Of a stretch of 64,000 bases of DNA, positions 1 through 64,000 are shown piece after piece. Source of the DNA: Candidatus Limnocylindrales bacterium (GTDB lineage Bacteria > Chloroflexota > Limnocylindria > Limnocylindrales > CSP1-4). The translations under genes were made by a program, and so were the position numbers. Position 1 is the first letter of the stretch, and each line of letters starts with the position of its first letter. The notes beneath the pieces were generated by a model that made no database searches, was not told the origin of the DNA, and saw nothing but the letters and a program-made list of their open reading frames with translations. The stretch is from NCBI GenBank assembly GCA_025450915.1, contig JANWLH010000124.1, positions 356 through 64,355 of the forward strand, given 5' to 3'.

Positions 1-177
1 GGCTTTCTGACCCGCGAGTCGATCACCTGCGCGCTGCACCTCTCCCGCTTCTCCCTGGCGACCGGCGACGTCCTGGATCCTCCCGCCGACCAGCCGCTCG
101 CGATGTACGACGTGCTCGTCCAGGACGGTCGTATCCTGATCGAGGTGCCAGAGGGCCCGCTGCCCATGAACACCTGA
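1..177 (+). CDS. Rieske-type [2Fe-2S] ferredoxin / oxygenase ferredoxin component, C-terminal fragment (5' end outside window)
   Basis: The frame is open from base 1 to TGA at 175-177. The translation ...ESITCALHLSRFSLATGDVLDPPADQPLAMYDVLVQDGRILIEV carries the C-x2-H half of the Rieske cluster motif, followed by the usual F-x-l-x-tG strand. Confidence 0.6.
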   Translation, partial: GFLTRESITCALHLSRFSLATGDVLDPPADQPLAMYDVLVQDGRILIEVPEGPLPMNT

Positions 178-331
178 GGTGCGTTGCAGAAGCGGCCGTC
201 GGTCATCGCCAGGACGGTGCGGCACTCAGCGGATCACGCCCCAAGGTGCGTCGTCGATTCGCCTCAGCCGTTGCTGGCGATGGAGGCGGATATCCGCTAC
301 CCAGCCCAGGAAGCCGCGCTTACCGGAGAAC

Positions 332-670
332 GTGAACGTGCCAACCACAGTATTCCGTGATCTTGTCGCCGAGGCTGCCATTCCAGCCCGGGGCATCCTC
401 AGCCAAACGCTCTCGAATGAGAACGGGATCGAGCTTGTCCTGTTCGCATTTGCCTCGGGCGAGCAACTCGCCGAACACACCTCGGCCCGTCCCGCCATCA
501 TCCACATCCTCTCCGGGGAGGGCGATCTCACCGTGGGCGTGAACGCGCTTGGCGCCATTCCCGGCACCTGGGTCCGGATGCCGGCCGACACGAAGCACAG
601 CCTGGTCGCCCGCACGGCCCTGGTGATGGCGCTCTATCTGCTGCCACGCGATGTCGCCCCGACGGGCTGA
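332..670 (+). CDS. Cupin-domain protein
   Basis: Lies in ORF 179..670. The start is placed at GTG 332, with GGAG at 325-328 upstream. Cupin barrel motifs are present (GEQLAEHTSARPAIIHILSGEG ... GTWVRMPADTKHSL). The start codon is uncertain. Confidence 0.65.
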   Translation: MNVPTTVFRDLVAEAAIPARGILSQTLSNENGIELVLFAFASGEQLAEHTSARPAIIHILSGEGDLTVGVNALGAIPGTWVRMPADTKHSLVARTALVMALYLLPRDVAPTG

Positions 671-927
671 GTCGCGCTAATCGTCCCTGGCCAGTTCCGC
701 GGCGATCCTGCGACTGCTCCCGAGGTCCGGAGATGGCAGACAGTGGGCGTCGCCTGGCGCCGAGTTCAGGGCACGGTCCATGTCGCCTGGTCGGATACCA
801 GGCGAAGGTCGCGACTGCCACTTCCGGCGGGCGTGGCGGCCACGGTCGCACCCGGCTGCACGGTGGGACCTCCGCCTTGGGGTGGTTGGCTGGCGGCACC
901 CGGCGAGCCTGCCCCGGCCGCGGGGCG

Positions 928-2742
928 TCAGCGACGATTCATCCGGGGGATGCGCCGAGGTCGGATGATCCGCTCGCGGTGGCGCTCCTCGACGAGCAGC
1001 CGTTCGCGCGCCCGGAGAAGGTCGGACTGCCCCAGGAGCCCGAGCAGGTGGGTTGGTTCCGTGCGCTCGACGACTGGCAGCAACCCCAGCCCGGTCGCCG
1101 CCATTCGATCGGCCGCGGTACGCAGGGTCTCATCCCCGTAGGCCACGGCCGCAGGCACCATCAGGTCGCCGACCGTCGCCTCGGCAGCTCCGTCAAGGGT
1201 GGCCGAACGGTCCGTCTCCCGCCGTCCGATCACCCCAACGAGCCGGCCGGCTTCGTCGACGACGGGGTAGAGTCGCTGGCGGCGACGGTCTTCATCGGCA
1301 CGCAGGAGCGCGGCCAGGTCGGCCACCGGTCGGCTGGGCTCGACCGTCAGGATCTTCGTCGTCATGACATCCCGCACGAACAGCGCCTCGAGCGGTTCCA
1401 CCGCGTACTCGCGCATCACGTGGAACCCCCGGCGGGCGACCTTCTCGGTGAGGATCGAGCGCTTGAGGACGAGCACGCTGATGGCGCAAGCCGCAATGCA
1501 GGCAATGAGGAGGGGCAGGAAGACGTTCGGGTCGTGGCTCAGCTCGAACGCGAAGAGGATCGCCGTGAACGGCGAGCGGGTCACCCCGGCCATCGTGGCC
1601 GCCATCCCCACAAGGGCCCAGATCGCGGGTGAACCCCCGGGCAGCAGCGGAGCAAGGAGGCCGCCGACCGCCCCGCCGATCAAGAGCAGGGGCGCGAGGA
1701 TTCCACCGCTCGTGCCCGAACCCAGCGCAATCGACCAGATCACGAGCTTGGTGATGAGCAGGAGCAGCAGGGCATCGACCGCCAGGTTGCCGGCAAGCTC
1801 GGCCCGAATCGAGTCATAACCCACGCCGAGCGCCCGGGGATCGACGAGGCCGCCTACGCCGATGACCACGCCGCCGATCGCCGGCCACCACATCCAATGG
1901 ATCGGGATGCGCTTGAACAGGTCCTCGGCCCCGTACACGCACGCGGTCAGCGCCCAGGCAACCAGCCCACCCACGACGCCGAGCGCGAGTGCGCTCAGCA
2001 GCCCGAGGTCCCCGAGCGGCGCGTGCGCCGGCACCGGAAAGAGGGGCACGGCGGCCAGCAAGCCGGCATCAGCAAGGGGGAAACGCAGCGCCGCGGCCAG
2101 GGCGGCAGCGGCGGCCACCGGAATCAGTGAACGTGGGCGCCATTCGAACAGGAGCAGCTCGGTTCCGAGCAGGACCGCCGCGAGCGGGGTGCCGAACACC
2201 GCCGTCATGCCCGCCGCGGCCCCGGCGACGAGCAGCGTCTTGCGCTCCGCCGCGCTCAGGTGGACGAGTTGACCGAGGAGCGAGCCGATCGCCCCACCGG
2301 TCATGATGATCGGGCCTTCGGCTCCGAACGGGCCGCCCGTTCCGATGCTGATCGCCGAGCTGATCGGCTTGAGCACCGCGAGGCGCGGCTCAACTTTGCT
2401 GCCGCCCACGAGGATGGCTTCCATCGCCTCGGGGATGCCGTGACCGCGGATCCGCTCCGAGCCATAGCGGGCCATGAGGCCGACGAGCAGGCCGCCGACG
2501 ACCGGGATCAGGATGGACGCCGGTCCAAGCCCGGTCAGCGGAGGCTGGACGAGGTTGACGTCCAGCCGGCCGTAGTAGCTCACGTTGGTCACGAGCCCGA
2601 TCAGGTCGAGCAGGACGACGGCGATGAGCGTGCCGATGGCGCCTACGATCAGGGCCAGGGGCACCAGTCGCAGCTCGTGCAGGGTTAGGGTGAAATCACC
2701 GAGCTCTCCCGGTTGATGGTCGCCTTCTGGCGCGCTCGTCAC
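928..2742 (-). CDS. ClC-family chloride channel / H+-Cl- antiporter with C-terminal CBS pair
   Basis: 604-aa ORF with GTG start. ClC filter-like motifs GHGIPE, GPFGAEGPII and GTSGGILAPLL, and many hydrophobic helices. Two CBS-like repeats sit in the last ~150 aa (VRDVMTTKILTV..., VGDLMVPAAVAY...). Confidence 0.9.
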   Translation of the reverse strand: MTSAPEGDHQPGELGDFTLTLHELRLVPLALIVGAIGTLIAVVLLDLIGLVTNVSYYGRLDVNLVQPPLTGLGPASILIPVVGGLLVGLMARYGSERIRGHGIPEAMEAILVGGSKVEPRLAVLKPISSAISIGTGGPFGAEGPIIMTGGAIGSLLGQLVHLSAAERKTLLVAGAAAGMTAVFGTPLAAVLLGTELLLFEWRPRSLIPVAAAAALAAALRFPLADAGLLAAVPLFPVPAHAPLGDLGLLSALALGVVGGLVAWALTACVYGAEDLFKRIPIHWMWWPAIGGVVIGVGGLVDPRALGVGYDSIRAELAGNLAVDALLLLLITKLVIWSIALGSGTSGGILAPLLLIGGAVGGLLAPLLPGGSPAIWALVGMAATMAGVTRSPFTAILFAFELSHDPNVFLPLLIACIAACAISVLVLKRSILTEKVARRGFHVMREYAVEPLEALFVRDVMTTKILTVEPSRPVADLAALLRADEDRRRQRLYPVVDEAGRLVGVIGRRETDRSATLDGAAEATVGDLMVPAAVAYGDETLRTAADRMAATGLGLLPVVERTEPTHLLGLLGQSDLLRARERLLVEERHRERIIRPRRIPRMNRR

Positions 2743-2744
2743 CT

Positions 2745-3002
2745 TCAGGCGTGGAGCTGCGAGCCGTCGCGCCAGACCGTCCAGTGAGCGACCCGGCTCA
2801 TGACCTCGTCCACCGAGCGGCTGTAGGCGATTCGTGCGTCTGGGTAGCCCTCATCGTGGAGCTCCGCCTCTGCACGTTCGGCGACAGCCGGGCGATCGAT
2901 GTCCAGCCCGTCGCGAAGCGCGTCTGCAAGGCTCTCGTCGAGTGCCCGGACGAAGGCCCGGTCATCCCAGTCGACGACCTTGATCTTGAGCCGGCAGTTC
3001 AC
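2745..3002 (-). CDS. Small acidic hypothetical protein (85 aa) immediately upstream of the ClC gene
   Basis: The ORF ends (TGA 2747-2745) 2 nt before the ClC GTG start at 2742. No family recognised. Codon third positions look GC-rich like neighbouring genes. Confidence 0.5.
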   Translation of the reverse strand: MNCRLKIKVVDWDDRAFVRALDESLADALRDGLDIDRPAVAERAEAELHDEGYPDARIAYSRSVDEVMSRVAHWTVWRDGSQLHA

Positions 3003-3015
3003 GGCGGTCTCCCTT

Positions 3016-3033
3016 GGACAGTTGTCCTACAAC
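3016..3033. promoter_or_regulatory. Overlapping palindromes, candidate MarR operator
   Basis: GGACAgtTGTCC (3016-3027) overlaps GTTGTcctACAAC (3021-3033). They lie in the 58-bp divergent region between the small ORF/ClC operon and marR, and the region is locally less GC-rich. Confidence 0.35.
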
Positions 3034-3060
3034 AACTAACCACGGGATCATACTGACCCA

Positions 3061-3540
3061 ATGGAGCCGACGCAAACACCCACCGCCCACGACGGCTTGG
3101 CGGTCGTCGACGAACGACTCATCGGGGCGCTCGACGAGCTCGTCGGCGCAGCCGTCGGGGTGACGACGGTTGCCCTGGCCCAAACGGTCATCGGGCAGGA
3201 CCTGACGTTGCCCCAATGGCGGGCCCTTGTCGTGATCAGTTCGACCGATGGGCTCCGCGTCAGTGATGTCGCGGCGCGGATCGGGATGTCGCGCCCGTCG
3301 ATGACCCGGCTCGTCCAGCGACTCCAGCGTCGGGGCGTGATCGTCGCCGAACCGGACCCCAGCGACGGACGGGCAACCATTCTCCGAGCGACCGCAGCCG
3401 GGATGGCGATGCGAGTCGCGACGATGACGGGGCGACGAAGACTGATCGTCGAGGCCCTCGGTTCGCGACCGGAGACCTTCTCGCCCGACCTGGCGCACGG
3501 TCTGACGGCGATCGCCAGGGCGCTCGAGCGCTACCGCTGA
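3061..3540 (+). CDS. MarR-family transcriptional regulator
   Basis: 159-aa ORF with ATG start. Winged-helix block LTLPQWRALVVISSTDGLRVSDVAARIGMSRPSMTRLVQRLQRRGVIVAEPDPSDGRA is typical of MarR. Confidence 0.9.
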   Translation: MEPTQTPTAHDGLAVVDERLIGALDELVGAAVGVTTVALAQTVIGQDLTLPQWRALVVISSTDGLRVSDVAARIGMSRPSMTRLVQRLQRRGVIVAEPDPSDGRATILRATAAGMAMRVATMTGRRRLIVEALGSRPETFSPDLAHGLTAIARALERYR

Positions 3541-3593
3541 AGCTGGGTCGACTCAAGGATCAGGAGCGCCCCGGATGAGCAGTTGACGCGGGC

Positions 3594-4172
3594 TCAGAGC
3601 CGGCCGAGGGCTGCGATGGCCACCTTCGTCAACGCGGCCTGGATCTGCGCCGCCCCGGCGGAGCCGACCGGGTTGGACATGGCCACGTCGACCACGGTGC
3701 CGTTCTGCAGGACCGCCAGCCCTGACAGGTCGGCGTTGAACCGGGCGTCGCTGCCAACGCCGCTGACCGGTTGCCCAGCGAAGGCGGCTTCGAATGATGT
3801 CGAGTCCTCGCCGGCCCCGACGCGCTCGTAGAGGGTGAGCACGAGGTCGGTTCGGCCGTCGGCGCTCGTGTACTCGCACACCTGGACTTGGCCTTGGTCC
3901 TTGCGTTTCACGGTCGCCACTGGCACGCCGATCGCGGCCTGGGCCTCGGCGGACGTGACGAGCGCGCACGGGTCCGTCGAGCCGCTCGCGCCTTCGCTGG
4001 CCGCTGGGGCCGTGCTGGCCAGGGGGGCGTTGCTGGCCAGGGGGGCGTTGCTGGCCAGGGGGGCGTCGCTGATCGTCGGATTGGTGGCGCTGCCTGAGCA
4101 GGCGGCGGCCATGAGCGCCACGAGCCCCAGGGCGGCGACACGCCGGGGGCCCGGATGCGGATGGATGGACAC
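3594..4172 (-). CDS. Secreted lipoprotein of unknown function with NAPLAS x3 linker
   Basis: Lies in ORF 3594..4307. The start is placed at GTG 4172, preceded by AAGGAG (minus strand, 4185-4180). The signal peptide has lipobox LVALMAAAC, followed by a Pro/Ala/Ser linker and then a ~130-aa domain with 2 Cys. Confidence 0.7.
   Translation of the reverse strand: MSIHPHPGPRRVAALGLVALMAAACSGSATNPTISDAPLASNAPLASNAPLASTAPAASEGASGSTDPCALVTSAEAQAAIGVPVATVKRKDQGQVQVCEYTSADGRTDLVLTLYERVGAGEDSTSFEAAFAGQPVSGVGSDARFNADLSGLAVLQNGTVVDVAMSNPVGSAGAAQIQAALTKVAIAALGRL
4014..4067. repeat. Tandem repeat, 3 x 18 bp (GCTGGCCAGGGGGGCGTT)
   Basis: Read directly: two identical units at 4014-4031 and 4032-4049, and a third at 4050-4067 with one change. 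On the minus strand it encodes NAPLAS x3 inside the lipoprotein linker. Confidence 0.9.
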
Positions 4173-4337
4173 GAGATCGCTCCTTTGGTCGGCCTCTTCT
4201 CGCAGGACACGCGGCTCGTGGCCGCGTGTCACCAGTCTCGACAAGGCCGATCGCAGATCAATCGCAAGATCCGGGCGCAGGATCGCAGCGGCGCCACCGA
4301 CCGCCATCGGATCGGCGGGCGAGCGTGGTCGTCGCGG

Positions 4338-5360
4338 CTAGCGCCAGCCGAGGCCGGGCGCGACGAACTTGAGGATGCTCTCGATGGCGTGGGCGTTGTA
4401 CTCGACGCCGAGCTGGTTCGGGACCGTCAGCAGCAACGTGTCGGCGGCCTGGATCGCGGTGTCCTTGGCCAGCTCCGTGACCAGGACATCGGGCTCCGCG
4501 GCGTACGAGCGCCCGAAGATGGCCTTCGTCTGCGCATCGAGGTAGCCCACCTTGTCCGTGTCCTGGTTGCCTCGTCCGAAGTAGGCCCGGTCACGATCGT
4601 CGACAAGGGCAAAGATGCTCCGACTGACCGACACCCGCGGCTCGCGAGTGTGCCCGGCCGCGGCCCAGGCGGCACGGAACAGGCGGATCTGTTCCGCCTG
4701 GAGCTCGTGGAACGGCACGCCGGCGTCCTCGGTCAACAGCGTTGACGACATCAGGTTCAAGCCCTGCTGCCCGGTCCATTCGGCGGTCGCACGTGATCCG
4801 GCGCCCCACCAGATCCGGTCGCGCAGGCCCGGGGAATGGGGCTCGGGGCGCAGCAGGCCGGGTGGGTTCGGGAACATCGGCGACGGGTTGGGCTGGGCAA
4901 AGCCCGCGCCGGACAGGGCCTGGAGGAACACGTCCGCGTGCTGGCGGGCCATGTCCGCGTCGGTCTCGCCTTCGGACGGCGCGTAGCCGAAGTAGCGGAA
5001 GCCATCGATGACCTGTTCGGGGGACCCGCGGCTGATCCCGAGCTGAAGGCGACCGCCCGCGATCAGGTCGGCGGCGCCGGCATCCTCGACCATGTAGAGC
5101 GGGTTCTCGTAGCGCATGTCGATGACGGCGGTGCCGATCTCGATCCGCTTCGTCCGCGCCCCGATCGCCGCCAGGAGCGGGAACGGCGAGCCGAGCTGCT
5201 GGGCGAAGTGGTGGACCCGGAAATAGGCGCCGTCGGCACCCAGGTCCTCAACGGCCTCGGAAAGCTCGATCGACTGGATGAGCGCGTCGGCGCCCGACCG
5301 AACCTGCGAATACGGCGACGCCGACCAATGACCGAACGACAGGAACCCGATCTTCTTCAC
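4338..5360 (-). CDS. LLM-class flavin-dependent oxidoreductase (luciferase-like monooxygenase family)
   Basis: 340-aa ORF with GTG start. N-terminus MKKIGFLSFGHW..., plus AYFRVHHF and RLQLGISRGSPEQ, are typical of luciferase-like TIM-barrel proteins. Confidence 0.9.
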   Translation of the reverse strand: MKKIGFLSFGHWSASPYSQVRSGADALIQSIELSEAVEDLGADGAYFRVHHFAQQLGSPFPLLAAIGARTKRIEIGTAVIDMRYENPLYMVEDAGAADLIAGGRLQLGISRGSPEQVIDGFRYFGYAPSEGETDADMARQHADVFLQALSGAGFAQPNPSPMFPNPPGLLRPEPHSPGLRDRIWWGAGSRATAEWTGQQGLNLMSSTLLTEDAGVPFHELQAEQIRLFRAAWAAAGHTREPRVSVSRSIFALVDDRDRAYFGRGNQDTDKVGYLDAQTKAIFGRSYAAEPDVLVTELAKDTAIQAADTLLLTVPNQLGVEYNAHAIESILKFVAPGLGWR

Positions 5361-5438
5361 CGACCGATTCTAACCGTCGGCAGACTCACTCCCCCGACAG
5401 CTGGTCGCGGAGGCGGACGAGGAGGCCTTCGCCGGCGA

Positions 5439-6632
5439 TTAGAACTCGGCGGGCAGGTGCTTGAAGGCCCGGTCCGTGGGCGTGCTGATCCGCTCGATCG
5501 GCCCGGTGATCGCGTATTCGGGGATTCGGGCGAAGAGCTCCTCGAAGGCGATCCGGCCCTCGAGCCGGGCCAGCGGCGCCCCGATGCAATGGTGAATTCC
5601 CTCGCCGAACGTCAGGTGACGGAGCGGCTCGCGAGTGATGTCGAGGCGATCCGGGTCGGTCCAGCGCCGCTCGTCACGGCCGGCCGACGCCCAGATGAGG
5701 CTGACGTGGGCACCCTCGGGGATCGTCTGCCCGTCGACATCGACGTCTCGGACCGTCGTCCGGAGCAGCGTCTGGATGGGCGGATCGAAGCGGAGGAGCT
5801 CTTCGACGGCCGCGGGCAGGCGCTCCGGTTCCGTGCGCATCAGGGCGAGCTGATCGGGATTGCTGGCCAGGTGGTAGAGCGAGTTGGAGATCAGGCCGGC
5901 GGTGGTGGTGATCCCGGCCACGAACAACAGGACGGAGCTGCCCAGGATCTCGTCGTTGCTCAGCAGACCGTCCTTTTCGGCCTGGACCATCGTGCTGAGA
6001 AGGTCCTCCCGCGGCTGGACCCGCCGCGCGGCGGCGGCTTCGCCGACGTACGCCTGGAGCTTGTCACGCGCATGGAGGGTGCTCGCCGGCATCGCCGCCT
6101 GCCCGGGCACCCGGTGGAGCAGCTCGTCGAACCACTCGAGGAGCATCGCGTGGTCCTCGTCCGGGAAGCCGAGCCAGGTGCACACCATCCTGGCCGGCAG
6201 CGGCCGGGCGAGGTCCTGGGCGAAGTCCGCCCGGCCCGAGTCGGCGAACTGGTCGACGAGCGCGCGCGCAACGACCCGGACCGGCGGCTCGAAGCGCTCC
6301 CGGATCGCCGTCGGGTTGAACGCGTCCTTGAAGACCTTGCGCAGCCGGGTGTGGATCGGCGGGTCCACCCCGGCGAGGTCGCCCGCCGGCTGGAACAGCT
6401 GGTACGTGTCGTCGTGATCGTTGCCCTCGCGGCTCGAGTACGTCTGCCAGTCGCGGGCGACCCGCTGGACGTCGTCGAACCGCGAGAAGGCCCACACGTC
6501 GCGGCCGAGGTGGTGGTAGAGCGGCGCCTCATCGCGCAGCCGGCGATAGCCGGGGTACGGATCCTCGAGGGGCAGCAGAGGATCCCAGGGGATGGGCCCG
6601 TCCAGCAGGGCAACCTGGTCGGCCTGAGACAT
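5439..6632 (-). CDS. Cytochrome P450
   Basis: 397-aa ORF. Heme-thiolate loop FGEGIHHCIGAPLARLE, I-helix-like AGITTTAG and an ExxR motif (EELLR). GGGAG lies 7 nt upstream of ATG 6632. Confidence 0.95.
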   Translation of the reverse strand: MSQADQVALLDGPIPWDPLLPLEDPYPGYRRLRDEAPLYHHLGRDVWAFSRFDDVQRVARDWQTYSSREGNDHDDTYQLFQPAGDLAGVDPPIHTRLRKVFKDAFNPTAIRERFEPPVRVVARALVDQFADSGRADFAQDLARPLPARMVCTWLGFPDEDHAMLLEWFDELLHRVPGQAAMPASTLHARDKLQAYVGEAAAARRVQPREDLLSTMVQAEKDGLLSNDEILGSSVLLFVAGITTTAGLISNSLYHLASNPDQLALMRTEPERLPAAVEELLRFDPPIQTLLRTTVRDVDVDGQTIPEGAHVSLIWASAGRDERRWTDPDRLDITREPLRHLTFGEGIHHCIGAPLARLEGRIAFEELFARIPEYAITGPIERISTPTDRAFKHLPAEF

Positions 6633-6697
6633 GGTTCACTCCCTCGGCGTGGAGCCGTCGCTCAACCGCGATCGAACGGACTGCTCGACGCAGCGCG

Positions 6698-6711
6698 TGC
6701 AATCGTTAGCA
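6698..6711. promoter_or_regulatory. LacI-type operator candidate, site 1 (TGCAATCGTTAGCA)
   Basis: 14-mer matching the LacI/GalR pattern TGnAAnCGnTTnCA at 9 of 10 fixed positions. It sits in the divergent region between the P450 gene and the TIM-barrel gene at 6779, and shares the core GCAATCG-TT with sites 2-4. Confidence 0.45.
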
Positions 6712-6778
6712 CCGATATCATGCTACAACCCGTGGAGGCCCGGCAGCGCGAATTGGCGCGCCATCAAAGGAGCTGCTG

Positions 6779-7741
6779 GTGGACATCGGCCTGTACACCG
6801 ACTCGTTGACGGAGCACCGCTTCGAGCCAGCCCTCGACATCGCCGCGAGCAGTGGCGTCAGGTCCATCGAGATCGCCACGGGTGGCCAGTCGAGCGCCCC
6901 GCACCTGGATCTCGACGTGCTGCTCGGCAGCGCGGCCGCACGGACGAGCTTCCTCGCGGCGTTCGAGAGCCGCGGCCTGCGAATCGCGGCACTCAACTGC
7001 TCGGCCTGGCCGATGCACCCGGTCCTGGGTCCGGCCCATTCCGAGCTGATCAGCAAGACCCTTCGGCTGGCCGGGGAGCTGGGTGTCTCGAAGATCGTGT
7101 CGATGTCCGGCTGCCCCGGCGACGGGCCGGGGTCGACGACCTTCAACTGGACCTGGTATCCCTGGCCGGCCGACGCCGTCGCGCTCGGTCAGCGGAACTG
7201 GGGCGAGGGCGTCCGCTTCTGGACCGAGAAGGTCCGGCTCGCCGAGCACTGCGGGGTCGATCGGATTGCCTTCGAGCTCCATCCGCTCCACCTGGTCTAC
7301 AACGTCCCGACGGCCGTCGCGTTCCGATCCGAGGTCGGCGAGCGGGTCGGGGTGAACTTGGATCCGAGCCACCTCTTCTGGCAGCAGATGGACCCGATCG
7401 CGGTGATCCGGGCGCTGGGCCCGGCGATCCAGCATGTCCACATGAAGGACACGGAGATCGTCGCCGGCCAGGTCGCCCTCGCGGGCGTCCTCGACAACCG
7501 TCCGTTCGAGACGCCGGCCGAACGCGCCTGGCTGTTCCGGACCGTGGGCCGCATCCATCCAGCGGCGTGGTGGCAGGAGTTCGTCGCGGCCCTGCGCCTG
7601 GCGGGCTACGACGATTCGCTGTCGATCGAGCAGGAAGACCCCTATTCGAGCCAGGAAGATGGCGTCCGCGAGGCCGCGACGTTCATCGGGAGCCTGCTCC
7701 GGCAGCCCCTGCCAGGAGGCCCTGGATCGTCTCGAACATGA
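6779..7741 (+). CDS. Sugar phosphate isomerase/epimerase (xylose isomerase-like TIM barrel)
   Basis: 320-aa ORF. GTG 6779 is preceded by AAAGGAG (6766-6772). Typical AP-endonuclease-2/IolE-type blocks are present (IEIATGG..., FELHPLHLVYN, LDPSHLFWQ, HVHMKD, SIEQED). Confidence 0.85.
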   Translation: MDIGLYTDSLTEHRFEPALDIAASSGVRSIEIATGGQSSAPHLDLDVLLGSAAARTSFLAAFESRGLRIAALNCSAWPMHPVLGPAHSELISKTLRLAGELGVSKIVSMSGCPGDGPGSTTFNWTWYPWPADAVALGQRNWGEGVRFWTEKVRLAEHCGVDRIAFELHPLHLVYNVPTAVAFRSEVGERVGVNLDPSHLFWQQMDPIAVIRALGPAIQHVHMKDTEIVAGQVALAGVLDNRPFETPAERAWLFRTVGRIHPAAWWQEFVAALRLAGYDDSLSIEQEDPYSSQEDGVREAATFIGSLLRQPLPGGPGSSRT

Positions 7742-8555
7742 ACCGGGACGACTCCACGGCCCGCTCTTCCCAGGCGAACACGCAGCTCGTCAGGATGCCG
7801 TCGAAGCCGGCCGCCCTGAGGGCGCCGAAGCAGGCCTCGAAGTCGACCTCGCCCTGGCCGATGTCGAGGTGCTGGTGGACCCGGGCCGGCGAGCCCGGCG
7901 GGTTGACGATGTAGCGCAGGCCGGACGAGGCCCGGTGGTTCAGGACGTCGGCGACGTGGACCTGGGCCAGGACCGGCGCGGCGTAGGCGATCATCGCGGC
8001 GATGTCGTCGCCGAGGTAGTACGTGTGCGGCGCGCAATAGACGTAGCGGACGAGGTCGGAGTCGATGCCCCGGACCAGGTCGACGGCCTCGCGATTGTGC
8101 TCGATGAAGTCGTCCGGGTGGGCCTCCAGGTTCAGCCGGATCCCCTCCCGCTCGAAGATCGGCAGGAGCTCTTCCATCGAGCGCCAGAACTGGGCCTCGC
8201 TCTGGGCGGCCTGGTCGGGCCGGCCGTTGAACTCGGAGTTCATCGTCGGGCAGCCGACGTCGACGCACAGCTGGATCGCCCGCTTCCAGTAGCGCACCGC
8301 GGCCAGGCGCTCGTCCTCATCCGGGCTCGACCAGCGGTAGAGGGGCAGGATCGAGGCCAGCTCGAGGCCCGTTTCGCTCAGGGCGGTCCGGAACTCGCGA
8401 ACCTTGTCGCGGTCCGCCCGCGGGTGGACGAAGAACGGGATGAAGTCAGGCCGCGGCGAGAGCTCGATCGAGTCATAGCCGATCTCCGCCGCGATCCGGC
8501 AGACCTCACCGAACGGGCGCTCCCGGAGCATGTAGGGATCGAGGGCGATCTTCAT
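7683..8555 (-). CDS. Sugar phosphate isomerase/epimerase (xylose isomerase-like TIM barrel)
   Basis: 290-aa ORF. ATG 8555 is separated by one base from the stop of the upstream 874-aa gene (TGAtATG). Motifs YDSIELSP, LNLEAHPDDF, HVADV. Confidence 0.85.
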   Translation of the reverse strand: MKIALDPYMLRERPFGEVCRIAAEIGYDSIELSPRPDFIPFFVHPRADRDKVREFRTALSETGLELASILPLYRWSSPDEDERLAAVRYWKRAIQLCVDVGCPTMNSEFNGRPDQAAQSEAQFWRSMEELLPIFEREGIRLNLEAHPDDFIEHNREAVDLVRGIDSDLVRYVYCAPHTYYLGDDIAAMIAYAAPVLAQVHVADVLNHRASSGLRYIVNPPGSPARVHQHLDIGQGEVDFEACFGALRAAGFDGILTSCVFAWEERAVESSRFMFETIQGLLAGAAGAGSR

Positions 8556-8556
8556 A

Positions 8557-11181
8557 TCAGGGCGCCTCCGCTAGCCGATGTGCCAGCCGGTCGCGAAGCG
8601 TCGTTCCGCTCGCCGCGATCCGTGCGGCCATGGCGGCCCGCACGGCCGGATCATCGATCGCCGCGATCGTCTCGAGCCATCGTACGGTGCCGTCGATGAC
8701 CGCGAGGATCGCCTCGGCGTCGTCGGCGGCGAGCTGGGGGTGATCCCGGACCTCGACGTAGACCGGCGAGGTGTGCGCCGCCATGCTCGTCATGAAGGCC
8801 GACTGGATCTGGTGCTTGCTGAGCGAGCGGGCGGCGATCCACGTTCCGGCCCGGACCTCGAGGATCGTGGCCAGGCGCAGCTCGGTGGTGCCGCTCGCGC
8901 TTGCCTCGCGGGCGACGACCCGCCCGTTCACGACCAGCTCGACGGCGCTGATCACGCGCTGGGCGGCCCGGGCCTGGACCAGGACCTCGAGCGTCCCGCC
9001 GGTCGCAGGCAGGGTCAGGACTGCACCCGGCTCGTGACCGTCGACGGACATCAGGATGACCGGTCCCGATGTGGCAAACGTGCGGCCGGCCCGGACGGCC
9101 GCTGACCAGGCCCCGAAGGTGGGCGCGACATCTTGCTCGAGGTGGGCATAGGTCCTGACAGCCCCCAGGGGCACTTCGGCCGACATCTTGTCGGTGCCTC
9201 CGACGACGGGCAGCCGGTAACCGCAGTTGAGGAACCGATACCACTCGAGAATCGACGGGTTGTCGAGGCCTGGCGCGAAGCACTGCATCTCGAGCGCGTC
9301 GATCCGGCCGGCGACGATGTCGGCGGCTATCTCGGCTAAGGGCAGCGGGAAGTGGGCGCCGACCACGAGGCCCCCGGCGGCGTGGCACTGGTCGGCCCAG
9401 TCCGCGAGGAGCTCCGTGACGGCCTGGCCGATCCGGCCCTCCGGCGCGCCGCCCGAGGCGAACGGGGCCACGGGCCGACTGGCCCCGAGGAGCGCCAGGT
9501 GGCCGAGCATGTTCTGGCGATTCTCCGACCCGACGATCACCGAATGCCGGCCGCTCGGGTCGGGCTGCGAGCCCCAGGCGACGTCGGGCACGTTGATGAA
9601 ATGGTCGCCGAGCTGGGTGGCCAGGAGGTGGACGAACGTGACGTCCTCGGCCGCCGCCTGGAGGAGGGCCGTGGACGGCGCCAGGAAGTGGACGTGCGAG
9701 TCGGACGTCACCCAGCCGGCGGGCCGCAGGTCGATCGGGCGATCGAGCTCGATCGACAGGTCCCGCGTGCCGGGTCCGACCGTCAGGGTGGTCCGGACCG
9801 GGCGGTGGTCGAAGCCCTTGACGACTTCGACGTCGACCGCGCCCAGCGGCAGGTCGACCTGGAACGCACCCGGCACATAGGCGTACGTGTCGGCCCCGAG
9901 CACGAGACCGGCGCCCGTGTCCTCGAAGATGCCCGGGTTGACCTCGTCGCGATGGCCGAGCGGCGGAAGGTAGCGGCCGTCGGCGGACACGAAGCGGACC
10001 CGTGCAGGAGCCGGCTCCCCGCCGGCGGACACGGACACCGAGACCCGGACCGATGGTTCGGGCAGCTGCCTGATCGAGAGCGTGCCGTCCGGACTCGAGA
10101 GCCCGCCCGCCGGACGGCCCGGCAGGTCCCCGGCGGCGAGCGTCCAGCTGCCGAAGGTGATCCTGGCGTCCGGCGCCAGGGCGACATCGACGATCCGGCC
10201 CGCGAGCGGTTCGACGGCCCGGCCCCAGCCGGCGGGAGTGGTCGAGCTGCCGGCTCCGGACCACCCGGCCGCCCGCTGGAGCGGGCGCGAGCGGATCGCC
10301 AGGCCGAGGTCGACGCCGGGCAGGCTGTCGGCCTCGTCGTCGCCCGTCACGAGCAGCTCGCGGCGGGGCATCAGGCCCAGGGGGCTGGCGGTGCCGTAGA
10401 AAACGGTGAGGCCGGCCAGCACGACGTCGGTTCCCGGCCTCCCCTCCCCCAGCGAGGTGAGCCGCAGGCTGGTGGGCGCTTCATCCTCCGCCAGCGCGAT
10501 CGCGTGCAGCCAGAGGGTCAGGTCGTCGGTCGCCGACGGGACGTAATCCCGGGCGCCGGACTGGCCGGCAGCCCACGTTCCGGGCAGCGTCGTCAACGGG
10601 CCCGCGTGTCCGGCCGGGGCGAGCCGGCCGGGCTCCTGGCGGGCGAACGGGCCGCGCCAATCGATGACCTCGTCGGCCCGGTGCCCGACGGCCTCGAAGG
10701 GCAGGAATCCCCAGCCGATGATCCCGTCGGCGATCTCGAACCGGCGCCGGACGTCGAGGGTGCGGGTCCGGCCGTTCGTCAAGGCAAGCTCGTAGCGGGC
10801 CAGCGGCTCACCGGTCGGCAGGACCCAGCCGACGGGCATCCCGGCTGGTCGATCCCCCCTCGGATCGCGCCAGCTGTCGGCGAAGTGGGCGACCACCAGG
10901 TGACCGGGGCGCGCGCCGCCGGGGGCCTTGCTGGACAGCTCGAGGCTGACGCCGTCGCCGGCGATGACCCAGCGACGGCCTGCGGCACGTGTCCCCAGGC
11001 TGAAGGGCAATCCCCGCAGGACCACGTCACCTTCGGGCAGCCGCCCGAGGCCGGCCCGGTACAGCGGATGGAGGCGTGCGCCAAGCTCGGCGTCGGAAGC
11101 ATTCCAACCGTTGGCCAGGTCGACCGGTCTTGCCAGTGGACTGACCAGGTGCAGGGCTGGGGCGGAGCGTCCGGTGGTCAT
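8557..11181 (-). CDS. Large PHP-domain metallohydrolase-like protein (CehA/McbA-like), paralogue A, 874 aa; N-terminal ~480 aa unassigned
   Basis: Single long ORF with GGAAGG upstream of ATG 11181. The C-terminal half has TSDSHVHF (DxHxH), GSENRQNMLGHLALLG, VVGAHFPLP and GGTDKMS, typical of PHP/CehA-McbA-type hydrolases. It is preceded by a beta-sandwich-like segment (RVRFVSADGRYLPP...VDVEVVKGF). There is no signal peptide. Confidence 0.85.
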   Translation of the reverse strand: MTTGRSAPALHLVSPLARPVDLANGWNASDAELGARLHPLYRAGLGRLPEGDVVLRGLPFSLGTRAAGRRWVIAGDGVSLELSSKAPGGARPGHLVVAHFADSWRDPRGDRPAGMPVGWVLPTGEPLARYELALTNGRTRTLDVRRRFEIADGIIGWGFLPFEAVGHRADEVIDWRGPFARQEPGRLAPAGHAGPLTTLPGTWAAGQSGARDYVPSATDDLTLWLHAIALAEDEAPTSLRLTSLGEGRPGTDVVLAGLTVFYGTASPLGLMPRRELLVTGDDEADSLPGVDLGLAIRSRPLQRAAGWSGAGSSTTPAGWGRAVEPLAGRIVDVALAPDARITFGSWTLAAGDLPGRPAGGLSSPDGTLSIRQLPEPSVRVSVSVSAGGEPAPARVRFVSADGRYLPPLGHRDEVNPGIFEDTGAGLVLGADTYAYVPGAFQVDLPLGAVDVEVVKGFDHRPVRTTLTVGPGTRDLSIELDRPIDLRPAGWVTSDSHVHFLAPSTALLQAAAEDVTFVHLLATQLGDHFINVPDVAWGSQPDPSGRHSVIVGSENRQNMLGHLALLGASRPVAPFASGGAPEGRIGQAVTELLADWADQCHAAGGLVVGAHFPLPLAEIAADIVAGRIDALEMQCFAPGLDNPSILEWYRFLNCGYRLPVVGGTDKMSAEVPLGAVRTYAHLEQDVAPTFGAWSAAVRAGRTFATSGPVILMSVDGHEPGAVLTLPATGGTLEVLVQARAAQRVISAVELVVNGRVVAREASASGTTELRLATILEVRAGTWIAARSLSKHQIQSAFMTSMAAHTSPVYVEVRDHPQLAADDAEAILAVIDGTVRWLETIAAIDDPAVRAAMAARIAASGTTLRDRLAHRLAEAP

Positions 11182-11204
11182 GGACTCGACCCTTCCGACC
11201 AGGA

Positions 11205-11234
11205 TTGACGCGCGGCAGACGGCGATGATACCTT
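11205..11234 (+). promoter_or_regulatory. Candidate promoter of the iolD operon (TTGACG-18-TACCTT)
   Basis: -35-like TTGACG at 11205-11210 and -10-like TACCTT at 11229-11234. The same -35 hexamer and the same spacing to the operator are seen at 19089 and 23931. Confidence 0.35.
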
Positions 11235-11237
11235 CAC

Positions 11238-11251
11238 TGCAATCGGTTGCG
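11238..11251. promoter_or_regulatory. LacI-type operator candidate, site 2 (TGCAATCGGTTGCG)
   Basis: Lies 4 nt downstream of the -10-like hexamer, in the 83-bp divergent region between paralogue A and iolD. The half-sites TGCAATC/GGTTGCG are near-palindromic. Confidence 0.5.
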
Positions 11252-11264
11252 CAAGGAGACCACG

Positions 11265-13151
11265 GTGAAGACTGTCCGGCTGACTGTGGGCCAGGCCGTT
11301 GTCCGCTTCTGCGCGAGCCAGTACGTCGAGCGGGACGGGGTCGAGCACCGGTTCATCGCCGGCTTCTGGGGAATCTTCGGCCATGGCAACGTGGCCGGCC
11401 TCGGCCAGGCGCTCGAGGAGCTCGGCGACGCCGAGGCGATGCCCTTCTACAAGCCGCAGAACGAGCAGGCCCAGGTCCACATTGCGACCGCCTTCGCCAA
11501 GCACCACAACCGGCTCCAGGCATACGCCTGCATCTCGTCGGTCGGGCCCGGCGCCCTGAACATGATCACCGGCGCCGCCACCGCGACGGTCAACCGGATC
11601 CCGGTATTGCTCTTCCCCAGCGACTACTTCGCCAACCGGGTTCCCGACCCGGTCCTCCAGCAGGTCGAGCACCCGATCGAGCGGGACACCAGCGTCAACG
11701 ACGCGTTCCGCCCGGTCTCCCGGTTCTTCGACCGCATCTCGCGGCCCGAGCAGCTGCTGGCCTCGCTGCCAGCCGCGTTCCGGGTGTTGACGGATCCCGC
11801 CGAGACCGGTGCCGCGACGGTGTCGCTGCCCGAGGACGTGCAGGCCGAGGCCTTCGACTGGCCGGTTGCCTTCTTCGAGCGGCGGGTCTGGCGGGTCCGC
11901 CGGCCGCTCCCCGAGGCCGCCGAGCTGGCCGACGCAGTGGGCTTGATCAAGACCGCCAAGGCGCCGGTCATCGTGAGCGGCGGCGGCACGATCTACTCCG
12001 AGGCAACCGGCGAGCTGGCCGAGATCGCCAGCCGCTTCGGGATCCCGGTTGTCGAGACCCAGGCGGGCAAGGGCGCGCTGGCCTGGGATCATCCCCAGAA
12101 CATGGGCCCGGCGGGGACGAACGGCGGCGTGGCAGCCAATCGCCTGCTCCGGGACGCCGACCTGGTGATCGGCGTCGGTACCCGGATGGGCGATTTCGTG
12201 ACGGCCTCGCAGACGTCGTTCCAGAATCCCGCGGTCGCGATCGTCGGCATCAATGTCGCGCCGGTCGACGCCCACAAGATGCGCGCCGTGCCGGTCGTGG
12301 CCGACGCGCGGGAGGCCCTCCGGGCACTCGTCAGCCAGCTCGCCGCGGCGGGCTACGCCGGGACGTCGGCGAGCTACCGGGAGCGCGCCAGTCGGTTCAA
12401 GCAGGAATGGGATTCGATCGTCAGTGCGCTGCGCACGGTCAACGGCGCGCCGGGCGACCTGGGCCAGGCCGAGGTGATCGGCGTGGTCAACGAGGTGGTC
12501 GGCGGGCACGCGGCGGTGATCTGCGCGGCCGGCAGCCTGCCCGGTGACCTGCTCCGCCTGTGGCGCGTCAACGATCCCAAGGCATATCACGTCGAGTACG
12601 GCTTCTCGTGCATGGGCTACGAGATCGCGGCCGGCCTCGGCGTGCGGCTCGCCGAACCGGACCGGGAGGTCGTCGTGATGGTCGGCGACGGCTCCTACCT
12701 GATGATGAACTCGGAGATCGTCACCGCCGTGGCCGAAGGTCTCAAGCTGACGATCGTGGTCCTCGACAACCACGGCTTCCAGTGCATCCTGGCGCTCCAG
12801 CGCTCGGTTGGCGTGCCCGACTTCGGCAACGAGCTCCGCTTCCGCGACAAGGGCACAAATCGCCTGACCGGTCCGTACGTGCCCGTCGACTTCCGGCTGC
12901 ACGCCGAGGCGATGGGTGCCCTGGCCCTCCTCGCCCGGACGCCGGACGAGCTGCGCGACGCGCTGGCCAAGGCCCGCGCCGCCGACCGGGTCAGCGTCAT
13001 CCTCGTGCCCACCGACCCCGAAAAGCGGGTGGGCGGCTTCGACTCGTGGTGGGACGTGCCGGTGGCCGGCGCGAGCCAGCAGGACGGCGTGCGGCGCGCC
13101 CGGGCTGGCTACGACGAGGCTCGGGTCCTCCAGCGGACCGACCTTCATTGA
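11265..13151 (+). CDS. iolD: 3D-(3,5/4)-trihydroxycyclohexane-1,2-dione acylhydrolase (ThDP-dependent, IolD)
   Basis: Lies in ORF 11247..13151. GTG 11265 is preceded by AAGGAG (11252-11257). N-terminus VKTVRLTVGQAVVRF..., GIFGHGNV, and a ThDP motif region (GDGSYLMMNSEIVT) are typical of IolD. Confidence 0.92.
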   Translation: MKTVRLTVGQAVVRFCASQYVERDGVEHRFIAGFWGIFGHGNVAGLGQALEELGDAEAMPFYKPQNEQAQVHIATAFAKHHNRLQAYACISSVGPGALNMITGAATATVNRIPVLLFPSDYFANRVPDPVLQQVEHPIERDTSVNDAFRPVSRFFDRISRPEQLLASLPAAFRVLTDPAETGAATVSLPEDVQAEAFDWPVAFFERRVWRVRRPLPEAAELADAVGLIKTAKAPVIVSGGGTIYSEATGELAEIASRFGIPVVETQAGKGALAWDHPQNMGPAGTNGGVAANRLLRDADLVIGVGTRMGDFVTASQTSFQNPAVAIVGINVAPVDAHKMRAVPVVADAREALRALVSQLAAAGYAGTSASYRERASRFKQEWDSIVSALRTVNGAPGDLGQAEVIGVVNEVVGGHAAVICAAGSLPGDLLRLWRVNDPKAYHVEYGFSCMGYEIAAGLGVRLAEPDREVVVMVGDGSYLMMNSEIVTAVAEGLKLTIVVLDNHGFQCILALQRSVGVPDFGNELRFRDKGTNRLTGPYVPVDFRLHAEAMGALALLARTPDELRDALAKARAADRVSVILVPTDPEKRVGGFDSWWDVPVAGASQQDGVRRARAGYDEARVLQRTDLH

Positions 13152-13227
13152 TCCTCACGACATCCACCACGACCCACCTGGCGCGGCCTGCCCATCCGCG
13201 CCCGACCGAGTAGCGAGGGAGAGAACC

Positions 13228-14466
13228 ATGCCAGGACCTGGGATCGAGCTAATCGGCGCGGAAGAGACCGCCGAAGTCCTCGAGGTGATCTCGAGCGGCT
13301 TCCTGAGCCGCTACGGGCCGTCCGACAATCCCGCATTCGGTGCGAAGGTCCACCGCATCGAAGGCGAGGTGGCCAGGCTGGCCGGCGTTCGCTTCGCGCT
13401 GGGCCTCAGTGGCGGCGGCTCGGCCGGGCTGTGGATCACGCTGCTCAGCCTGGGCGTCGGGGCCGGCGACGAGGTGATCGTGCCCGGCTTCACGTTCGTG
13501 GCCTCCATCTCGGCGATCGTCTATACCGGCGCGACGCCGGTCCTCGCCGAGGTCGACCGGAGCTTCGACCTGGACCCCGTCGATGTCGAGGCTCGGATCA
13601 CGCCGCGGACCAAGGCGATCCTCGTCGTCCACATGCTCGGCGGCCCGGCCAGGCTCGACGAGCTCAAGGCAATCGCCGACAAGCACGGCATCCCGCTCGT
13701 CGAGGACTGCGCCCAGGCGTTCGGGGCCACCTATCACGGGGTGGGCGTGGGTGGCATCGGGGCCGCCGGGGTGTACAGCTTCAACGAGTACAAGACGATC
13801 ACCTGCGGTGACGGCGGGATGATCGTCACCGACGACGAGGCACTCTACGAGCGGGCCTTTGCGATGCACGACCAGGGCCACGCCCCGGACCGCCTCGAGT
13901 CGAAGTACGCGCCCCGGCCGTTCCTGGGCATGAACTTCCGGATGACCGAGCTGTCCGGCGCGGTCCTGCTGGCCCAGGTTCGCAAGCTCGACATGATCAC
14001 CGCGCACCTGCGGGCCAACAAGGAGATCGTCCAGCAGTTCCTCGAGGAGGAGCCGGCGATCGAGTTCCGGACGCTGCCCGACCCCGACGGCGACCTGGCG
14101 ACCCACCTTGTCGTGGTCCTGCCGTCGGCCGACATCGCGACCAAGGTGGCCAGGGAGGTCGGCTCGATCACCCTGTCCGAATCGGGCTGGCACGTCTACA
14201 GCCGGATGAATCACGTCCTCGAGCGGCGGACCGTCACCGGCAAGGGCTGCCCGTTCAATTGCGAGATCGCCGACCACTCCCATGGTGATTACCGCATCGG
14301 CATGCTGCCCCAGACCGACGCCCTCCTCGAGCGCTCGATCAGCATCGGGATCGGCGTGCGCGATGCCAATCTCGCGCCGTTCGGCCTGCGCATGCGCGAT
14401 GGCGCAGACGAGGCCCGGACGACCGCCCTGACCTTCCGGGGCGCAGTCCAGAAGCACCTGGCGTGA
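13228..14466 (+). CDS. DegT/DnrJ/EryC1/StrS-family PLP-dependent aminotransferase
   Basis: ATG 13228 is preceded by GAGGGAGAG. Blocks GDEVIVPGFTFVASI, LVEDCAQAFGA and SFNEYKTITCGDGGMIVT (PLP lysine context) are present. It lies between iolD and iolC on the same strand. Confidence 0.9.
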   Translation: MPGPGIELIGAEETAEVLEVISSGFLSRYGPSDNPAFGAKVHRIEGEVARLAGVRFALGLSGGGSAGLWITLLSLGVGAGDEVIVPGFTFVASISAIVYTGATPVLAEVDRSFDLDPVDVEARITPRTKAILVVHMLGGPARLDELKAIADKHGIPLVEDCAQAFGATYHGVGVGGIGAAGVYSFNEYKTITCGDGGMIVTDDEALYERAFAMHDQGHAPDRLESKYAPRPFLGMNFRMTELSGAVLLAQVRKLDMITAHLRANKEIVQQFLEEEPAIEFRTLPDPDGDLATHLVVVLPSADIATKVAREVGSITLSESGWHVYSRMNHVLERRTVTGKGCPFNCEIADHSHGDYRIGMLPQTDALLERSISIGIGVRDANLAPFGLRMRDGADEARTTALTFRGAVQKHLA

Positions 14467-14482
14467 CCCCTTCAACCGGCCG

Positions 14483-15445
14483 GTGACGGACGCGTTCGTT
14501 ATTGGCCGGATCGGCGTCGACCTGACGCCGGAGGCGCCGCGCACCTCCCTGGCGGATGCCACGAGGTTCGTCCGCGCGATCGGCGGCTTTGCCGGGAACA
14601 TCGGCATCGGCCTGGCCAGGCTGGGCATCTCGACCGCGGTCATCTCGAGCATCGGCGACGACGGTCACGGCGATCACGTGCGGCAGGAGCTGGCCACCGA
14701 GGGAATCGACGTTGGCAGCCTGCTCACCCGACCTGGGTCCCGGACCCAGGTCGCCTTCTTCGAAGCGTGGCCGCCGGAGCATTTCCCGGTGACCTTCTAT
14801 CGGCCGGATCCACCGCCGGATACCCAGCTGGCGATGGCCGACGTCCCGCTGGCCGCCCTGGAGGTGGCCCCGATCGCGATCTTCTCGGGAACGCTCCTGG
14901 CCGCCGAGCCCGCCCGCTCAACGACCCTCGAGATGCTCAACGCCCGATCCGCGGCACGCCCGCGCCGGGGCACGTCATGGACGATTCTCGACCTCGACTG
15001 GCGGCCGACGCTGTGGGCTGATCCGGGGGCGTACCCGGCGCTCATCGACGCGGCCGCTCAGCTCAGCGACGTGCTCATCGGCAGCGATTCCGAGTTCGCC
15101 GCAGCAGGCCTGCGACCGGGCGAGGCCATCACGGCCGGGCGGGCGCTGACGGTCCTCAAGCACGGGCCCGGTGGCGTCACACTGCTGGCCGACGGCTCGC
15201 GCCGCTCGTTGCCGGGGATTGCCGTCGAGGTCGTCTGCGGCCTCGGGGCCGGCGATGCCCTCACGGCGGCGTTCGCGGCCGGGTTGCTCGCCGGGCTCGA
15301 TCCGATCCGCGCTCTCGAGCGTGGCAACGCAGCCGGTGCGATCGTGGCGTCGCGCCTGATGTGCAGCGCGGCCATGCCGATCCCCGACGAAATCGACAAG
15401 CTGCTGACCACGAGTCCGATCCGGCCCAAGGAGATCCGCCTGTGA
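14483..15445 (+). CDS. iolC: 5-dehydro-2-deoxygluconokinase (PfkB family, IolC)
   Basis: 320-aa ORF with GTG start. N-terminus VIGRIGVDLTPE..., GGFAGNIGIGLARLG, and C-terminal PfkB motif GAGDALTAAF. Confidence 0.88.
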   Translation: MTDAFVIGRIGVDLTPEAPRTSLADATRFVRAIGGFAGNIGIGLARLGISTAVISSIGDDGHGDHVRQELATEGIDVGSLLTRPGSRTQVAFFEAWPPEHFPVTFYRPDPPPDTQLAMADVPLAALEVAPIAIFSGTLLAAEPARSTTLEMLNARSAARPRRGTSWTILDLDWRPTLWADPGAYPALIDAAAQLSDVLIGSDSEFAAAGLRPGEAITAGRALTVLKHGPGGVTLLADGSRRSLPGIAVEVVCGLGAGDALTAAFAAGLLAGLDPIRALERGNAAGAIVASRLMCSAAMPIPDEIDKLLTTSPIRPKEIRL

Positions 15446-16368
15446 CGCGTCCTGATGAGCCCCGGGAACTGACGATCCACCCGGCGAAGCTGCCGTCCCG
15501 GCTGCCGCCCGAGATGCTCCACATCAAGCCGGGTGCCGATCGTGTCGTGGCCACGGATCCGGCGCGTTCGGGCTGGCGCTATCTCTCGTTTCGATCGTTC
15601 GGGCTGGCCGAGGGCGAGGTCGCGCTGCTCGATTCGCCGGAGCAGGAAGCGGCCATCGTCACGATCTCCGGTGGCGGCGTCGAGATCGCCCTGGATGGCC
15701 GCGCCAACCTCGAGCTGACCGGCCGGCCGTCGGTCTTCGAGGGCCTGCCCTGGAGTGCCTACATCCCGGCCGGGACCACGGCCCGGATCATCGGCCGGCC
15801 ACTGCCCGGCCAGCGGTCCGTCGTCGCAATCGCCCAGGCACCCCTGACCGGCCGGACGGGGATTGCCCGCGAGCCGATCGTGGTCGCCCCGAACGACGTC
15901 CAGGTCGAGCTCAGGGGCGCCGGCAACTGCACTCGCCAGGTCAACAACATCATGATGCCGGACTTCCCCGCCGACCGGCTCCTGATCTGCGAGGTCTTCA
16001 CGCCGTCGGGCAACTGGTCCGGCTGGCCACCGCACAAGCACGATGTCGACGATCCGCCCCGCGAGGCAGTCCTCGAGGAGACCTACTTCTACCAGTTCCG
16101 GCGGCCCGAGGCCTGGGCCATCCAGCGGATCTATCACCGTGACGGGTCACGCGACTTGCTGCTGCCCGTCCACCACGGCGACCTGGTGATCGTCGACCAG
16201 GGGTACCACCCGTTCATCGCCACGCCGGGCTACGACGCCTATTTCATCAACGCACTGGCCGGCGACCGGCGGACGATGGCCAACACCGACGACCCCGACC
16301 TCGCCTGGGTCCGGACGCTGTGGCCGGACATGGAACCCGATCCTCGCCTGCCGCTCGTCAAGCCGTGA
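15442..16368 (+). CDS. iolB: 5-deoxy-glucuronate isomerase (IolB)
   Basis: GTG 15442 overlaps the iolC stop (GTGA), with AAGGAG at 15428-15433. Blocks AGNCTRQVNNI, SGNWSGWPPHKHD and GYHPF are characteristic of IolB. Confidence 0.9.
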   Translation: MTRPDEPRELTIHPAKLPSRLPPEMLHIKPGADRVVATDPARSGWRYLSFRSFGLAEGEVALLDSPEQEAAIVTISGGGVEIALDGRANLELTGRPSVFEGLPWSAYIPAGTTARIIGRPLPGQRSVVAIAQAPLTGRTGIAREPIVVAPNDVQVELRGAGNCTRQVNNIMMPDFPADRLLICEVFTPSGNWSGWPPHKHDVDDPPREAVLEETYFYQFRRPEAWAIQRIYHRDGSRDLLLPVHHGDLVIVDQGYHPFIATPGYDAYFINALAGDRRTMANTDDPDLAWVRTLWPDMEPDPRLPLVKP

Positions 16369-17333
16369 TCGCGAACGGCTCCGGCGACGTCTCGCCGGCG
16401 TCCTCGGACGTGGCCGCGCGCGACGGCCTGCGCCGCCGCCTCCAGCGCCTCGGCGGCCCGGATGGGGTGATGGCGGGCATCGCCATCGACCATCGCGACA
16501 GCCTGCGGGTCACGCTCGAGAAGCGCGGTGTCAGCGGCCTGGCGATCGGCGACATGCGCCGGCTCAAGCTCGCCCTCACCCGGGTCCTCGCACCGGCGGC
16601 CACCGCCCTGATGCTCGACGCCGAGCTGGGGGCGCTCGCATTCGAGCAGGGCGCGGTGCCCGCCTCGACCGGGCTGATCATGCCCCTCGAGGCGCAGGGC
16701 TACGAGGTGGCCGGGGATGGCCGGACCACCAGCCTGCTCGGCGACTTCTCACCGGCCCGGGCCGTCGTGTACGGCGCCGATGCCTGCAAGCTGCTCCTGC
16801 CCTATCGCGCCGACGACGAGCCGTCGGCTGCGGCCCAGGATGCCCTTGCGGCGGCCGTGGCGAGGAGCTGCCACGCACTGGGCATGCCGCTGGTCGTCGA
16901 GCCGGTCGTCTACCGCTGGTCGACCGAGTCGGAGACGCAGTACGCGGCCGCGTTTCCTGGACTCCTGCTCAGCGCCGTCGGACGGCTCCAGCCGCTCGGC
17001 GCAGACCTCCTCAAGGTGGCCTTCCCGGTGCTCGACCTCGGCGCGACCGGCGAGCTCGGGGCGATCGACGCCTGCCGGGCGCTGGCCGACGCGTGCGCCG
17101 AGACGCCGTGGGTGCTGCTCGGAGCCGGTGTCGACGTCGACACGTTCGTCGAACAGATCCGGCTCGCCGGCTCGGCCGGTGCATCCGGGTTCCTCGCCGG
17201 TCGCGGGATCTGGGGCCCCGCCCTGGCGGTCGATCCGGGCGAGGCCGAGAGAATCGCCCGCGACGTGGCCTTGCCGGCCTTCGAACGCTGCCGGGAGGTC
17301 GCCCGGCGGACCGGCCGGCCGCTCCGGGCCTGA
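16365..17333 (+). CDS. Class I aldolase of the LacD/DUF2090 type; candidate 5-dehydro-2-deoxyphosphogluconate aldolase (IolJ analogue)
   Basis: GTG 16365 overlaps the iolB stop (GTGA). Blocks AIDHRDSL, KLLLPY and GADLLKVAFPV (Schiff-base lysine context as in tagatose-bisphosphate aldolase LacD). Its position directly after iolC-iolB fits this role. Confidence 0.75.
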   Translation: MIANGSGDVSPASSDVAARDGLRRRLQRLGGPDGVMAGIAIDHRDSLRVTLEKRGVSGLAIGDMRRLKLALTRVLAPAATALMLDAELGALAFEQGAVPASTGLIMPLEAQGYEVAGDGRTTSLLGDFSPARAVVYGADACKLLLPYRADDEPSAAAQDALAAAVARSCHALGMPLVVEPVVYRWSTESETQYAAAFPGLLLSAVGRLQPLGADLLKVAFPVLDLGATGELGAIDACRALADACAETPWVLLGAGVDVDTFVEQIRLAGSAGASGFLAGRGIWGPALAVDPGEAERIARDVALPAFERCREVARRTGRPLRA

Positions 17334-18205
17334 TGCCGCCGATCGTGGCCGGGGCCGTGACGGCCGTCGCCTATGCCATCTCGACGCTCACCTCGGCGCG
17401 GGCCAGCCGGATCGCCGGTCCCGTGCCGTCGGTGGCCGGGGTGATGGTGGTCGGGTCGATCCTGTTGCTGCCGGTTGCCCTGCTCGTCACGCCGCTGCCG
17501 ACGGTGCCCGCCGTGGCCGCTTCGACGTTCGCCTGGTCGGCCGTCGCCGGCGCGGCCAACGTCGGCGGCCTCCTGCTCGCCTACGCGGGCTACCGGATCG
17601 GCGCGGTGGGCGTCGTCTCGACGATCGGCTCGACCGAAGGGGCGATCGCTGCGGTCATCTCGGTCCTGGCCGGGCAGGTCCTGGCCGCGGGGTCCGGGCC
17701 GGCCCTGGCGCTGGTCGCGATCGGGGTGATGCTGGCAGCGACCGGCGGTGGCCATGAGCTCGAGGAGGGCCGGACCATCGAGCGTCGGCAGTCGCTGCGG
17801 GCGGCCGGCTTCGCGGGCTGTGGCGCCCTGCTCCTGGGCATCGGGCTGTTCGTGGCCGGCCAGGTGAGCACGACCCTGCCGGCGGCGTGGGTCGTCCTGC
17901 CGGGCCGAATCGTCGGGGTCGCGCTGGTGACGATTCCGGTGACCCTGATGGGTCGCCTGCGGATCCCGCGGGCGGCCCTGAGGTACGTCCTTGCGACGGG
18001 CCTGGTCGAGGTGATCGGCCTGACCTCGTTCTCGATCGGCGCCCGGCAGGACATCGCGGTGACCTCGGTCCTCGGCTCGATGTTCGCGCCGCTGGCGGCG
18101 CTCGCGGCCTTCGTCCTGTTCAAGGAACGCCTCGCCCGGCGGCAGGTGCTGGGAATCGCCCTGGTCGTGGCCGGGATCGCGATCCTCGGTGCGCTGACCG
18201 TCTAG
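17333..18205 (+). CDS. EamA/DMT-family membrane transporter
   Basis: ATG 17333 overlaps the preceding stop (TGATG). About 10 hydrophobic helices in two EamA-like halves. Confidence 0.8.
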   Translation: MPPIVAGAVTAVAYAISTLTSARASRIAGPVPSVAGVMVVGSILLLPVALLVTPLPTVPAVAASTFAWSAVAGAANVGGLLLAYAGYRIGAVGVVSTIGSTEGAIAAVISVLAGQVLAAGSGPALALVAIGVMLAATGGGHELEEGRTIERRQSLRAAGFAGCGALLLGIGLFVAGQVSTTLPAAWVVLPGRIVGVALVTIPVTLMGRLRIPRAALRYVLATGLVEVIGLTSFSIGARQDIAVTSVLGSMFAPLAALAAFVLFKERLARRQVLGIALVVAGIAILGALTV

Positions 18206-18232
18206 CCCGTAGCTCAGGAAGGCTCACTCCTC

Positions 18233-19075
18233 ATGCAGCTGGTCTACAACTCGAACTCGACGATGCACCTGCCGGCGCTGATGCAGATCCGGCTGGCCCG
18301 GGAGACCGGCTGGGACGGGGTCTTCCTGCGCGAGGAGCATCTCCGCCGGTATCTCGCCCAGGGCTATGACCTGGCCAGCCTCCGATCAGCGCTGGCCGGG
18401 CTCGAGCCGGTCAACCTGGGGGCCCTGGCCGACGTCGAACGCTGGCAGCCTGACGAGCGGTCGAACATGCTCCGCGAGGCGGACGCGCTGACGGAGCTGG
18501 CAGCCGGTATCGGCGCCACGTTCATCCAGCTCCTCAGCGGGCCGGTCCAGCCGGGCGGCACGTATCGCGGACCGGGCGGCCTGTCGCGCGCGGAACGGCG
18601 CGACGTGACGGCGAGCGCGCTGCGCGCCGTTGCTCGCACCGGCGCAGCGCGCGGGATTCGCTACTACCTCGAACCGATCGCCTGGACGCCCCTGGCGCCG
18701 CTCGCCGAGGCCGTCGAGGCGGTCGATGCAGCGGAGGCCGACAACATCGGCCTGGTCCTCGACTTCTGGCACCTCTGGCAGGCCGGAACGACCCCCGACG
18801 AGGTCGCCCGGCTCGATCCGCGGATCATCTTCGGGGTCGATTTCGCCGATTCGCTCGGTGCACCCGGTTCGCCCGACCCGGACCAGCTCAGCCGGCGGGT
18901 GTGGCCCGGTGAAGGTTCGATGCCCCTCGCCGAATGGGTTGACGCCGTGCGTGCCACCGGCTTCGATGGCTGGTGGGACAATGAGCTGTACAGCCCGTTT
19001 CATTGGGAGCGGGCGGACCCGGTCGCCGTGGCAAGCGGGCTTCGCGAGGTGCTCCTCGAGGTGCTCCGGACCTGA
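18233..19075 (+). CDS. Sugar phosphate isomerase/epimerase (xylose isomerase-like TIM barrel)
   Basis: 280-aa ORF with ATG start preceded by AGGAAGG. Blocks YYLEPIAW, LVLDFWHLW and DNELYSP are typical of the family. Confidence 0.85.
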   Translation: MQLVYNSNSTMHLPALMQIRLARETGWDGVFLREEHLRRYLAQGYDLASLRSALAGLEPVNLGALADVERWQPDERSNMLREADALTELAAGIGATFIQLLSGPVQPGGTYRGPGGLSRAERRDVTASALRAVARTGAARGIRYYLEPIAWTPLAPLAEAVEAVDAAEADNIGLVLDFWHLWQAGTTPDEVARLDPRIIFGVDFADSLGAPGSPDPDQLSRRVWPGEGSMPLAEWVDAVRATGFDGWWDNELYSPFHWERADPVAVASGLREVLLEVLRT

Positions 19076-19088
19076 CGCGCGGCGCTTG

Positions 19089-19117
19089 TTGACGATGTGC
19101 AGGGCCGATGCTACGGT
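19089..19117 (+). promoter_or_regulatory. Candidate promoter of the LacI-type regulator gene (TTGACG-17-TACGGT)
   Basis: -35-like TTGACG at 19089-19094 and -10-like TACGGT at 19112-19117, followed by operator site 3. Confidence 0.35.
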
Positions 19118-19122
19118 CGGTG

Positions 19123-19136
19123 CGCAATCGGTTGCT
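19123..19136. promoter_or_regulatory. LacI-type operator candidate, site 3 (CGCAATCGGTTGCT)
   Basis: The core GCAATCGGTTGC is identical to site 2. It lies 6 nt after the -10-like hexamer and about 10 nt upstream of the regulator start, consistent with autoregulation. Confidence 0.5.
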
Positions 19137-19145
19137 TTGCGGAGG

Positions 19146-20243
19146 ATGAGGTCCGGTGAGAGCGGGCGCTTGGTAGCCAGCGGATACCCGGCCGGACCAC
19201 GCCGGCGGATCCTGCTCAAGGATGTCGCCACCTCGGCGAACGTCTCCGGCTCGACCGCTTCGCGGGCCCTGGCCGACGACCCCCGGATCAGCCTGGCAAC
19301 CCGGCTGTCCGTGAAGGCCGCCGCGGCCGAGCTCAACTACGTCCCCAACGCGGCGGCTCGCAGCCTGCGCATGAAGCACACCCGGACACTCGGCCTGCTG
19401 ATCCCCGACCTGCGCGATCCGGTCCATGGCCAGGTCGCCTCGGGCTTCGAGGAAGAGGCCCGCCGGAGCGGCTACTGCGTGATCATGGTGGCCGGCGAGA
19501 ACGAGCCGGCCCGCGAACGCCTGGCCCTCAAGATCTTTGCCGAGCATGGCGCCGATGGTGTCGCGATCGTGTCCGGCGCGATCTCGCCCAGGGAGGCTCG
19601 CGAGCGGGTCGACCCGGAACGCCTGATCCTCGTCCAGCCCGACCACCACAGTCTGCCCCGCCGCGAAGGGGTCGTGCCGCCCGGGGTGATCCTGACCGAC
19701 GATGCCGGCGGGCTCAAGGCCGCCGTCAATCACCTCGTCGACAATGGCTACCGCCGGATCGCGTACGTCGAGGGCGGCGGCGGCGCGACCAACAAGGTTC
19801 GCTCGGAAGCAGTCGCGACCACCCTCCGCAGCCGGGGCGTCAAGACGGCGCTGCGCACGTTCGGCGCCGGCGACGACACCTGGCGGGACCCGACCGAGCT
19901 GGCTTCGGAGATCGCCACGGACCTGCCCGAAGCCCTGGTCTGCTACGACGACAAGCTGGCCCTCGCCCTGATGGACGCGTTGCGCAAGCTCAGGATCCGG
20001 GTCCCCGAAGATATCGGCATGGTCGGCTTCGACGGGATCCCGTTCGCGGCCATCTCCAATCCCCGCCTGACGACCGTGGCCACGCCGGCCGGCGAGATGG
20101 GCCGCCTCGCCGCGGCGTCGCTGGTCCGGACGATCCAGGTGGGTGCCCGCCTCGAGGCGGTCCTCCTGCCACCCGACCTGATCGTCCGCGAGAGCACCCG
20201 GACCTTGTCCCCGCCGACCCGCAACCACGACCCGCGGAGCTGA
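19146..20243 (+). CDS. LacI-family transcriptional regulator (candidate repressor of the inositol island)
   Basis: Lies in ORF 18630..20243. The HTH ILLKDVATSANVSGSTASRALADDPRISLATRLSVKAAAAELNYVPNAAARSL is followed by a periplasmic-binding-protein-like core. The start is ATG 19146 or TTG 19170 (uncertain). Confidence 0.9.
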   Translation: MRSGESGRLVASGYPAGPRRRILLKDVATSANVSGSTASRALADDPRISLATRLSVKAAAAELNYVPNAAARSLRMKHTRTLGLLIPDLRDPVHGQVASGFEEEARRSGYCVIMVAGENEPARERLALKIFAEHGADGVAIVSGAISPREARERVDPERLILVQPDHHSLPRREGVVPPGVILTDDAGGLKAAVNHLVDNGYRRIAYVEGGGGATNKVRSEAVATTLRSRGVKTALRTFGAGDDTWRDPTELASEIATDLPEALVCYDDKLALALMDALRKLRIRVPEDIGMVGFDGIPFAAISNPRLTTVATPAGEMGRLAAASLVRTIQVGARLEAVLLPPDLIVRESTRTLSPPTRNHDPRS

Positions 20244-20247
20244 CGGC

Positions 20248-21291
20248 ATGAGCACCTTCACGGTGGGCGACCCGGCCAGCATCGGAGTTGCCTTCCTGGG
20301 CGTCGGCCGGATGGGCCAGACCCATATCCAGACCCTTGGCGGGATACGCAACGTACGGGTCCTCGTGGTTGCCGACCAGGATCCGGCGGCGGCCGAGCGC
20401 GGGCGGCAGATTGCTCGGGCCGGACGGGCGACGAGCGACCCGCTCGATGCGATCAACGACCCGGCGGTCGAGGCGGTGGTCATCTCCACGCCCACCGATA
20501 CCCATGCCACCCTGATCGAGGCAGCCCTGCGGGCAGGCAAGGCGATCTGGAGCGAGAAGCCGATCGCCCTGAACCTGGTCGAGACCAGCCGGGTCGTCAA
20601 CGTGTGGCGGACGGCGGGCCTTCCCGTGCAGCTCGGCTTCATGCGCCGGTTCGACCCGGGCTATGTCCGGGCCAAGGCCCTGATCGATGCCGGCGAGCTG
20701 GGCCGGATCGAGCAGTTCCGGGCCTATTCACGCGACACCTACCCGCCGTCCGCCGAGTTCATCAAGGGCAGCGGTGGCTCGTTCCTGGACATGGCCGTCC
20801 ACGACTTCGACCTGGCCCGGTTCCTGGTTGGCGAGGTCGAGGAGGTCTCGTCGTGGGGCAATGTCCTGATCGACGAGCGGTTCAGCAGAGGTGACGACAT
20901 CGACACGTCGGTGACGATGCTCCGCTTCCGCAACGGCGCCCTGGGCGTTGTCGAGATGTCGCGTCGCTCCGTCTGGGGCTACGACATCCGGACCGAAGTG
21001 GCCGGCGCAACGGGCAAGGTCGTCGTCGAGGCGCCCGTCAAGACGCCGATCACCTTCTCGCGCCGGTTCGGCTTCGAGGGCGATCACTACGAGAACTTTC
21101 CCGACCGCTTCGAGGTCGCCTATCGGCTCGAGCTCGAGGCGTTCTTCGAGACGCTGGCGGCAGGGCGAACGCCCACGCCGGGACCCGAGGAGGCCCTCGA
21201 AACACTGCGCCTGGCCGTTGCCGCCCGGCGCAGCTGGCGCGAAGGCCGGCCGGTGAAGCTCGACGACGTGACGATCGAGAATCCGGACTGA
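20248..21291 (+). CDS. iolG: Gfo/Idh/MocA-family oxidoreductase, inositol 2-dehydrogenase-like (IolG)
   Basis: 347-aa ORF. Rossmann N-terminus VAFLGVGRMGQTH, EKP motif (IWSEKPIA), and VQLGFMRRFDPGYV, which closely resembles the B. subtilis IolG block VQVGFMRRYDSGYV (from memory). Confidence 0.82.
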   Translation: MSTFTVGDPASIGVAFLGVGRMGQTHIQTLGGIRNVRVLVVADQDPAAAERGRQIARAGRATSDPLDAINDPAVEAVVISTPTDTHATLIEAALRAGKAIWSEKPIALNLVETSRVVNVWRTAGLPVQLGFMRRFDPGYVRAKALIDAGELGRIEQFRAYSRDTYPPSAEFIKGSGGSFLDMAVHDFDLARFLVGEVEEVSSWGNVLIDERFSRGDDIDTSVTMLRFRNGALGVVEMSRRSVWGYDIRTEVAGATGKVVVEAPVKTPITFSRRFGFEGDHYENFPDRFEVAYRLELEAFFETLAAGRTPTPGPEEALETLRLAVAARRSWREGRPVKLDDVTIENPD

Positions 21292-21321
21292 GGCCTTCCT
21301 CGCCGCGGCCCGCCTGACCGA

Positions 21322-23904
21322 TCAGGGCCTGGCGATGCGCCGCCGGAGCGTCTCGAGGCTCGAGTCGAAGAAATCGACCATCCGGGCCCGCTCGGACGGC
21401 TGGGCGATCGCGGCCAGCTCGGCCACCCAGGTCCGCGCCCCGAGCATGATCTGCTCGACGAGCGCGCCGTCCTGCAGCGCAGGGATGAGCGGTGAATCCC
21501 GGACCTCGACGTAGACCGGCGAAGTGTGCGCGGCCATCGAGGTCGTGAACGCGGAGTGGATCTCGTCGGCGCTTCGTGAGCGCGCCGCGATCCAGGCGCC
21601 GGCGGTGACCTCGACCCGCTCGTGGAGGCGCAGCTCGCTCGACCCGGCGGGGTCGCTCGTCGCGGCGGCGACCCGCCCGTTGATCACGAGCTCGACGTGG
21701 GTGATCACCGGCTGGGCCGCCCGGGCACGAACGATGACGTCGAGCCGGCCGGCGGACGGCAGCGCGATGACCGCCCCCGGCTCGTGCCCGTCGACGGCCA
21801 GCTCGAGCACCGGCCCGGAGGTCACGAATGTCCTCCCGGCCCGAACCGCGGCCGCCCAGGAGTCGAAGGTCAGTGCGTCGTCGTCGAGAAGGTGCCCGTA
21901 GGTCCGGACCGCCCCGACCGGCACCTCGGCGGACATCTTGTCGGTACCGGCCACCACGGGCAGGCGGTAGCCCAGGTTCAGGAAGCGGTACCACTCGAGC
22001 ACGGCCGGGTCGTCGAGGCCGGGCGACAGCGCCTGGGTCTCGATTGCATCGATCTTGCCGGCCACGATATCGGCCGCGATCTCCGCGTAGGGCAGTGGGA
22101 AGTGAGCCGCGACGACGAGCCCGCCGGCGGCCCGGCAGCGGTCGGCCCAATCGGCGAGGAGGACGCTCAGGGCGCCGGCCATCCGTCCTTCCGGTGGACC
22201 GCCGCTGGCCAGCGGGCTGGTGGGCCGGTGGGCGCCCAGCAGGGCCAGGTGGCCGAGCATGTTCTGGCGGTTCTCCGTCCCGACCACGATCATCCGGCGC
22301 CCGGCCGGATCGGCCAGCGAGCCGAACGGCAGGTCGGCGACGTTCGTGAACAGGTCGCCCCACTGGGCCGCGAGGAGGTTCACGAGGTCGAGGTCCTCGG
22401 CCGCCGCCTGGAGGAGTGCGCTCGACGGCGAGAGGAAGTGGACGTGGGTGTCCGCAGTCACCCAGCGCCCGGCATGGAGGTCGATCGCCCGCTCGAGAGG
22501 CAGCTCGAGCCGGCCGGTTGATCCATCGATCGCCAGCCGGGCTCGATACGGCCGCCGGTCGAAACCGCCGACGACCTCGACGTCGACGGCCCCCTGCGGC
22601 AGGTCGATCGAGAACCGGCCGGGAACGTAGGCGTAGGCCGCGGAGCCGAGGATCAGGTCGGCTCCGGTGTCTTCGAAGAACCCGGGATTGATCTCGTCGC
22701 GGTGGCCGCGCGGTGGGAGATAGCGGCCGTCGGCCGTCGTGAACCGGACGCGCGCCGGGATGCGCTCACCGCTCGGCGGGTCGACGATCTCGACGTCCAC
22801 TGGGAGGTCCGCGGCCGGGAGCAGCTCGATCGACCGGCGGCCAGCCGGGTCGGAGCCGGGGCTCCCCGCCAGCAGGTCCCGGCCGGCGATCCTCCAGCCA
22901 TCGAGGCTGAGCAGGCCGTCCGGGGCCAGCGCCAGGTCGACGATCAGCTCCGGCGGGCGACCGGCCTCGCGCTGGGTCCGATCGCTGCCCCAGCCGATGA
23001 CGGCCGAGCCGCTCCCGTCCCCGTCCGCGGCCGGCGCCGCGCGAGCCCGGCGTGTCCGGATGATCGTGCCCAGGTCGACCCGTGCCTCGTCGCCGGCCAG
23101 CCCGCCGATCCGCACCTGGAAGCGCGGGCTGTGCGCGAGCGGATTGGCCGACCCGCGAAACACGCTGACCGCCGCGAGGATCAGGTCGCTGCCCGGCCGG
23201 CCGGCGCTGAGTGGCTCGAGCTGGAGGGCGACGGGCACGGCGCCAGGACCAAGCTCGATGGCGTGGAGCCAGAGGAGCGCGTCGTCGGTGGCGCTGGGCA
23301 CGAAGTCGGTCATCCCGGTCTGGCTCGTGCCGTACGTCCCGGGCATGATTGTCAGTGTTCCGGACTGCCCGGTGGGCGCATACCGGCCCGGCTCCTGGAT
23401 CGCGTGCGGACCGCGCCAGTCGAGCACCTCGTTATTGCGGTGGGCGATCGCCGCGAACGCTCCGGATCCCCAGCCCAGGATCCCGTCGTTGACCTCGAAC
23501 CGACGGCGGATCACGCGCGCCGTCCTGCGCCCCGCCGTGTCGACGACCGTGTACCGCGCCAGCTGCTCGCCGACCGGCACGACATGGCCGACTGCCAGGC
23601 CGGCCGGCCGCCGGCCGGCGTCGTCCCGCCAGGTGTCACACAGGTGGGCGACCAGGAGGTGGCTGGCCGGCCCGACATTCCCGATCTCGATCGTGATCGG
23701 CCGATCGATCAGGACCCAGCGCGCGTCCGGTGATCCGGGACCCAGCTCGAACGGCAGCCCGTGGAAGACCTGGCGCCCGCTTGGCAGGCGCCCCAGCGCG
23801 GCCCCGTAGAGGTCCTGGAAGCGCGGGCCGAGCCCGCTCTCGGTGGCGTTCCGCCAGTGGTCGATGTCGACGGTCGCGGCGAGCGGACTGCCGCTCACGG
23901 ACAT
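21322..23904 (-). CDS. Large PHP-domain metallohydrolase-like protein (CehA/McbA-like), paralogue B, 860 aa
   Basis: Collinear with paralogue A over its full length. Shared blocks include LVAHLCDTWRD/VVAHFADSWRD, RRRFEVNDGILGWG/RRRFEIADGIIGWG, TADTHVHF/TSDSHVHF, GTENRQNMLGHLALLG and AGTDKMSAEVPVGAVRTY. Confidence 0.85.
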   Translation of the reverse strand: MSVSGSPLAATVDIDHWRNATESGLGPRFQDLYGAALGRLPSGRQVFHGLPFELGPGSPDARWVLIDRPITIEIGNVGPASHLLVAHLCDTWRDDAGRRPAGLAVGHVVPVGEQLARYTVVDTAGRRTARVIRRRFEVNDGILGWGSGAFAAIAHRNNEVLDWRGPHAIQEPGRYAPTGQSGTLTIMPGTYGTSQTGMTDFVPSATDDALLWLHAIELGPGAVPVALQLEPLSAGRPGSDLILAAVSVFRGSANPLAHSPRFQVRIGGLAGDEARVDLGTIIRTRRARAAPAADGDGSGSAVIGWGSDRTQREAGRPPELIVDLALAPDGLLSLDGWRIAGRDLLAGSPGSDPAGRRSIELLPAADLPVDVEIVDPPSGERIPARVRFTTADGRYLPPRGHRDEINPGFFEDTGADLILGSAAYAYVPGRFSIDLPQGAVDVEVVGGFDRRPYRARLAIDGSTGRLELPLERAIDLHAGRWVTADTHVHFLSPSSALLQAAAEDLDLVNLLAAQWGDLFTNVADLPFGSLADPAGRRMIVVGTENRQNMLGHLALLGAHRPTSPLASGGPPEGRMAGALSVLLADWADRCRAAGGLVVAAHFPLPYAEIAADIVAGKIDAIETQALSPGLDDPAVLEWYRFLNLGYRLPVVAGTDKMSAEVPVGAVRTYGHLLDDDALTFDSWAAAVRAGRTFVTSGPVLELAVDGHEPGAVIALPSAGRLDVIVRARAAQPVITHVELVINGRVAAATSDPAGSSELRLHERVEVTAGAWIAARSRSADEIHSAFTTSMAAHTSPVYVEVRDSPLIPALQDGALVEQIMLGARTWVAELAAIAQPSERARMVDFFDSSLETLRRRIARP

Positions 23905-23930
23905 CCGGGCCGCGATCCGCGCTGTCCATA

Positions 23931-23959
23931 TTGACGGGCCATATACCAGACGCTAGCAT
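23931..23959 (+). promoter_or_regulatory. Candidate promoter of the Pot-type importer operon (TTGACG-17-TAGCAT)
   Basis: -35-like TTGACG at 23931-23936, a 17-nt spacer, and -10-like TAGCAT at 23954-23959, in the 104-bp divergent region shared with paralogue B. Confidence 0.4.
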
Positions 23960-23961
23960 CG

Positions 23962-23975
23962 TACAAACGGTTGCA
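23962..23975. promoter_or_regulatory. LacI-type operator candidate, site 4 (TACAAACGGTTGCA)
   Basis: Begins 3 nt after the -10-like hexamer and shares CGGTTGCA with sites 2 and 3. Confidence 0.45.
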
Positions 23976-24008
23976 CAAGAGGATGCTTGATGCCCGGATC
24001 TCGAGCCT

Positions 24009-25136
24009 GTGGTCACCAACCAGCCCTGGCCTGGGCGTCCCGCGGACTCCGACTTGGCTGAGCCGGTTCCCGCGATCGAGCTACGCCACGCGACGAAACG
24101 ATATGGCGAAGCCGTCGCCCTCGATGACGTCTCGATGGTCATCCAGCCGGGCGAGTTCTTCTGCCTGCTGGGCCCCTCCGGTTGCGGCAAGACGACGACC
24201 CTCAACCTGATCGGTGGGTTCATCCCGCTGACTTCGGGCGACCTGCTGATCGAGGGTCACACGGTCAACGACCTGCCGCCCCACAAGCGCAATGTGAATA
24301 CGGTCTTCCAGAGCTACGCCCTCTTTCCCCACATGACCGTGGCGGAGAACGTTGCCTTCGGCCTGCGCATGGAGAAGCTGTCGAAGGCCGACATCGCCCA
24401 GCGCACCCGTGAGTACCTGGAGCTCGTCGGGCTGAGCGGCCTCGCCGGTCGCCTGCCGGCGCAGATGTCGGGCGGGCAGCAACAGCGGGTCGCCCTGGCG
24501 CGGGCTTTGGCCAAACGGCCGGCGGTGCTGCTCCTCGACGAGCCGCTCGGGGCCCTGGACCTCAAGCTCCGCAAGCAGATGCAGACCGAGCTGGCCCGAA
24601 TCCATCGGCAGGTCGGGACGACCTTCGTCTTCGTCACCCACGACCAGGAAGAGGCCCTGTCGATGGCGACCCAGATCGCCATCATGTCGAACGGCACGGT
24701 CCTCCAGCAGGGCTCCCCACGGGAGGTCTACGATCGGCCCGCGAACCGGTTCGTGGCCGATTTCGTCGGCGACACGAACTTCCTGGCGGGTACCGTCCGA
24801 CGCGACGGTGGCCAGGCCGTCTTCGATGTCGGCAGCGCGGTCGTGGACGTGCAGGGCGACGCCGAGGCGGGGCCGGCGACGCTGATGATCCGCCCCGAGT
24901 TCCTGGCCCTGCGCCAGGGCGACGCGACCGACGGCCCGCGCGGATTGACGGCCCGCGTCGTCAACGTCGCCTTTCTGGGCAATCACACGCGAATCACGGT
25001 CTCCACCGCGGCAGGCGAGATGGTGGTGGTGAGACCGCACGGGACCAGGGATTCGACCGCAGACACGCAGCGCGAATTGGGTGAGGAGGTTTGCGTATGG
25101 TGGCGAACCGAGAACGCAGCACTGATCCGCGAGTAG
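24009..25136 (+). CDS. ABC transporter ATP-binding protein, PotA-like
   Basis: Walker A GPSGCGKTT, signature MSGGQQQRVALARAL, Walker B LLLDEPLGALD, and VFQSYALFPHMTVAENVAFGLRM, which is typical of PotA-type ATPases. The start (GTG 24009) is uncertain because there is no clear RBS. Confidence 0.88.
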   Translation: MVTNQPWPGRPADSDLAEPVPAIELRHATKRYGEAVALDDVSMVIQPGEFFCLLGPSGCGKTTTLNLIGGFIPLTSGDLLIEGHTVNDLPPHKRNVNTVFQSYALFPHMTVAENVAFGLRMEKLSKADIAQRTREYLELVGLSGLAGRLPAQMSGGQQQRVALARALAKRPAVLLLDEPLGALDLKLRKQMQTELARIHRQVGTTFVFVTHDQEEALSMATQIAIMSNGTVLQQGSPREVYDRPANRFVADFVGDTNFLAGTVRRDGGQAVFDVGSAVVDVQGDAEAGPATLMIRPEFLALRQGDATDGPRGLTARVVNVAFLGNHTRITVSTAAGEMVVVRPHGTRDSTADTQRELGEEVCVWWRTENAALIRE

Positions 25137-25160
25137 CGACATTGATTGGAGGAGGATGGA

Positions 25161-26339
25161 ATGGCTGATCTCAACCGGCATCTCGGTCGCCGAGAGTTCC
25201 TGAGACTCGCCGGGGCGGTCGGAGCAACCGCCGGCCTGGGCGCGTTCCTGGCGGCCTGCGGGGCGAGCGGTGCGACCGCGACGCCGCCGGCGGCGAGCTC
25301 CGCCCCCGTGGCCTCGGGCGCCGCTCCGTCAGCAGCCGCGACGCCCGGGCCGACCGGCACGTTCAACTGGCTCACCTGGGGCGACCACTGGTACCAGGCC
25401 GAGATGGACAAGATCGCGGCCGACATCGGGATCAAGGCGAACATCACCAGCTTCAGCGACGACATCGACGCCTACACGAAGGTCCAGCAGGTCGGCGGCC
25501 AGATCGACCTGGTCTCGGAAGACGCCCTGTGGGTGCCGTACTTCTACCAGCACCAATTGATCGATGCGTTCGACATCAACTCACTGAAGGTGGCCAGCCA
25601 GCTGTACTCGGTCGCCCGCGAATTCTCGATCTGGACCAGCCCCGCCGGCTACCTCGGCTACCCGAACGGCTGGGCGCCGATCCAGATCACCTACGACCCC
25701 GCTCACGTGACCCCGGGCGCCGACTCGTGGCAGCTCCTGCTGGACCCGAAGTACAAGAAGCGCGTCGTCGTCGAGGACCAGCCGGTCGAGGTCATGGCCT
25801 ACATGGGCAAGGCCGCCGGTGTCAAGGATCCCTACAACATGACCGACGCCGAGGTCGCCCAGGCAAAGGCGCTCCTCGTCCAGCTCAAGCCGAACATCCT
25901 GCGCCTCGCGCCGCAGGCCACCGACACCGTCGCGGCCCTCAAGAACGGCGAGGCCTGGATCGCGACGATCAACCTCGGTGCCGACACGGCGGTCATGGAC
26001 CAGGGTGGGCCGAAGCTGACCACGTTCACGCCCAAGGAAGGCTCGATCGGCTGGATGGACGCCGAGATGCTCGTCCACGGCGGGGCCAACAACAACCTGC
26101 TGATGCCGTTCCTCGAGGTCCACGAGCAGGCTGAATACGTTGCCGCCAACTTCATGATCAACCGCCGGCCACTCTTCAGCGAGGCGGCCTACAAGCTGCT
26201 GATCAACCAGGGCCAGCAGGAGCTCGCCGATCACCTGCTCTTCAACAAGCCCGAGACGGTCAACACGATGACCCTCAAGGGTCCGGGTACCTCGACCCAG
26301 GCCGCGATCGCCGCGTTCAACGACGTCTTCGGCTCATAG
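25161..26339 (+). CDS. ABC substrate-binding lipoprotein, PotD/PotF-like (amine-type binding protein), Tat signal
   Basis: ATG 25161 is preceded by GGAGGAGG (25148-25155). Twin-arginine RREFLRLAG plus lipobox LAAC. The mature part resembles spermidine/putrescine-type binding proteins. Confidence 0.88.
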   Translation: MADLNRHLGRREFLRLAGAVGATAGLGAFLAACGASGATATPPAASSAPVASGAAPSAAATPGPTGTFNWLTWGDHWYQAEMDKIAADIGIKANITSFSDDIDAYTKVQQVGGQIDLVSEDALWVPYFYQHQLIDAFDINSLKVASQLYSVAREFSIWTSPAGYLGYPNGWAPIQITYDPAHVTPGADSWQLLLDPKYKKRVVVEDQPVEVMAYMGKAAGVKDPYNMTDAEVAQAKALLVQLKPNILRLAPQATDTVAALKNGEAWIATINLGADTAVMDQGGPKLTTFTPKEGSIGWMDAEMLVHGGANNNLLMPFLEVHEQAEYVAANFMINRRPLFSEAAYKLLINQGQQELADHLLFNKPETVNTMTLKGPGTSTQAAIAAFNDVFGS

Positions 26340-26362
26340 GGCATCGACTAGCCAAACCCGAG

Positions 26363-27280
26363 ATGACCGTGGCTTCCGACGGCGGGGTCCCTTCGGGCCC
26401 AGCCGCCGGATCCTCGTCCGGGCTCGTCAAGCGATTCGGCAGGGCCCTACCGGCCCTGCCGGGCCTTGCCGTGCTCCTCTTCCTGTTCCTGGTCCCGATG
26501 GCGATCATGTTCGTGTTCAGCTTCTGGCGCACGAACAACGACTTCGTCGTCGTGCCCGAGTGGAACCTCGGCAACTACGCCCGGTTCTTCGTCGAGGGAA
26601 CCTACCTGCGGACCTTCATCAAGACCCTGATCATGGCGGGCCTCGTCACCGTGGCGGCCCTCGCGATCGGCCTGCCCTTCGCCTACTTCCTCGTGCGCTA
26701 CACGGGCAAGCTGACCCAGCGCGTGATCCTGCTGGCGGTCATCGTTCCGTTCTGGACGAGCTACCTCGTCCGGGTCTATGCCTGGCAGGCAATCCTCGGC
26801 GAGCACGGCGCGCTCAACCAGATCCTCCAGGCAATAGGGGTCATCAAGGTCCCCCTGGACATCTTCAATTACGACGATCCGGGCGTGTTCGTCGTCCTCA
26901 CCTACATCTACTTCCCGTTCGCCCTGCTGGCCCTGTATGCCTCACTGGAGAAGTTCGACTTCACCCAGCTCAACGCTGCCCAGGACCTCGGAGCGCGGCC
27001 GGACCAGGCGTTCCGGCACATCCTGCTGCCCCAGATCCGGGCCGGGATCATCACCGCCTGCATCTTCGTGTTCATCCCGATCCTGGGTGAGTTCCTGACG
27101 CCGACCCTGGTGGGCGGCGCCCAGAGCAGCCTGATCGCGAACCTCGTGCTGAACTTCCTGCGGAATGACCAGTTCGCGGAGGGCGCCGCCCTGGCCATCA
27201 TCATTGCGGCCTTTGTGACCGCGATCATGATCGTGTTCCGGAAGTCGTTCCGGGTTGAGGACGTGGTCACCAGTGGCTAG
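26363..27280 (+). CDS. ABC transporter permease (PotB-like)
   Basis: 305-aa ORF with six hydrophobic helices and an EAA-type loop (LNAAQDLGARPDQAFRHILLPQ). Confidence 0.88.
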   Translation: MTVASDGGVPSGPAAGSSSGLVKRFGRALPALPGLAVLLFLFLVPMAIMFVFSFWRTNNDFVVVPEWNLGNYARFFVEGTYLRTFIKTLIMAGLVTVAALAIGLPFAYFLVRYTGKLTQRVILLAVIVPFWTSYLVRVYAWQAILGEHGALNQILQAIGVIKVPLDIFNYDDPGVFVVLTYIYFPFALLALYASLEKFDFTQLNAAQDLGARPDQAFRHILLPQIRAGIITACIFVFIPILGEFLTPTLVGGAQSSLIANLVLNFLRNDQFAEGAALAIIIAAFVTAIMIVFRKSFRVEDVVTSG

Positions 27281-27302
27281 GGGGACCAGCCCGCTCGAGA
27301 CG

Positions 27303-28133
27303 ATGCCGGTCAGCCGCTTCGCCCGGCAGACGCGCTGGTCGCTGATCGTCCTGACGGGCGCGATGCTGGCCTTCCTGTACCTGCCGATCGCGTTCCTGAT
27401 CCTGTTCTCGTTCGAGGACGCGGCGACGCCGGGCCTCCCGATCACCGGGCTGACCCTGCACTGGTACCAGGTGCTCGCGTCGGATTCGGCGATCCAGAGT
27501 GCCCTGCTGACCTCGATCGAGGTCGCTGTCGTGGTCACGATCATCGCCTCGATCGTGGGCACGATGGTCGCCTTCCCGCTGGTCCGCCGTGGCGTCCGCG
27601 CCCCGGGCCTGCTCCGGCTCGGCTTCACCCTGCCGATCATGATCCCGGGCTTCCTGATCGGGATCGGGCTGCTGATCTTCTTTCGCCAGGGGCTCCATCC
27701 GCTGATCGATGTCCAGCTCGGCCTGTACACCGTGGTCGCCGGCCACCTGGTCTTCACGATCCCGTTCGTGGTCCTGATCGTCGCTTCCCGACTGCAGGGC
27801 TTTGACCGCCGCCTCGAATGGGCCGCCGCGGATCTCGGAGCGGGGCCGTGGCGGACGCTCCGCCACATCGTCCTGCCCTTGATCGCGCCGGCGATCCTTG
27901 CCGGTGCACTCCTGTGCGTGACCCTGTCGATCGACGAGTTCGTGATCACGTTCTTCCTCATCGGCCCGCAACAGACCCTGCCGCTGTACATCTACACGCA
28001 GATCAAGTTCGGGGTCACGCCCGAGGTCAACGCGATCGCGACGGTCATCCTCCTCGTATCCCTGTTGGCGGTCACGCTCGGCTCGATCCTGCTCACGAGC
28101 AGCCGCCGGCTGCGCCGCCGTCGGGCCGAATGA
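27303..28133 (+). CDS. ABC transporter permease (PotC-like)
   Basis: Lies in ORF 27255..28133. The EAA-type loop is LEWAAADLGAGPWRTLRHIVLPL. The start is ATG 27303, or GTG 27273 overlapping the previous stop (uncertain). Confidence 0.85.
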   Translation: MPVSRFARQTRWSLIVLTGAMLAFLYLPIAFLILFSFEDAATPGLPITGLTLHWYQVLASDSAIQSALLTSIEVAVVVTIIASIVGTMVAFPLVRRGVRAPGLLRLGFTLPIMIPGFLIGIGLLIFFRQGLHPLIDVQLGLYTVVAGHLVFTIPFVVLIVASRLQGFDRRLEWAAADLGAGPWRTLRHIVLPLIAPAILAGALLCVTLSIDEFVITFFLIGPQQTLPLYIYTQIKFGVTPEVNAIATVILLVSLLAVTLGSILLTSSRRLRRRRAE

Positions 28134-28143
28134 ACGAGCCCGC

Positions 28144-29145
28144 TTGAGCGGCCTCCTCGGCTCGCGCCCCGGTCCGGAGGCACCGCTCCGAATCGGGTTC
28201 CAGGTCTGGGGCATGTCTGCAGGCTGGGATGAGCTGATGGCCGCCGGCGAACGGATCGAGGCCCTCGGCTTTGCCAGCCTGTTCGCCAACGACCACCTGA
28301 TGCCGATCCTGGGCGACGCCGACGGGCCCGTCCTGGGCGCCGAGGGACCGGTCTTCGAGGGCTGGATGACGCTCGGTGCCTGGGCGGCAAGGACGAGCCG
28401 GGTGCCCCTCGGGGTCCTGGTCTGTGGCGTCGGCTATCGCAACGTCGGGCTGACCGTCAAGATGGCGACCGCCCTCGACCACGCGAGCGCGGGCCGGGCG
28501 ATCCTCGGCATCGGTGCGGGCTGGCACGAGCCCGAGCACCGCGCATTTGGCTACGACGCGCTCTCGCTTGGCGACCGGATCAGCCGCCTCGACGAGGCGA
28601 GCCTCCTGGCCCGCGGGCTGCTCGACGGCGACGCAGTGACCCTGGCCGGCCGCTGGGTACGGGCCGAGGCAGCACGCAACGATCCGGAACCGGTCCAGGC
28701 GCACCTGCCGCTGCTGATCGGGGGCAGCGGCGAGAAGCGAACCTTGCGGATCGTCGCCCGGGACGCGGACATCTGGAACGGCGAGGGCGACCCCCAGACG
28801 TACGCCCGAAAGAGTGGCGTGCTCGACGAGCACTGCGCCGCGATTGGTCGCGATCCACGTTCGATCCGGCGGACCGTGGGCATCCAGCCCATCTGCATCA
28901 GGTCGTCACGGTCCGCGGCGGTCGACGCGCTCGCGACCATTCTCGCGAGGCAGGGCGGCAGCGCAGCCGATGCCCGGGCGTGGGCAGCCAGCTCGCCCCT
29001 CGCCGACACCGAGGAGACGGTGATCGGCTTCCTGCGGGGCTGGCACGAGGCCGGTGCCGAGGAGGTGGTCGTCGACCTGCCGATTCCCGTCGACGACGAG
29101 ACGATCGAACGCCTGGCCGGCTCGGTCCGGACGCGCCTGGCGTGA
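28144..29145 (+). CDS. LLM-class F420-dependent oxidoreductase-like protein
   Basis: 333-aa ORF. Blocks LRIGFQVWG, LFANDHLMP, LGIGAGWHEPEH and LLIGGSGEKRTLRIVA are typical of the F420-dependent LLM subgroup. The start codon (TTG 28144) is uncertain. Confidence 0.82.
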   Translation: MSGLLGSRPGPEAPLRIGFQVWGMSAGWDELMAAGERIEALGFASLFANDHLMPILGDADGPVLGAEGPVFEGWMTLGAWAARTSRVPLGVLVCGVGYRNVGLTVKMATALDHASAGRAILGIGAGWHEPEHRAFGYDALSLGDRISRLDEASLLARGLLDGDAVTLAGRWVRAEAARNDPEPVQAHLPLLIGGSGEKRTLRIVARDADIWNGEGDPQTYARKSGVLDEHCAAIGRDPRSIRRTVGIQPICIRSSRSAAVDALATILARQGGSAADARAWAASSPLADTEETVIGFLRGWHEAGAEEVVVDLPIPVDDETIERLAGSVRTRLA

Positions 29146-29184
29146 TTCCCTGTCACTCCGTCCAAGCCAAGGAGGTTCACCCTG

Positions 29185-30186
29185 ATGCGTGCTGCCGTCT
29201 ATGAAGGCGAGGGCCGGCTGGTTGTCCGTGATGTTCCGGATCCGGTGCCGGCCGCCGACGAGGTCCTGATCGAGGTCGAAGCCTGCGGCGTGTGCGGGTC
29301 CGACGTCCAGATCATCAACATCCCGGCGGGCCATCCGTCGACCCCGCCGGTGATCATCGGCCACGAGTTCGTGGGCTGGATCCGGGCGGTCGGATCGGCG
29401 GTCCGCGATCTCGCGGTCGGCAGCCGGGTCGTCTGCGATCCCGATCCCAAGTGCGGCGCCTGCGACTCCTGTCGGGCCGGCCGGCCGGCCAACTGCACGA
29501 ATATCGTGGCGCTCGGCGTCTACCGCGACGGTGCGCTGGCGCAGTACGTCACCGCCCCGGCGAACAGCGTCTATCCGATCTCCGAGGACGTACCGGCGGA
29601 GCTCGCGGCCCTGGTCGAGCCCCTCGCCTGTGTTGTCAACGGAACAAACCGGGCCGGTCTCCGTCCGGGCGAATCGGTCGTCGTCTTCGGCGCCGGAGCG
29701 ATCGGCTGCCTGTTCACGGCGGTCCTCCACGCGGCCGGCGCCGCCCGGATCATCGTTGTCGAGCCGAGCGCGGCCCGTGCCCCGGTCGCCCGGGCGTTGG
29801 GCGCGGCCGACGTGCTCAGCCCGGACGACTGGGCAGCGCGGCGCGCCGAGCTCATGCCGGCCGGAGCGGACGTCGTCGTCGATGCCGTCGGGAGCGTCCT
29901 GCCCCAGGCGATCGAGGCGGCGGGGATGGGCGCCCGGGTGATCGTCTTCGGGATGAACCAGAACGCCCATCCGGCCGTCCACCAGGTCGAGATCGTCGAG
30001 AAGGGCCTGTCGATCCTGGGCTCGTACATCTCGAACTTCACGTTCCCCGCCGCCATCCGCCTGGTCGAGAGCGGCCAGCTGAACCTGGCCCCGATGATCA
30101 CCGCCACGATCCCGCTCGACGACACCGTCGCGGGGATCGCCCGGATCCGCTCGGGCGAGGCCGTCAAGATCGTCATCAAGCCGTGA
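29185..30186 (+). CDS. Zinc-dependent medium-chain alcohol/polyol dehydrogenase
   Basis: ATG is preceded by AAGGAGG. Catalytic Zn motif CGVCGSDV...GHEFVG, structural Zn cysteines CDPDPKCGACDSC, and Rossmann VVFGAGAIG. Confidence 0.9.
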   Translation: MRAAVYEGEGRLVVRDVPDPVPAADEVLIEVEACGVCGSDVQIINIPAGHPSTPPVIIGHEFVGWIRAVGSAVRDLAVGSRVVCDPDPKCGACDSCRAGRPANCTNIVALGVYRDGALAQYVTAPANSVYPISEDVPAELAALVEPLACVVNGTNRAGLRPGESVVVFGAGAIGCLFTAVLHAAGAARIIVVEPSAARAPVARALGAADVLSPDDWAARRAELMPAGADVVVDAVGSVLPQAIEAAGMGARVIVFGMNQNAHPAVHQVEIVEKGLSILGSYISNFTFPAAIRLVESGQLNLAPMITATIPLDDTVAGIARIRSGEAVKIVIKP

Positions 30187-30212
30187 TCGAAGAAGCTCCA
30201 GGGGAACCGACC

Positions 30213-31142
30213 ATGACCACCGCCTCCTTCCGGGTCGCGAGCGCTCCCGTCTCCTTCGGCGTCGATGAGGTCCTCAGCGACGACGCCTGGATGCCCGCCC
30301 CGGACGACATGCTCGACTGGATGGTCGATATCGGCTTCGAGGGGACCGAGCTCGGCCCGCCCGGGTTCCTCGGGGATGCCGCCCAGGTCAGGGAACGCCT
30401 GACGGGCCGGAACCTCGAGCTCGTCGGCGCGTTCATCCCCCAGCATTTCAGCCGGAACGAGCGGGCGGCCGAGGATCGGATCGTGCTCGACGACAGCCTG
30501 CGCGTGCTGGCCGAGGGCTCGCCCTCCGGCTCCCGCCCGTTCGCCGTCCTGGCCGACCACTTCGACGAACCGGTGCGCCTGGGGATGTCCGGCCGGATCG
30601 CGAACCATCCCGAGGCGTGGCTCTCGGACGCCCGCTTCCAGGCCCTCGTGGACAACCTGCATCGCGCCTCGGAGGTCTGCCGGGCCGCGGGCTTCGAGCC
30701 CGTCCTCCATCCCCACGCCGGGACGTACATCGAGACCGCCAGCGAGATCGCCCGGGTCCTCGAGGCGATCGACCCCTCGCTGCTGGGCCTGTGTCTCGAC
30801 ACCGGCCACTTCCGCTACGGCGGGGCGGACCCCACCCAGGCAGTCCACGACTATCACGATCTGATCCGCCACGTCCACATCAAGGACTGCCGGAGCGCCG
30901 TGATCGACAGCGTCGCGGCCGATGACAAGGGCCTCGAGGAGGCCCTGAGCCGGGGTGTCTTCTGCGAGCTCGGCGCCGGCGACTCGAAGATCGACGCCGT
31001 GATCGAGGCGTTGCGCGCCTACGACTACCAGGGCTGGCTGGTCATCGAGCAGGACCAGGCGCTGCGCTCCAGCGACACGCCCGAATCGGTCGTGGCCGGG
31101 CAGCGCGCCAATCGCGAGTACCTGCGCCACCTGGGGATCTAG
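30213..31142 (+). CDS. Inosose dehydratase-like TIM-barrel protein (IolE-like)
   Basis: Lies in ORF 29292..31142 with ATG at 30213. Blocks VLHPHAGTYIET, CLDTGHFRYGG, HVHIKD and GWLVIEQDQ parallel the B. subtilis IolE layout (from memory). Confidence 0.8.
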   Translation: MTTASFRVASAPVSFGVDEVLSDDAWMPAPDDMLDWMVDIGFEGTELGPPGFLGDAAQVRERLTGRNLELVGAFIPQHFSRNERAAEDRIVLDDSLRVLAEGSPSGSRPFAVLADHFDEPVRLGMSGRIANHPEAWLSDARFQALVDNLHRASEVCRAAGFEPVLHPHAGTYIETASEIARVLEAIDPSLLGLCLDTGHFRYGGADPTQAVHDYHDLIRHVHIKDCRSAVIDSVAADDKGLEEALSRGVFCELGAGDSKIDAVIEALRAYDYQGWLVIEQDQALRSSDTPESVVAGQRANREYLRHLGI

Positions 31143-32218
31143 TGGAGACGCCCCTGGGCCTGATGGCCCGTACGACGCCGACCCAGTACTGGAACGATTC
31201 GTGCTCGGTCGCCGAGCTCGAGTACGCGCTGGGCAACGGCGCCGTCGGGGCAACCTCGAATCCGACGATCGTGGGCGAGGTCCTCAAGAAGGAGCTCGCC
31301 ACCTGGCTGCCCCGGATCCGCGCGATTCGTGACGAACGCCCGACAGCCTCGGATGTCGAGATCACCTGGCAGCTGATCGAGGAGATGGCGATCGGCGGGG
31401 CGCGGATCCTGGCGCCCGTCTTCGAGCGGGTCGGCGGGCGCTCGGGCCGGCTGTCCATCCAGACCAACCCGACCCTCCATCGCGACGCGGCGGCGATGCT
31501 CGAGGAGGGCCGCCGCTTCTCGGGCCTCGCCCCGAACATGCAGGTCAAGTTCCCGGCCACCGCCGCCGGCCTGGAGGCGATCGAGGACGCGACCTTCCTG
31601 GGGATCTCGATCAACGGGACGGTCTCGTTCACCCTGCCCCAGGCCCTGGCGGTGGGTGCGGCCGTCGAGCGAGCGCTGGTGCGCCGAGAGGCGGCCGGCC
31701 TTGCTGTCTCCACGATGAGCCCGGTCTGCACGTTGATGATCGGCCGGCTCGATGACTGGATGAAGGCGATCTGCGAGCGCGACGACATCAGCATCGATCC
31801 AGCGGCACCGAACTGGGCCGGGATCGCGGTGCTCAAGCGGGCCGCCGCCATCTACCAGGAGCGGGGCTACCGGACCCGCCTGCTGGTCGCCGCCTACCGC
31901 CACCACCTGCACTGGTCCGAGCTGATCGGCGGCGACATCTCCCTGACGATCCCGTACGCCTGGCAGCGACGCTTCAATGCCTCGTCGATCGAGGTCCGTC
32001 CGCGCTTCGACGATCCCGTCCCGCCGGCGCTGCTCGACGAGCTCCAGGCGCGGATTCCCGACTTCGTCCGGGCCTACGAGCCTGATGGCCTGGCCGTGGC
32101 CGAGTTCGACGGCTACGGCGCGACGGTGCGCACCCTGCGCGGCTTCATCGGCTCGTACTGGGACCTCGTCCGGACGATCGACGACGTCCTGCTGCCGAAT
32201 CCGGACGTCCGGGCCTAG
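31142..32218 (+). CDS. Transaldolase-family protein
   Basis: GTG 31142 overlaps the preceding TAG. Blocks TTPTQYWNDS, GATSNPTI and NMQVKFPAT (Schiff-base lysine context). The start could instead be ATG 31163. Confidence 0.88.
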   Translation: METPLGLMARTTPTQYWNDSCSVAELEYALGNGAVGATSNPTIVGEVLKKELATWLPRIRAIRDERPTASDVEITWQLIEEMAIGGARILAPVFERVGGRSGRLSIQTNPTLHRDAAAMLEEGRRFSGLAPNMQVKFPATAAGLEAIEDATFLGISINGTVSFTLPQALAVGAAVERALVRREAAGLAVSTMSPVCTLMIGRLDDWMKAICERDDISIDPAAPNWAGIAVLKRAAAIYQERGYRTRLLVAAYRHHLHWSELIGGDISLTIPYAWQRRFNASSIEVRPRFDDPVPPALLDELQARIPDFVRAYEPDGLAVAEFDGYGATVRTLRGFIGSYWDLVRTIDDVLLPNPDVRA

Positions 32219-32258
32219 CGAGGCTCGGACAGCAGGCCGGCGTCCGAATCCGCGCGGT

Positions 32259-33080
32259 TCACGACACGCACGCATAGAGGTAGCGCCGGCCGACCCCCGG
32301 CGCATCGATCTCGAATCGGTACGCCGCCTTCGGCAGGGCCGTCCCGCGGGGCAGGGCGAACATCGCGACTGCACCAGGCCCGGCGTTCGGCAGGCGATAG
32401 CTGGCGTCGATCGGCTGGCCGCTCAGGGAGACGATCAGCGAGCGGACCCGCGAAAGCTGAACGTTCGGGCCATCGAGGTCGGCAACGGTCACCGCCGCCG
32501 CCGGGTCCATGCCCGGGTACGTCACGCCGAGGTAGAGGACCCGGTCAGAGGGCAGAGGAACGGCAAGGCGCAGCCGAGGGACCGCCTTCGCCGTGCAGGG
32601 CAGGTTCGGATGGCCCGGCCGCTCGATCGGCTTGGTGCTGAAGTTCACGCCCTGCTGGAGGACGAGCAGTGGCGCGCCTGATCCGGGCAGCGCGGTCGGA
32701 TGTGGCAGGGCAGGCTCCTCGGCAGGCCCGGCGAGCGTTGGGCTCAGCAAGGCGACAACCGTCCACTCGTTGTCGATGAGCGAGAGGTAGTCCGCCGTAT
32801 CGGGGGTGCCCGATTCCGCGCCCGGCCGCGGCGTGGCGGCCGGGCCGGCTGCCGCCGATGCTGCCGGCCGATTGGCGACTGCGGCCGACGACTGCGGGCC
32901 GGGTGATGCCGCGGGCCGCAGGCCGCCGCTCCACGGCTGCCAGACGAGCGTCGCGAGGAGGAGGCCGACGACGACCGCCAGGCCCACCGGCCGGCGGCTG
33001 CTGCCGCCGCCCAACGGCACGACGGGCTGTTCGAGCCGCGCCCGGACGGGGACCGGGTCGCCGGATCCGCCGTGAGTCAC
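32259..33080 (-). CDS. Membrane-anchored hypothetical protein (N-terminal TM helix, Pro/Ala-rich linker, ~170-aa extracytoplasmic domain)
   Basis: Lies in ORF 32259..33179. GTG 33080 overlaps the stop of the upstream PPOX gene (GTGA). The TM segment is GLAVVVGLLLATLVW. No family recognised. Confidence 0.6.
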   Translation of the reverse strand: MTHGGSGDPVPVRARLEQPVVPLGGGSSRRPVGLAVVVGLLLATLVWQPWSGGLRPAASPGPQSSAAVANRPAASAAAGPAATPRPGAESGTPDTADYLSLIDNEWTVVALLSPTLAGPAEEPALPHPTALPGSGAPLLVLQQGVNFSTKPIERPGHPNLPCTAKAVPRLRLAVPLPSDRVLYLGVTYPGMDPAAAVTVADLDGPNVQLSRVRSLIVSLSGQPIDASYRLPNAGPGAVAMFALPRGTALPKAAYRFEIDAPGVGRRYLYACVS

Positions 33081-33520
33081 GCCAGCCAGCGTCCGTCGGC
33101 GAACACATCGCGCCCGTCGAGCTCGGCGTAGCCTCGATAGGCCTGGATCCGGGCTGGCATGAGCCGGAAGAAGCGCCACGACCCGGGCTCCCCTGTCGGG
33201 CTCCAGCCGACGGCCGCCTCGAACCCGGCGTGGAGCGTCGCGTCCGCGGACCCGACGGGCAGGCTCTCGGTGAGCCTCGCGTCGATGACGATCACGTCGT
33301 CGGGCGTTCCGAGGCCGAGTCGCGCGACCCCGGTGGCGTCAAGGTTGCGAGCCGTCCGGCTCGACCCAACCGTGGCGATCAGGAAGTCCGGGTCGTGCCA
33401 CCAGGCCGATACGGCGACGAGGTGCGGCCGGCCGGATGAGCTCGCGGTGGCAATCCACAGGTCGGCGTTCCGCTCGAAGGTCGCGAGGACATCGGCCTTG
33501 CGCTGCTGAATCGGTCGCAT
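33077..33520 (-). CDS. Pyridoxamine 5'-phosphate oxidase (PPOX)-family protein, FMN/F420-binding split-barrel type
   Basis: 147-aa ORF. LWIATASSSGRPHLVAVSAWW..., followed by the FLIAT and ARNL blocks, is typical of the PPOX-class split barrel. Confidence 0.78.
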   Translation of the reverse strand: MRPIQQRKADVLATFERNADLWIATASSSGRPHLVAVSAWWHDPDFLIATVGSSRTARNLDATGVARLGLGTPDDVIVIDARLTESLPVGSADATLHAGFEAAVGWSPTGEPGSWRFFRLMPARIQAYRGYAELDGRDVFADGRWLA

Positions 33521-33526
33521 CTCGCG

Positions 33527-34282
33527 CTAGCTCCGGCGCAGGACTCGCTTGATCCCGACCCGGGCGCCAGTTGGCAACGCGGCCCACAGCGGCACGACCA
33601 CGTCGCTGCGCAGGCGCTTGCGGGCTTTCGTCGCCATCCGGCGGGTCGTCTTCATCCGCGGGGCAAGCCAGTGCCGGACCCGGAAATTGCGGATCTGGAA
33701 GTCGCTCACTTCGGCGACTCGCCGGCCGAGGATGATCGAATAGAGGGCAACGACCGGCGTGACCTCCGCGAGGTGCTCACGCTGGCGGGCGAGCAGGAAC
33801 ACACCCGGCGAATCCGGATCTCGCTCGAGGACCTCGATGTCCAGGTCGGTGAAGATGACCCGCATGTCCTCGGGCTCGTAGCGCCAGAAGTCGTAGGGAT
33901 AGCCGTGGTACTGGAAGCCGATCGAGCGCGTCGTCACGAGCAGCAGGCCGCCGGGACGCAGGACCCGTTTCAGGTTGCTGATGACGGTCGGCCAGTCGCG
34001 GACGTGCTCCATCATCTCGGTCGTCAGCACGACATCGAAGGACGCCGGGCCGAAGCGCTCGACAAGGGCGGCGGCGTCCATGACGATGTCGACCCGCTGG
34101 CCGGGCATCATGTCGACGCCCACGTAGCGGGCGGGCTTCAGGGATTCGACGTGCGGCCGAATCGAGCCGTTGAAGTCGAGCGAGCCGACTTCGAGGACGT
34201 CCTTGCCCTCGATCTCCCCCGCCGTTAGGACCCGCTCGGCAAACGCGATTCCCGACGTTCCGCACACAGGCAGACTCCCCAT
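33527..34282 (-). CDS. Class I SAM-dependent methyltransferase
   Basis: 251-aa ORF. Motif I VLEVGSLDFNG, post-I VGVDM, and motif III-like RVLRPGGLLLVTT. Confidence 0.85.
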   Translation of the reverse strand: MGSLPVCGTSGIAFAERVLTAGEIEGKDVLEVGSLDFNGSIRPHVESLKPARYVGVDMMPGQRVDIVMDAAALVERFGPASFDVVLTTEMMEHVRDWPTVISNLKRVLRPGGLLLVTTRSIGFQYHGYPYDFWRYEPEDMRVIFTDLDIEVLERDPDSPGVFLLARQREHLAEVTPVVALYSIILGRRVAEVSDFQIRNFRVRHWLAPRMKTTRRMATKARKRLRSDVVVPLWAALPTGARVGIKRVLRRS

Positions 34283-34391
34283 CGCAGCGCGGAATATCGA
34301 CCGGCGATGATCGACAGGGCCTGCCGACCTGAGGCCAACAATACAGGACCTCGGCGCACCGATATCGAGCTGATTGATCGGCTCGCAGACC

Positions 34392-35237
34392 TCAGGGCAG
34401 GGCGATCAGGGCGATCGCGATCAACGCGAGGACGATGCCGGCGACCTGCGAAGATCCCAGGTGTTCCTTGGTGATGACCCGGGCGAGGATGGTGGTCGCT
34501 GCCGGATGCTGCGAGCCGACCACGGCCGCGATGCCGACGGAGCCCTGGTTGACCGCCAGCAGGAAGAACGCGGCGCCACCGACGTCGGTCACGCCGAGCG
34601 CGAGCATCGTCGGAATGAGGTTGCGCGGAATCCAGGCCAGCCCGCCATTGCGGGCCAGCAAGGGGATCGCGAAGGCGAGGCCGCTGATGTGGCTCATCGC
34701 CAGCGGCCACCACGTCCCACCACCGGCGTGCTCGCTGGCGCCCATCGCCAGGTAGAAGCCGCTGGCACCGATTCCCGACGCGACGGCCAGGAGCAGCCCG
34801 GGCCGGCTCAGGACGCTGGCCTCGGCCGGCCGGGTGACCAGCACGATGGCGACGAGCGCGAGGACGATCCCGGCAACGTCGAGGGTGGTCAGCTGGTCGC
34901 CGAAGACCGCCCCGACAAGGACGGGCACGCCCGCCCCGACAAGGGCGGCGATCGAGGCAACCAGGCCCATCGCGCCGGTTGTCAGGGCCATGTACAGGGT
35001 GGTCAGGGCGACGATCCCGGCGCAGCCGGCGATCGCCGCGAAGGCCAGGGCCGCCAGTGGCGGGAGCGGTTCGCGAACGACGACCAGGACCAGGGCGATG
35101 ATCCCCAGGCCGACGGCCTGGGACGGGACGACCGTCGCGAGGGGCGTCGTCCGCCGGCTGACGGTGCCGCCCAGGAAATCGGACGAGCCCCAGCTGGCGG
35201 CCGTCACCAGCCCGTAGCCGACTCCGGCGGGCGTCAC
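34392..35237 (-). CDS. EamA/DMT-family membrane transporter
   Basis: 281-aa ORF with 10 hydrophobic segments. GTG 35237 overlaps the stop of the upstream lactonase gene (GTGA). Confidence 0.8.
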   Translation of the reverse strand: MTPAGVGYGLVTAASWGSSDFLGGTVSRRTTPLATVVPSQAVGLGIIALVLVVVREPLPPLAALAFAAIAGCAGIVALTTLYMALTTGAMGLVASIAALVGAGVPVLVGAVFGDQLTTLDVAGIVLALVAIVLVTRPAEASVLSRPGLLLAVASGIGASGFYLAMGASEHAGGGTWWPLAMSHISGLAFAIPLLARNGGLAWIPRNLIPTMLALGVTDVGGAAFFLLAVNQGSVGIAAVVGSQHPAATTILARVITKEHLGSSQVAGIVLALIAIALIALP

Positions 35238-36184
35238 CTGCTCATCGGGTCGCGGCCGGACGTGTCGAGCATCGCCGCCCAGGGGTGAGCCGGATCGAGT
35301 GACGGGCAGAAGTTGAGATGCGCACCGGGAATGCCCAGCCGGAACCGGAGCACGGCCCCGAGGTCATCCTGGGTCACGAACAGCTCATCGTGATTCGGGC
35401 CGCCGAAGCAGACGTTGGTCGGCGTTGGGCCGCCTGTCGCAATCCGGTCGCGCTCGGTGCCGTTCGAGTCGTAGACGACGATCGCACCGCTGCCGATGTG
35501 GGCGACGTACAGGTTGCCCTCGGCGTCGAAGCACATCCCGTCGGGCCCGCCCCACTCCAGCCCTGCCTGGCTCGGGCATTCGCAGAAGAGCGTCTCGTTG
35601 GTCGCCTGGCCGGGGCCGGTCACGTCCCAGACCCAGATCCGGTTGGTGATCGTCTCGGCCACGTACAGGCGATCGTCACGGACGACGATCCCGTTCGGAA
35701 AGCGCATCCCGGTTCGCAGCCGATGGGTCGTTCCGCTCGCCCAGTCGAAGCCGAAGACGTTGCCGATCGGATGATCCCGGCCGCTCCCCCACGGATCGGT
35801 GAAGAAGAGGTTGCCGCCCGGATCGAAGCTCAGGTCGTTGGGCCCGTTCAGGCGGCCGCCATCCCAGGCGGCAAGGTGGTCGCTGATGACACCATCGGCG
35901 CCGACCCGGACGATCGACCGGCGGCCCTCGTCGGTGACGTACAGCGCCCCGTCCGGCCCGAAGGCCAGGGCGGCGGGGATCCCGGCCACGTCGCGCGTGG
36001 AGGTGGTGAACACGGTCCGGGTCGATCCCGGCCGGTCGAGCTGGGTTGCCGAGATGTCGCCACCTGCCGCCCGCCATGGTCCGCCGGGCTTGTCCTCGCT
36101 GCAGACGTTCAGGATCCAGCGGCCCGGCCCGACGACCGGGCCTTCCGGTGCGGGCTGGCCGTCCGCGATCAGCTCGAAGTCCAT
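35234..36184 (-). CDS. SMP-30/gluconolactonase/LRE-like beta-propeller protein (sugar lactonase-like)
   Basis: This is the C-terminal 316 aa of ORF 35234..36748, with ATG at 36184. Blocks NGPNDLSFDPGGNLFFTDP, RFPNGIVV, PDGMCFDAEGNLYVA and NVCFGGP are present. The upstream part of the ORF is antisense to the SDR gene. Confidence 0.88.
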   Translation of the reverse strand: MDFELIADGQPAPEGPVVGPGRWILNVCSEDKPGGPWRAAGGDISATQLDRPGSTRTVFTTSTRDVAGIPAALAFGPDGALYVTDEGRRSIVRVGADGVISDHLAAWDGGRLNGPNDLSFDPGGNLFFTDPWGSGRDHPIGNVFGFDWASGTTHRLRTGMRFPNGIVVRDDRLYVAETITNRIWVWDVTGPGQATNETLFCECPSQAGLEWGGPDGMCFDAEGNLYVAHIGSGAIVVYDSNGTERDRIATGGPTPTNVCFGGPNHDELFVTQDDLGAVLRFRLGIPGAHLNFCPSLDPAHPWAAMLDTSGRDPMSR

Positions 36185-36323
36185 GGCGGTCAACGTGGTA
36201 TCTCCCAGCCCCCCGTCGTGCCGGCGCCGCCCAGGCGCAATATCCTTCCAGTATTGGCAACTTCGTGCCGAGGAGCAATCGACGCGAGACCGTGCCCAAG
36301 GCCCAACCGATCGGAGCAGCTCG

Positions 36324-37058
36324 ATGAGTGATCTCGCGACCCAGGCCCAGGTCGCCATTGTGACCGGCGCCGGCTCGGGCATTGGGGCGGCGATCGCCCG
36401 GGATCTCGGGGCCCGGGGCACCAACCTGGTCCTGGTCGGGCGGCGCGCCGAGCTGCTCGACGAGCGGGTCGCTGAGATCATGGCGGGCGGCGGTAGCGCG
36501 CTGGCGTCACCCGGCGACGTCCGCGAGTTTGCCGACCTCGAGCGTGCGGCGAGCGTGGCCCTGGACCATTGGGGCCGGATTGACGTCCTGGTCGCGAATG
36601 CCGCGATCGCCGATTTCGGGCCGATCGCCGAGGCCGATCCCGAGCTATGGCGGGACGTGATCGTGACCAACGTGCTGGGGGTGATGTACGCCGTTCGAGC
36701 CGTGCTGCCCCACATGCTCGGGGCGGGCTCCGGCCACGTGGTCATCACTGCGTCGGGCTCGGGCCGGGTGACCTACGTCGGCGAGCCGGCCTACGTGGCC
36801 AGCAAGCACGCGACGGTCGCCTTCGCCGACTGTCTCCGGCTGGAGGTCGCGGCGGCCGGGATCCGGGTCTCGGTCATCGAACCGGGCCTGGTCGAGACGC
36901 CGCTCATCCACGTCTACGAGGGGTCCAACGACATGGTCGGCGAAGTCGACGCACTGACTCCCGAGGACATCGCCCGGGCGGTGCGCTACGTGCTCGACCA
37001 GCCGCCCGGGGTCAATGTCTTCGAGGTCCTCGTTCGCCCGACCAGGCAGCTGCTCTAG
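36324..37058 (+). CDS. SDR-family oxidoreductase
   Basis: ATG at 36324. TGAGSGIGAAIA, NAAI, and the catalytic YVASKHA motif. Confidence 0.9.
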   Translation: MSDLATQAQVAIVTGAGSGIGAAIARDLGARGTNLVLVGRRAELLDERVAEIMAGGGSALASPGDVREFADLERAASVALDHWGRIDVLVANAAIADFGPIAEADPELWRDVIVTNVLGVMYAVRAVLPHMLGAGSGHVVITASGSGRVTYVGEPAYVASKHATVAFADCLRLEVAAAGIRVSVIEPGLVETPLIHVYEGSNDMVGEVDALTPEDIARAVRYVLDQPPGVNVFEVLVRPTRQLL

Positions 37059-37069
37059 GAGGACGCACC

Positions 37070-38203
37070 ATGCCCGAGCTGTGGGGCCGCACGTACTCCC
37101 AGGCCGAGCTCATGCGCCGGGTCGGCCGCCTCGACCAGGTCGCCTGGGTCCGTGAAGTCACCCTCAACGACGGCCAGGGACGGGGCGTGCGGATTCTCGA
37201 GTTCCGGACCGGCTCGGGCTTCGCCTTCGACGTCCTCGTCGACCGCGCGTTTGACGTCGGGCGATGCGAGTACGAGGGCCGGGCGCTGAACTGGACGTCG
37301 TCGGTCGGCGTGGTCGCACCGGCCTTCTACGAGAACGACGCCTGGGGCTGGTTCCGCGCCTGGGGCGGCGGGATGGTCGTCACCTGCGGGCTCGACCACA
37401 CGATGAACGGCGCCCGGGACACCGCCGCCCAGTTCCACCAGCCGCACATGTTCGAGTCCGTCGACTACGGCCTCCACGGGCGAGTCGGTGGCCTCCCTGC
37501 CCGGCTGCTCGGCTACGGCGAGACCTGGGACGGCGACGAATGCATCCTGTGGGCCGAGGGCGAGGTCCGCCAGGTATCGGTCTTCGGGGAGACGCTGATC
37601 CTCCGCCGGCGGATCGAGACCCGCGTCGGCGCGAGCCACTTCACGCTCCACGACGAGGTCCGCAACGCCGGCTACAGCAGGACGAGCCACATGGTCCTGT
37701 ACCACTGCAACGTGGGCTTTCCGCTGGTCGACGGCGGCAGCGAGCTGCTCATCCCGAGTGCCGGGACGACGACCGACCCGTGGTCGTCGGTCGAGGGCTA
37801 TCGGACCCTGACCGAGCCCCAGGCGGACTTCCAGGAGGCCTGCTTCTACGAGGCGGTCCAGGCCGAAGCCTCGGGCCAGGTGCCCGTCGCCGTCGTCAAT
37901 CGCCGCCTCGGCCTGGGCTTGTACCAGGTCTTCGACCGGCGCCAGCTGCCCGAGTTCATGGTCTGGCGGATGATGGGCGAGGGTGCCTACGCGGTGGCCC
38001 TCGAGCCCGGGACGAACCGGGCGGTGCCCCGCTCCGAGCTGCGCTCAACCGGCCAGCTGATCGAGCTCGAGCCCGGGGAGCGGCGGACGTACGACCTGGA
38101 GCTCGGCGTCCTGCGCGGGGACACCGCGATCGACGGATTCCAGGAGCGTGTCGCCCGCGTCTCGGCGGTCGCCGCCCAGGTTCCTCGGCCCGATCCGAAG
38201 TAG
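37070..38203 (+). CDS. Aldose 1-epimerase-like protein (DUF4432 type)
   Basis: ATG 37070 is preceded by AGGAGG (37058-37063). Mutarotase-fold-like blocks (GRGVRILEFRTGSGF, LHGRVGGLPA, VALEPGTN). Family assignment is by recollection. Confidence 0.72.
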   Translation: MPELWGRTYSQAELMRRVGRLDQVAWVREVTLNDGQGRGVRILEFRTGSGFAFDVLVDRAFDVGRCEYEGRALNWTSSVGVVAPAFYENDAWGWFRAWGGGMVVTCGLDHTMNGARDTAAQFHQPHMFESVDYGLHGRVGGLPARLLGYGETWDGDECILWAEGEVRQVSVFGETLILRRRIETRVGASHFTLHDEVRNAGYSRTSHMVLYHCNVGFPLVDGGSELLIPSAGTTTDPWSSVEGYRTLTEPQADFQEACFYEAVQAEASGQVPVAVVNRRLGLGLYQVFDRRQLPEFMVWRMMGEGAYAVALEPGTNRAVPRSELRSTGQLIELEPGERRTYDLELGVLRGDTAIDGFQERVARVSAVAAQVPRPDPK

Positions 38204-38209
38204 CCGGGG

Positions 38210-39457
38210 CTATGCCGGGCGAGCGGAAGGCGGCTCCTGGTCGATCATCCGGATCCAGGGTGGTGGCGTCGGGACCGGTCGCGGCGTCATCGGGACGCCG
38301 TTGAGGATCGTCGCCCGGCATGCCAGCTTCTGATCGTAGCGACGCGTCTCGCCGAAGACGTCGAACAGCTCGATCGGACCCGGCTCCAGCTCGAGGATCG
38401 CGACATCGGCGCGAGCACCCGGGCGCAGCACACCCCGATCGGCGAGGCCGAACATCGCCGCAGGCGTCGACGTCGTGGCCCGGATCACCTCGGCCAGGGG
38501 CATTCCCAGGAAGAGGAGCTTGGTCATCACCGTGAGCAGGGTGAGCTGGGGCGCGCCGTCGCCCCGGACGCGGGAAATCTGCTCGCCGTCTTCGACCAGG
38601 CGCGGGCCGGGCAGGCTGAGCTGGTGCAGGTCGGTCGAGATCGAATCCGGCCAGAATCCCTGAGCGGTGAGCGCCTCGGCCGAGATGAACGAGAACGAGC
38701 CGGCACCGTGGCCGATGTCGAAGCGGACCCCCGCGTCGCGAGCCCGGCGGACCGAGGGCTTGATCCGCCGCCGGCTGTCGATCAGGCGCTCGCCGGCCGC
38801 CGTGAACGCATGGGTCACCGTGTCGCCCGCGCGCAGCTTGCCCAGGACGTTGTCGATCGACGGCGGTGACCCGCTGATGTGGCACATGATCGGCAGGCCC
38901 GTGCGCTGGCTGGCCTCGACCGCCTTGACCAGCGGCAACGTGCCCTGGTAGCCGACGCCATCACTGCCCATCCGGGTCTTGATCCCCACGATCACGTCAC
39001 GGTGGACGTCGACCACGCGCTCGAGCAGGTCGACGTTGCAGGTGGCTGGGTTGCAGTACTCGTCGTAGTTCATGCCCGCGACGCCCAGGTACGAGATGTT
39101 GATCAAGGCCCGGACGGTCACCTCGCTGCGCTCGATCACCTGCTCGCGAAAGGCGGGCATCCGGAAGGCGCCGGCCGAGCCGGCATCGAGCCAGGTCGTG
39201 ACCCCCGATTGCCAGGCGACGCTGTCGGGGTCGATCCCGAAGAAGTCCGAGCCTCGGAACAGGTGGGTATGGCTGTCGATCAGGCCGGGCGTCACGAGCG
39301 CGCCGCTTGCGTCGATCACCTGGCCGGCGCCGGCTGCCGGGATGCCGCGGGCGATCTGGCCGATCGTGCCAGCAGAGATCGCCACGTCCAGGATCTCGTC
39401 ACGGCCGCTGCCGGGATCGATCAGGCGGCCGTTCCTGATCAGCAGGTCAACTGCCAT
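38210..39457 (-). CDS. Amidohydrolase-superfamily metallohydrolase (dihydroorotase/deacetylase-like)
   Basis: 415-aa ORF. GAGGAG is upstream of ATG 39457. N-terminus LLIRNGRLIDP..., the HxH motif GLIDSHTHL, and later IGHG and DLH-type ligand positions. Confidence 0.88.
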   Translation of the reverse strand: MAVDLLIRNGRLIDPGSGRDEILDVAISAGTIGQIARGIPAAGAGQVIDASGALVTPGLIDSHTHLFRGSDFFGIDPDSVAWQSGVTTWLDAGSAGAFRMPAFREQVIERSEVTVRALINISYLGVAGMNYDEYCNPATCNVDLLERVVDVHRDVIVGIKTRMGSDGVGYQGTLPLVKAVEASQRTGLPIMCHISGSPPSIDNVLGKLRAGDTVTHAFTAAGERLIDSRRRIKPSVRRARDAGVRFDIGHGAGSFSFISAEALTAQGFWPDSISTDLHQLSLPGPRLVEDGEQISRVRGDGAPQLTLLTVMTKLLFLGMPLAEVIRATTSTPAAMFGLADRGVLRPGARADVAILELEPGPIELFDVFGETRRYDQKLACRATILNGVPMTPRPVPTPPPWIRMIDQEPPSARPA

Positions 39458-39536
39458 GAGCGTCGCTCCTCACTCTCCGGGCGGACACCGGTGATTGCCC
39501 AAATGTCTGGAACCGGATCGCCTCCGGTGCTTGCAT

Positions 39537-39555
39537 TGTTCACGATATTTGGACA
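39537..39555. promoter_or_regulatory. Inverted-repeat site TGTTCA-N7-TGGACA, candidate operator (site a)
   Basis: TGTTCAcgatattTGGACA lies in the 147-bp divergent region between the amidohydrolase gene and the CUT1 binding-protein gene. It has the same geometry as the sites at 47854 and 47970 and is locally AT-rich. Confidence 0.35.
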
Positions 39556-39604
39556 AGATAGGCTGCGTCAACGCGGTCGCCGCCTGAAAGAGACGAGGGA
39601 TGTG

Positions 39605-41002
39605 ATGAGGTTCCTGAACGCTCGGCATGGATCTGGCCGGGTTCTCGCCTTCATACTGCTGACGGCAATCCTCACCGGCGCGTGTTCCGGCAGCGCGACC
39701 CTCGCGCCGGTCACCGGACCGGTCGGATCAACGGCTCCGCAGACGAGCTCCGGGACGAGCAATGCCCCGAGCTCGGCGGCTGCGGCAACCCCGCTCGCCC
39801 CGGCGACGATCAACCTGTGGCTCGGCGGAATCCTCACGACAGCGACGTCCGGCAGCCCGTACGACCAGTGGCTGCAGCACATCATCACCCGGTTCAAGGC
39901 CGCCAACCCCGGCTCCGACGTGAAGATCACCCTGCTGCCACCCGACAACGGCCAGCTCGCGGCCCAGGTGCAGGCTGCCTTCGCTTCCAAGAAGGTCCCT
40001 GATGTGATGATGCTCTACTCGGGGGCCTACACCACGACCTACCAGGATGGCCTCCTGCCGCTCAACACGTTCGTCAACGCCACGCCAGGCTTCTACGACT
40101 CGATGAACGTCTGGGATATCTCGTGCGCCAATTTCGACTGCCAGAACGGAGCCGGGACGATCCTCGGCGTGCCCGTGGATTCGCTGCTGTTCGTGCAGTG
40201 GTACCGCAAGGACGTGCTGGCAAAGGCCGGAATCACCGCGCCGGCCACGACCTGGAGCGACATGATTGCCCAGTGCGACAAGCTGGTGGCGGCCGGCCTC
40301 ACGCCGTGGGTCTACGGCGATCGTGACGGTTACACGACCTCGAACATGATGACCACCGAGATCACCTCCTTCTTCCAGCCGGGAGACCTCCAGAAGGTCC
40401 TGGCCGGCACGATCAAGTACACCGACCCCAAGTTCGTCGATGCCTTCAATGCGATCAATGAGCTGAACACGCATCACTGCGTCTCGCCGTCCTCGTCGAC
40501 CCGGGAGCAGCTCGACGCCGCGAATGACATCGTCACCGGCAAGGTCGCGTACATGGAGGGCCAGCCCCAGTTCCTGCCATCGTTCTCGTCGATCCGGTCC
40601 GACATCGGCGTGTCGCTGATCCCATACGCGGGCACCGGGCCGATCACGGGCAATGCCACGAACTCGGGTGACAACTGGGTGATCCCCAAGGACTCCGCCC
40701 ATCCGGACCTTGCCTGGAGCTTCATCAAGCTCGCTTCGGACGTCCAGGCCGAGACCGAGGAGATCACGCTTCTCGGTTCTCCTCCGGCCAACAAGGCGGC
40801 CGCGGCCAACATCCAGGATCCGATCGTGAGTTACATCGCCAAGCAGACGCTCAGCGACGGCATGCCGATCCTCGACTCCGTCATGCCGAACGCGGCGGCC
40901 CTCGTCTGGTATCGCGAGCTCCAGCAGGCGTTCGCGGGCAAGATCTCGATCCAGGACGCACTGGCCGCGGTTCAACAGGCCCAGGATCAGGCCGCTCCGT
41001 AG
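39605..41002 (+). CDS. CUT1-type sugar ABC substrate-binding lipoprotein
   Basis: Lies in ORF 38879..41002 with ATG at 39605. The signal peptide has lipobox LTGAC. It is a family-1 extracellular solute-binding protein by length and composition. Confidence 0.88.
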   Translation: MRFLNARHGSGRVLAFILLTAILTGACSGSATLAPVTGPVGSTAPQTSSGTSNAPSSAAAATPLAPATINLWLGGILTTATSGSPYDQWLQHIITRFKAANPGSDVKITLLPPDNGQLAAQVQAAFASKKVPDVMMLYSGAYTTTYQDGLLPLNTFVNATPGFYDSMNVWDISCANFDCQNGAGTILGVPVDSLLFVQWYRKDVLAKAGITAPATTWSDMIAQCDKLVAAGLTPWVYGDRDGYTTSNMMTTEITSFFQPGDLQKVLAGTIKYTDPKFVDAFNAINELNTHHCVSPSSSTREQLDAANDIVTGKVAYMEGQPQFLPSFSSIRSDIGVSLIPYAGTGPITGNATNSGDNWVIPKDSAHPDLAWSFIKLASDVQAETEEITLLGSPPANKAAAANIQDPIVSYIAKQTLSDGMPILDSVMPNAAALVWYRELQQAFAGKISIQDALAAVQQAQDQAAP

Positions 41003-41003
41003 C

Positions 41004-41936
41004 ATGCAGCCGAGCGTCCCCGCTGGTACTGGTTCCTCCTCCGCCGGTACCAGCGGGAGGCGCAGAAATCCCCTGCGATCAGAGGCGAAATGGGGTGTCC
41101 TGTATGCCCTGCCCGCCCTCGCCGTCCTGGCCATCTTCGTCATCTACCCGGTCGGCTCGATCATCGTCCACGCGTTCACCCGCTGGGACGGATTCACTGA
41201 CCCGGTCTTCGTCGGGCTGAAGAACTTCCAGGCGCTGTTCGCGGACCAGACCTTCGCCAGCGCGCTGCGCAACAACATCTTCTTCGCCCTGTCGGTCCCC
41301 ATCCAGCTGGTCCTGCCGCTGGGCCTCGCCTTCCTGATCCACGAACGGCTGCCCGGCTGGCGGTTCTACCGCTGGACGTACTTCCTGCCGGCGATCTACT
41401 CAACCGTCGTGCTGGGCGTGCTCGCCCGTCTCGCGTTGCAGGTTGACGGACCCCTGAACGAGGCCCTGGCCGGCGTTGGTCTCGGTGGCCTCGTGCACGA
41501 CTGGCTGGGCGACGGGCCGACGGCCCTGGCCTCGATCCTGTTCGTCTTCGTGTGGGCGAACTTCGGCTACAACGTCGTCCTCTACCTCGCCGGGATGAGC
41601 GGCATCGACGCCCAGCTCCCGGAGGCCGCCCGCCTTGACGGCGCGAACCAGCTCCAGGTCCTTCGCCACGTCTTCGTGCCGGGCCTCCGCCGAGTGATGG
41701 AGATCGTGTTGGTCACGAGCACGATCAACGCCTTCGCCTACATGTTCACCTACGTCTTCACGATCACCAACGGCGGCCCGGGCTTCTCGACGTTCGTGGC
41801 CGAGTTCGACATCTACAACAACGCATTCGCGTTCCAGAAGCTGGGCTACGCCTGCGCGATGGGCCTCTGCCTGGCACTGCTCATCTCGATCCTCGGCTTC
41901 ATCCAGATCCGGTCGCTGACCGGCGGCCGCGAATGA
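41004..41936 (+). CDS. CUT1 sugar ABC permease (MalF/UgpA-like)
   Basis: 310-aa ORF with six TM segments and EAA loop PEAARLDGANQLQVLRHVFVP. Confidence 0.88.
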   Translation: MQPSVPAGTGSSSAGTSGRRRNPLRSEAKWGVLYALPALAVLAIFVIYPVGSIIVHAFTRWDGFTDPVFVGLKNFQALFADQTFASALRNNIFFALSVPIQLVLPLGLAFLIHERLPGWRFYRWTYFLPAIYSTVVLGVLARLALQVDGPLNEALAGVGLGGLVHDWLGDGPTALASILFVFVWANFGYNVVLYLAGMSGIDAQLPEAARLDGANQLQVLRHVFVPGLRRVMEIVLVTSTINAFAYMFTYVFTITNGGPGFSTFVAEFDIYNNAFAFQKLGYACAMGLCLALLISILGFIQIRSLTGGRE

Positions 41937-42769
41937 GGAACCGCGCGGTCCGGCCGAGACCACTCCGCTGGGCGCTCGTCGCGGGCATGACGGGCCTCGG
42001 AATCTCAGCCGTCATTCCGCTCGTGTTCATGCTCCAGGCGGCGTTCCGGACGCAGCTGGACTGGGCCAACTCCAAGATCGGCCTGCCAACGACCTTCTCG
42101 CTCGATGCCTTCGCGCGAGCCTGGGTCCAGGCCAGCATCGGGACCTATTTCATCAATTCCGTGATCGTGACGGTCGGCGCAGTGAGCCTCTCGGTGGCCC
42201 TTGCGGCGACCTCGGGTTATGCCTTCTCGACGCTCCGCTGGCGCGGCCGGACGTTCACCTATTTCTTCATCCTGGCCTGGATGGCGATCCCGCCGCTGCT
42301 GCTGATGGTGCCGATCTACGTGGAGATGAGCGATCTGGGCTTGATCGATACCTACTGGTCGGTGATCCTGCTCTACAGCGCCCTCAACCTGCCGTTCAAC
42401 ATGTACCTGATGACGGCCTTCTTCCGGGCGGTCCCGGTCGAACTGGTCGAAGCGGCCCGGGTTGACGGGGCGAGCGTCCACACGATCTTCCGGAGCCTGC
42501 TCCTGCCATTGTCGGTGCCGGCGCTCGCGACACTGGTGATCTTCAACGCCCTGTACGTCTGGAACGAGTTCGTGTTTGCCCTGCTGCTCCTGCACGACGA
42601 CAGCGTCCGGACCCTGACAGTCGGCGTGAACCAGCTCGTCGGCAAGTTCTTCTTCGACTACCCGGCTCTCCTGGCGGGCATGCTGATCACCTCGCTGCCG
42701 ATGGTGATCGTGTACCTCGTCTTCCAGAAGTACCTCGTCCGGGCGATTGCCGCGGGTGCCCTGAAATGA
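41933..42769 (+). CDS. CUT1 sugar ABC permease (MalG/UgpE-like)
   Basis: ATG 41933 overlaps the preceding stop (ATGA). The EAA loop is VEAARVDGASVHTIFRSLLLP. Confidence 0.88.
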   Translation: MRNRAVRPRPLRWALVAGMTGLGISAVIPLVFMLQAAFRTQLDWANSKIGLPTTFSLDAFARAWVQASIGTYFINSVIVTVGAVSLSVALAATSGYAFSTLRWRGRTFTYFFILAWMAIPPLLLMVPIYVEMSDLGLIDTYWSVILLYSALNLPFNMYLMTAFFRAVPVELVEAARVDGASVHTIFRSLLLPLSVPALATLVIFNALYVWNEFVFALLLLHDDSVRTLTVGVNQLVGKFFFDYPALLAGMLITSLPMVIVYLVFQKYLVRAIAAGALK

Positions 42770-42778
42770 GGTCCCGGA

Positions 42779-44161
42779 TCAGGATCCAGCCAGTCCGCAC
42801 CAGTCGATGGCGGCGAACGCATACACCTTGATCGCCGCGATCACGTCGGCGACCGCGACACTCTCGTCGATGGCGTGGGCGAACTGGATGCTGCCCGGAC
42901 CGCAGGTCAGCGCCGGGATCCCGGCCCGGTTGAACAGCATCGCATCGTCAACAGCGTCGAATGCGCGGATCCGGGGATCAATGTCCGGTCCCACGTGGAC
43001 CGGCTCGCCGAGCGCCGCGCGGCGTGAGGCCGCGACCGAGGCAACGAAGGGATGATCCTGGGCAAGAACCGACGGAGGCCAGTCGAAACGCCACGTGAGC
43101 TCCGCGGGATGTGCCGCCAACCAGGGATCCAGGCTCTCCGCACGCCTCACGAAGGACGTGATCTCCGCCTTGATCACGTCCGCGTCAACGTCGGGTGGAT
43201 ACAGGATCGAATACTCGATCCGACAGAACTCGGAAATGAAGAACGGAACCAGCGCTCCGTGAGGGCCGCCCGTCATGACGCCGGGGTGCAACGAGAAGTG
43301 ACCGGGTTTGAAGAGCGGGTGGACGTAGCGTTGACCCCATTGCTGCTCGAGGTTCTGAAGCGCAGCCAGGAGGTAGGCGCCCTTCTCGACGGCGTTCACG
43401 CCGGCCAGCTCGCCGACGCCGCCGGCTCGAATCAACTCAGGCCGCAGGTTGTTGTGGCCCCGCCGGCCACTGACCTCGATCGTGAGCCAGAGGAGACCCG
43501 CGCTGACCGGAGCGACGAGGAATGACGCGGGCGGGTGCATCGGGTCCGCGGCAATCGGGGTGGTGGGCTCCGTGACGATCGCCGCGTCGGCCCGGAACCC
43601 AGCCTCGATGACGCCGGCCGTCCCGAGATCATGCTCACCGACTTCCTCGCCGACCACGCTCTCGAGGGTCAGGTCGCCGGCGAGGAGCACGCCGGCATCG
43701 CGCAGGGCCCTCGCCGCCACCGCCGCGCAGACGAGAGCAGCTTTCTGGTCCGATGCGCCACGTCCCCAGACCCGTCCGTCGGCCACCCGCCCGCTCCACG
43801 GGTCGCCACCCGTCCAATCCTCGGGCCGCCCCGGCGGAACCACGTCGACGTGGCCGTTCAGGATGAGCGAGCGACCGTGGGCCGGGTCGGTACCGCGGAC
43901 CCGGCCGACCAGGTTCGGTCGTTGCGCGGCGACCTCGACCCATTCAATCCGGCAACCGGCGGCCTCGTAGGACCGGGCCAGGAGCTGGTTGGCCCGCGCT
44001 TCGCCCCCAAGATGATCCGCATAGTCGACGCCCGGATAGCTGGGGTCGACGCTCGGCACCCGAATCAGCGCGCCGATCGCATCGAGAGCCCCGGTGGCGA
44101 GCGCATCAGCTGCCTCGGCGACCCGGCGGCGTGCCTCACCAACCCCCGGTCCGTCGGTCAA
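42779..44161 (-). CDS. M20-family metallopeptidase / deacylase (ArgE/DapE-like)
   Basis: Lies in ORF 42779..44608. The start is placed at TTG 44161, overlapping the stop of the upstream SDR gene (TTGA). Blocks LILNGHVDVVPPG, GRGASDQKAA and VVGEEVGE are present. The start is uncertain. Confidence 0.82.
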   Translation of the reverse strand: MTDGPGVGEARRRVAEAADALATGALDAIGALIRVPSVDPSYPGVDYADHLGGEARANQLLARSYEAAGCRIEWVEVAAQRPNLVGRVRGTDPAHGRSLILNGHVDVVPPGRPEDWTGGDPWSGRVADGRVWGRGASDQKAALVCAAVAARALRDAGVLLAGDLTLESVVGEEVGEHDLGTAGVIEAGFRADAAIVTEPTTPIAADPMHPPASFLVAPVSAGLLWLTIEVSGRRGHNNLRPELIRAGGVGELAGVNAVEKGAYLLAALQNLEQQWGQRYVHPLFKPGHFSLHPGVMTGGPHGALVPFFISEFCRIEYSILYPPDVDADVIKAEITSFVRRAESLDPWLAAHPAELTWRFDWPPSVLAQDHPFVASVAASRRAALGEPVHVGPDIDPRIRAFDAVDDAMLFNRAGIPALTCGPGSIQFAHAIDESVAVADVIAAIKVYAFAAIDWCGLAGS

Positions 44162-44964
44162 CGGACGGCGTCGGGCACGAATGGCTCGCCGAGCTCGAGC
44201 GGGACCGGCAGGCCGACAGAATAGGCTCCGTCGACCACGAGCAGCTCTCCGGCAATGAACGAAGCGTCGTCGGAGCACAGGAACAGGATCGGCCGGGCGA
44301 TCTCGACCGGTTCCGCGAATCGACCCAGTGGCGTCCGGGCAAGGAACACGTCGCGTTGGATGGGGTGCTCGGTGACGGGTGCGAGCCTCGTGCGGACGAT
44401 GCCCGGCGCAACGCCGTTCACCCGGATCCCCTTCGGTGCCAACTCCATCGCTGCCGTCTGCATCACGGCGACCTGGCCGCTCTTGGCCGCGTTGTAGAAG
44501 ACGCCGCCTTGCTCCGGCTGGAATGCGTTCGTTGACGAGACCACGACGATGGCTCCCCCGTGCCCCTCCTCGACCATCCGCCGGGCCGCCGCCTGGACGC
44601 ACAGCCACGTTCCCTTGACATCGATCCCGATCTGCTGATCCCAGGCTGCTTCGCTGCCATCGAGGAACGGTACGAAGTCGGCGATGCCCGCATTCGCGAC
44701 CATGACGTCGATCCGCCCGAAGGCCGCCACGCAGCCGGCGACGGCTCGTTCAACATCCGTCTTCCGGGCCACGTCGCCGACGACGATCTCGCAGTTCCCG
44801 CCTCCTGCCCGGATCGCCGCGGCGGCATCCTCGAGGCTGTCGGCGTGCCAGCCGAACAGGAGCACGCCGGCCCCTTCGCTGGCAAAGCACTCGGCCGTCG
44901 CCCGACCGATCCCGCGCCCGGCACCCGAGACCACGACACCCTGCCCGGCGAAACGATTCGTCAC
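44158..44964 (-). CDS. SDR-family oxidoreductase
   Basis: GTG 44964 lies 4 nt after the stop of the upstream regulator gene. Motifs SGAGRGIGRA, NAGI and YNAAKSG. Confidence 0.9.
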   Translation of the reverse strand: MTNRFAGQGVVVSGAGRGIGRATAECFASEGAGVLLFGWHADSLEDAAAAIRAGGGNCEIVVGDVARKTDVERAVAGCVAAFGRIDVMVANAGIADFVPFLDGSEAAWDQQIGIDVKGTWLCVQAAARRMVEEGHGGAIVVVSSTNAFQPEQGGVFYNAAKSGQVAVMQTAAMELAPKGIRVNGVAPGIVRTRLAPVTEHPIQRDVFLARTPLGRFAEPVEIARPILFLCSDDASFIAGELLVVDGAYSVGLPVPLELGEPFVPDAVR

Positions 44965-44968
44965 GGGC

Positions 44969-45898
44969 TCAGTATTCCGGGGGCCGGCGCCCGGCGATGA
45001 CGTCCTGCTGGATCCGCAGGATCTCGGCCGGGACCAGGCAGCTGGCAACGATCTCCTTGATGACCTCGTTGCCGGCCCGGCCGACGACGGCCGCCTCGAG
45101 GTTCGCACCGGCGAGGTGGGCCTGGACGCGCGGCGAGAGCGGGCGATGAGCGAGGCCCGGCGGGAAGCGCATCAGGGCGTCCTCGGTGTCGAGGATCGCC
45201 GCGTCAATCGTGCCATCCTCCATCGCCCGGACGGCCCGGAGGTAGTTGAGCGGGATGAGCTCGACGTCGACCTCCGCGAACTCGAGCTCGGTGAGCCGCT
45301 CGAAGTCGCGCGACGACGGGTCGATCCCGACCCGCATCCGGCGCCCCGAGACCGGCTGCTCGCCGACGAAGAAGACACGATGCTCGTGGACATAGGAGCC
45401 CGGCGGCAGGGTCAGCAGGATGTCATAGGCCGGCCCGGTCAGCTCGAACGCCGCGAGTCGCGACAGGACCGCGAGGTGACAGCGCTCCTGGGCGAGGGCC
45501 GCGATCCGCGGCCGCGAGCCACGGATGAACACCATGTAGGCCTCGACACCGCGGGCCGTGAGCGATGCCTTGATGGCCGTCGCAAGCCCGTTGATCCGCT
45601 CGGTCGACGGCAGGGGCAGGGCGACCAGCAACGGTCCCTGGTGAACTGCGGCGAAGAGGCCGCCGATGTTCTTGTGGAGGAGGATCGCGCCGCGGCCGGG
45701 CCGGCTGTCGATCTCGACGGTGCCCTCGTCGACCAGCCGGGCAATGGCCATCTGGGTGGCGCCGACGCTCGAGCCGAACCGGCCGGCGAGCTGCCGGATC
45801 GGCGGCAGGGGCGCGCCCTCCTCGGTCCGGATGAGGATCAGGGCCACGTCCCGGCGGAGGCGATCGGCGCGCCGCGGCCGGACACCGCTCTGGATCAC
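44969..45898 (-). CDS. Winged-helix (GntR-like) regulator with periplasmic-binding-protein-like effector domain, YhfZ-like
   Basis: 309-aa ORF. The N-terminal HTH-like segment PIRQLAGRFGSSVGATQMAIARLVDEGTVEIDSRPGRG is followed by LLVALPLPSTERINGLATAIKASL, which resembles E. coli YhfZ as I recall it. Confidence 0.65.
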   Translation of the reverse strand: MIQSGVRPRRADRLRRDVALILIRTEEGAPLPPIRQLAGRFGSSVGATQMAIARLVDEGTVEIDSRPGRGAILLHKNIGGLFAAVHQGPLLVALPLPSTERINGLATAIKASLTARGVEAYMVFIRGSRPRIAALAQERCHLAVLSRLAAFELTGPAYDILLTLPPGSYVHEHRVFFVGEQPVSGRRMRVGIDPSSRDFERLTELEFAEVDVELIPLNYLRAVRAMEDGTIDAAILDTEDALMRFPPGLAHRPLSPRVQAHLAGANLEAAVVGRAGNEVIKEIVASCLVPAEILRIQQDVIAGRRPPEY

Positions 45899-45976
45899 TG
45901 CGGGATCACGGCTGGCGGCACGGGCTCATGGTTCCTGATTGTCGGAGATACGACGCACCTTCATTGGGCACCGGCG

Positions 45977-46753
45977 TCAGATCGCCGACTGACCACCGTC
46001 GATGACCAGGGCCGTCCCGACGCAGTACGACGCCTCGTCCGAGGCCAGCCACAGGATCGCCGCGGCACACTCCTCGGCCGTTCCGGCCCGGCCGATCGGG
46101 ACCTGGTCGCTCCAGTACTTGAGCTGGACGGGGTCGCGCATCACGAAGTCGTTCATCGGCGTGTCGATGAAGCCCGGGATGACCATGTTGACCCGGATGT
46201 TGAGCCGCGCGAAGTCGTTGGCCATCACCCGCATCATCGCGAAGATGCCGCCCTTGCTCGCGCTGTACGCCGGCTCGTTGGCCGCCATCCCGAGGTTGCC
46301 GACATTCGAACCGAGGCAGACGATCGCGCCGCCGCCGGCCGACTGGAGATGGCGCAGGCCGTGCTTGCAGGTCAGGAACTGGCCGGTCAGGTTCGTCGTG
46401 ATCAGCCGGTTCCAGGCCTCGAGGCTGATCCGATCGAGGCGGTCATCCTGCTCGGGCAGCTCCACGGCCGCGTTCGAGACGATGATGTCGAGCCCGCCCC
46501 AGGCGCCGGCGGCCTCTTCGATTGCGGCCGCGATCTGGTCCTCGATCGTGCAGTCCGCCGGCAGGACGAGGCACTCGCCGCCGGCCGCCCGGATGGCCTC
46601 GGCCACGGCGTCGAGCCCGGGCCGGCGGCGGGCAATGAGCGCGACCCGGGCGCCCTCGGCGGCGAAGCGCAGGGCTGTTGCCCGGCCGATCCCACTGCTC
46701 GCACCGGTTACGACGGCGCGCCGGCCGGCGAAGCGATTGGCGATGGCGGCCAT
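45977..46753 (-). CDS. SDR-family oxidoreductase
   Basis: 258-aa ORF. Motifs TGASSGIGRA, NAAV and YSASKGG. The start lies 1 nt after the stop of the upstream tandem-VOC gene. Confidence 0.9.
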   Translation of the reverse strand: MAAIANRFAGRRAVVTGASSGIGRATALRFAAEGARVALIARRRPGLDAVAEAIRAAGGECLVLPADCTIEDQIAAAIEEAAGAWGGLDIIVSNAAVELPEQDDRLDRISLEAWNRLITTNLTGQFLTCKHGLRHLQSAGGGAIVCLGSNVGNLGMAANEPAYSASKGGIFAMMRVMANDFARLNIRVNMVIPGFIDTPMNDFVMRDPVQLKYWSDQVPIGRAGTAEECAAAILWLASDEASYCVGTALVIDGGQSAI

Positions 46754-46754
46754 C

Positions 46755-47801
46755 TCAGGGATAGACGCTGATCGGGTCCATGAAGTCGATCGCGTGCCCG
46801 CTCCCCGACTCGATCAGGCACTTGAATGCCGGCTCCGTGTCGAGGTAGTACCACTCGATGTGGTCCCCGATATGGCCGACGGCGAGGACCCCGATGCCGA
46901 GCGCGGCGAACTGGGCCTTGACCGCCTCGGACTCCTCCCGCGTCTTGAACATCACGGCGATCGAACCGATCCCCTCGCCCTTCCTGTCGAGGTGATCCTG
47001 GAAGGGGCTCTCGCCACCCAGCGGCTGGATCAGCTCGAAGTTCATGTCGCCGACGATCGTCTCGGCCCAGCGGACGTTGAAGTAGCCCGGCTTGCCGCGG
47101 TATTCGCAGTCGTGCATGACGACCTTGCCATCGGACTGGTAGACCTTCCAGGGCCCCCAGCCGAAGGCCTCGTGGTAGGCGCGCATCCGGGTGTCGAGGT
47201 CGCGCACGACCAGCGAGACCTGGCTGATCCGATAGTCGAGGTCGGCCGGCTTCGTCGAGGGCGGGGTCTCGGGCCGCGGAAACGAGTAGGCCGGCTTCAC
47301 GAAGTCGATCGCGTGGCCGCTGCCGGATTCGATCAGGCAGCCGAAGCGCTCCTGGGTGTCGAGGTAGTAGTACTCGATGTGGTCGCCGATGTTGGCCTTC
47401 ATCGTGACATCGATCCCGAGGCGCTCCTTGAAGGCCGCCTTGACCGCGTCGCCTTCGGCCTTCTCCTTGAACATGACGGCGATCGAGGCAATGCCCTCGC
47501 CGCGCTCGGCGATGAACTCGGACCACAGGTTCGGGCCCTCGGTCGGCTCGAGCAGCTCGAAGTTCATGTCGCCGACGTAGACCTCGGCGCCGCGCAGGGC
47601 GTAGTGCTCGGGCCTGCCCCGCAGCTCGGTGTCGTGATGAGCAGGTGGCTTGTGGTCGAAGACGTTCCAGGGACCCCAGCCGAAGACCTTGTAGTAGGCC
47701 TCCATCGTCTTGTCGAGGTCGCGCACCGCCAGGGAGATCTGGGTGATCGGATACTGGAGCCCGGCAAAGCCGGCCGGCAGCTTCGGGGCCTCGACGCTCA
47801 T
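46755..47801 (-). CDS. Tandem (duplicated) VOC/glyoxalase-fold protein, 348 aa
   Basis: ATG 47801 is preceded by GGGAGG. Two ~170-aa halves repeat the same blocks: I(T/S)Q(I/V)SL(A/V)VRDLD, FGWGPW, VGDMNFEL(L/I)(E/Q)P, GEGI(A/G)SIAVMFK, IGDHIE(Y/W)YYLDT, CLIESGSGHAIDF. Confidence 0.85.
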   Translation of the reverse strand: MSVEAPKLPAGFAGLQYPITQISLAVRDLDKTMEAYYKVFGWGPWNVFDHKPPAHHDTELRGRPEHYALRGAEVYVGDMNFELLEPTEGPNLWSEFIAERGEGIASIAVMFKEKAEGDAVKAAFKERLGIDVTMKANIGDHIEYYYLDTQERFGCLIESGSGHAIDFVKPAYSFPRPETPPSTKPADLDYRISQVSLVVRDLDTRMRAYHEAFGWGPWKVYQSDGKVVMHDCEYRGKPGYFNVRWAETIVGDMNFELIQPLGGESPFQDHLDRKGEGIGSIAVMFKTREESEAVKAQFAALGIGVLAVGHIGDHIEWYYLDTEPAFKCLIESGSGHAIDFMDPISVYP

Positions 47802-47853
47802 CGCTCGGATGCCTCCCTGGGGCAACGGGGTCTGCCTGACGCGAACCTGCCAG

Positions 47854-47872
47854 TGTTCGGCATTAATGAACA
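47854..47872. promoter_or_regulatory. Inverted-repeat site TGTTCG-N7-TGAACA, candidate operator (site b)
   Basis: TGTTCGgcattaaTGAACA lies in the 261-bp divergent region between the tandem-VOC operon and the second CUT1 operon. Confidence 0.35.
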
Positions 47873-47969
47873 TCTACCACCGGCAACGGACGCCTGTCAA
47901 GCCACCTGCGGCCGTCCAGATCGCAGCCGCGGGAGTCCTTGACAACCGGGCGGGCGATCTCCGAGACTG

Positions 47970-47988
47970 TGTTCACGTCTTGTGAACA
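47970..47988. promoter_or_regulatory. Inverted-repeat site TGTTCA-N7-TGAACA, candidate operator (site c), just downstream of TTGACA (47939-47944)
   Basis: TGTTCAcgtcttgTGAACA has perfect 6-bp arms (7 bp counting the adjoining spacer bases). It is preceded by -35-like TTGACA and a weak -10-like GAGACT (47963-47968), upstream of the binding-protein gene at 48063. Confidence 0.4.
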
Positions 47989-48062
47989 GCTGGGATCGGG
48001 GCACCGATCCGCGCTCGACCGGCTCACGGCTGGCGCGACGTACCGAGGAGGAGGCCGGTTCG

Positions 48063-49481
48063 ATGGACAAGCAGATGGAACGGCAGACCGAGGAGCTTGC
48101 GAACGCCTACCTGGCCCGCCAGATGTCGCGCCGAACCTTCGTCACGCGACTGCTGGCCCTGGGCATCGCCCCCGCCGCCGTTGGCGCGATCGTCGCCGCG
48201 TGCAGCTCCGCGGCGACGACGGTTCCCAGCGTGCCTCCGGCGCCCTCGAGCGGCGGCTCGTCGCCCGCGGCTAGCCTTGGCCCTCAGCCAAGCCCCAGCG
48301 CCGCCGACCTGAAGGGCAACGTCCGCTTCCTCATCGGCCCCTGGTCGAGCGACGAAGTGGCCCACCACCAGCACATCGCCCAGGGCTTCAACGCGATCTA
48401 TCCGAACGTCACGTTCGATTTCCGGCTGTACCAATGGGACACCGCCAGCCAGGAGATCAACACCTCCCTGACCGAGGGCGCCCACGACATCTACATGACG
48501 ACGGAGAGCTCGTATCCCGACTACGAGAGCAAGACCGGCTTCAGCGACCTCACCTCGAAGATCACCGACCCGTCGTTCGCCGGCGAGCTGGCCAAGTACC
48601 AGTACATGGACCGGATCAAATCGTACGGGCCGAAGATCCTCGGGTTGCCGATCAGCTTCCATGTCGAGGACGCCATGTTCGTCAACATGGACATGGTCCA
48701 GGCCGCCGGCTTCGACGAGCATTTCATCGACTCGTACCCAACGTTCCTCGACTGCGTCACGAAGATGACGAAGAAGGGCCAGACGTACGGGATGGGCATC
48801 GGGATCCAGCTCGGTGGCTACGCCGAGTGGTACCAGCGCCTGCGTGCCGCGGGCGGGTCGTACCTGACGCCGGACCTGAAGTCGCCCAACGTCAACCTGC
48901 CGGCCGTCGTCGAGGTCACCGACCAGATGGCCAGCCTGTTCAAGCTGGGGATCGCGCCACCCCTCGGGACGTACACCTACGACGCGGCCCCGGCGGCATT
49001 CGCGGCCGGCAAGATGGCGATCTATTCGTCCGACCTTGCCTCGACCACGGCGTTGCCAGCGTCGGTTCCGTTTACCTGGAAGCTCCTGCCCTACCCGCCC
49101 GGACCGGTCTCGCAGGTCAACTTCAACGACCTCAGCATCTACATGATCAACTCGAAGACGGCCGACCAGGACCTGGCCTGGGAGGTCGTCAAGTGGTGGA
49201 CGAACGGCAGCAGCGACGCCTACTGGGCGGACAACTCCGGGACGTACCCGGCCCGGAGCGATGCCGCCACGCTCGGCTACGGCACGAACAGCGCACCCCA
49301 GCTCGCCGAGGCCCTGCCGCTCTTCCAGGCGCACGCCGTGGGCCTCGAGAACTTCCCCCAGTGGAGTGACGTCGAGAACCTGGCCGAGGCCGAGATCCAG
49401 AACTGCTACGCGGGCAAGGAAACGGCCGCCCAGGCCGTGGCCAACGTCGAGAAGATCGTCAAGCAGGAAGTCGGCATCTGA
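48063..49481 (+). CDS. CUT1-type sugar ABC substrate-binding lipoprotein, Tat signal
   Basis: ATG 48063 is preceded by GGAGGAGG. Twin-arginine SRRTFVTRLL plus lipobox VAAC. It is a family-1 solute-binding protein. Confidence 0.88.
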   Translation: MDKQMERQTEELANAYLARQMSRRTFVTRLLALGIAPAAVGAIVAACSSAATTVPSVPPAPSSGGSSPAASLGPQPSPSAADLKGNVRFLIGPWSSDEVAHHQHIAQGFNAIYPNVTFDFRLYQWDTASQEINTSLTEGAHDIYMTTESSYPDYESKTGFSDLTSKITDPSFAGELAKYQYMDRIKSYGPKILGLPISFHVEDAMFVNMDMVQAAGFDEHFIDSYPTFLDCVTKMTKKGQTYGMGIGIQLGGYAEWYQRLRAAGGSYLTPDLKSPNVNLPAVVEVTDQMASLFKLGIAPPLGTYTYDAAPAAFAAGKMAIYSSDLASTTALPASVPFTWKLLPYPPGPVSQVNFNDLSIYMINSKTADQDLAWEVVKWWTNGSSDAYWADNSGTYPARSDAATLGYGTNSAPQLAEALPLFQAHAVGLENFPQWSDVENLAEAEIQNCYAGKETAAQAVANVEKIVKQEVGI

Positions 49482-49524
49482 GGGCGGCTCGAGCAGCCAA
49501 GCCAGGTAGCATTCGAACCACTCG

Positions 49525-50481
49525 ATGGCGCTTGGAACAGACGTAGTCGGAGACGGCCGCACGCGTCGCATGCGGCTGTCCCCGGGCCAGCATCGCCAGC
49601 TCCGCCGTCAGGCTCGCCTCAAGCGCGAGCTGACGGCGTGGTTGTTCCTCGGCCCGATGTTCGTGTTCTTCGTGGTCTTCCTCGTCGTGCCGGTCGTCGG
49701 GACCGTCTGGTGGAGCACCCAGGCCGGCGGCATCGTCGGGGGCACGACGAACGTCGGCCTCCAGAACTTCCAGCGCCTGCCCGACCTCGTCGGCGCGACG
49801 ACGGCGATCCAGAACACGCTGATCTTCGCCCTGCTCTCGATCCCGCCGATCCTGATCGGGGCGCTGGCGATCTCGCTGGTCCTGGCCCGGATCGGACGCG
49901 GCGCGGCCGCCTATCGCTTCTTCGTGTACTTCCCGGTCCTCGTGCCGGGCGTGGTGGCCGGGCTGATCTGGCTGTTCCTGACCAATGTCGACTTCGGCCT
50001 GTTCGACAACGTCCTGCGGGCGTTCGGGGTCCAGCCGGTGACCTGGCTCGGTTCGGATACGGCCCTGGGCGTCCTGGCGGCGCTCGATGTCTGGCGGAAC
50101 GTGGGCTACTGGGCGATCTTCTTCGTGGCCGCGATCATCGGCCTGCCGGAGGAGCTCTACCAGGCCGCCAACCTCGACGGCGCATCGACCGCCAAGCGGT
50201 TCTGGTATCTCACCCTGCCGCTCATGCGCCGGATCCTGTTCTTCGCGATCGTCGTCTCGACGATCTGGGGCCTGCAGGTCTTCGATACGGCCCTCGTGCT
50301 GACCAACGGCGGCCCAGGGACGGCCACGACGACGATCATCTTCCGGGTCTGGCAATACGTCTTCGGGACGAACGACAAGGTCGGCTTCGCGGCGGCGATC
50401 TCGCTCGTCCTGATCGCGGCGATCCTGACCCTCACCCTGACCCAGATGCGGCTGCTCCGCTCGCGCCGGGGTGACGACTGA
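49525..50481 (+). CDS. CUT1 sugar ABC permease (MalF/UgpA-like)
   Basis: 318-aa ORF with EAA loop YQAANLDGASTAKRFWYLTLP. The start is ATG 49525 or ATG 49570 (uncertain). Confidence 0.85.
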   Translation: MALGTDVVGDGRTRRMRLSPGQHRQLRRQARLKRELTAWLFLGPMFVFFVVFLVVPVVGTVWWSTQAGGIVGGTTNVGLQNFQRLPDLVGATTAIQNTLIFALLSIPPILIGALAISLVLARIGRGAAAYRFFVYFPVLVPGVVAGLIWLFLTNVDFGLFDNVLRAFGVQPVTWLGSDTALGVLAALDVWRNVGYWAIFFVAAIIGLPEELYQAANLDGASTAKRFWYLTLPLMRRILFFAIVVSTIWGLQVFDTALVLTNGGPGTATTTIIFRVWQYVFGTNDKVGFAAAISLVLIAAILTLTLTQMRLLRSRRGDD

Positions 50482-51380
50482 TGAGCGCCGCCGTCGAGCC
50501 GCGCCATGGCGCCCCGGCTGCCCTCGCGGCGATCGCCGCCGAGCATGCACGGAGCCGCCGCGGGCGCCGCCTGCGCGGGCTTGGCAAGCACGCGATCCTG
50601 ATCGTGGTGACCCTGCTGCTCGTCGCCCCGTTCTACTACGTGGTCCTGGCCTCGTTCAAGAACAGCACCGAGATCTTCACCTACCCGCCCAAGCTCCTGC
50701 CGATCCCGCCGTTCCTGGGCAACTACCAGAAGCTGCTCGGCAGCACCGGCTTCCTGCGCTGGATGTTCAACACGCTGCTCGTTGCGGGCACGGTCACCCT
50801 GGTCAAGGTGTTCATGGACTCGATGGCCGGCTATGCCCTGGCCAAGCTCCAGCTCACCGGCAAGCGGCTGATCTTCCTGTCGATGCTGATCCTGCTGATG
50901 GTCCCGCTCGGGGCGCTCATCGTGCCGCTGTGGGCCCTGGTCAACGCGATGGGCCTGACGAACACGTACTTGGCCCTGATCCTGCCGCCCCTCGCCAACC
51001 CGCTGGGCGTCTTCCTGATGCGCCAGTTCATCCTGGGCCTGCCCAAGGACCTCGAGAACGCGGCCCGCCTCGACGGCGTCAGCGAGTTCGGGATCTACCG
51101 GCGGATCATCCTGCCGCTGATCAAGCCCGGCCTGGTGGTCCTGGCCGTGATCATCTTCACCGACCAGTTCATGAGCTTCATCTGGCCGCTGATCGCGACC
51201 TCGAGCGACGACCTCCAGGTGCTCACGGTGGGCGTCGCCGCCCTGCGCTCCCACGGTGGCGCCGATTACGGCCTGTGGTCGGCGGCCGCGGTGATGTCAC
51301 TGGTCCCGATCGGCGTCTTCTTCTTCGTCCTCCAACGCCAATTCCTGGCTCGATCCCTTGCCGGAGCATTGAAACAATGA
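50481..51380 (+). CDS. CUT1 sugar ABC permease (MalG/UgpE-like)
   Basis: ATG 50481 overlaps the preceding stop (TGATG). The EAA loop is ENAARLDGVSEFGIYRRIILP. Confidence 0.88.
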   Translation: MSAAVEPRHGAPAALAAIAAEHARSRRGRRLRGLGKHAILIVVTLLLVAPFYYVVLASFKNSTEIFTYPPKLLPIPPFLGNYQKLLGSTGFLRWMFNTLLVAGTVTLVKVFMDSMAGYALAKLQLTGKRLIFLSMLILLMVPLGALIVPLWALVNAMGLTNTYLALILPPLANPLGVFLMRQFILGLPKDLENAARLDGVSEFGIYRRIILPLIKPGLVVLAVIIFTDQFMSFIWPLIATSSDDLQVLTVGVAALRSHGGADYGLWSAAAVMSLVPIGVFFFVLQRQFLARSLAGALKQ

Positions 51381-52513
51381 CCACGACCGCTTCGACCACC
51401 GACTCGGCGACGGGCACCCAGTACGCGATCGAGATCCTCGGGGTGACCAAGCGCTACGGCAAGATCACCGCGCTCGGCGGCGTCGACCTCGACATCGAGC
51501 CCGGCGAGTTCGTCGTCCTGCTCGGGCCGTCGGGCTGCGGCAAGAGCACCCTGCTCAAGATCATCGCCGGCCTCGAGGACCTCACCGAAGGCGAGGTGTA
51601 CATCGGCGGCAAGCTCGCCAACTACCTCAAGCCCAGTGCCCGGGACGTGGCGATGGTCTTCCAGAACTACGCCCTCTACCCGCACATGACCGTGCGCGCG
51701 AACATCGGCTTCCCGCTCAAGATGGCCGGCCGGCCGAAGGGCGAGATCGAGCAGCAGGTGGCCTTCGCCTCGGGCCTCCTGCAGATCGGCAGCGAGCTCG
51801 ACAAGTACCCGGACGAGCTGTCCGGCGGCCAACGCCAGCGGGTGGCGCTCGGCCGGGCGATCGTCCGCCAGCCGCTCGCCTTCCTGATGGACGAGCCGCT
51901 CTCGAACCTCGACGCGCTCCTGCGCGTGCAGATGCGCTCGGAACTCCTGCGCCTCCACAAGCGCGTCGGCCGGACAACCGTCTACGTGACCCATGACCAG
52001 ATCGAGGCGATGACCATGGCCGACCGGGTCGTCGTGATGCGCAACGGCCTGATCCAGCAGATCGGGCCGCCCGACGAGGTCTACCGACGGCCCGCGAACC
52101 GCTTCGTCGCGTCGTTCGTCGGCAGCCCGCCGATGAACATCCTCGATGGCCGGATCGAGACAGCCGACGGCCGGCGGCGATTCGCGGGACCGATCCCGGT
52201 CGAGATCCCGGGCCTGGCCGGCGCCACGTTGGATGACGGACCGGCCGCGATCGGGATCAGGTCCGAGGAGCTGGTCCTGACCGGCGTGGGGACCGCGGGC
52301 TCGTTTCCGGCGGTCATCGAGCTCGTCGAGCCGGTCGGCGCCGATATCTTCCTGACCGCGACGGTCGAGGGCGGCGCGATCATCACGATCCGGGTCGACG
52401 CCGAGACGAACGTCGCCGAGGGCGAGAACGTCCAGGTCTCGATCGCGCCCGGTGCGATCCGGGTCTTCGATGGAGCCGGCGACCGGGTCCGCCTCACGAG
52501 CGACGCGGCATGA
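51377..52513 (+). CDS. Sugar ABC transporter ATP-binding protein (MalK/UgpC/MsiK-like)
   Basis: ATG 51377 overlaps the preceding stop (ATGA). Walker A GPSGCGKST, VFQNYALYPHMTV, LSGGQRQRVALGRA, LMDEPLSNLD, and a C-terminal regulatory (TOBE-like) domain. Confidence 0.93.
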   Translation: MTTTASTTDSATGTQYAIEILGVTKRYGKITALGGVDLDIEPGEFVVLLGPSGCGKSTLLKIIAGLEDLTEGEVYIGGKLANYLKPSARDVAMVFQNYALYPHMTVRANIGFPLKMAGRPKGEIEQQVAFASGLLQIGSELDKYPDELSGGQRQRVALGRAIVRQPLAFLMDEPLSNLDALLRVQMRSELLRLHKRVGRTTVYVTHDQIEAMTMADRVVVMRNGLIQQIGPPDEVYRRPANRFVASFVGSPPMNILDGRIETADGRRRFAGPIPVEIPGLAGATLDDGPAAIGIRSEELVLTGVGTAGSFPAVIELVEPVGADIFLTATVEGGAIITIRVDAETNVAEGENVQVSIAPGAIRVFDGAGDRVRLTSDAA

Positions 52514-53790
52514 CCGGCCAGGACGCCGCGCTGCCACCCGTGCCGGCGCCGGCCGCCTACCCGCTCCGGGTCTCGCCAGACCGCCGCCGCCTCCTGGACG
52601 CGAACGGGCGGCCATTCCTGATGCAGGGCGACGCGGCCTGGTCGCTGATCGCCAATACGACGCTCGAGGGCACGACCCGCTACCTCGACGAGCGCCGGGC
52701 GCTGGGCTTCAACACGATCATGGTCAGCATCATCGAGTACCTCTTCTCGGCCGATCCGCCACGGGACCTCGCCGGCAACGAGCCGTTCCTGACCCCGGCT
52801 GACTTCACGACCCCCAACCCTGCCTACATGGATCACGCCGAGCGGGTCCTCGAGCTGATCGCCGAGCGCGATTTCCTCGTCCTGCTCGCGCCGGCCTACC
52901 TCGGCTACCCCAATCCCCACTACCCGGGCTTCGGCAATCGCTCCGAGGGTTGGTACGACGAGGTCGTGGCCAACGGCATCGAGGGCAATCGGAGCTGGGG
53001 CGAGTACCTGGGGCGGCGCTTCGACCACTTCGACAACATCATGTGGATGATGGGCGGCGACCGGAACCCGGGGCTCGCCGCCGAGCCGTTGAACGCCCTT
53101 GCTCACGCCCTGCGCAGCACCGGGATCACGACTCCGTTCACCGCCCATGTCCATCCCGAGGACTCGCCGCTCGAGACGTTTCCCGGCGCCGACTGGCTCG
53201 ACGTCAACCCGACGTACACGTACGGGATCGTCCATCGCAAGCTGATCGACGACTGGAACCGGGAGCCGGTCACGCCGTTCTACCTGATCGAGTCGACCTA
53301 CGAAGGTGAGCACGACGCCTCGGAGCTCCAGATCCGCCGCCAGGCGTGGTGGTCGGTCCTGTGCGGGGCGAACGGGCACCTGATCGGGAACAAGCCGATG
53401 TGGCTCTTCGGCGACGGCTGGCAGGACCAGCTGCGCAGCCCGGCCTCGATCGCCATGGCCCGCTGGGGCGACTTCTTCCGGGCCCTGCCGTGGACGGACC
53501 TTGAGCCCGACGAGGCCCATGCCTTCGCCACTGCCGGCCTGGGCGAGGCCCGCGGCCTCGATCGGGTGACGGCCGCCGTGACGAAGGATGGCAAGCTGGC
53601 CGTCGCCTATCTGCCGGTCCGCCGCCCGTTGACGATCGATCCGGCTCCGCTCGGCGGCGGCCGGCTGGCGGTCGAGTGGTTCGAGCCCGCGACCGGCCAG
53701 CGGGTCACGGGCGAGCCGGTCAGCGGCCCGGGCACGGTCATCCTGGCACCGCCCTTTGCCGAGGACTCCGTCCTGACCGTGCGGTCCTGA
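52510..53790 (+). CDS. DUF4038 / glycoside hydrolase family 140-like TIM-barrel protein (apiosidase-like), apparently cytoplasmic
   Basis: ATG 52510 overlaps the preceding stop (ATGA). Blocks NGRPFLMQGDAAWSL, GFNTIMV, IMWMMGGD and YLIESTYEGEH, plus a C-terminal beta-sandwich-like tail. There is no N-terminal hydrophobic signal. Family call is by recollection. Confidence 0.75.
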   Translation: MTGQDAALPPVPAPAAYPLRVSPDRRRLLDANGRPFLMQGDAAWSLIANTTLEGTTRYLDERRALGFNTIMVSIIEYLFSADPPRDLAGNEPFLTPADFTTPNPAYMDHAERVLELIAERDFLVLLAPAYLGYPNPHYPGFGNRSEGWYDEVVANGIEGNRSWGEYLGRRFDHFDNIMWMMGGDRNPGLAAEPLNALAHALRSTGITTPFTAHVHPEDSPLETFPGADWLDVNPTYTYGIVHRKLIDDWNREPVTPFYLIESTYEGEHDASELQIRRQAWWSVLCGANGHLIGNKPMWLFGDGWQDQLRSPASIAMARWGDFFRALPWTDLEPDEAHAFATAGLGEARGLDRVTAAVTKDGKLAVAYLPVRRPLTIDPAPLGGGRLAVEWFEPATGQRVTGEPVSGPGTVILAPPFAEDSVLTVRS

Positions 53791-53925
53791 CGTTCCGGAT
53801 CCGCCTGACGCTCGCAGGGACGATTCACGAGAATCGATCCGACCAGGGCGGCGAGAACCGAGGCACCAACGGGACGGCGAGCCGCGCGTGCGGTCGGCCG
53901 CTCGCCAAAAGGCGAGATGCGTCGA

Positions 53926-53973
53926 GCCTATGGTCTGAGACTCGCCGTCCAGCGTCGGCAGCCGACCATAGGC
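53926..53973. repeat. Perfect 10-bp inverted repeat (GCCTATGGTC ... GACCATAGGC) with 28-nt spacer
   Basis: Read directly at 53926-53935 and 53964-53973, inside the 541-bp unassigned spacer between two convergent operons. Confidence 0.6.
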
Positions 53974-54331
53974 CCGACTGAAGTCGCGTCTTGTCACGAA
54001 GGCCGGCGAGGTCAGGTCGGCCGGAGCTGCAGGCACGGGCCGCGTGTGACGAGGAGGAGAACCCCCATGCCGGGTCCAGCCTCACGGGCAGGGCGTGCCC
54101 AACGCCACGCCAGCTCCTCGCTTCGCCAGGTTGGGACGAATGTCGCCACCGGACGCGCTACATCCGGAATCGGGCATCGGGAGCTCGCGACGGCTCGGCC
54201 CGTCTGGCCTCCACGCACGGATCCGGCCGCAAACGGCGTCCGGAGGGCGGAATCCGGCTCGACTTTGGGCCTAGTGCGTCTGCCAGCGACGATCGTCCGA
54301 AGTCGCGGCCCGGCGGCCAGGGAGGCGCCTC

Positions 54332-55063
54332 TTACGTCGGGCTGCCGCCGCGAACGAGCTCGAGCATTCGGCGGCCGTTGGCCTCGGCCGCGTTGCCGTC
54401 GAAGACGGCGCTGCCGGTGACGATCACATCGAGGCCGAGGCCGGCGAGATTCGAAACATTGGCCATCGTCACCCCGCCGTCGACGCCGACCGCGATTCGC
54501 CGGCCGGAGCGGTCAATCAGCTCGCGGACCCGTTCGATCCGGCCGAGCGTCCCAGGGATGAATGCCTGGCCGCTCCAGCCCGGGTCGATCGCCAGCACGA
54601 GGACGTATTCGATCTCGTCGAGGAACGGCTCGATTTCCTCGACCGGCTGGCTCGGGCTGAGGCCGATCCCGCGGACGAGCGGGCGGTCGGAGCCGCCGCG
54701 GGCGTGCAGGTCCTTCAGGGCCGTGAAGACGCGATGCGGATGGCCGGCCCGCTCGATGTGGACGGTGACGATGTCGGCACCCGCGGCCAGGATCGGCTCG
54801 ATCTTCGCCAGCGGGTCATCGACCATCAGGTGGACGTCTCGGAGGAGCGCGGGCCCGATCGCCTTGACGATCGGCGCGCCGACCGTGAGCTGCGGGCAGT
54901 AGACCCCGTCCATGACGTCGACATGGACGAGCTCGGCGCCGATCCGCCCGAGCAGTGCGACCTCCTCGCCGAGCCTCGCCAGGTCAGCCGTCAGGATCCC
55001 GATCGAGGGTCGCGGACCGCCCTCGAGCAGCCAGTCCACTCCCCCGCTGGGGCGTTCGGTCAC
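54332..55063 (-). CDS. Ribulose-phosphate 3-epimerase-family protein
   Basis: 243-aa ORF. Blocks [22 protein letters not shown] and GVDGGV are typical of Rpe/AlsE-type epimerases. The start overlaps the upstream gene's stop. Confidence 0.85.
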
Positions 55064-55953
55064 GCCGGGCTGGCCGTCGCCGCCGCCGCCAGGGTCTCGA
55101 ACAGATCGAGGGCCAGCTTCGGGGTCAGCCCGTCGTGGACGACCCCGTTGATCGCCGCGAGCATCGCCGCCGGGGCGTCGGTCTGGAAGATGTTCCGGCC
55201 CATGTCGACGCCGGCCGCGCCCTGGTCGATCCCCTCGTAGGCCATCGTCAGCGCCTCGAGCTCGGGCAGCTTCTTGCCACCGGCCATCACGATTGGCACC
55301 GGGCAGCCCGCGGTGACCTTCTCGAAGCCCTCCTCGCAGAAGTAGGTCTTGACGACCTGCGCGCCGAGCTCGGCGCAGATCCGGGTGGCCAGGCCCAGAT
55401 AGCGCGAATCGCGGGTCAGCTCGCGGCCCACGGCCGTCACGCCGAGGACGGGCATCCCGACCTTCAGGCCGGCATCGACGAGCTGGGTCATGTTGTGGAC
55501 CGTGCGGGTCTCGTTCGGACCACCGACGAAGACCTGCACGCCGACGCCCGCCGCATTGAGCCGGACGGCATCGTCGATGCTCATCGCGATCTCCTCGTCG
55601 CTCAGCTCGCGCAGGATCGACGGCCCGCCGGAGGCACGCAGGACGACCGGCGCGGACATGCTCGCCGGGATGCTCGATCGGAGGATTCCCCGGGTGCAGA
55701 ACAGTGCGTCGACCGATCCGACCAGCGGGGCGATGTCGACGTCGACCCGCTCGAGGCCACTGGTCGGACCCTGGAAGTACCCATGGTCGATCGCCAGCAT
55801 CACCGTCCGGCCGGTCGCCGGCCGGAAGATCCGGGCCAGCCGGTTCTGCATCCCCCAGTCGTAGGCCCCCGAGCCCTTCAGGAAGAACGGCTCATTACGG
55901 GCCGGCTGGGAGAGATGGAAGTCCTTGCGGTCGAGGGAATCAGCTTCGGGCAT
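55060..55953 (-). CDS. lsrF: LsrF-like class I aldolase-fold enzyme (3-hydroxy-5-phosphonooxypentane-2,4-dione thiolase family / DhnA-FbaB type)
   Basis: 297-aa ORF. Blocks [76 protein letters not shown] and VDMGRNIFQ match E. coli LsrF as I recall it. Confidence 0.8.
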
Positions 55954-55962
55954 CGTGGATCC

Positions 55963-57522
55963 TCACAGGGCGCCGGCCGGCCACCACATCGGGCGGGCAA
56001 GGCCGGCTTCGGATAGCTCCAGCACGCGCTGGTAGATGGACGACCAGCGCTCGAAGAGGCCGGCGTAGGTGGCGACATTGGCGGCATCCGGCTCGATCGG
56101 ATCCTCGAGGCGGACGATCCGCTCGAGCGCCTCGGGCAAATCCCGGTAGAGACCTGCGCCGAGGCCGGCGAAGATCGCCGCCCCGAGCGCCGTCGATTCG
56201 GTGACCGAGGCGACCCGGACGCGCAACCCGGTCACGTCCGCGACGATCTGCGGCCAGAGCCGGCCGCGCGATGCCCCGCCGGTGAAGATCACCTCGTCGT
56301 AGGTCGTCCCGGTCAGCTCCTCGATGATCTTGAGGTGGCCGCGGGTGGCATAGGCCGCCTGCTCCTCGATCGCCCGGATGCAGGCCGCCCGGCCCGTTGC
56401 CGCGGGATCGTCGACATCGAACTGGATGAACGACGGGCTGGCCTGGACCCAGCGCTTCGCGTTCATGACGTTCGAGAAGATCGCCACGAGGCCGTTGGCA
56501 CCGGCCGGCGTCCCGGCGGCCAGCTCCTCCATGACGGTGTATGGATCGACGCCCCGGCGGAGCGCCTCGGCCCGTTCCGGATCGCAGAACGCGTCCCGGA
56601 ACCAGCGCATGGCGATCCCGCAATAGAAACCGATCCCCTCGGTCATCCATTGCCCCGGCACCGCGTGGCAGAGCGTCCGCAGGCGGGCATCGGGATCGAT
56701 CAGGGGACGGTCGGTCACGATGGTCAGCTGCCAGAAGCTGCCGCCGAGGAGCGCGAGCCGGCCCGGGCCGCCGACGCCGATGCCGACGAGCCCGAGCTGC
56801 GTATCGGCGCCGCCCACGACCACCGGCGTCCCGGTGGCGAGGCCGGTCTCGTCGGCCGCGGCGGCGGTCAGCCCGCCGACGACCGAGCCCGGCTCGAGGA
56901 CCTCCGGCACGATCGAGGCGGGCAGGCCCACCAGGTCGAGGACGTCGGTCGACCAGGTCCGGCTGGCGAGGTCGAAGAGGTTCGAGCTCGAGCCGGCCGA
57001 CGGGTCGGTAACGAACCGGCCGGTGAGCCGGTACAGAACCCAGTCCGAGAGCATCCCCATGTGGGCGATCGCCTTGAAGGTCTCCGGTTCGTGATTGCGG
57101 ATCCACCAGAAGCGGGCCGGTGAGGTGATCGAGACCCAGTCGCCGGCGACGCCGTAGATCTTCTCGGCGATGCCGGCCCGGACCAGCTCGTCGGCCTCGC
57201 TCGACGCCCGCGAATCGACGTTCGGGCAGGCCCAGATCTCGCGACCATCGGCGTCGTACAGGACCATCCCCTCGCGCATGCTGGTCGCCGAGACGGCCTT
57301 GATGTCCGACGGCGCAAGCCCGCTGGCCTGGAGCGCCTCGCGGACACAGGCCGCGATGAGCGGCCAGTTCCGACTCGTGTCGAACGACTGCGACCCGGGC
57401 ACGCCGGGCACCGGCGGGTGCGACCATTCGCGCTGGCTCGTGGCGATCGGCCGGCCGTCGAGGTCGAAGACGAGCGCCCGGCAACTGCCGGTGCCGATGT
57501 CGATCGCCAGGGTGTGGCTCAT
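55963..57522 (-). CDS. lsrK: FGGY-family carbohydrate kinase, LsrK-like (autoinducer-2 kinase family)
   Basis: 519-aa ORF. Blocks AIDIGTGSCRALVFDLDG, VPGVPGSQSFD, SATSMREGMVLYDADGREIWACPNVDSRA, VVVGGADTQLG and IAMRWFRDAFC match E. coli LsrK as I recall it. Confidence 0.82.
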   Translation of the reverse strand: MSHTLAIDIGTGSCRALVFDLDGRPIATSQREWSHPPVPGVPGSQSFDTSRNWPLIAACVREALQASGLAPSDIKAVSATSMREGMVLYDADGREIWACPNVDSRASSEADELVRAGIAEKIYGVAGDWVSITSPARFWWIRNHEPETFKAIAHMGMLSDWVLYRLTGRFVTDPSAGSSSNLFDLASRTWSTDVLDLVGLPASIVPEVLEPGSVVGGLTAAAADETGLATGTPVVVGGADTQLGLVGIGVGGPGRLALLGGSFWQLTIVTDRPLIDPDARLRTLCHAVPGQWMTEGIGFYCGIAMRWFRDAFCDPERAEALRRGVDPYTVMEELAAGTPAGANGLVAIFSNVMNAKRWVQASPSFIQFDVDDPAATGRAACIRAIEEQAAYATRGHLKIIEELTGTTYDEVIFTGGASRGRLWPQIVADVTGLRVRVASVTESTALGAAIFAGLGAGLYRDLPEALERIVRLEDPIEPDAANVATYAGLFERWSSIYQRVLELSEAGLARPMWWPAGAL

Positions 57523-58577
57523 CGAGACGGCCCGCCGAGCGAGGCGAGGGCCGCGCGGTTGGCGACATTGACCAGCGGCTGGCCCTCGAGGAAGCGCCTG
57601 ACCTCGGCGGCAGCCAGGCGGCCGCCCGTCTCGAGCGTATCGACAGTCGCGCCGCCGATATGGGGCAGGACCACGACGTTGGGCAGGCCCACGAGCGGGT
57701 GGGCCGCCCCCGCGACCCGGCCGGTTGCCACGTCGACTGCGGCCCCGGAGAGGTGCCCGGCGACGAGGGCGTCGTGCAGTGCCGCTTCGTCGACGAGCTC
57801 CGCCCGGGCCGTGTTGACGAGCGTTGCGCCGGCCTTCATCTGGCCAAACCTCCGAGCGTCGAAGAGGCCCCGGTTATCGTTCCCGAGCCGGGCGTGGATC
57901 GAGACATGATCCGCCTCGCGAAGCAAGGCGTCGAGGCCGGCCGGCTCGGCGCCACCCTCGCGGACGAGGTCGTCGGCCATGTACGGGTCATGGGCCAGGA
58001 TGCGCATCTCGAACGCGGCGGCCCGCGCCGCGACCCGCCGGCCCACCTGTCCGAACCCGATCAGCCCGAGGGTATGGCCGGCCAGGTCGTGGCCCAGCCA
58101 GCGGGCTCCCTCGTAGTTGTCGAGGGCGAACTCGCCGCCGCCGTCGATCCAGCGAATCGCATCGACCGCCCGGCGGGCGAGCAGCACGAGGCAGGCAATC
58201 GTCAGCTCGGCGACTGCGTTGGCGTTCTTGCCCGGCGTCGTCACGACCGGGATCCCCCGCTCGGCGGCAGCCTGGAGGTCGATGTTGACCGGCCCGCCGC
58301 GGGCGACGGCCACGAGCCGGATCGGGGCGGAGTCGAGAACCGCGTCGGTGACCGGCGCGCCCTGGACGACGAGGATCTCCTGCCCGTCCAGCCGGGCGAT
58401 CACCTGTTCCGGCGATCCGAGGACCTCGGAGATCCGCCGCTCCGACGGCGTTTCCGGCCGCCAGCCGGGCTCGTCCTCGAGGTCGTCGAATTCGACCGAC
58501 GCACCGTCCAGGCGGGCGAACGCGGTGCGGAAGCGCTCGCTCGGGCAGTAGCTGTCACCCAGGACGAGGATCCGCAT
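57519..58577 (-). CDS. D-isomer-specific 2-hydroxyacid dehydrogenase-family protein (PGDH/PdxB-like), NAD-binding
   Basis: 352-aa ORF. Blocks GLIGFGQVGRRVA, HVSIHARL, LVNTARAELVD and VLPHIGGAT. The start overlaps the upstream gene's stop. Confidence 0.9.
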   Translation of the reverse strand: MRILVLGDSYCPSERFRTAFARLDGASVEFDDLEDEPGWRPETPSERRISEVLGSPEQVIARLDGQEILVVQGAPVTDAVLDSAPIRLVAVARGGPVNIDLQAAAERGIPVVTTPGKNANAVAELTIACLVLLARRAVDAIRWIDGGGEFALDNYEGARWLGHDLAGHTLGLIGFGQVGRRVAARAAAFEMRILAHDPYMADDLVREGGAEPAGLDALLREADHVSIHARLGNDNRGLFDARRFGQMKAGATLVNTARAELVDEAALHDALVAGHLSGAAVDVATGRVAGAAHPLVGLPNVVVLPHIGGATVDTLETGGRLAAAEVRRFLEGQPLVNVANRAALASLGGPSR

Positions 58578-59290
58578 CAGGCCGCCGGCCCCTGGCCATA
58601 GGTGGCGTTCGGCCCGTGCTTGCGGGCGTGGTGGCGCTCGAGGAGCTCGCCGGCAATGGGGCCGGGATTGCCGGCCAGGGCCAGGGTGTCGATCGCGATC
58701 CCGGCCACCATCTCGAGGGCAATCGCGTTCGTGACGGCCGCCTCGGGGCTCGGACCCCAGGCGAAGACGCCGTGGTCGCTGACCAGGATGCCGGGCACGT
58801 CCATTGGGTTGATCGGCCCCTCGTGGAAGGTCTCGACGATCACCCGGCCCGTGGCCGCCTCGAAGTCGCCGCCGATCTCCCCGGCGGTCATCGAGCGAGT
58901 CACCGGGATCGCCCCGTGGAAATGGTCGGCGTGGGTCGTCCCGAGGCAGGGGATCGAGCGATGCGCCTGGGCCCAGGCCGTCGCCGCGCGGGAGTGGGTG
59001 TGGATGATGCCCTCCGTGGTGGGAAACGCCCGGGCCAGGACGAGATGCGTGGGCGTGTCCGACGACGGCCGGGTCCGCCCGGCGACGACCTCGCCCGTCT
59101 CGAGCGCCACGACAACGATGTCGTCGAGCGTGAGCGCCGTGGCCGGAATGCCGCTCGGCTTGATGGCCATCAGGCCGGCGGCCCGGTCGATCGCGCTGGC
59201 GTTGCCGAATGTCAGGGCAACGAGGCCGGCCCGCTGCAACGCGCGATTGGCCTCGAGAGCCGACTCTCGCAGGCGGTCCAGGTCAGACAT
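58577..59290 (-). CDS. Class II aldolase/adducin-family protein, L-ribulose-5-phosphate 4-epimerase-like (AraD/SgbE/UlaF type)
   Basis: 237-aa ORF. Blocks TFGNASAIDR, IKPSG, SSDTPTHLVL, IIHTHSRAATAWAQA, GTTHADHFHG and RKHGPNATYGQ are nearly collinear with E. coli AraD as I recall it. Confidence 0.88.
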   Translation of the reverse strand: MSDLDRLRESALEANRALQRAGLVALTFGNASAIDRAAGLMAIKPSGIPATALTLDDIVVVALETGEVVAGRTRPSSDTPTHLVLARAFPTTEGIIHTHSRAATAWAQAHRSIPCLGTTHADHFHGAIPVTRSMTAGEIGGDFEAATGRVIVETFHEGPINPMDVPGILVSDHGVFAWGPSPEAAVTNAIALEMVAGIAIDTLALAGNPGPIAGELLERHHARKHGPNATYGQGPAA

Positions 59291-59338
59291 CGTGCGTCAA
59301 CCCCCGGTCATCGATCAGGAATCCAAGCCTCCACGGAG

Positions 59339-59366
59339 TTGCAGCATACGACAAGAACATGCGCAA
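59339..59366. promoter_or_regulatory. Imperfect inverted repeat TTGCaGCAT-N11-ATGCGCAA, candidate operator in the lsrK-operon/sorC divergent region
   Basis: 8-bp arms with one bulged base, in a locally AT-richer stretch between the AraD-like gene (start 59290) and the SorC-type regulator gene. Confidence 0.3.
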
Positions 59367-59428
59367 GCGTCAATGCCCGGTGGCCGAATCGGCCCCGCGA
59401 TCCTGTAGGATGGCCGCCATTGAGCCTG

Positions 59429-60412
59429 ATGAGGGGAACACCGAGCGTGCGAGCGAGACTTGATCGAGCCCCGGTCGACGCACAGTCACTCGACCTGTTG
59501 ATCGAGCTCGCGACGCGCCACTACCTCCAGGGCAGCAGCCAGATCGAGATCGCCCGCGATCTCGGGCTCGATCCGTCGACGATCTCGCGCTACCTCAAGC
59601 GCGCCCGCGACGAGGGCATCGTCAAGATCGACATCGTCACCCCGATCCGGCCGAACGTCGAGCTCGGGCTGCGCCTGGCCAGCGAGTTCGGCCTCGACCG
59701 GGCGGTCGTCACCGAGCTGCCACCCGATGCCGGGGCGGACCCGATGGAGATCGTCGCCCGGGCCGCCGCCGAGTTCATCTCCGACCAGCTCCGGCGCGGC
59801 AGCCGGGTGGGGATCGGCTGGGGCCAGACGATCGCGGCCGTCGCCCGCCACCTCGACCCGGGAGTCGTCGGCGAGCTCCAGGTCGCCCAGCTGGCGGGTG
59901 GGCTGGCCGACGCCGCGCCAGGAACGCAGGGTCACGAGCTGGCCAGGCGGCTGACCGAGATCTACCCCGACAGCCGGGTGACCTACCTGCACGCGCCGTC
60001 GATCGTCGACTCAGCGGCGCTGTGCGATGCCCTGCTGGCCGATCGGTCGGTCCAGGCAGCCCTGGCCACCGCGGCCCGGAGCGAGATCGCCCTCGTCGGG
60101 ATCGGCGACATGACCCCCAACGCGACGCTCCTCGCGGCCAGCCATATCCTCGGCGATGACCTCGGCGAGCTCCTGGCCCAGGGTGCGGTCGGGAGCATGA
60201 ACTCGCGCTTCTTCGACGTAGACGGCCGGCCGGTCGAGCACCTCGACCGGCGGACGATCGCCAACGAGTGGGCGGACCTCGCGGCGATCCCCCAGGTCAT
60301 CGCGATCGCCGCGGGCTCGGCGAAGGCCATCGCGATCCGGGCCGCGATCCGCGGCGGGACGATCAACGTGCTGATCACCGACGAGGGAACCGCCGAGGCC
60401 ATCCTGGCCTGA
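59429..60412 (+). CDS. SorC/DeoR(Bsu)/LsrR-family sugar-binding transcriptional regulator
   Basis: Lies in ORF 58616..60412. The start is ATG 59429 or GTG 59447. The HTH is QGSSQIEIARDLGLDPSTISRYLKRARDEGIVKI, followed by a sugar-phosphate-binding domain (IGWGQT..., ALVGIG..., VIAIAAGSAKA...LITDEGTA). Confidence 0.85.
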   Translation: MRGTPSVRARLDRAPVDAQSLDLLIELATRHYLQGSSQIEIARDLGLDPSTISRYLKRARDEGIVKIDIVTPIRPNVELGLRLASEFGLDRAVVTELPPDAGADPMEIVARAAAEFISDQLRRGSRVGIGWGQTIAAVARHLDPGVVGELQVAQLAGGLADAAPGTQGHELARRLTEIYPDSRVTYLHAPSIVDSAALCDALLADRSVQAALATAARSEIALVGIGDMTPNATLLAASHILGDDLGELLAQGAVGSMNSRFFDVDGRPVEHLDRRTIANEWADLAAIPQVIAIAAGSAKAIAIRAAIRGGTINVLITDEGTAEAILA

Positions 60413-60436
60413 GAGCCGCCCCGGGCAGGCCCGTCG

Positions 60437-60904
60437 CTACGAGCGGGGCAGCGTGCCCCCGACCGATCGAGCGTCGAGTGCCTTGATCTTGTCGACCTTG
60501 CGCGTCGAGCCCCCGCCCTGGAATTCGGCGACGAGCCAGTGGTCGACGATGATCCGGGCAACCTCCGGCGCGACCACCCGCGAGCCGAGGCACAGCACCT
60601 GGGCGTCGTTCGACATCCGGGCCCGCTCGGCGGAATAGGGGTCCGCGACCGAGGCCGCCCGGACGCCGGGGATCTTGTTGGCGGTGATCGCCATCCCGAT
60701 CCCCGTGCCACACACGAGAATCGCCCGGTTGAAGATCCCGGCGGCGACCGCTTCGGCGACCTCGATCGCCACGTCGGGGTAATCGACCGGCGTGTCGTCG
60801 TTGACGCCGTAGTCGACGACCTCGTGGCCGGCCGCCTCGAGATGCGCCTTGACGGCGTCTTTGAGGGGCAATCCGAGGTGGTCGGCGCCGACGGCGATCT
60901 TCAT
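60437..60904 (-). CDS. RpiB/LacA/LacB-family sugar-phosphate isomerase
   Basis: ATG 60904 overlaps the stop of the TIM-like gene (ATGA). Blocks MKIAVGADHLG, ILVCGTGIGMAITANK and NDAQVLCLG. Confidence 0.9.
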   Translation of the reverse strand: MKIAVGADHLGLPLKDAVKAHLEAAGHEVVDYGVNDDTPVDYPDVAIEVAEAVAAGIFNRAILVCGTGIGMAITANKIPGVRAASVADPYSAERARMSNDAQVLCLGSRVVAPEVARIIVDHWLVAEFQGGGSTRKVDKIKALDARSVGGTLPRS

Positions 60905-61665
60905 CGAATCCCTGCCTGTTGGGGTGCCGGCGTGGCCCGGGCGATGGCAGCGAACCCGAGAGGATCGAGCCCGTGGCGGCCGATGAACAACCCGTCCACG
61001 CCGGGCTCGGCCAGCAGGCGCGGAGCACTGGCCGCGTCCACGCTGCCACCGTAGATGATTCGTGATCGGTTGGCTCCAGTGCCGCCGAGCCGTTCGGCGA
61101 TCGCCCGGTGAATGTGGCCGACACGATCGGATGGCGCCGGCCGGCGGCCCTCGCCGATCGCCCAGATCGGCTCGTAGGCGATCACGACCCGGCCCAGGTC
61201 GGCGGTGACGACCCCGTCCAGGCACCGCCCGATGTCGGCCATGACCGCCGGGATCGCCACCTCGACCGGCGCCTCGTCCGGCTCGCCCGTGCACAGGACG
61301 ACGTCCATGCCGACGCCGAGGATCGCCCGGACCTTGGCCGCGATCATCGCCGGGTCCTCTCCGTGGTCCCGGCGCCGTTCCGCATGGCCGACCTCGACGT
61401 AGCGACAACCGAGGTCGGCCAGCATGGCCGCCGAGACATCGCCGGTGTGCGCCCCGTTCGCGAAGGGGCTGACGTCCTGGGCGCCCCAGGCGATCCCCGA
61501 CCCGGCCAGCCGCTCGCGGGCCAACGCCAGCGCGGTGAACGGCGGCAGCACGAAGAAGTCCACCCAGGGCAGCTCCCCCGCCAGGGGCCGGAATGTCGAG
61601 AGCCAGTGATCGGCCTCGGCGAGCGTGAGGTTCATCTTCCAGCTCGTGCCGATCAATGCCGCCAC
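60901..61665 (-). CDS. Triosephosphate isomerase-family protein (paralogue-type, TpiA2/EryH-like context)
   Basis: GTG 61665 lies 1 nt after the dhaL stop. Blocks GTSWKMN, GAHTGD, VEVGHAERR, IAYEPIWAIG and IYGGSV. Confidence 0.88.
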   Translation of the reverse strand: MAALIGTSWKMNLTLAEADHWLSTFRPLAGELPWVDFFVLPPFTALALARERLAGSGIAWGAQDVSPFANGAHTGDVSAAMLADLGCRYVEVGHAERRRDHGEDPAMIAAKVRAILGVGMDVVLCTGEPDEAPVEVAIPAVMADIGRCLDGVVTADLGRVVIAYEPIWAIGEGRRPAPSDRVGHIHRAIAERLGGTGANRSRIIYGGSVDAASAPRLLAEPGVDGLFIGRHGLDPLGFAAIARATPAPQQAGIR

Positions 61666-61666
61666 G

Positions 61667-62311
61667 TCAGCCCTCCGCCGGGCCGAGGGCGCTCGCGACC
61701 AGGGCGTGGACGATGATCGCCAGCGATGCCGCGCCGGGGTCGATCGTCCCCTTGCTCTGCTCGGCGTGCCGCGCGGAGCGCCCGATCCGGGCTTCGAGCC
61801 CGGCGGTCGCGTCGGCTCCGGCCTGGGCGGCCGCATCGGCGGCGGCCAGCCCATCCCGCAACGAGCCACCTGACCGGGCCGTTGCCTCGAGCGCGGCAGC
61901 TGCCGGCAGCAACGCATCGAGGACCGTCTTGTCGCCTGGACCGGCGCCCAGCCCGCTCGTTGCGACCGCAGCCCGCTCGATCGCCGACGCGAGGAGCTCC
62001 AGCTGTCCGGCGCCGCCAACCGCGTCGGGACCCTCGCGCAGGCGGCCGGCGATCGCCAGCAGCCCGCGGCCGTAGATCGCGCCGATCGCGCCACCCGCGC
62101 CGGCCATCCCGATCGCCGCGGCCCGGACCAGGACCTCCGGGTCGTCTGACGCGACCCCTTCGAGCTGGGCGCGCACGCGCCGCGCACCGATCGTCATTGT
62201 CACACCGTGGTCCCCGTCGCCGCTCGCAGCATCGAGCAGGCAGAGCGCTTCGCGCGCCTCCTCGATCGCGTCGGCGGCGTCCAGGATCGCCGACCGCAGG
62301 CTCGCACTCAT
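61667..62311 (-). CDS. dhaL: Dihydroxyacetone-kinase family, nucleotide-binding subunit (DhaL)
   Basis: ATG 62311 overlaps the dhaK stop (ATGA). Blocks LDAASGDGDHG, GAIGAIYG, PGDKTVLDAL and GRSA. Confidence 0.88.
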   Translation of the reverse strand: MSASLRSAILDAADAIEEAREALCLLDAASGDGDHGVTMTIGARRVRAQLEGVASDDPEVLVRAAAIGMAGAGGAIGAIYGRGLLAIAGRLREGPDAVGGAGQLELLASAIERAAVATSGLGAGPGDKTVLDALLPAAAALEATARSGGSLRDGLAAADAAAQAGADATAGLEARIGRSARHAEQSKGTIDPGAASLAIIVHALVASALGPAEG

Positions 62312-63306
62312 CCGGCGAGGCGGGCTGTTCGGGCGGGCGCGTCGAGCAGCTCCCGCAGCTCGTCGTCGAGGCGCAGGATCGAGATCGACGTGCCGGCCAT
62401 CTCGAGCGATGTCACGAATTCGCCGACGAAGCTGCGGCTGACCGTCCAGCCCGCCGACTCGAGACGCCGACGCGCCGCGCGATAGACGATGTACAGGTCG
62501 AGGTAGGCGGTCGCGCCGAGGCCGTTCACGAGCAGGGCGACCGCGCCCGGCGGCAATCCGCGAGCCGCCTGGTCGGCGAAGATCGCGTCGAGCATCCGGT
62601 CCACGACGGCATCGGCGGGCTCGATCCGGCCGCGCTGGAGGCCCGCCTCGCCGTGGATGCCCATCCCGATCTCGATGTCGTCGGGGCCCAGCTCGAAGGT
62701 CGGCCGGCCGGCTCCGGGAACTTCGCACGGGGCAAGCGCGACACCGATGCTCGCGGTCAGATCATTGGCTCGCTCGGCGAGGGCGACGACGGTATCGAGG
62801 TCGTCGCCCCGCTCGGCAGCCGCCCCGGCGATCTTGAACAGGAAGAACATCCCGGCGATCCCCCGCCGATGGCCGCGATCGTCGGACGGCGCGGACGCGA
62901 CGTCATCGGTCCCGCGAACCGTCCGGCAGGTGATCCCCTCAAGCTCCGCGAGCTCGGCGGCGAGGTCGAAATTGAGGACGTCGCCGGCGTAGTTGCCGTA
63001 CGCCAGCAGGACGCCCCGGCCAGTCGACGCCGCCTTGATCGCCTCGAGGCAGACGTCGGCACCGGGTGCCGCGAAGACATTGCCGATCGCCGCCGCGTCG
63101 GCCACGCCCATTCCCACGTAGCCAAGGAACGACGGCTCGTGACCGGACCCGCCGCCAATGACGAGGCCAACCTTGTTGGTTGCCTTCTCACGACGAGCGA
63201 TGACCCGCGGGGCGGACGCCGCCACGACGTCGCCGTGAGCGCCGACGAAACCCTCGAGCATCTCGTCGACGGCGTCGAACGGATCGTTGACCAGCTTCTT
63301 GAGCAT
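62308..63306 (-). CDS. dhaK: Dihydroxyacetone-kinase family, substrate-binding subunit (DhaK)
   Basis: ATG at 63306. N-terminus MLKKLVNDPFDAVDEMLEG, with GGGSGHEP, NYAGDVLNF, GIHGEAG and NGLGAT, collinear with E. coli DhaK as I recall it. Confidence 0.9.
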   Translation of the reverse strand: MLKKLVNDPFDAVDEMLEGFVGAHGDVVAASAPRVIARREKATNKVGLVIGGGSGHEPSFLGYVGMGVADAAAIGNVFAAPGADVCLEAIKAASTGRGVLLAYGNYAGDVLNFDLAAELAELEGITCRTVRGTDDVASAPSDDRGHRRGIAGMFFLFKIAGAAAERGDDLDTVVALAERANDLTASIGVALAPCEVPGAGRPTFELGPDDIEIGMGIHGEAGLQRGRIEPADAVVDRMLDAIFADQAARGLPPGAVALLVNGLGATAYLDLYIVYRAARRRLESAGWTVSRSFVGEFVTSLEMAGTSISILRLDDELRELLDAPARTARLAG

Positions 63307-63318
63307 GAGCCAACGATA

Positions 63319-63349
63319 GCGCCACCGACCGTTCGCCGATCGGTGGCGC
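63319..63349. repeat. Perfect 10-bp GC-rich inverted repeat (GCGCCACCGA-N11-TCGGTGGCGC) in the dhaK leader
   Basis: Read directly at 63319-63328 and 63340-63349, 13-43 nt upstream of the dhaK ATG on the minus strand. No Shine-Dalgarno is visible between it and the start. Confidence 0.6.
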
Positions 63350-63439
63350 CGTCGCCGCCGTGCATGGTCTTGACAACGGATGCACAGTCTTTCCATACAC
63401 GGGCATTGGTCTGCCCTCAGCCCCGGACGAGGTGAAGAA

Positions 63440-63943
63440 ATGGTGTTGCCCGCCGGCCCGACCCACATCTCCCAGGTCGCGATGGTCGTCCGCGACCTCG
63501 ACGCCTCGATGAAGATGTTCCACGACACGCTTGGGTGGGGGCCCTGGAACGTCTACGAGCACGTCCCCCCGAAGTTGCACCACACCCACCTGCGCGGCGT
63601 GGAGGTGGCCTTCTCGATGCTCGGCGCGGAATGCGAGGTCCAGCCCGGCCTGGTCTTCGAGCTCGTCCAGCCGCTCGACGGCCCGAGCATCTACAAGGAG
63701 TTCCTCGAGGAGCACGGCGAGGGCGTCCAGCACATCGCCTGCATGATGCATTCGCAGGCCGACTCGGACGAGTTCAAGAAGGAATGGCAGGCGCGCGGCG
63801 CGAAGGTCCTGATGGGCGGCCGGATCGGCGAGACGATCGAGTTCTACTACCTCGACACGGAGCCGATGCTCAAGTTCATCCTCGAGTCGGGCAGCGGCCA
63901 CGCCATCGACCTGACCCCCAGTCGCGTCTACCCGCCCGCCTGA
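63440..63943 (+). CDS. Single-module VOC/glyoxalase-fold protein, same subfamily as the tandem-VOC protein
   Basis: ATG 63440 is preceded by GAGG. Blocks ISQVAMVVRDLD, LGWGPWNVY, VFELVQPL, GEGVQHIACMM, IGETIEFYYLDTEP and FILESGSGHAIDL match each half of the 46755-47801 product. Confidence 0.85.
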   Translation: MVLPAGPTHISQVAMVVRDLDASMKMFHDTLGWGPWNVYEHVPPKLHHTHLRGVEVAFSMLGAECEVQPGLVFELVQPLDGPSIYKEFLEEHGEGVQHIACMMHSQADSDEFKKEWQARGAKVLMGGRIGETIEFYYLDTEPMLKFILESGSGHAIDLTPSRVYPPA

Positions 63944-64000
63944 TGGCCGGCGCAGCAGGAACCCGGGGCGGCATCGATCCGAAGGCGATGCTGGCCGAAG
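63943..64000 (+). CDS. Start of an unidentified ORF running off the window
   Basis: ATG 63943 overlaps the VOC stop (TGATG), and the frame stays open to the window end (MAGAAGTRGGIDPKAMLAE). It is too short to classify. Confidence 0.25.
   Translation, partial: MAGAAGTRGGIDPKAMLAE

Follow-up and report, generated by a model that had tools for sequence, protein, structure and literature searches.

Two CehA/McbA-family metallohydrolases in a putatively repressor-controlled inositol-breakdown gene cluster of Limnocylindrales point to an undescribed step in cyclitol catabolism

The window considered here (the whole 64,000-nucleotide stretch that was analysed, from a soil bacterium of the Limnocylindrales, Chloroflexota) carries genes for two large metallohydrolases of the CehA/McbA family, BIG874 and its paralogue BIG860, within a putatively repressor-controlled cluster for the breakdown of inositol; an arrangement that points to an undescribed step feeding an inositol- or amino-inositol-containing compound into the pathway (Table 1). 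Our favoured, though tentative, reading is that BIG874 may be a cytoplasmic, LacI-repressed hydrolase, freeing an imported inositol or inosamine conjugate from its substituent ahead of an Iol pathway extended by an aminotransferase; from genomic context we infer what the substrate is and which bond is broken, as well as the order of steps and their regulation.

Table 1. Positions in the window, strand and basis of assignment for the features discussed in the text.
Feature	Position	Strand	Basis
TIM_7683, xylose-isomerase-like TIM-barrel gene, AP_endonuc_2	7683..8555	-	PF01261, 176 bits
BIG874, CehA/McbA-family metallohydrolase, 874 aa	8557..11181	-	ORF and translation; NF038032; 430 full-length homologues
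BIG874 aa 819-872, C-terminal helical hairpin	8566..8727	-	AF2 model
BIG874 aa 489-810, CehA/McbA metallohydrolase domain	8752..9717	-	NF038032 match
BIG874 aa 378-480, Ig-like beta-sandwich, common to McbA/CehA	9742..10050	-	AF2 secondary structure; tblastn; alignment
BIG874 aa 1-372, beta-rich family-specific module (jelly-roll/CBM-like)	10066..11181	-	no Pfam/PDB sequence match; AF2 model
Divergent control region, 83 bp, BIG874 gene / iolD	11182..11264	.	sequence
Operator copy 1, TGCAATCGGTTGCGCA	11238..11253	.	motif recurrence; conserved upstream of homologues
iolD (THcHDO acylhydrolase), first gene of divergent operon	11265..13151	+	TIGR04377, 884 bits (cutoff 715)
DegT/DnrJ/EryC1-type aminotransferase, inside iol operon	13228..14466	+	NCBIfam and PDB matches; start ATG 13228
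iolC-like kinase, iolB, LacD-type aldolase	14483..17333	+	NCBIfam; iolB and aldolase starts uncertain
EamA-type permease (start uncertain) and second AP_endonuc_2 TIM gene (18233-19075)	17093..19075	+	Pfam
Operator copy 2	19121..19136	.	upstream of LacI gene, downstream of TTGACG-N17-TACGGT
LacI-family regulator	19146-20243	+	PF00356, PF13377
iolG-like inositol 2-dehydrogenase	20248-21291	+	TIGR04380, 336 bits (cutoff 355)
BIG860, 860-aa paralogue of BIG874	21322..23904	-	BLASTP, 56% identical over full length; NF038032, 143 bits
Operator copy 3, TACAAACGGTTGCACA	23962..23977	.	2 bp past promoter-like TTGACG-N17-TAGCAT
PotABCD-like ABC importer, F420-type LLM oxidoreductase, IolM-like Zn-dehydrogenase	24009..30186	+	Pfam, PDB, NCBIfam

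The BIG874 reading frame has a GC3 of 0.89, as in real genes of the same 70% GC window. Following its product from the N-terminus, we see a beta-rich module (AF2 model of aa 1-375: pLDDT 86, pTM 0.88) into which a strongly conserved segment is inserted at aa 153-219. The original prediction had described the first ~480 residues as unassignable; this stands for aa 1-372, but not for aa 378-480, a beta-sandwich aligning with McbA and CehA. The N-terminal ~370 residues do match no characterised domain: Pfam searches are empty, BIG874 finds no match in the PDB either by sequence or by profile, and Foldseek with the aa 1-375 model gives AziU2-U3 (8gs1_C; E 2.8e-4, probability 1.00, TM 0.60 normalised to the 199-residue target) as the only PDB match with E < 0.001, alongside weak ones to CBM51, CBM15 and agarase beta-sandwiches (E > 0.01, TM < 0.4). 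We take AziU2-AziU3 to be an azinomycin aziridine-forming enzyme, its biology unrelated to the setting of BIG874; with 13% identity, no signal at the level of sequence, a TM of 0.35 on the query and an rmsd of 6.8 A, the modelled likeness serves as a lead only and not as a domain assignment. A profile of the region matched 795 proteins, and in the 150 of these listed the full-length proteins (~825-900 aa, a few ~1,000) have the module at or near the N-terminus and are all of the same architecture; the idea of a mobile domain was rejected on this ground, and the first 372 residues appear, from these matches, to be found only in the BIG874 protein family.

The catalytic domain was claimed to be CehA/McbA-like, and here NCBIfam agrees: model NF038032 (CehA_McbA_metalo) is covered in full (profile positions 1-315 of 315) with a score of 134.1 bits (cutoff 80), BIG860 reaching 143 bits, McbA 174 and CehA 190. 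It is the sole NCBIfam match at E <= 1, the Iol models (IolA-J; Thermotoga IolM/N/O) giving none. AF2 predicts a PHP-like barrel (aa 490-705) followed by a beta-sandwich (aa 708-811), and the motifs quoted beforehand are all present: TSDSHVHF at 491-498, GSENRQNMLGHLALLG at 551-566, VVGAHFPLP at 606-614 and GGTDKMS at 661-667. Among the putative metal ligands D494, H496, H498, H561, H610, D664 and H803 are invariant in the alignment across CehA, McbA and the BIG874 family, as is D628, with a further candidate, E553, invariant within the BIG874 family only. McbA H396/H398 map to H496/H498, H467 to H561, H504 to H610 and H687 to H803; H477 falls on V571 and is absent from CehA too, H467, H477 and H504 being the residues of McbA reported as essential (PMC8292978). 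The alignment supports a catalytic domain of the CehA/McbA family, its putative metal ligands intact.

A search for Pfam PHP (PF02811) gave no match in BIG874 (no Pfam model at E <= 1), and 50 full-length family members gave no Pfam match at E <= 0.1. Foldseek with the full-length model was uninformative, returning generic Ig-like/beta-sandwich matches only (E > 1e-4) and no PHP structure. BIG874 does show ligand-like motifs in an HxH...E...H...H...D...H pattern reminiscent of the phosphoesterases of the PHP superfamily, and a predicted alpha/beta barrel; in place of their canonical C-terminal DxH it has D664-K, together with the distant H803.

CehA (Rhizobium/Sphingobium) and McbA (Pseudomonas) share with BIG874 the catalytic domain and the beta-sandwich preceding it, at 23-26% identity and alignable from aa 372 on (where tblastn alignments with McbA begin); the first ~370 residues are unrelated. 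In agreement with what was claimed, BIG874 has neither a signal peptide nor a transmembrane segment (maximum Kyte-Doolittle 19-residue mean 1.57; N-terminus 0.53), and a cytoplasmic location is supported for this reason, in contrast to the carbaryl hydrolases, which have a signal peptide; the one tested in Pseudomonas sp. C5pp is periplasmic (PMC8292978). Whilst mcbA and cehA are pesticide genes borne on transposons, the BIG874 gene is chromosomal, has no IS or transposon neighbours and sits in a sugar-type regulon predicted to be LacI-controlled. Of the features marking a CehA/McbA orthologue in the narrow sense (signal peptide, N-terminal homology, mobile-element context), BIG874 has none.

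On one side of the BIG874 gene, the 1-bp spacing (TGAtATG) to the downstream TIM_7683 proved to be a real junction, and TIM_7683—present in 27/29 orthologous loci at 78-97% identity—is a probable operon partner, although it shows only weak NCBIfam matches, to the UlaE, CbiR, IolO and IolE models. On the other side, iolD (start GTG 11265) heads the divergent operon, the gap of 83 bp being as predicted. The aminotransferase within this operon has as its best PDB match KdnA (5k8b, 260 bits), which we take to be an aldehyde-sugar-acid transaminase, against ~140-150 bits for the scyllo-inosose aminotransferases. Further along lie the iolC-like kinase (TIGR04382, 254 bits; below the cutoff of 300), iolB (TIGR04378, 251 bits; above 205) and the LacD-type aldolase (NF009498, 190 bits). 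Canonical IolE and IolA are both absent from the cluster, no TIM gene of the three rising above noise with TIGR04379 (IolE); that at 18233-19075 is a possible non-orthologous inosose dehydratase.

BIG860, which the original prediction had not mentioned, is encoded opposite the operon for the PotD-like transporter, with the same operator in the region between. The importer consists of an ATPase with TOBE domain, two permeases and a PotD-like binding protein, the last with PDB matches to PotD/PotF and an NCBIfam PotD score of 39 bits, below cutoff; the F420-type LLM oxidoreductase (202 bits) is likewise below its NCBIfam cutoff, and the Zn-dehydrogenase (29185-30186) scores best against IolM (229 bits, cutoff 450), with threonine dehydrogenase almost equal.

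The recurring LacI-type operator is borne out as a near-palindrome, TGCAATCGGTTGCGCA in its first copy, and each of the three copies in the window closely follows a TTGACG-N17/18-TAnnnT site. Within the 83-bp region, inspection by eye picks out TTGACG (11205-11210), N18 and TACCTT (11229-11234) on the + strand and a -10-like hexamer, TATCAT (11225-11230), on the - strand; a promoter scan of the region found no consensus sigma-70 site. The motif is upstream of 67/74 homologues, and in 1.34 Mb of related loci it occurs 130 times, mostly a short distance upstream of a hydrolase, LacI or aminotransferase gene, with 3 occurrences inside mapped reference genes. By this conservation across genomes, the BIG874 gene would belong to a LacI-type inositol regulon. 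The operator positions suit + strand promoters; that the - strand hydrolase genes are under the same control we infer only from the short intergenic regions they share.

Across 62 related Limnocylindrales loci, each of at least 12 kb and falling into three paralogue clades, the near-constant neighbours are iolD or an iolD-like gene, the DegT-type aminotransferase, and a LacI gene with an ABC transporter. The 874-type clade (29 loci) has the aminotransferase in 29/29, TIM_7683 in 27/29 and iolD in 25/29; the 860-type clade (9 loci), its hydrolase gene head-to-head with the ABC operon, has LacI in 9/9 and the transporter in 8/9; and the third clade (24 loci) has LacI in 24/24, ABC in 22/24, the aminotransferase in 19/24 and an iolD-like gene in 15/24. 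The third-clade cluster also holds three GFO/IDH/MocA oxidoreductases, two TIM barrels, an IolD-like TPP enzyme, an HpcH aldolase, an SMP-30 lactonase and an SDR beside its DegT aminotransferase, and is, by predicted gene functions, a complete cyclitol-like catabolic set. Not iolD/iolG but the DegT-type aminotransferase and the PotD-like transporter are the most constant partners, which points to an amino-cyclitol rather than to plain inositol or an inositol phosphate; BIG874, BIG860 and TIM_7683 would lie in a LacI-repressed regulon for an inositol-type compound, most likely an amino-inositol.

Synteny and operator are kept among proteins that have diverged to 50% identity, yet every iol-linked homologue is from MAGs of a single lineage, Limnocylindrales, and the loci, many as they are, hence do not count as independent. 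The proposed tie to iol genes and operator holds for orthologues, and not for relatives at 31-42% identity: the association is limited to the three clades, at about 50% identity or above, and there were no iol neighbours in 80 metagenome loci, three informative distant contigs (three others being too short) or two alphaproteobacterial plasmids. A family-wide iol association was rejected accordingly, the distant members adjoining GH31 with a CUT1 ABC system, GH88, DUF2961, MR_MLE, an FGGY kinase, an SDR and a Zn-ADH; the family-wide context is, as read from these neighbours, sugar catabolism. An aminotransferase is found near distant relatives only at L079, where its gene overlaps that of the hydrolase by 4 bp, and at L158, ~4 kb upstream. 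Because the relatives at 31-42% identity otherwise lack iol and aminotransferase neighbours, a cyclitol role is not extendable to the whole family.

For the Limnocylindrales proteins we would picture a cationic cyclitol conjugate being imported by the PotD-like ABC transporter, whereupon the hydrolase, activating water at its metal centre, would cleave off a group attached through a carbonyl, as an amide, carbamate or ester (phosphoryl and glycosyl groups being less likely). The DegT-type aminotransferase might then turn the exposed inosamine into scyllo-inosose, or IolG might oxidise inositol, the product passing to a TIM-barrel dehydratase, IolD, IolB, IolC and finally the aldolase. We favour an amine-type substrate because the binding protein is PotD/PotF-like and the aminotransferase family includes scyllo-inosose aminotransferases. 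That the closest solved relative of the aminotransferase is KdnA and not one of the latter counts against this picture, as does the absence of any PHP structure among the matches of the full-model fold search.

Enzymes of the PHP fold with solved structures are predominantly phosphoesterases, and this favours an alternative, also raised in the original prediction and on balance unlikely, in which BIG874 would act as a cytoplasmic inositol-phosphate or aminocyclitol-phosphate phosphatase, hydrolysing a phosphomonoester at a tri-/di-metal centre and freeing inositol for IolG, its TIM-barrel partner possibly acting first as a phosphodiesterase. The HxH/E/H/H/D/H ligand set would suit such an activity, as would the match of TIM_7683 to the AP_endonuc_2-type phosphodiesterase CbiR, but the latter (27.7 bits) is far under the cutoff of 105 and Pfam PHP is not matched; the presumably co-regulated binding protein suits cations rather than polyanions, phosphate release leaves the constant aminotransferase unexplained, and carbamate esters are what the few characterised enzymes of NF038032 all hydrolyse (PMC8292978). 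The sugar-catabolic surroundings of distant members (GH31 with CUT1 ABC, GH88, DUF2961, FGGY kinase, MR_MLE dehydratase) argue instead for a glycoside-type or other carbohydrate-active hydrolase, cutting a sugar-cyclitol bond such as that of glucosaminyl-inositol with the jelly-roll as its carbohydrate-binding module; the GFO/IDH/MocA and TIM-barrel neighbours do recall oxidative glycoside-cleavage systems, yet the CBM-like and agarase fold matches are weak, Pfam ties the sequence to no CAZy family, and we know of no glycosidase with a PHP-like metal centre. We consider this reading about as unlikely as the phosphatase.

Still less probable is a core ring step, whether hydrolysis of a diketo-cyclitol in the manner of Thermotoga IolN (a likeness we presume from NCBIfam names) or a stand-in for the missing IolE, with the IolM-like dehydrogenase and an IolO-like TIM barrel completing a second inositol route. 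The absence of IolE and IolA, the preference of the dehydrogenase for the IolM model (scyllo-inosose 3-dehydrogenase) and the IolO match of TIM_7683 (26 bits) all lean this way, but the IolM and IolO scores fall well short of the respective cutoffs (450 and 300), threonine dehydrogenase fits almost as well, ring cleavage is already provided by IolD or an IolD-like enzyme in every clade, and three paralogues per genome better fit diversification of substrate range. Least credible of all is a carbamate/xenobiotic esterase with no cyclitol link, its position in the cluster functionally meaningless: although the NCBIfam domain and catalytic residues are those of CehA/McbA, the low identity confined to aa 372 onwards, the lack of signal peptide and transposon context, and the persistence of synteny and operator despite divergence all speak against it.

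A broader version of our favoured reading, which we regard as doubtful, would see the ~870-aa proteins as an unrecognised class of cytoplasmic carbohydrate-/cyclitol-active metallohydrolases, with the family-specific N-terminal jelly-roll module selecting the substrate. Those of the three Limnocylindrales clades would open an undescribed aminocyclitol route—PotD-like import, de-conjugation, transamination to inosose and IolD-type ring cleavage—acting on something plentiful in soil, for instance an N-substituted inosamine, a glucosaminyl-inositol released as mycothiol turns over, or an antibiotic of the aminoglycoside type. If true, it would uncover the natural role, older than pesticides, out of which CehA and McbA were recruited. 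To our knowledge the family is known solely as pesticide (carbamate) hydrolases on mobile elements; here a deep branch is stably embedded in a physiological context, its operator conserved and its paralogues numbering two to three in each genome, and so provides concrete candidates for the family's natural substrate. Limnocylindria are a widespread soil and freshwater lineage of Chloroflexota known almost only from MAGs, and an inositol cluster that combines the lack of canonical IolE/IolA with a DegT-type aminotransferase, a polyamine-type importer and F420-type oxidoreductases suggests that compounds containing inositol or inosamine are handled in this lineage by a route not yet described. 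Confirmation would bring a new enzyme function, a new way into cyclitol catabolism and a first functional handle on the ~370-residue domain.

Literature on the CehA/McbA family, on Limnocylindria with inositol and on scyllo-inosamine catabolism yielded no description of such a system, and we know of no described Iol or Moc system that includes a CehA/McbA-type hydrolase. The canonical Iol pathway runs through IolG, E, D, B, C, J and A, and with it the cluster has in common iolD, iolB, the iolC-like, aldolase and iolG-like genes, a repressor and an operator; it departs from both Iol and Moc in its PotD-like transporter, which is not of the ribose-binding-protein type, its LacI-type regulator and its want of canonical IolE and IolA. 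With rhizopine/scyllo-inosamine metabolism (Moc/Mos), where MosB is a DegT-type aminotransferase (PMC6668481), the cluster shares an enzyme of this type that could interconvert inosamine and inosose.

The gene for BIG874, the 874-aa CehA/McbA-family protein under study, has a third-position GC of 0.89 by codon-position statistics, marking it as a real gene (the GC content of the window being 70%), and its translation contains all four motifs quoted when the open reading frame was originally predicted. The TGAtATG junction is as described, the ATG of the downstream xylose-isomerase-like gene (TIM_7683) starting one base past the BIG874 stop codon; similarly, the 83-bp region said to be shared with iolD (identified by TIGR04377, 884 bits) corresponds to 11182–11264, given an iolD start at GTG 11265. 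Hydropathy analysis reveals neither signal peptide nor transmembrane segment, in agreement with the same prediction. The observation is confirmed but refined on three points, namely how far the unassigned region reaches, the presence of another copy, and the operator. The NCBIfam model NF038032 (CehA/McbA family metallohydrolase) spans amino acids 489–810 from end to end, its score of 134 bits clearing the cutoff of 80; a Pfam search of BIG874 gave zero matches, PHP included, as did PDB searches with both its sequence and a profile.

AlphaFold2 models of the whole protein (pLDDT 77.6, pTM 0.76) and of amino acids 1–375 alone (pLDDT 86, pTM 0.88) define the domain boundaries collected in the Table. 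By tblastn against plasmids, McbA and CehA align to amino acids 372–811 only, at 23–26% identity; the ~480-aa N-terminal half originally considered unassignable therefore stands as such for amino acids 1–372, whereas the sandwich at 378–480 is part of the shared family core. Invariant in the joint alignment are W490, D494, H496, H498, E512, H561, H610, D628, Y648, N652, D664, R676, Y678, W692, W781 and H803. H467, H504 and H477 of McbA are reported to be essential in PMC8292978, which cites Zhu et al. 2018 for this; the first two align with H561 and H610 of BIG874, with H477 not kept, even in CehA. Since these positions, including the H467/H504 equivalents, are invariant, the catalytic machinery of BIG874 is predicted to be intact.

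A profile of the N-terminal region finds 795 relatives in 1.84 billion representative proteins. In the full-length proteins among the 150 matches listed (~825–900 aa long, a few reaching ~1,000), the region occupies the N-terminus or lies close to it, and it thus seems limited to a single architecture. Foldseek returns one modest match, AziU2-U3 (8gs1_C; E 2.8e-4, target TM 0.60, 13% identity), the remainder being weak and of jelly-roll or CBM type; by profile search and Foldseek, no well-characterised domain accounts for this region. Its most conserved stretch, amino acids 153–219 (nt 10525–10725), is modelled at low confidence in both AlphaFold2 models despite that conservation; residues invariant hereabouts among close homologues are W157, G158, F162, H167, W175, G177, P178, G185, G191, G194, P200, D212, P215 and D220. 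This stretch may be a lid or interface, ordering only with substrate or partner.

Coordinates of BIG874 domains, associated genes and regulatory sites (nt, window positions; aa, residues of BIG874)
Feature	Position	Strand	Context
AP_endonuc_2 TIM-barrel gene	6779-7741	+	
AP_endonuc_2 (xylose-isomerase-like TIM) gene, TIM_7683	7683-8555	-	downstream of BIG874
BIG874	8557-11181	-	
Beta-rich module, very conserved insert at 153-219	aa 1-372		AlphaFold2 models
Ig-like sandwich	aa 378-480		AlphaFold2 models
Alpha/beta barrel	aa 490-705		AlphaFold2 models
Second sandwich, bearing H803	aa 708-811		AlphaFold2 models
Helical hairpin	aa 819-872		AlphaFold2 models
Promoter-like site plus operator copy 1	11205-11253	+	
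Operator copy 1, near-palindrome TGCAATCGGTTGCGCA	11238-11253		BIG874/iolD intergenic region
DegT/DnrJ/EryC1-type aminotransferase	13228-14466	+	in iol operon, between iolD and iolC
AP_endonuc_2 TIM-barrel gene	18233-19075	+	
Promoter-like site plus operator copy 2	19089-19136	+	
Operator copy 2, TGCAATCGGTTGCGCA again	19121-19136		upstream of LacI gene
LacI-family regulator	19146-20243		between two hydrolase copies
BIG860	21322-23904	-	
Promoter-like site plus operator copy 3	23931-23977	+	
Operator copy 3, variant of TGCAATCGGTTGCGCA	23962-23977		BIG860/ABC intergenic region
PotD-like binding protein	25146-26339		ABC operon
F420-type LLM (luciferase-like) oxidoreductase, then Zn-dehydrogenase	28144-30186	+	after ABC genes, same operon

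Some 10 kb from BIG874 lies an 860-aa paralogue, BIG860, with 56% identity along its entire length. Its gene converges on an iolG-like gene and, on the other side, faces an ABC importer operon in head-to-head orientation; the binding protein of this importer is similar to PotD/PotF. Such pairs also occur on single contigs of related MAGs (e.g. the homologous loci L005/L034 and L006/L036). Between the two copies in the window run iolD, a DegT-type aminotransferase, an iolC-like kinase, iolB, a LacD-type aldolase, an EamA permease, a TIM barrel, the LacI-family regulator and the iolG-like gene. The closest solved relative of the aminotransferase is KdnA, the 8-amino-Kdo transaminase (260 bits, well above nucleotide-sugar and scyllo-inosose aminotransferases). 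Three AP_endonuc_2 TIM-barrel genes are present, but canonical IolE and IolA were not found in the cluster (the IolE model TIGR04379 reaching at most 25 bits). Malonate semialdehyde or 5-deoxyglucuronate could be further substrates of the aminotransferase, an activity that would make up for the missing IolA. Two of the TIM-barrel genes, 6779–7741 and 7683–8555, overlap by ~59 bp at their 3' ends as called. The Zn-dehydrogenase of the ABC operon has IolM as its best NCBIfam match. On the far side of the TIM genes, 4338–6632(-) contains another LLM gene together with a cytochrome P450; of the 29 orthologous loci, just 5 also have the P450. The LLM oxidoreductases, IolM-like dehydrogenase and P450 might between them alter the substrate, demethylating or oxidising it for instance. 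Further along the window, at 44969–59290 and 62308–63528, are sugar-catabolic modules unrelated to BIG874: a YhfZ-type GntR regulator with an SDR, a glyoxalase-fold protein and a CUT1 ABC system; an apiosidase-like glycosidase (52510–53790); a ribulose-phosphate 3-epimerase, DeoC aldolase, FGGY kinase, 2-hydroxyacid dehydrogenase and class II aldolase; and a Dak1 kinase subunit.

Each copy of the operator, a 16-bp LacI-type near-palindrome, has the same plus-strand layout: TTGACG, N17/18, TAnnnT, 2–3 bp and then the operator. Repressor sites classically lie just downstream of a promoter, and the arrangement points to a repressible type of promoter shared within this lineage of Chloroflexota. 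On the minus strand, a TATCAT hexamer read by eye, and not flagged in the promoter scan, may be the hydrolase promoter; the operator and the sequence preceding this hexamer overlap. The operator core, GCAANCGNTTG, is found upstream of 67 of 74 homologues and occurs 130 times in 1.34 Mb of related loci, with only 3 occurrences inside mapped reference genes and most directly upstream of hydrolase, LacI or aminotransferase genes. This conservation amounts to strong phylogenetic footprinting, though all loci come from one lineage.

Those 74 loci are the best of 518 found when searching one genome per species; all are from Chloroflexota, mostly Candidatus Limnocylindrales MAGs, except one labelled Verrucomicrobiia. 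Mapping the window proteins onto them gives three clades, with neighbours counted in loci of at least 12 kb. Orthologues of BIG874 (29 loci) are head-to-head with an iolD-aminotransferase-iolC-iolB-aldolase operon and followed by the TIM gene (aminotransferase 29/29, TIM 27/29, iolD 25/29), while those of BIG860 (9 loci) face the ABC operon (ABC 8/9, LacI 9/9). The third clade (24 loci), about 50% identical, is head-to-head with LacI-ABC-dehydrogenase-TIM, its neighbours including LacI (24/24), ABC (22/24), aminotransferase (19/24) and iolD-like genes (15/24); after the hydrolase come an SDR, an IolD-like TPP enzyme, HpcH aldolase, GFO/IDH/MocA oxidoreductases, SMP-30 lactonase, TIM barrel and DegT aminotransferase.

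Further afield, two alphaproteobacterial plasmid copies (about 33–37% identity) sit in non-iol contexts, one adjoining an MFS transporter, LacI regulator and GH88, the other an ABC transporter, serine hydrolase and glutamine-synthetase-like gene. Contigs of distant representatives carry M24/creatinase-type peptidases, amidohydrolases, a beta-lactamase-type hydrolase and GH31 with a CUT1 sugar transporter. Across 80 metagenome loci at 31–42% identity iol genes are absent; an SDR, Zn-dehydrogenase, enolase-superfamily dehydratase, FGGY and GHMP kinases, DUF2961 and outer-membrane barrels recur. The sole distant locus with a tight aminotransferase link is L079, where a DegT gene overlaps the hydrolase gene by 4 bp and is translationally coupled to it; in another, L158, an aminotransferase lies a few kb upstream. 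The surroundings of L079 (1–22547, ENA contig ctg240355) comprise M24/creatinase-type peptidases, an amidohydrolase, an ABC transporter and a complete urease cluster, and suggest that in that lineage the substrate may be rich in nitrogen, of ureido or guanidino type. Across the family, the usual setting is a sugar-type catabolic locus; the cyclitol context is a specialisation of particular clades.

We tentatively propose, as a possibility somewhat short of probable, that BIG874, a metal-dependent hydrolase of the cytoplasm, shares its LacI-type control with the iol operon and has as its substrate an inositol-type ring in conjugated form, brought in from outside the cell. The constant aminotransferase (of a family that includes scyllo-inosose aminotransferases), the polyamine-type binding protein and the ring-cleaving enzymes of IolD or IolD-like type all suggest a cyclitol that bears an amine. 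Taken with the reactions catalysed by the only characterised members of the family, these features favour removal of a carbonyl-linked substituent, although the nature of the bond, be it amide, carbamate or ester, is more doubtful than the role itself. Following import, BIG874 would strip the substituent to expose an inosamine or inositol, which the aminotransferase or IolG, respectively, might then turn into inosose.

A phosphatase acting on inositol phosphates would have a precedent among PHP proteins, but fits poorly with the type of transporter and leaves the aminotransferase unexplained. The carbohydrate context seen family-wide, together with the CBM-like N-terminus, would suit glycoside-type cleavage instead, while the weak resemblance of neighbours to IolM and IolO could place the enzyme at a core ring-processing step; a carbamate esterase acting independently of its gene context is a further rival. 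Overall, BIG874 in its genomic setting offers a well-supported lead towards a new enzyme function and perhaps a new aminocyclitol catabolic route, for which we infer both substrate and mechanism.

The catalytic family is already known, since NCBI names such proteins ‘CehA/McbA family metallohydrolase’. Our literature searches found no description of the N-terminal module, cytoplasmic location, triplicated paralogues or cluster embedding; what appears to be new is the conserved architecture with its private ~370-residue N-terminal module, the location of a CehA/McbA family protein in the cytoplasm, the triplication of paralogues, and their placement in an operator-controlled, aminotransferase-extended inositol cluster.

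Follow-up and report, generated by a model that had tools for sequence, protein, structure and literature searches.

Why is a gene for a pyridoxal phosphate (PLP)-dependent aminotransferase located within an inositol catabolism (iol) operon, and on which compound might its product act? We analysed a stretch of 64,000 nucleotides (64 kb, GC content about 70%), hereafter the window, in which the gene of this aminotransferase (AT, 412 amino acids) lies at 13228-14466 on the + strand. The reading frame starts with the ATG at 13228, with GAGGGAGAG ahead of it, ends with the TGA at 14464-14466, and has a GC3 of 0.89. The initial annotation had placed here a DegT/StrS-type aminotransferase between iolD and iolC; open reading frame, coordinates, family and both neighbours check out, and the same strand and close spacing that it reported were also found, the three genes being all on the + strand and separated by 76 nt and 16 nt. 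These two intervals contain neither a promoter-like nor a terminator-like site. Soil metatranscriptome contigs with about 92% identity span parts of the AT gene, but expression or co-transcription is not established by such fragments, for which a carry-over of DNA is hard to exclude.

Pfam, sequence alignments and an AlphaFold model identified the protein as a KdnA-like aminotransferase of the DegT family. It matched Pfam PF01041 (DegT_DnrJ_EryC1), a family of fold-type I PLP enzymes, with 266 bits (cutoff 19.8, E = 6e-79), and it belongs to this family by HMM score, by its lysine and by its fold. The Schiff-base lysine, K189, is found within YSFNEYKTITCGDGG and is aligned with the lysine of ArnB and KdnA, where the dehydratase subgroup has a histidine, and the E-D-x-x-Q PLP-binding motif is intact. 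Residues K189, E159, D160, Q163 and S184 are invariant in the alignments of the AT clade and its outgroups. The model (pLDDT 95.1) exhibited an aspartate-aminotransferase-like two-domain fold, and the top-50 Foldseek matches were all DegT-family structures, with TM scores of 0.71-0.90.

Among characterised proteins, KdnA of Shewanella oneidensis (PDB 5K8B, 8-amino-3,8-dideoxy-D-manno-octulosonate transaminase) is by far the closest relative, both in sequence (267 bits, 39% identity, residues 4-376 alignable) and in fold (Foldseek E = 6e-39, TM 0.86/0.90, rmsd 2.4). The two proteins have in common the lysine motif YSF-x-x-x-K-TITCG-[DE]-GG, whereas a C-terminal helix of about 35 residues in the AT extends past the region aligned with KdnA. 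The substrate of KdnA is a free sugar and not a nucleotide sugar, and the group on which the enzyme acts is not a ring ketone but the terminal aldehyde of a sugar acid in acyclic or pyranose form. KdnA is biosynthetic (Kdo8N of LPS) and partnered by an alcohol oxidase, whereas the AT gene is located in LacI-controlled catabolic iol operons. We rejected the AT as a KdnA ortholog on the basis of this identity and of a neighbour-joining (NJ) tree, in which KdnA falls outside the Limnocylindria clade of the AT and branches with other metagenomic sequences. The annotated genes of the window and of the two related loci L033 and L044 include neither an Fe-ADH (KdnB-type) nor Kdo genes.

A grouping with inosose aminotransferases of the StsC/BtrS type, on which the reading in the initial annotation drew, was not supported. 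In a comparison that took in BtrR, RbmB and entries named 'glutamine-scyllo-inositol transaminase' and left out MosB, these proteins scored 125-148 bits against 267 for KdnA and took Foldseek ranks 25-45. By bit scores, the kinship of the AT to them is no closer than to the NDP-sugar enzymes, of which ArnB (170 bits) and perosamine synthase (165 bits) are the next solved relatives after KdnA. StsC, BtrR/BtrS, RbmB and MosB have the Pfam family and the fold in common with the AT but are distant in sequence; the transamination proposed below for the AT, a reversible one between inosose (or 2-deoxy-inosose) and inosamine, is the reaction that they catalyse. These enzymes are biosynthetic, whereas the AT is embedded among catabolic genes. 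None of the NDP-sugar equivalog models reached its cutoff with the AT (LegC 190 of 420 bits, ArnB 178 of 631, PseC 169 of 423.5).

The AT gene directly follows iolD (11265-13151, +), coding for 3D-(3,5/4)-trihydroxycyclohexane-1,2-dione hydrolase (TIGR04377 884 bits, cutoff 715), the start of which is probably the GTG at 11265, with an AAGGAGA ribosome-binding site before it and an alternative at 11247. It is followed on the + strand by an iolC-like PfkB kinase gene (14483-15445; best family TIGR04382 with 254 bits, below the cutoff of 300) and by iolB (15442-16368; 5-deoxy-glucuronate isomerase, TIGR04378 251 bits, cutoff 205), the start of which overlaps the iolC stop by 4 nt. The start of an IolJ-like DeoC/LacD-family aldolase gene (16365-17333, +; best model 'tagatose-bisphosphate aldolase') overlaps in turn the iolB stop. 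Further along the same strand lie genes for a membrane transporter of the EamA/DMT family (17333-18205; Pfam), an IolI-like, inosose-isomerase-like TIM barrel (18233-19075; PDB 1i60 IolI, E = 1.8e-9), a LacI-family repressor identified by its family match (19146-20243) and an iolG-like GFO/IDH/MocA dehydrogenase (20248-21291; TIGR04380 336 bits, below the cutoff of 355).

Two AP_endonuc_2 TIM barrels are encoded upstream of iolD, one at 6779-7741 (+), with 2zds and 8ro4 (2-hydroxy-3-keto-glucal hydratase) as best solved relatives, and a candidate dehydratase/isomerase at 7683-8555 (-; Pfam 176 bits), homologs of which, at 47-65% identity, adjoin iolD in iol clusters of Actinomycetota. The latter was examined as a possible actinobacterial IolE, but neither it (25 bits) nor its actinobacterial homologs matched TIGR04379. 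The operon is moreover bordered by two paralogous PHP-type metallohydrolases of the CehA/McbA family, of 874 aa (8557-11181, -; NF038032 134 bits, cutoff 80) and 860 aa (21322-23904, -; NF038032 143 bits). The AlphaFold model of the 860-aa protein showed a generic PHP fold with beta-sandwich domains, matching 2anu and EndoQ, and a PDB sequence search with it gave no match. This protein has 551 homologs and, among the best matches listed with a source name, nearly all are from Chloroflexota/Limnocylindrales.

In comparison with the canonical iol operon (IolG-E-D-B-C-J-A), the IolD and IolB equivalogs pass their cutoffs here, and IolC-like and IolG-like proteins that stay below theirs, an IolJ-like protein, an IolI-like TIM barrel and a repressor are encoded in one operon. 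The operon of the window differs from the canonical one in an added aminotransferase, in its PHP-type hydrolases and in its EamA transporter. A canonical IolE (TIGR04379) was not found in the window cluster, in which the three TIM barrels scored at most 25 bits, and neither IolA nor another aldehyde dehydrogenase was found within the 64 kb; no Rfam elements were present in the window.

We found also a conserved LacI-type operator, TGCAATCGGTTGCRCA. Where 0.75 occurrences would be expected, the window has three, each in a promoter region, ahead of iolD, lacI and the importer operon. It was spotted by eye and followed by pattern counts, the half-sites being too short for the inverted-repeat tool, which missed it. 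The site TGCAATCGGTTGCGCA (11238-11253, +) is immediately upstream of iolD, TGCGCAATCGGTTGCT (19121-19136, read on the + strand) is about 10 nt upstream of lacI, and TACAAACGGTTGCACA (23962-23977, +) is upstream of the importer operon, where a promoter-like site (23931-23959) adjoins it. An operator-like site with two mismatches, TGCAATCGTTAGCAC (6696-6713), weaker than the three others, is located between a P450 gene (-) and the TIM-barrel gene at 6779-7741. The common operator indicates that the AT, the iol genes and the importer form one regulon. A further difference from canonical iol operons lies in the operator being shared with a polyamine-type ABC importer, with an F420 oxidoreductase and with a zinc alcohol dehydrogenase.

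The importer operon, on the + strand, codes for an ABC ATPase of the PotA subfamily (24009-25136; TIGR01187 367 bits, cutoff 355.6), a solute-binding protein (25146-26339; Pfam SBP_bac_6, PotD model 3e-10) and two ABC permeases identified by Pfam (26363-27280 and 27255-28133). The amine-type importer, of which the initial annotation had mentioned the binding protein in the candidate regulon, is present at 24009-28133, with a binding protein that is only remotely PotD/PotF-like (against the PDB, 4gl0 and PotD/PotF at 3e-10 to 1e-4). An F420-dependent LLM-class oxidoreductase (28144-29145, +), linked to the AT in the loci designated type B below, and a Zn-dependent alcohol dehydrogenase (Zn-ADH; 29185-30186, +) are encoded behind it. 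The best family match of the latter is a cyclitol dehydrogenase, IolM (scyllo-inosose 3-dehydrogenase), with 229 bits, below the cutoff of 450.

The AT belongs to a monophyletic and highly conserved clade of Limnocylindria (Chloroflexota), with 221 relatives among species representatives. In the NJ tree, 81 sequences from related loci and the window AT formed one clade (82 sequences), the subclades of which correspond to four gene contexts, all of them iol-like. Type A has the order iolD-AT-iolC-iolB-iolJ. In types B and D, the AT gene is divergent from, and head-to-head with, an IolE-like gene (TIGR04379 170 bits), together with genes for a lactonase, a GFO dehydrogenase, an HpcH aldolase, IolD (846 bits) and an SDR. 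In type C, iolD, a split transketolase and iolB are followed by AT-lacI-ABC-ZnADH, the Zn-ADH gene closing this operon. Types B, C and D lack IolJ and IolC. Upstream of iolD, a site identical to TGCAATCGGTTGCGCA is present in the majority of type A loci and in several of type C, and in the paralogous type B, C and D loci the operator lies 15-40 nt upstream of the AT start. The TIM-barrel gene at 6779-7741 is kept in types A and D, and the gene of the 874-aa PHP hydrolase is kept beside iolD in types A and C.

For the counts, we used the 53 loci flanked on either side by 8 kb or more. An IolD-family gene was present within 10 kb of the AT in 40 of them, a GFO/IDH/MocA dehydrogenase in 43, a PHP-type (CehA/McbA) hydrolase in 37 and a Pot-like ABC importer in 22, while two loci had none of IolD, IolB, GFO/IDH/MocA or Pot-like transporter. 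Among the GFO/IDH/MocA enzymes of the AT clusters is a levoglucosan-dehydrogenase-like protein (276 bits). The co-occurrence across genomes that had been proposed for checking was therefore observed, the AT clade accompanying iolD/iolB/iolG-like genes and the Pot-type importer. The insertion is not peculiar to one genome, as the AT was present with all 15 IolD orthologs of at least 72% identity. That canonical iol operons are devoid of such an aminotransferase was confirmed with about 60 other IolD loci (Actinomycetota, Bacillota, Verrucomicrobiota, Deinococcota and other Limnocylindria iolD paralogs), which had no AT homolog within 6 kb. More distant relatives are found elsewhere: in the plasmid database, they reach at most 42% identity and have biosynthetic surroundings, namely a heptose/radical-SAM cluster of Roseibium and an NRPS/LPS region of Rhizobium, MosB not being singled out among them, and the metagenomic relatives P0124 and P0128 (41-47% identity) lie in biosynthetic-looking clusters. 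What we deduce from gene context is therefore confined to the Limnocylindria clade.

Taken with the co-regulated amine-type importer, the AT carried by the operon points to an undescribed route for amino-inositol-like compounds, the putative substrate. Our leading reading, tentative and given slightly less than an even chance, is that the AT is a catabolic transaminase for a free substrate, most likely an aminocyclitol of the inosamine type, the keto-cyclitol product of which feeds the iol enzymes. The amine would enter through the Pot-like ABC importer, a member of the same LacI regulon, and would pass its amino group to a 2-oxo acid; the keto-cyclitol (inosose) might then be dehydrated or oxidised to a cyclic 1,2-dione, the ring of which would be opened by IolD, with IolB, IolC and the aldolase handling the product. 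Here, we infer the substrate class and the direction of the reaction, as well as the TIM barrel or dehydrogenase that would make the IolD substrate. The intact DegT-family residues in a model of pLDDT 95, the free sugar acid used by KdnA, the nearest relative, and the NDP-sugar equivalog cutoffs left unreached are consistent with this reading, as are the four iol-like contexts, the linkage to IolD, GFO, PHP and the Pot-like importer, and the common operator. A precedent is provided by MosB, a DegT-family enzyme that interconverts scyllo-inosose and scyllo-inosamine with glutamate (PMC6668481). The best family of the Zn-ADH, IolM, argues in the same direction.

Several observations fit an aminocyclitol less well. 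Inosose aminotransferases are no nearer to the AT than NDP-sugar enzymes, KdnA uses a terminal aldehyde in place of a ring ketone, and the likeness of the binding protein to PotD/PotF is remote (E about 1e-10). The window cluster has no detected canonical IolE to take the inosose product, while iolG would be superfluous for a pure inosamine route. The simple scheme has, moreover, no place for the PHP hydrolases, the Zn-ADH, the F420 oxidoreductase, transketolase and transaldolase.

Some of these genes would be better accommodated if the compound imported were an amino-glycosyl-inositol or pseudo-oligosaccharide (for instance an aminoglycoside fragment, or GlcN-inositol derived from mycothiol or from GPI-like material) and the AT acted on its amino sugar, a possibility that we regard as rather unlikely. 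Formation of a keto-sugar would allow the aglycone to be eliminated, and the freed inositol or cyclitol would be passed to IolG and the iol enzymes, which would explain the presence of iolG and a full myo-inositol route in one regulon with an amine-type importer and without a sugar-type inositol transporter. GFO/IDH/MocA dehydrogenases, among them the levoglucosan-dehydrogenase-like one, are plentiful in the AT clusters, and so are TIM barrels, one of which has the 2-hydroxy-3-keto-glucal hydratase as second-best solved relative; together, such dehydrogenases and TIM barrels constitute a parts list of keto-glycoside elimination pathways, and the PHP-type hydrolases could strip an acyl or phosphoryl group off the conjugate. 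However, the similarity to the hydratase is weak (E = 5e-9), no glycoside hydrolase or lyase was confidently identified, and the most constant partner of the AT is IolD, in the 40 loci counted above. The head-to-head position with an IolE-like gene in types B and D is also a better fit to direct action on a cyclitol.

It is also conceivable, though in our view improbable, that the AT follows the ring-opening step and uses an acyclic iol intermediate with a carbonyl group, the candidates being the 5-deoxy-D-glucuronate aldehyde produced by IolD, 2-deoxy-5-keto-gluconate and malonic semialdehyde. The position of the gene directly 3' of iolD and the action of KdnA on the terminal aldehyde of a sugar acid would suit such a step, and conversion of malonic semialdehyde to beta-alanine would stand in for the IolA not found in the window; in the reverse direction, an omega-amino polyhydroxy acid would be fed into the iol pathway at this point. 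Against this, in type C the importer operon begins, behind its operator, with the AT gene, and in types B and D this gene is paired with IolE-like and GFO dehydrogenases, both arrangements arguing for an early step, and an entry after IolD would leave the tight AT-IolD linkage unexplained. The beta-alanine role in particular was judged unlikely, as IolJ and IolC, the source of malonic semialdehyde, are absent in three of the four context types.

A further reading, to which we give little credence, is that the regulon serves the catabolism of diaminocyclitols (2-deoxystreptamine/streptamine, the aminoglycoside cores) as a reverse of 2-deoxystreptamine biosynthesis. The diamine would be taken up by the polyamine-type importer and lose its first amine to the DegT-type AT; the Zn-ADH would reduce or oxidise the intermediate, and the second amine would leave via the AT to give (2-deoxy-)inosose, from which an IolG-like oxidation or a dehydration would yield trihydroxycyclohexane-1,2-dione for cleavage by IolD. 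If so, the type C operon of AT, Zn-ADH and Pot-type importer, the link to IolD and the missing canonical IolE would all be explained.

Finally, that the AT is an ordinary biosynthetic NDP-keto-sugar aminotransferase for the cell envelope or a natural product, located by chance in an iol operon, is very improbable: the source annotations do read 'dTDP-4-amino-4,6-dideoxygalactose transaminase', ArnB and perosamine synthase come next after KdnA, and relatives at 40-47% identity occur in biosynthetic-looking clusters, but the best equivalog model stays at 190 bits for a cutoff of 420, no nucleotidyltransferase, 4,6-dehydratase or glycosyltransferase gene is present in the window cluster or the Pfam-annotated representative loci, and the position is kept in LacI-repressed catabolic operons of dozens of species in four independent arrangements.

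To our knowledge, the rhizopine moc genes are the only described, and an incompletely understood, catabolic system for a free aminocyclitol, and next to nothing has been described of what becomes of aminoglycoside cores in soil. Rhizopine catabolism depends on the iol pathway and uses MocA, a GFO/IDH/MocA dehydrogenase, and MocC, a TIM-barrel protein, with a sugar-type binding protein, MocB. In Sinorhizobium meliloti, where the substrates are scyllo-inosamine and 3-O-methyl-scyllo-inosamine, the moc genes as listed in publications (mocCABRDEF) comprise no aminotransferase enzyme, MocR being a GntR-family regulator with an aminotransferase-like C-terminal domain, whereas the AT regulon has a LacI-family regulator and a Pot-type importer with an SBP_bac_6/Pot-like binding protein. 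The sole overlap, a generic one, is in the GFO/IDH/MocA and TIM-barrel families, abundant in the AT clusters; MocC itself bears the description 'protein of unknown function' in PMC10107442. The window cluster genes carry neither Rieske nor ferredoxin-reductase domains (MocDEF-like).

In the literature on inosamine and inositol catabolism, KdnA/Kdo8N, 2-deoxystreptamine breakdown and Limnocylindria, we found no such system described. An abundant, uncultured class of soil Chloroflexota carries iol-like operons bearing an AT, with one conserved operator and an amine-type importer. Should the substrate prove to be an aminocyclitol, the inositol pathway would gain a new entry branch and the DegT family a new specificity, and a nutritional niche for Limnocylindria would be suggested that might aid their cultivation. 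Members of this class carry one to three paralogous iol-like operons, each with a KdnA-like aminotransferase.

The window has a G+C content of about 70%, and true genes were told from the many spurious ORFs by a GC3 filter. The ORF of the DegT/DnrJ/EryC1/StrS aminotransferase (AT), at 13228-14466 (+), has an ATG start after GAGGGAGAG and a TGA stop, and codes for a product of 412 aa matching Pfam DegT_DnrJ_EryC1 at 6e-79. Directly 5' lies iolD (TIGR04377, 884 bits, above the 715 cutoff), with a likely GTG start at 11265 preceded by an AAGGAGA site (628 aa); the mechanical TTG start at 11247 falls within the operator and is less plausible. The genes 3' of the AT code, in order, for a PfkB kinase that scores best against the IolC family (254 bits, below the cutoff of 300), IolB (251 bits, above 205), a DeoC/LacD aldolase, an EamA transporter, an IolI-like TIM barrel, a LacI repressor and an IolG-like dehydrogenase (336 bits, below 355). 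The AT is separated from iolD by 76 nt and from iolC by 16 nt, the starts of iolB and of the aldolase gene each overlap the stop of the gene before, and no promoter-like or terminator-like sites were seen between these genes. The initial annotation was thus correct in placing the AT between iolD and iolC, on the same strand and closely spaced.

The best 120 database relatives of the AT are at least 79% identical to it and 412 aa long in all but four (411 or 430 aa); the few source-named entries are mostly Limnocylindrales/Chloroflexota MAGs. When clustered at 50%, the whole AT group is covered by a single full-length representative, and the full-length relatives that come next are at most 54% identical. 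In a search of solved structures, KdnA came far first (267 bits, aligned over residues 4-376), followed by ArnB (170 bits) and perosamine synthase (165 bits), with the inosose and 2-deoxy-inosose aminotransferases at 125-148 bits. In Shewanella, KdnA serves as the Kdo8N transaminase; its substrate is a free sugar acid. Ranking by fold with a confident AT model (pLDDT 95) repeated the sequence order, with KdnA first (TM 0.86/0.90) and BtrR and RbmB at ranks 33-45. The Schiff-base lysine K189 is invariant, as are the positions E159, D160, Q163 and S184, and none of the NDP-sugar equivalog models approaches its cutoff. From the scores, the fold order, these residues and the equivalog results, the AT is predicted to be a functional aminotransferase of the KdnA-like branch; membership of the StsC/BtrS group of inosose aminotransferases, which had been named as possible relatives, is ruled out by KdnA standing ahead in sequence and fold.

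Scanning a single genome for each species gave 221 AT relatives, the best 80 of them almost all from Limnocylindria, whose ATs are monophyletic in a neighbour-joining tree with KdnA outside. Mapping of the window proteins onto related loci, together with Pfam/NCBIfam annotation of representatives, revealed four recurring gene contexts (types A-D), which the AT subclades of the tree match; some genomes have two AT paralogs 15-22 kb apart. Type A is the arrangement seen in the window. In types B and D, GFO/IDH/MocA dehydrogenase genes come after the AT, joined in type B by that of the F420 enzyme; the divergent side codes for an IolE-like protein (TIGR04379, 170 bits), a lactonase, a levoglucosan-dehydrogenase-like enzyme, an HpcH aldolase, IolD (846 bits) and an SDR. 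Type C has iolD, a split transketolase and iolB (237 bits, above 205), then AT-lacI-ABC importer-Zn-ADH. The split transketolase, with separate genes for the N- and C-terminal halves (e.g. 6967-8917 of the compared locus L070; also in L066, L068, L071 and L075), sits between iolD and iolB, replacing iolC/iolJ. Transaldolase-family genes recur in the clusters that carry it, and one is found at 31142-32218 of the window. These genes hint that the ring-opened product is processed in a non-phosphorylative or transketolase-based way.

Among 53 AT loci flanked by 8 kb or more on each side, an IolD-family gene lies within 10 kb of the AT in 40, a GFO/IDH/MocA gene is found in 43, a PHP hydrolase in 37 and a Pot-like transporter in 22; only 2 lack IolD, IolB, GFO/IDH/MocA and the Pot-like transporter altogether. 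The cross-genome check proposed at the outset thus found the insertion not to be unique, and a search from IolD gave the AT in 15/15 orthologs at least 72% identical. As had also been stated, canonical iol operons lack the AT, unlike that of the window: none was seen at about 60 further IolD loci, drawn from Verrucomicrobiota, Deinococcota, Actinomycetota and Bacillota and from other Limnocylindria paralogs. The gene clusters around more distant AT relatives (40-47% identity) look biosynthetic, so the catabolic association is specific to the Limnocylindria clade. A second, AT-less iolD lineage of the class (68-71% identity; lacI(-) iolD iolG in L098, L100, L101, L106 and L107) indicates that, at the level of the class at least, the AT operons come on top of a plainer inositol cluster.

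Divergent from iolD are a TIM-barrel gene (7683-8555, -) and the gene of an 874-aa protein (8557-11181, -), of which an 860-aa paralog follows iolG (21322-23904, -). A Pfam search gave no match for either protein; the C-terminal third of both is a PHP-type CehA/McbA metallohydrolase domain (NCBIfam, 134 and 143 bits, respectively, above the cutoff of 80). The AlphaFold model of the 860-aa protein (pLDDT 76) combines a PHP fold with beta-sandwich domains, which form the N-terminal ~480 aa of these hydrolases. Their family is small (551 matches), and the source-named entries among the best matches listed are nearly all Chloroflexota/Limnocylindrales. Beyond the 860-aa gene, an importer operon codes for a PotA-subfamily ATPase, a binding protein remotely like PotD/PotF, two permeases, an F420-type LLM oxidoreductase and a Zn-ADH with the cyclitol dehydrogenase IolM as its best family match. 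IolA and a TIGR04379-type IolE were not found in the window's cluster. The TIM-barrel family of 7683-8555 has no TIGR04379 match, its best weak match being the IolO epimerase, and homologs 47-65% identical adjoin iolD in many Actinomycetota iol clusters (L123, L146, L155, L160).

The regions 5' of iolD and of the importer operon have in common a LacI-type half-palindrome, TGCAATCGGTTGCGCA and TACAAACGGTTGCACA. The operator pattern has 3 matches in the 64-kb window (11238-11253, 19121-19136 and 23962-23977) versus 0.75 expected, the match at 19121-19136 lying 10 nt upstream of lacI. A weaker fourth site (6696-6713) is upstream of a TIM-barrel gene at 6779; this operator-like site separates the TIM-barrel gene from divergent genes for a second luciferase-like oxidoreductase and a cytochrome P450 (4338-6632, -), of which the P450 is conserved at several loci of type A. 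In type A loci the motif precedes iolD, lacI and the gene of the ABC ATPase; in the other three types it lies 15-40 nt before the AT start codon, which makes the AT the first gene of the importer operon in type C. In many of the compared loci L001-L080, TGCAATCGGTTGCRCA stands directly upstream of AT, iolD, lacI, ABC ATPase, transaldolase or hydrolase genes. This conserved, putative LacI-type operator defines a regulon across Limnocylindria and, being common to the iol genes and the importer, supports their earlier assignment to one candidate regulon.

Beyond gene content, conservation and regulation, every claim on the AT system is our inference. The data support a catabolic enzyme for an amine-bearing substrate, with Pot-like import and degradation via IolD. 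The leading candidate substrate, held tentatively, is a free aminocyclitol, because IolD is the most constant link of the AT, an IolE-like gene lies opposite the AT in types B and D, the Zn-ADH is similar to a cyclitol dehydrogenase, and DegT enzymes such as MosB are known for a reversible inosose/inosamine reaction (PMC6668481). There are two rival readings: that the AT targets the amino sugar of an amino-glycosyl-inositol, which is unlikely, or an acyclic carbonyl intermediate arising after IolD, which is more doubtful still. Both are retained since KdnA, the nearest characterised relative, uses the terminal aldehyde of a sugar acid, since iolG and several enzymes without a place in the main reading (PHP hydrolases, F420 oxidoreductase, transketolase/transaldolase) occur in the same gene sets, and since the window's cluster has no canonical IolE. 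More speculative, and similarly improbable, is diaminocyclitol catabolism by reverse 2-deoxystreptamine/streptamine logic, which, if true, would account for the operon that combines the AT, the Zn-ADH and the polyamine-type importer, and for IolE being dispensable. An NDP-sugar biosynthetic role is very unlikely, and the data exclude a chance insertion of the AT.

We infer that the AT operon serves catabolism of the inositol type, with the transaminase as an entry or a side step. To our knowledge, moc is the only described aminocyclitol catabolic system; its binding protein is of the sugar type, unlike the Pot-like one of the AT regulon. The moc system is without an aminotransferase enzyme, its regulator differs from that of the AT regulon, and its biochemistry is still unresolved (PMC10107442). 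No description of an AT-bearing iol operon was found in the literature, and this operon is restricted to an abundant uncultured soil lineage. Short contigs of about 92% identity from the soil metatranscriptome runs X21 and X22, presumably from related Limnocylindria, cover parts of the AT gene (13372-14031), a weak sign that it is expressed in situ; nine soil metagenome runs contain near-identical DNA (share of words 0.95-1.0).

Elsewhere in the window, genes for an SDR, a DUF4432 protein (310 bits) and an amidohydrolase adjoin those of an EamA transporter and a methyltransferase (35799-39457). A separate sugar-utilisation region (44158-63552) codes for a YhfZ/GntR-type regulator, two SDRs, a glyoxalase-fold protein, a sugar ABC system (SBP_bac_1/8 and two permeases), an apiosidase-like glycosidase (52510-53790), a DeoC aldolase, an FGGY kinase, a 2-hydroxyacid dehydrogenase, a class II aldolase, RpiB/LacAB and a Dak1 kinase subunit.

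Follow-up and report, generated by a model that had tools for sequence, protein, structure and literature searches.

The DNA analysed here (the window) is a stretch of 64,000 nucleotides from Candidatus Limnocylindrales in which two paralogous genes, A and B, each lie divergently from an operon. The features considered are listed below by position in the window.

7683–8555, minus strand: xylose-isomerase-like TIM-barrel gene whose start overlaps the A stop codon
8557–11181, minus strand: paralogue A, an 874-aa ORF with the same architecture as B
11205–11257, plus strand: A/iolD intergenic module, with TTGACG, a TACCTT-like -10 box and operator cTGCAATCGGTTGCGCa, its centre 63.5 bp from the A ATG
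11265–19075, plus strand: iolD operon, divergent from A (iolD, DegT, iolC, iolB, LacD-type aldolase (IolJ-like), EamA, TIM barrel)
about 13207–14466, plus strand: DegT aminotransferase, inside the iol operon
19089–19140, plus strand: third module copy, in front of the LacI-family gene
19146–20243, plus strand: putative LacI/GalR-family repressor (RbsR/CytR/GalR-like NCBIfam matches; start at ATG 19146 or TTG 19170)
20248–21291, plus strand: IolG-like GFO/IDH/MocA dehydrogenase, convergent with B (TIGR04380, 336 bits against a cut-off of 355)
21322–23904, minus strand: paralogue B, an 860-aa ORF starting with ATG
21505–22467, minus strand: predicted CehA/McbA-type catalytic domain of B (residues 480–800), from the NF038032 match and motif alignment
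22780–23904, minus strand: N-terminal 375 residues of B, without a Pfam model and confined to the A/B architecture
23931–23981, plus strand: B/potA intergenic module, with a TTGACG-17-TAGCAT promoter and then operator gTACAAACGGTTGCACa, its centre 64.5 bp from the B ATG
24009–28133, plus strand: Pot-type ABC importer, head-to-head with B
24009–25136, plus strand: potA-like ATPase (TIGR01187, 367 bits against a cut-off of 355.6; ABC_tran and TOBE_2)
25146–26339, plus strand: SBP_bac_6 binding protein (SBP_bac_6, E 1e-9)
26363–27280 and 27255–28133, plus strand: importer permeases
28144–32218, plus strand: distal genes of the importer operon (F420-type LLM oxidoreductase, Zn-ADH (IolM-like), IolE-like TIM barrel, transaldolase-family protein)

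A and B aligned end to end at 56% identity (484/864 positions, 21 gaps, BLASTP), in keeping with an earlier note on this DNA that had described B as a second full-length copy collinear with A; the tail strings quoted there were found in both ORFs. The impression that roughly two in three residues are identical in the catalytic half, and fewer toward the N-terminus, was also borne out by a per-region profile, with 51% identity over residues 1–479 of B, 69% over the catalytic domain (480–800) and 37% over the helical tail (801–860). Both genes had a GC3 of 0.89–0.91 in a window of 70% GC, which indicates that they are genuine genes; large antisense ORFs (e.g., 9352–11208 and 22702–23809, both plus strand) were rejected as GC-rich artefacts by the same measure. 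Neither protein sequence carries a signal peptide or a hydrophobic N-terminus.

The AF2 model of B had a pLDDT of 79.6 and a pTM of 0.74. The layout of the subfamily is best explained as a private, novel beta-rich N-domain (about residues 1–290 of B), Ig-like beta-sandwiches (about 320–470), a CehA/McbA-type PHP-like barrel (480–700), a further beta-sandwich (700–800) and a helical hairpin (810–858), as modelled. Pfam searches of A and B gave no meaningful match, PDB sequence searches with single sequences and with a 59-sequence profile returned nothing, and Foldseek comparison of the full model to the PDB yielded generic Ig/FnIII/CARDB sandwiches and a weak match to EndoQ, leaving the N-domain unassignable. 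In a search of 1.84 billion representatives, the N-terminal region of B matched just 202 clusters; the long matches that were checked were about 830–1017 aa. Invariant residues in the N-domain are H87, D90, R133–135, E137 and D162-W163. We found no Pfam model, solved structure or paper for the full architecture, and literature searches on CehA/McbA, scyllo-inosamine catabolism, Limnocylindria and inositol, and aminocyclitol catabolism gave nothing on it and no link between the family and cyclitol metabolism; the family is so far annotated at the domain level only. Judged from sequence, the best explanation is that A and B are functional paralogues in a distinct subfamily of about 870 aa, predicted to act as cytoplasmic metal-dependent hydrolases.

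Homology to characterised enzymes lies in the catalytic domain, where B matched the CehA/McbA model NF038032 at 143.0 bits and A at 134.1 bits against a cut-off of 80, each over the full model (1–315). This domain of B holds D485-x-H487-x-H489, E544, H552, H601, E622, D655 and H793. Every family-invariant residue was retained by both copies, including 13 of 13 positions highlighted from the longer invariant list (D485, H487, H489, E503, Q514, E544, H552, H601, D619, E622, D655, R667 and H793 in B numbering). When A, B, one C-type protein, two rhizobial homologues and McbA were aligned, D485, H487, H489, E503, E544, H552, H601, D619, E622, D655 and H793 were also invariant in McbA, so that D-x-H-x-H, E, H, H, D and H are common to CehA/McbA and A/B. 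The Ig-like sandwich preceding the domain and the beta-sandwich following it also align.

CehA and McbA open their pathways with the hydrolysis of a carbamate ester (PMC8292978), and the shared domain model raises the idea that A and B are carbamate-pesticide hydrolases as well, a reading that we consider extremely improbable. Identity to McbA is just 26%, over residues 426–801 of B only, and the N-terminal region of McbA could not be aligned in sequence to the A/B N-domain of about 375 residues. Mutagenesis identified H467, H477 and H504 as crucial in McbA (PMC8292978), but only H504 aligns with a histidine (H601 in B, H610 in A), while H467 and H477 align with P570 and S580 in B and with A579 and T589 in A, within a divergent, low-confidence loop. 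Moreover, CehA and McbA are plasmid- or transposon-borne and act on xenobiotics, whereas A and B are chromosomal genes of a LacI-regulated, sugar-type regulon, conserved across uncultured soil MAGs and free of mobile-element context.

PHP-type folds are usually phosphoesterases, and the PHP motif set, as in EndoQ, YcdX and HisK, consists of an N-terminal D-x-H-x-H, later E/H/H/D ligand positions and a terminal D-x-H. A and B resemble this superfamily in their predicted barrel, the D-x-H-x-H motif and the later E/H/H/D positions, but they have G-T-D-K-M where the PHP terminal motif has G-x-D-x-H, and a distal histidine (H793) returns after the beta-sandwich. The barrel of B, a confident part of the AF2 model, found its best PDB match in the PHP enzyme EndoQ (7k30) with a TM-score of just 0.34. 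A role as phosphoesterases on a phosphorylated (amino)cyclitol, such as inositol or inosamine phosphate, by dephosphorylation or phosphodiester cleavage, would fit the D-x-H-x-H motif with its E/H/H/D/H ligand candidates and the EndoQ match, and the potA-like ATPase scored almost as well against 2-aminoethylphosphonate PhnT models. We nevertheless regard this role as unlikely: the Pfam PHP domain was not matched in A or B even at E ≤ 1, the canonical terminal D-x-H is replaced by D-K-M, and the sole characterised relatives are carbamate esterases. Nor does the gene context imply a phosphoester substrate, with no phosphate-handling genes seen among the mapped partners and an aminotransferase as the constant one.

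The window contains exactly three copies of a module made up of TTGACG-N17/18-TANNNT and then the palindrome TGTGCAAnCGnTTGCACA, each of them intergenic and on the plus strand; the pattern TTGACG-N(28-40)-CGGTTGC was found three times in the 64 kb (at 11205, 19089 and 23931) and not once in 100 shuffles. The earlier note had placed a TTGACG/-10/operator architecture at both copies, and this held for the pattern, which is present at both, but less so for the promoters: a strict sigma-70 consensus scan returned the potA promoter alone (TTGACG-17-TAGCAT) and none for A, B or iolD. The -10 boxes (TANNNT) of the A/iolD and LacI modules were assigned by eye, and so were the putative promoters that face the other way, toward A and B, and overlap the operator. 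The third operator site, which the earlier note did not include, lies upstream of the LacI gene, a position that implies autoregulation.

The operator has the consensus TGTGCAAcCGaTTGCAC, with a palindrome of 16–18 bp. Of 158 operator sites in related loci, 138 lie no more than 250 bp ahead of a gene start, and 7 fall inside genes. The proposal that A and B are under common control is supported, as each start codon has this operator about 64 bp upstream and, in related genomes, 86 of 91 family genes are preceded by it, there 60–140 bp upstream of the conserved N-terminal anchor. Palindromic operators thus occur together with a linked LacI gene, the hallmarks of a LacI/GalR-type regulon, and the LacI/GalR-family protein is the candidate operator binder. 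A and B would then belong to one LacI-family regulon with the operator immediately downstream of the divergent promoter, a position from which one bound repressor could shut both divergent units at once: A together with the iolD operon at one site, B together with the importer operon at the other.

Head-to-head with B we found the Pot-type importer operon as previously described, with an ATPase, a binding protein, two permeases and four enzyme genes. The binding protein reached 39 bits on the PotD model against a cut-off of 582, and its best PDB matches were PotD/PotF at E 1e-7 to 1e-10; since it is a distant relative, its ligand need not be a polyamine. The anticipated link to iol genes was likewise confirmed, as IolD (TIGR04377, 884 bits against 715) and IolB (TIGR04378, 251 against 205) both score at the NCBIfam equivalog level and an iolD-like gene lies within 10 kb of 42 of 60 unique family genes. 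IolG (336 against 355) and IolC (254 against 300) were near misses below their equivalog cut-offs, and the best IolE-like protein scored 154 bits against a cut-off of 290, so a canonical IolE is not clearly present. Among the same 60 genes and within the same distance, DegT was found at 54, LacI at 53, a binding protein at 44 and potA at 43. DegT, the LacI repressor and the Pot-type importer are the constant partners, usually with IolD. The minimal cluster, seen at two related loci (L106 and L107), reads LacI-LLM-permease-permease-SBP-potA-DegT and is divergent from the hydrolase; a PGI gene adjoining the hydrolase in L106 was dismissed as a clue because it is part of a glycolytic block (enolase, PGK, GAPDH). 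The most conserved neighbour of A-type genes is the TIM-barrel gene at 7683–8555 (72–97% identity).

The place of DegT as the most constant partner points to an amine-bearing substrate rather than to plain cyclitol conjugates. Its closest solved relative is KdnA (5k8b, E 2e-78), the substrate of which is an acyclic sugar aldehyde, with inosose aminotransferases lower at 1e-35 to 1e-42. Plasmid homologues were uninformative as to DegT specificity, the closest (Roseibium, Rhizobium) lying in biosynthetic clusters. The aminotransferase, for all its 54 of 60 occurrences, does not appear in the earlier note.

IolM was the best NCBIfam match of the Zn-ADH (229 bits) and the TIM barrel coupled to A faintly matched IolO, so that A and B might be ring-opening or intermediate hydrolases of the pathway, serving beside an IolM-like Zn-ADH and an IolO-like TIM barrel as a non-homologous stand-in for Thermotoga IolN. 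We judge this to be quite unlikely, given that the IolM and IolO scores fall far below their cut-offs (450 and 300), that the ring-cleaving enzyme IolD is already there in bona fide form and that both the Zn-ADH and the TIM barrel are missing from the minimal clusters.

An old duplication with both copies kept intact had been proposed, and this agrees with a dS of 0.89 between A and B and a dN/dS of 0.188 and 0.190 for each copy against its nearest orthologue; both copies are under equal purifying selection. It is extremely improbable that one of them is a redundant or decaying duplicate. Some copies in related MAGs do appear frameshifted (e.g., L010, L014 and L016), but the loci listed are all from MFD-series assemblies in which neighbouring genes are also hit, and they look like assembly errors. 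The loss of metal ligands in one copy, which the earlier note had named as a sign of decay, was not observed, as both copies in the window run to full length and have every conserved residue, and this reading is already largely refuted.

The genomes searched gave 233 hits. In the tree, family members formed clades A and B together with single-copy intermediate and C clades. As to whether the two types co-occur across genomes, A was also present in 19 of 23 Limnocylindrales-like MAGs with B, on the same contig and 10–15 kb away. The common operator and this linkage could reflect an obligate heteromeric hydrolase with A and B as its subunits, an option raised in the earlier note, and the helical tail, the most diverged region and the site of 3 of 9 clade-fixed A/B differences, might form a specific interface. 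We consider such a heteromer very unlikely. Many relatives, in whole clades, have one copy only with the same partner genes, and in the MAG CAVPRZ, B, the importer and the iol operon are kept while A is cleanly absent, precisely between iolD and the TIM-barrel gene; the B-only genome and the single-copy relatives argue against an obligate heteromer, and A and B lie about 10 kb apart in separate transcription units. With just 9 clade-fixed differences and none at a candidate ligand, a divergent specificity of A and B, one of the options in the earlier note, is a conjecture. We suggest that the duplication arose inside a Limnocylindrales-like lineage from a single-copy cluster, and that both copies were kept as independent enzymes for related but different substrates or for successive deprotection steps, with A tied to the isomerase-like TIM-barrel gene and B to the importer. 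Genomes with the pair, relatives with one copy and the genome with B alone amount to a natural experiment on subfunctionalisation.

Together, these data suggest that A and B probably open up an amine-bearing cyclitol nutrient, and the best reading is that they are entry-step hydrolases releasing an amino-cyclitol for transamination and Iol degradation, the copies having specialised after duplication. The Pot-type ABC importer would take up the amine-bearing cyclitol compound, still conjugated or N/O-substituted, and A and/or B would hydrolyse the conjugate linkage in the cytoplasm. The DegT aminotransferase would then convert the freed amino-cyclitol to a keto-cyclitol (inosose), which IolE-like, IolD, IolB, IolC and aldolase steps could carry into central metabolism. 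As a blend of general claims and a specific mechanism, we give this explanation as a whole a probability of roughly 0.5. It is very likely that A and B are functional paralogues, that a single LacI regulon links them to the importer, DegT and the Iol genes, and that they do not form an obligate heteromer; the hydrolysis of an amino-cyclitol conjugate ahead of DegT is a tentative proposal with the odds against it. Points against include KdnA as the closest DegT relative, the scores of IolE, IolG and IolC below cut-off, the usual phosphoester chemistry of PHP enzymes, the heterogeneous contexts of distant homologues and the failure of the divergent A and B promoters in the consensus scan. These homologues, of about 875 aa, come from Bradyrhizobium, Mesorhizobium, Paraburkholderia, Variovorax, Ensifer, Thermomicrobiales, Trueperaceae and two metagenome contigs, in catabolic surroundings with an adjoining transporter and regulator that do not indicate the substrate.

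A bolder and more doubtful possibility is that A and B are a new enzyme family, in which a private N-terminal substrate-recognition domain and a remodelled PHP-like metal centre would cleave the conjugate and so commit an amine-bearing cyclitol common in soil to a catabolic route not recognised before, two natural substrates having been split by the duplication. Among the candidate substrates are derivatives of inosamine and the glucosaminyl-inositol of mycothiol or of GPI-type glycans. Such a route would give the abundant uncultured Limnocylindrales a private source of carbon and nitrogen. The A/B family occupies the regulatory centre of a cluster that is conserved in dozens of species-level MAGs (Chloroflexota/Candidatus Limnocylindrales), many from soil surveys, and naming its substrate would reveal the diet of these organisms, give a natural function to the family from which carbamate-pesticide hydrolases arose and extend the inositol pathway by an entry branch for aminocyclitols.

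The proposed pathway has a close parallel in the rhizopine mos/moc system of rhizobia, which also concerns an amine-bearing cyclitol (scyllo-inosamine or 3-O-methyl-scyllo-inosamine). There, inosose and scyllo-inosamine are converted into each other by MosB, a member of the DegT family, and the breakdown of rhizopine runs into the inositol pathway (PMC10107442). Both systems have a DegT-family aminotransferase, a dedicated binding-protein-dependent importer and, by protein family, GFO/IDH/MocA and TIM-barrel (MocA/MocC-like) enzymes that funnel into inositol catabolism. Unlike the locus described here, moc clusters lack a CehA-like hydrolase and have a MocR (GntR/aminotransferase-type) regulator in place of LacI (PMC10107442), and rhizobial MosB is described in the biosynthetic direction. 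Compared with the Bacillus subtilis-type iol operon (IolG-E-D-B-C-J), IolD and IolB are at equivalog level here and IolC, IolG and the aldolase are near cut-off, with no clear IolE, an aminotransferase inside the operon and LacI control rather than IolR. The locus also carries an extra F420-LLM oxidoreductase, a Zn-ADH, a transaldolase, several TIM barrels and the two hydrolases.

The two paralogous large hydrolases, A and B, lie in the window (GC ~70%) among the following features:

7683-8555 (-), xylose-isomerase-like TIM-barrel gene directly after A, its start overlapping the A stop
8557-11181 (-), A, ORF of 874 aa, GC3 0.89
11205, promoter/operator module in the A/iolD intergenic region
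divergent from A, operon of iolD, DegT aminotransferase, iolC, iolB, LacD-type aldolase, EamA and TIM barrel
13207-14466, the DegT/DnrJ/EryC1-family aminotransferase gene inside this iolD-iolC-iolB operon
between A and B, LacI-family repressor gene and iolG-like gene
19089-19140, module upstream of the LacI-family repressor gene
21322-23904 (-), B, ORF of 860 aa, GC3 0.91
23931, module in the B/potA intergenic region
divergent from B, operon of PotA-subfamily ATPase, binding protein, two permeases, F420-type LLM oxidoreductase, Zn-ADH, IolE-like TIM barrel and transaldolase-family protein

The GC3 values of A and B are those of real genes. Three long ORFs of 343-656 aa antisense to A, B and iolD (9352-11208, +; 22702-23809, +; 11178-13148, -) failed the GC3/GC2 test and are artefacts of the 70% GC content. 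In BLASTP, A and B aligned over their whole lengths with 56% identity (484/864, 21 gaps), and the tail strings quoted in the earlier note were found in both. The by-eye identity estimate made there was also correct: a MAFFT profile gave 51% over B residues 1-479, 69% over 480-800 and 37% in the last 60 residues. Within the window, A and B differed by dN 0.36 and dS 0.89, while dN/dS against the nearest orthologues was 0.188 for A and 0.190 for B. Only 9 A/B differences are clade-fixed, four in the N-domain (three involving aromatic residues), two in the barrel domain and three in the helical tail. With both copies full length, there is solid support for an old duplication, as had been proposed from reading the sequence, in which both genes are functional.

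Pfam matched neither A nor B. NCBIfam placed the CehA/McbA family metallohydrolase domain NF038032 (cut-off 80 bits) at B residues 480-800 (143 bits) and A residues 489-810 (134 bits). An AlphaFold2 model of B from 59 homologues (pLDDT 79.6, pTM 0.74) ran from a beta-rich region (~1-290) through beta-sandwiches (~320-470), an alpha/beta barrel (480-700) and a beta-sandwich (700-800) to a two-helix tail. Foldseek matched this model to the PDB only through generic Ig-like hits and a weak barrel hit to the PHP enzyme EndoQ (TM 0.34), and neither the single sequence nor a family profile found a PDB chain. Alignment of A, B, one single-copy (C-type) relative, two rhizobial homologues and McbA revealed invariant positions that include D485, H487, H489, E503, Q514, E544, H552, H601, D619, E622, D655, R667 and H793 (B numbering); no candidate metal ligand is missing from A or B. 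McbA, a characterised carbaryl hydrolase, could be aligned to B426-801 only, at 26% identity. Three histidines are reported to be crucial in McbA (PMC8292978), and since only H504 has an aligned histidine in A/B, carbamate hydrolysis is not to be assumed. A search of 1.84 billion representatives matched the N-terminal 375 residues to only 202 clusters, and the long matches checked were ~830-1017 aa, the remainder being fragments; this domain therefore appears private to the A/B architecture.

Nickel/cobalt transporter-family genes (NicO, HupE_UreJ) adjoin two distant ~877-aa homologues, in Paraburkholderia (L126, 11747-12874) and Ensifer (L132, 5986-6579), which hints at the possible metal of the family.

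The window contained three instances of the pattern TTGACG-N(28-40)-CGGTTGC, and 100 shuffles produced none. The module of TTGACG, -10 and operator had been noted beside both hydrolases, where we recovered it; that account omitted the third site, upstream of lacI, which implies putative autoregulation. The potA site was recovered by a strict sigma-70 scan (TTGACG-17-TAGCAT), and at the A/iolD and lacI sites TANNNT-type -10 boxes were assigned by eye. At the hydrolase genes, TTGCGC and TTGTGC hexamers, candidate -35 boxes of these genes, overlap the operator. Common control of A and B was supported by the position of the operator, centred 63.5 bp (A) and 64.5 bp (B) before the start codons and lying 60-140 bp upstream of the conserved N-terminal anchor in 86/91 family genes. 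The core motif, CAANCGNTTG, occurred 158 times in related loci, 138 of them no more than 250 bp upstream of a mapped gene start and 7 inside genes; its flanks widen the operator to TGTGCAAcCGaTTGCAC. Together, these sequence patterns give solid support to a predicted LacI-type regulon that includes both A and B, the amine-type importer, the DegT aminotransferase and the Iol pathway.

Two scans of species-representative genomes yielded 124 loci, nearly all from MAGs labelled Chloroflexota, Chloroflexia or Candidatus Limnocylindrales. The nearest relative, CAVTKZ01, shared 88% identity in B and 83% in A. In a neighbour-joining tree, A-type and B-type genes formed separate clades, alongside a few intermediates and a C clade at ~50% identity. 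Co-occurrence held across genomes, with an A-type gene in 19 of the 23 assemblies carrying a B-type gene, mostly on the same contig at a distance of 10-15 kb. Only one copy is present in the compact 'A-single' clusters, in clusters of the L106/L107 type and throughout the C clade. The MAG CAVPRZ (L008/L103, CAVPRZ010000009.1, ~18955-21862) carries B together with the importer and iol operons and lacks precisely A between iolD and the TIM-barrel gene, which are ~150 bp apart. This TIM-barrel gene, retained there, is 72-97% identical across loci and more conserved than A; by sequence, its product has no relative in the PDB. Of 60 unique family genes, 54 had a DegT gene within 10 kb, which makes it the most constant neighbour, followed by LacI (53), binding protein (44), potA (43) and iolD-like (42) genes, and the minimal arrangement was LacI-LLM-perm-perm-SBP-potA-DegT, divergent from the hydrolase. 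The A/B pairing is thus solidly conserved in one lineage, and single-copy relatives retain the same partners. Together with the age and function of the pair and its single regulon, this is evidence against one copy being a decaying duplicate, and also against the obligate form of the heteromeric enzyme that had been offered as an alternative.

Compact clusters with a single copy have split transketolase subunits and a transaldolase-family gene between an IolB-like gene and IolD (L020, 5011-9834) and lack iolC and the aldolase within 10 kb, which suggests a different lower pathway. Split or frameshifted matches affected hydrolase and neighbours alike in many MFD-series MAG loci (L010, L014, L016, L068, L069, L072, L117, L119, L123); these are probably assembly errors, and apparent pseudogenes there are therefore untrustworthy.

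In NCBI, these proteins already carry the name 'CehA/McbA family metallohydrolase', and none of the papers found in our literature searches described the architecture, private N-domain, regulon or conserved A/B pair. We regard the system as a good lead for enzymology rather than a surprise. The proposed link to iol genes stood: IolD (884 bits, cut-off 715) and IolB (251, 205) exceeded their equivalog cut-offs, IolC (254, 300) and IolG (336, 355) fell narrowly below, and no clear IolE was found. The PotA-subfamily ATPase scored 367 bits against a cut-off of 355.6, and its binding protein is distantly PotD/PotF-like. By analogy with MosB and rhizopine catabolism, which feeds the inositol pathway (PMC10107442), and with CehA and McbA, which act at the first step of their own pathways (PMC8292978), we infer that an amine-bearing cyclitol conjugate would be opened by A/B after import, DegT would turn the amino-cyclitol into inosose, and IolD, IolB, IolC and the aldolase would degrade it. 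Weak points of this mechanism are that the closest solved relative of DegT is KdnA (8-amino-3,8-dideoxy-octulosonate transaminase, 5k8b, E 2e-78) and not an inosose aminotransferase, that a clear IolE is lacking, and that the catabolic clusters around distant homologues are heterogeneous. PHP-like folds usually belong to phosphoesterases, which we also count as a weak point.

Next to the A operon is an accessory block (4338-7741) with genes for a cytochrome P450, another TIM-barrel protein and a luciferase-like monooxygenase. The first two of these also accompany A-type genes in L070, L075 and L117, and may serve in tailoring, e.g., demethylation of substituted cyclitols. The window as a whole resembles a carbohydrate-utilisation island. 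Unrelated catabolic modules at 44969-53790 include a YhfZ/GntR-type regulator, SDR and glyoxalase-fold genes, with an amidohydrolase (38210-39457) and another large ORF nearby, ORFs with ABC-ATPase-like sequence at 47982-52513 that may be a transporter, and an apiosidase-like glycosidase at 52510-53790.
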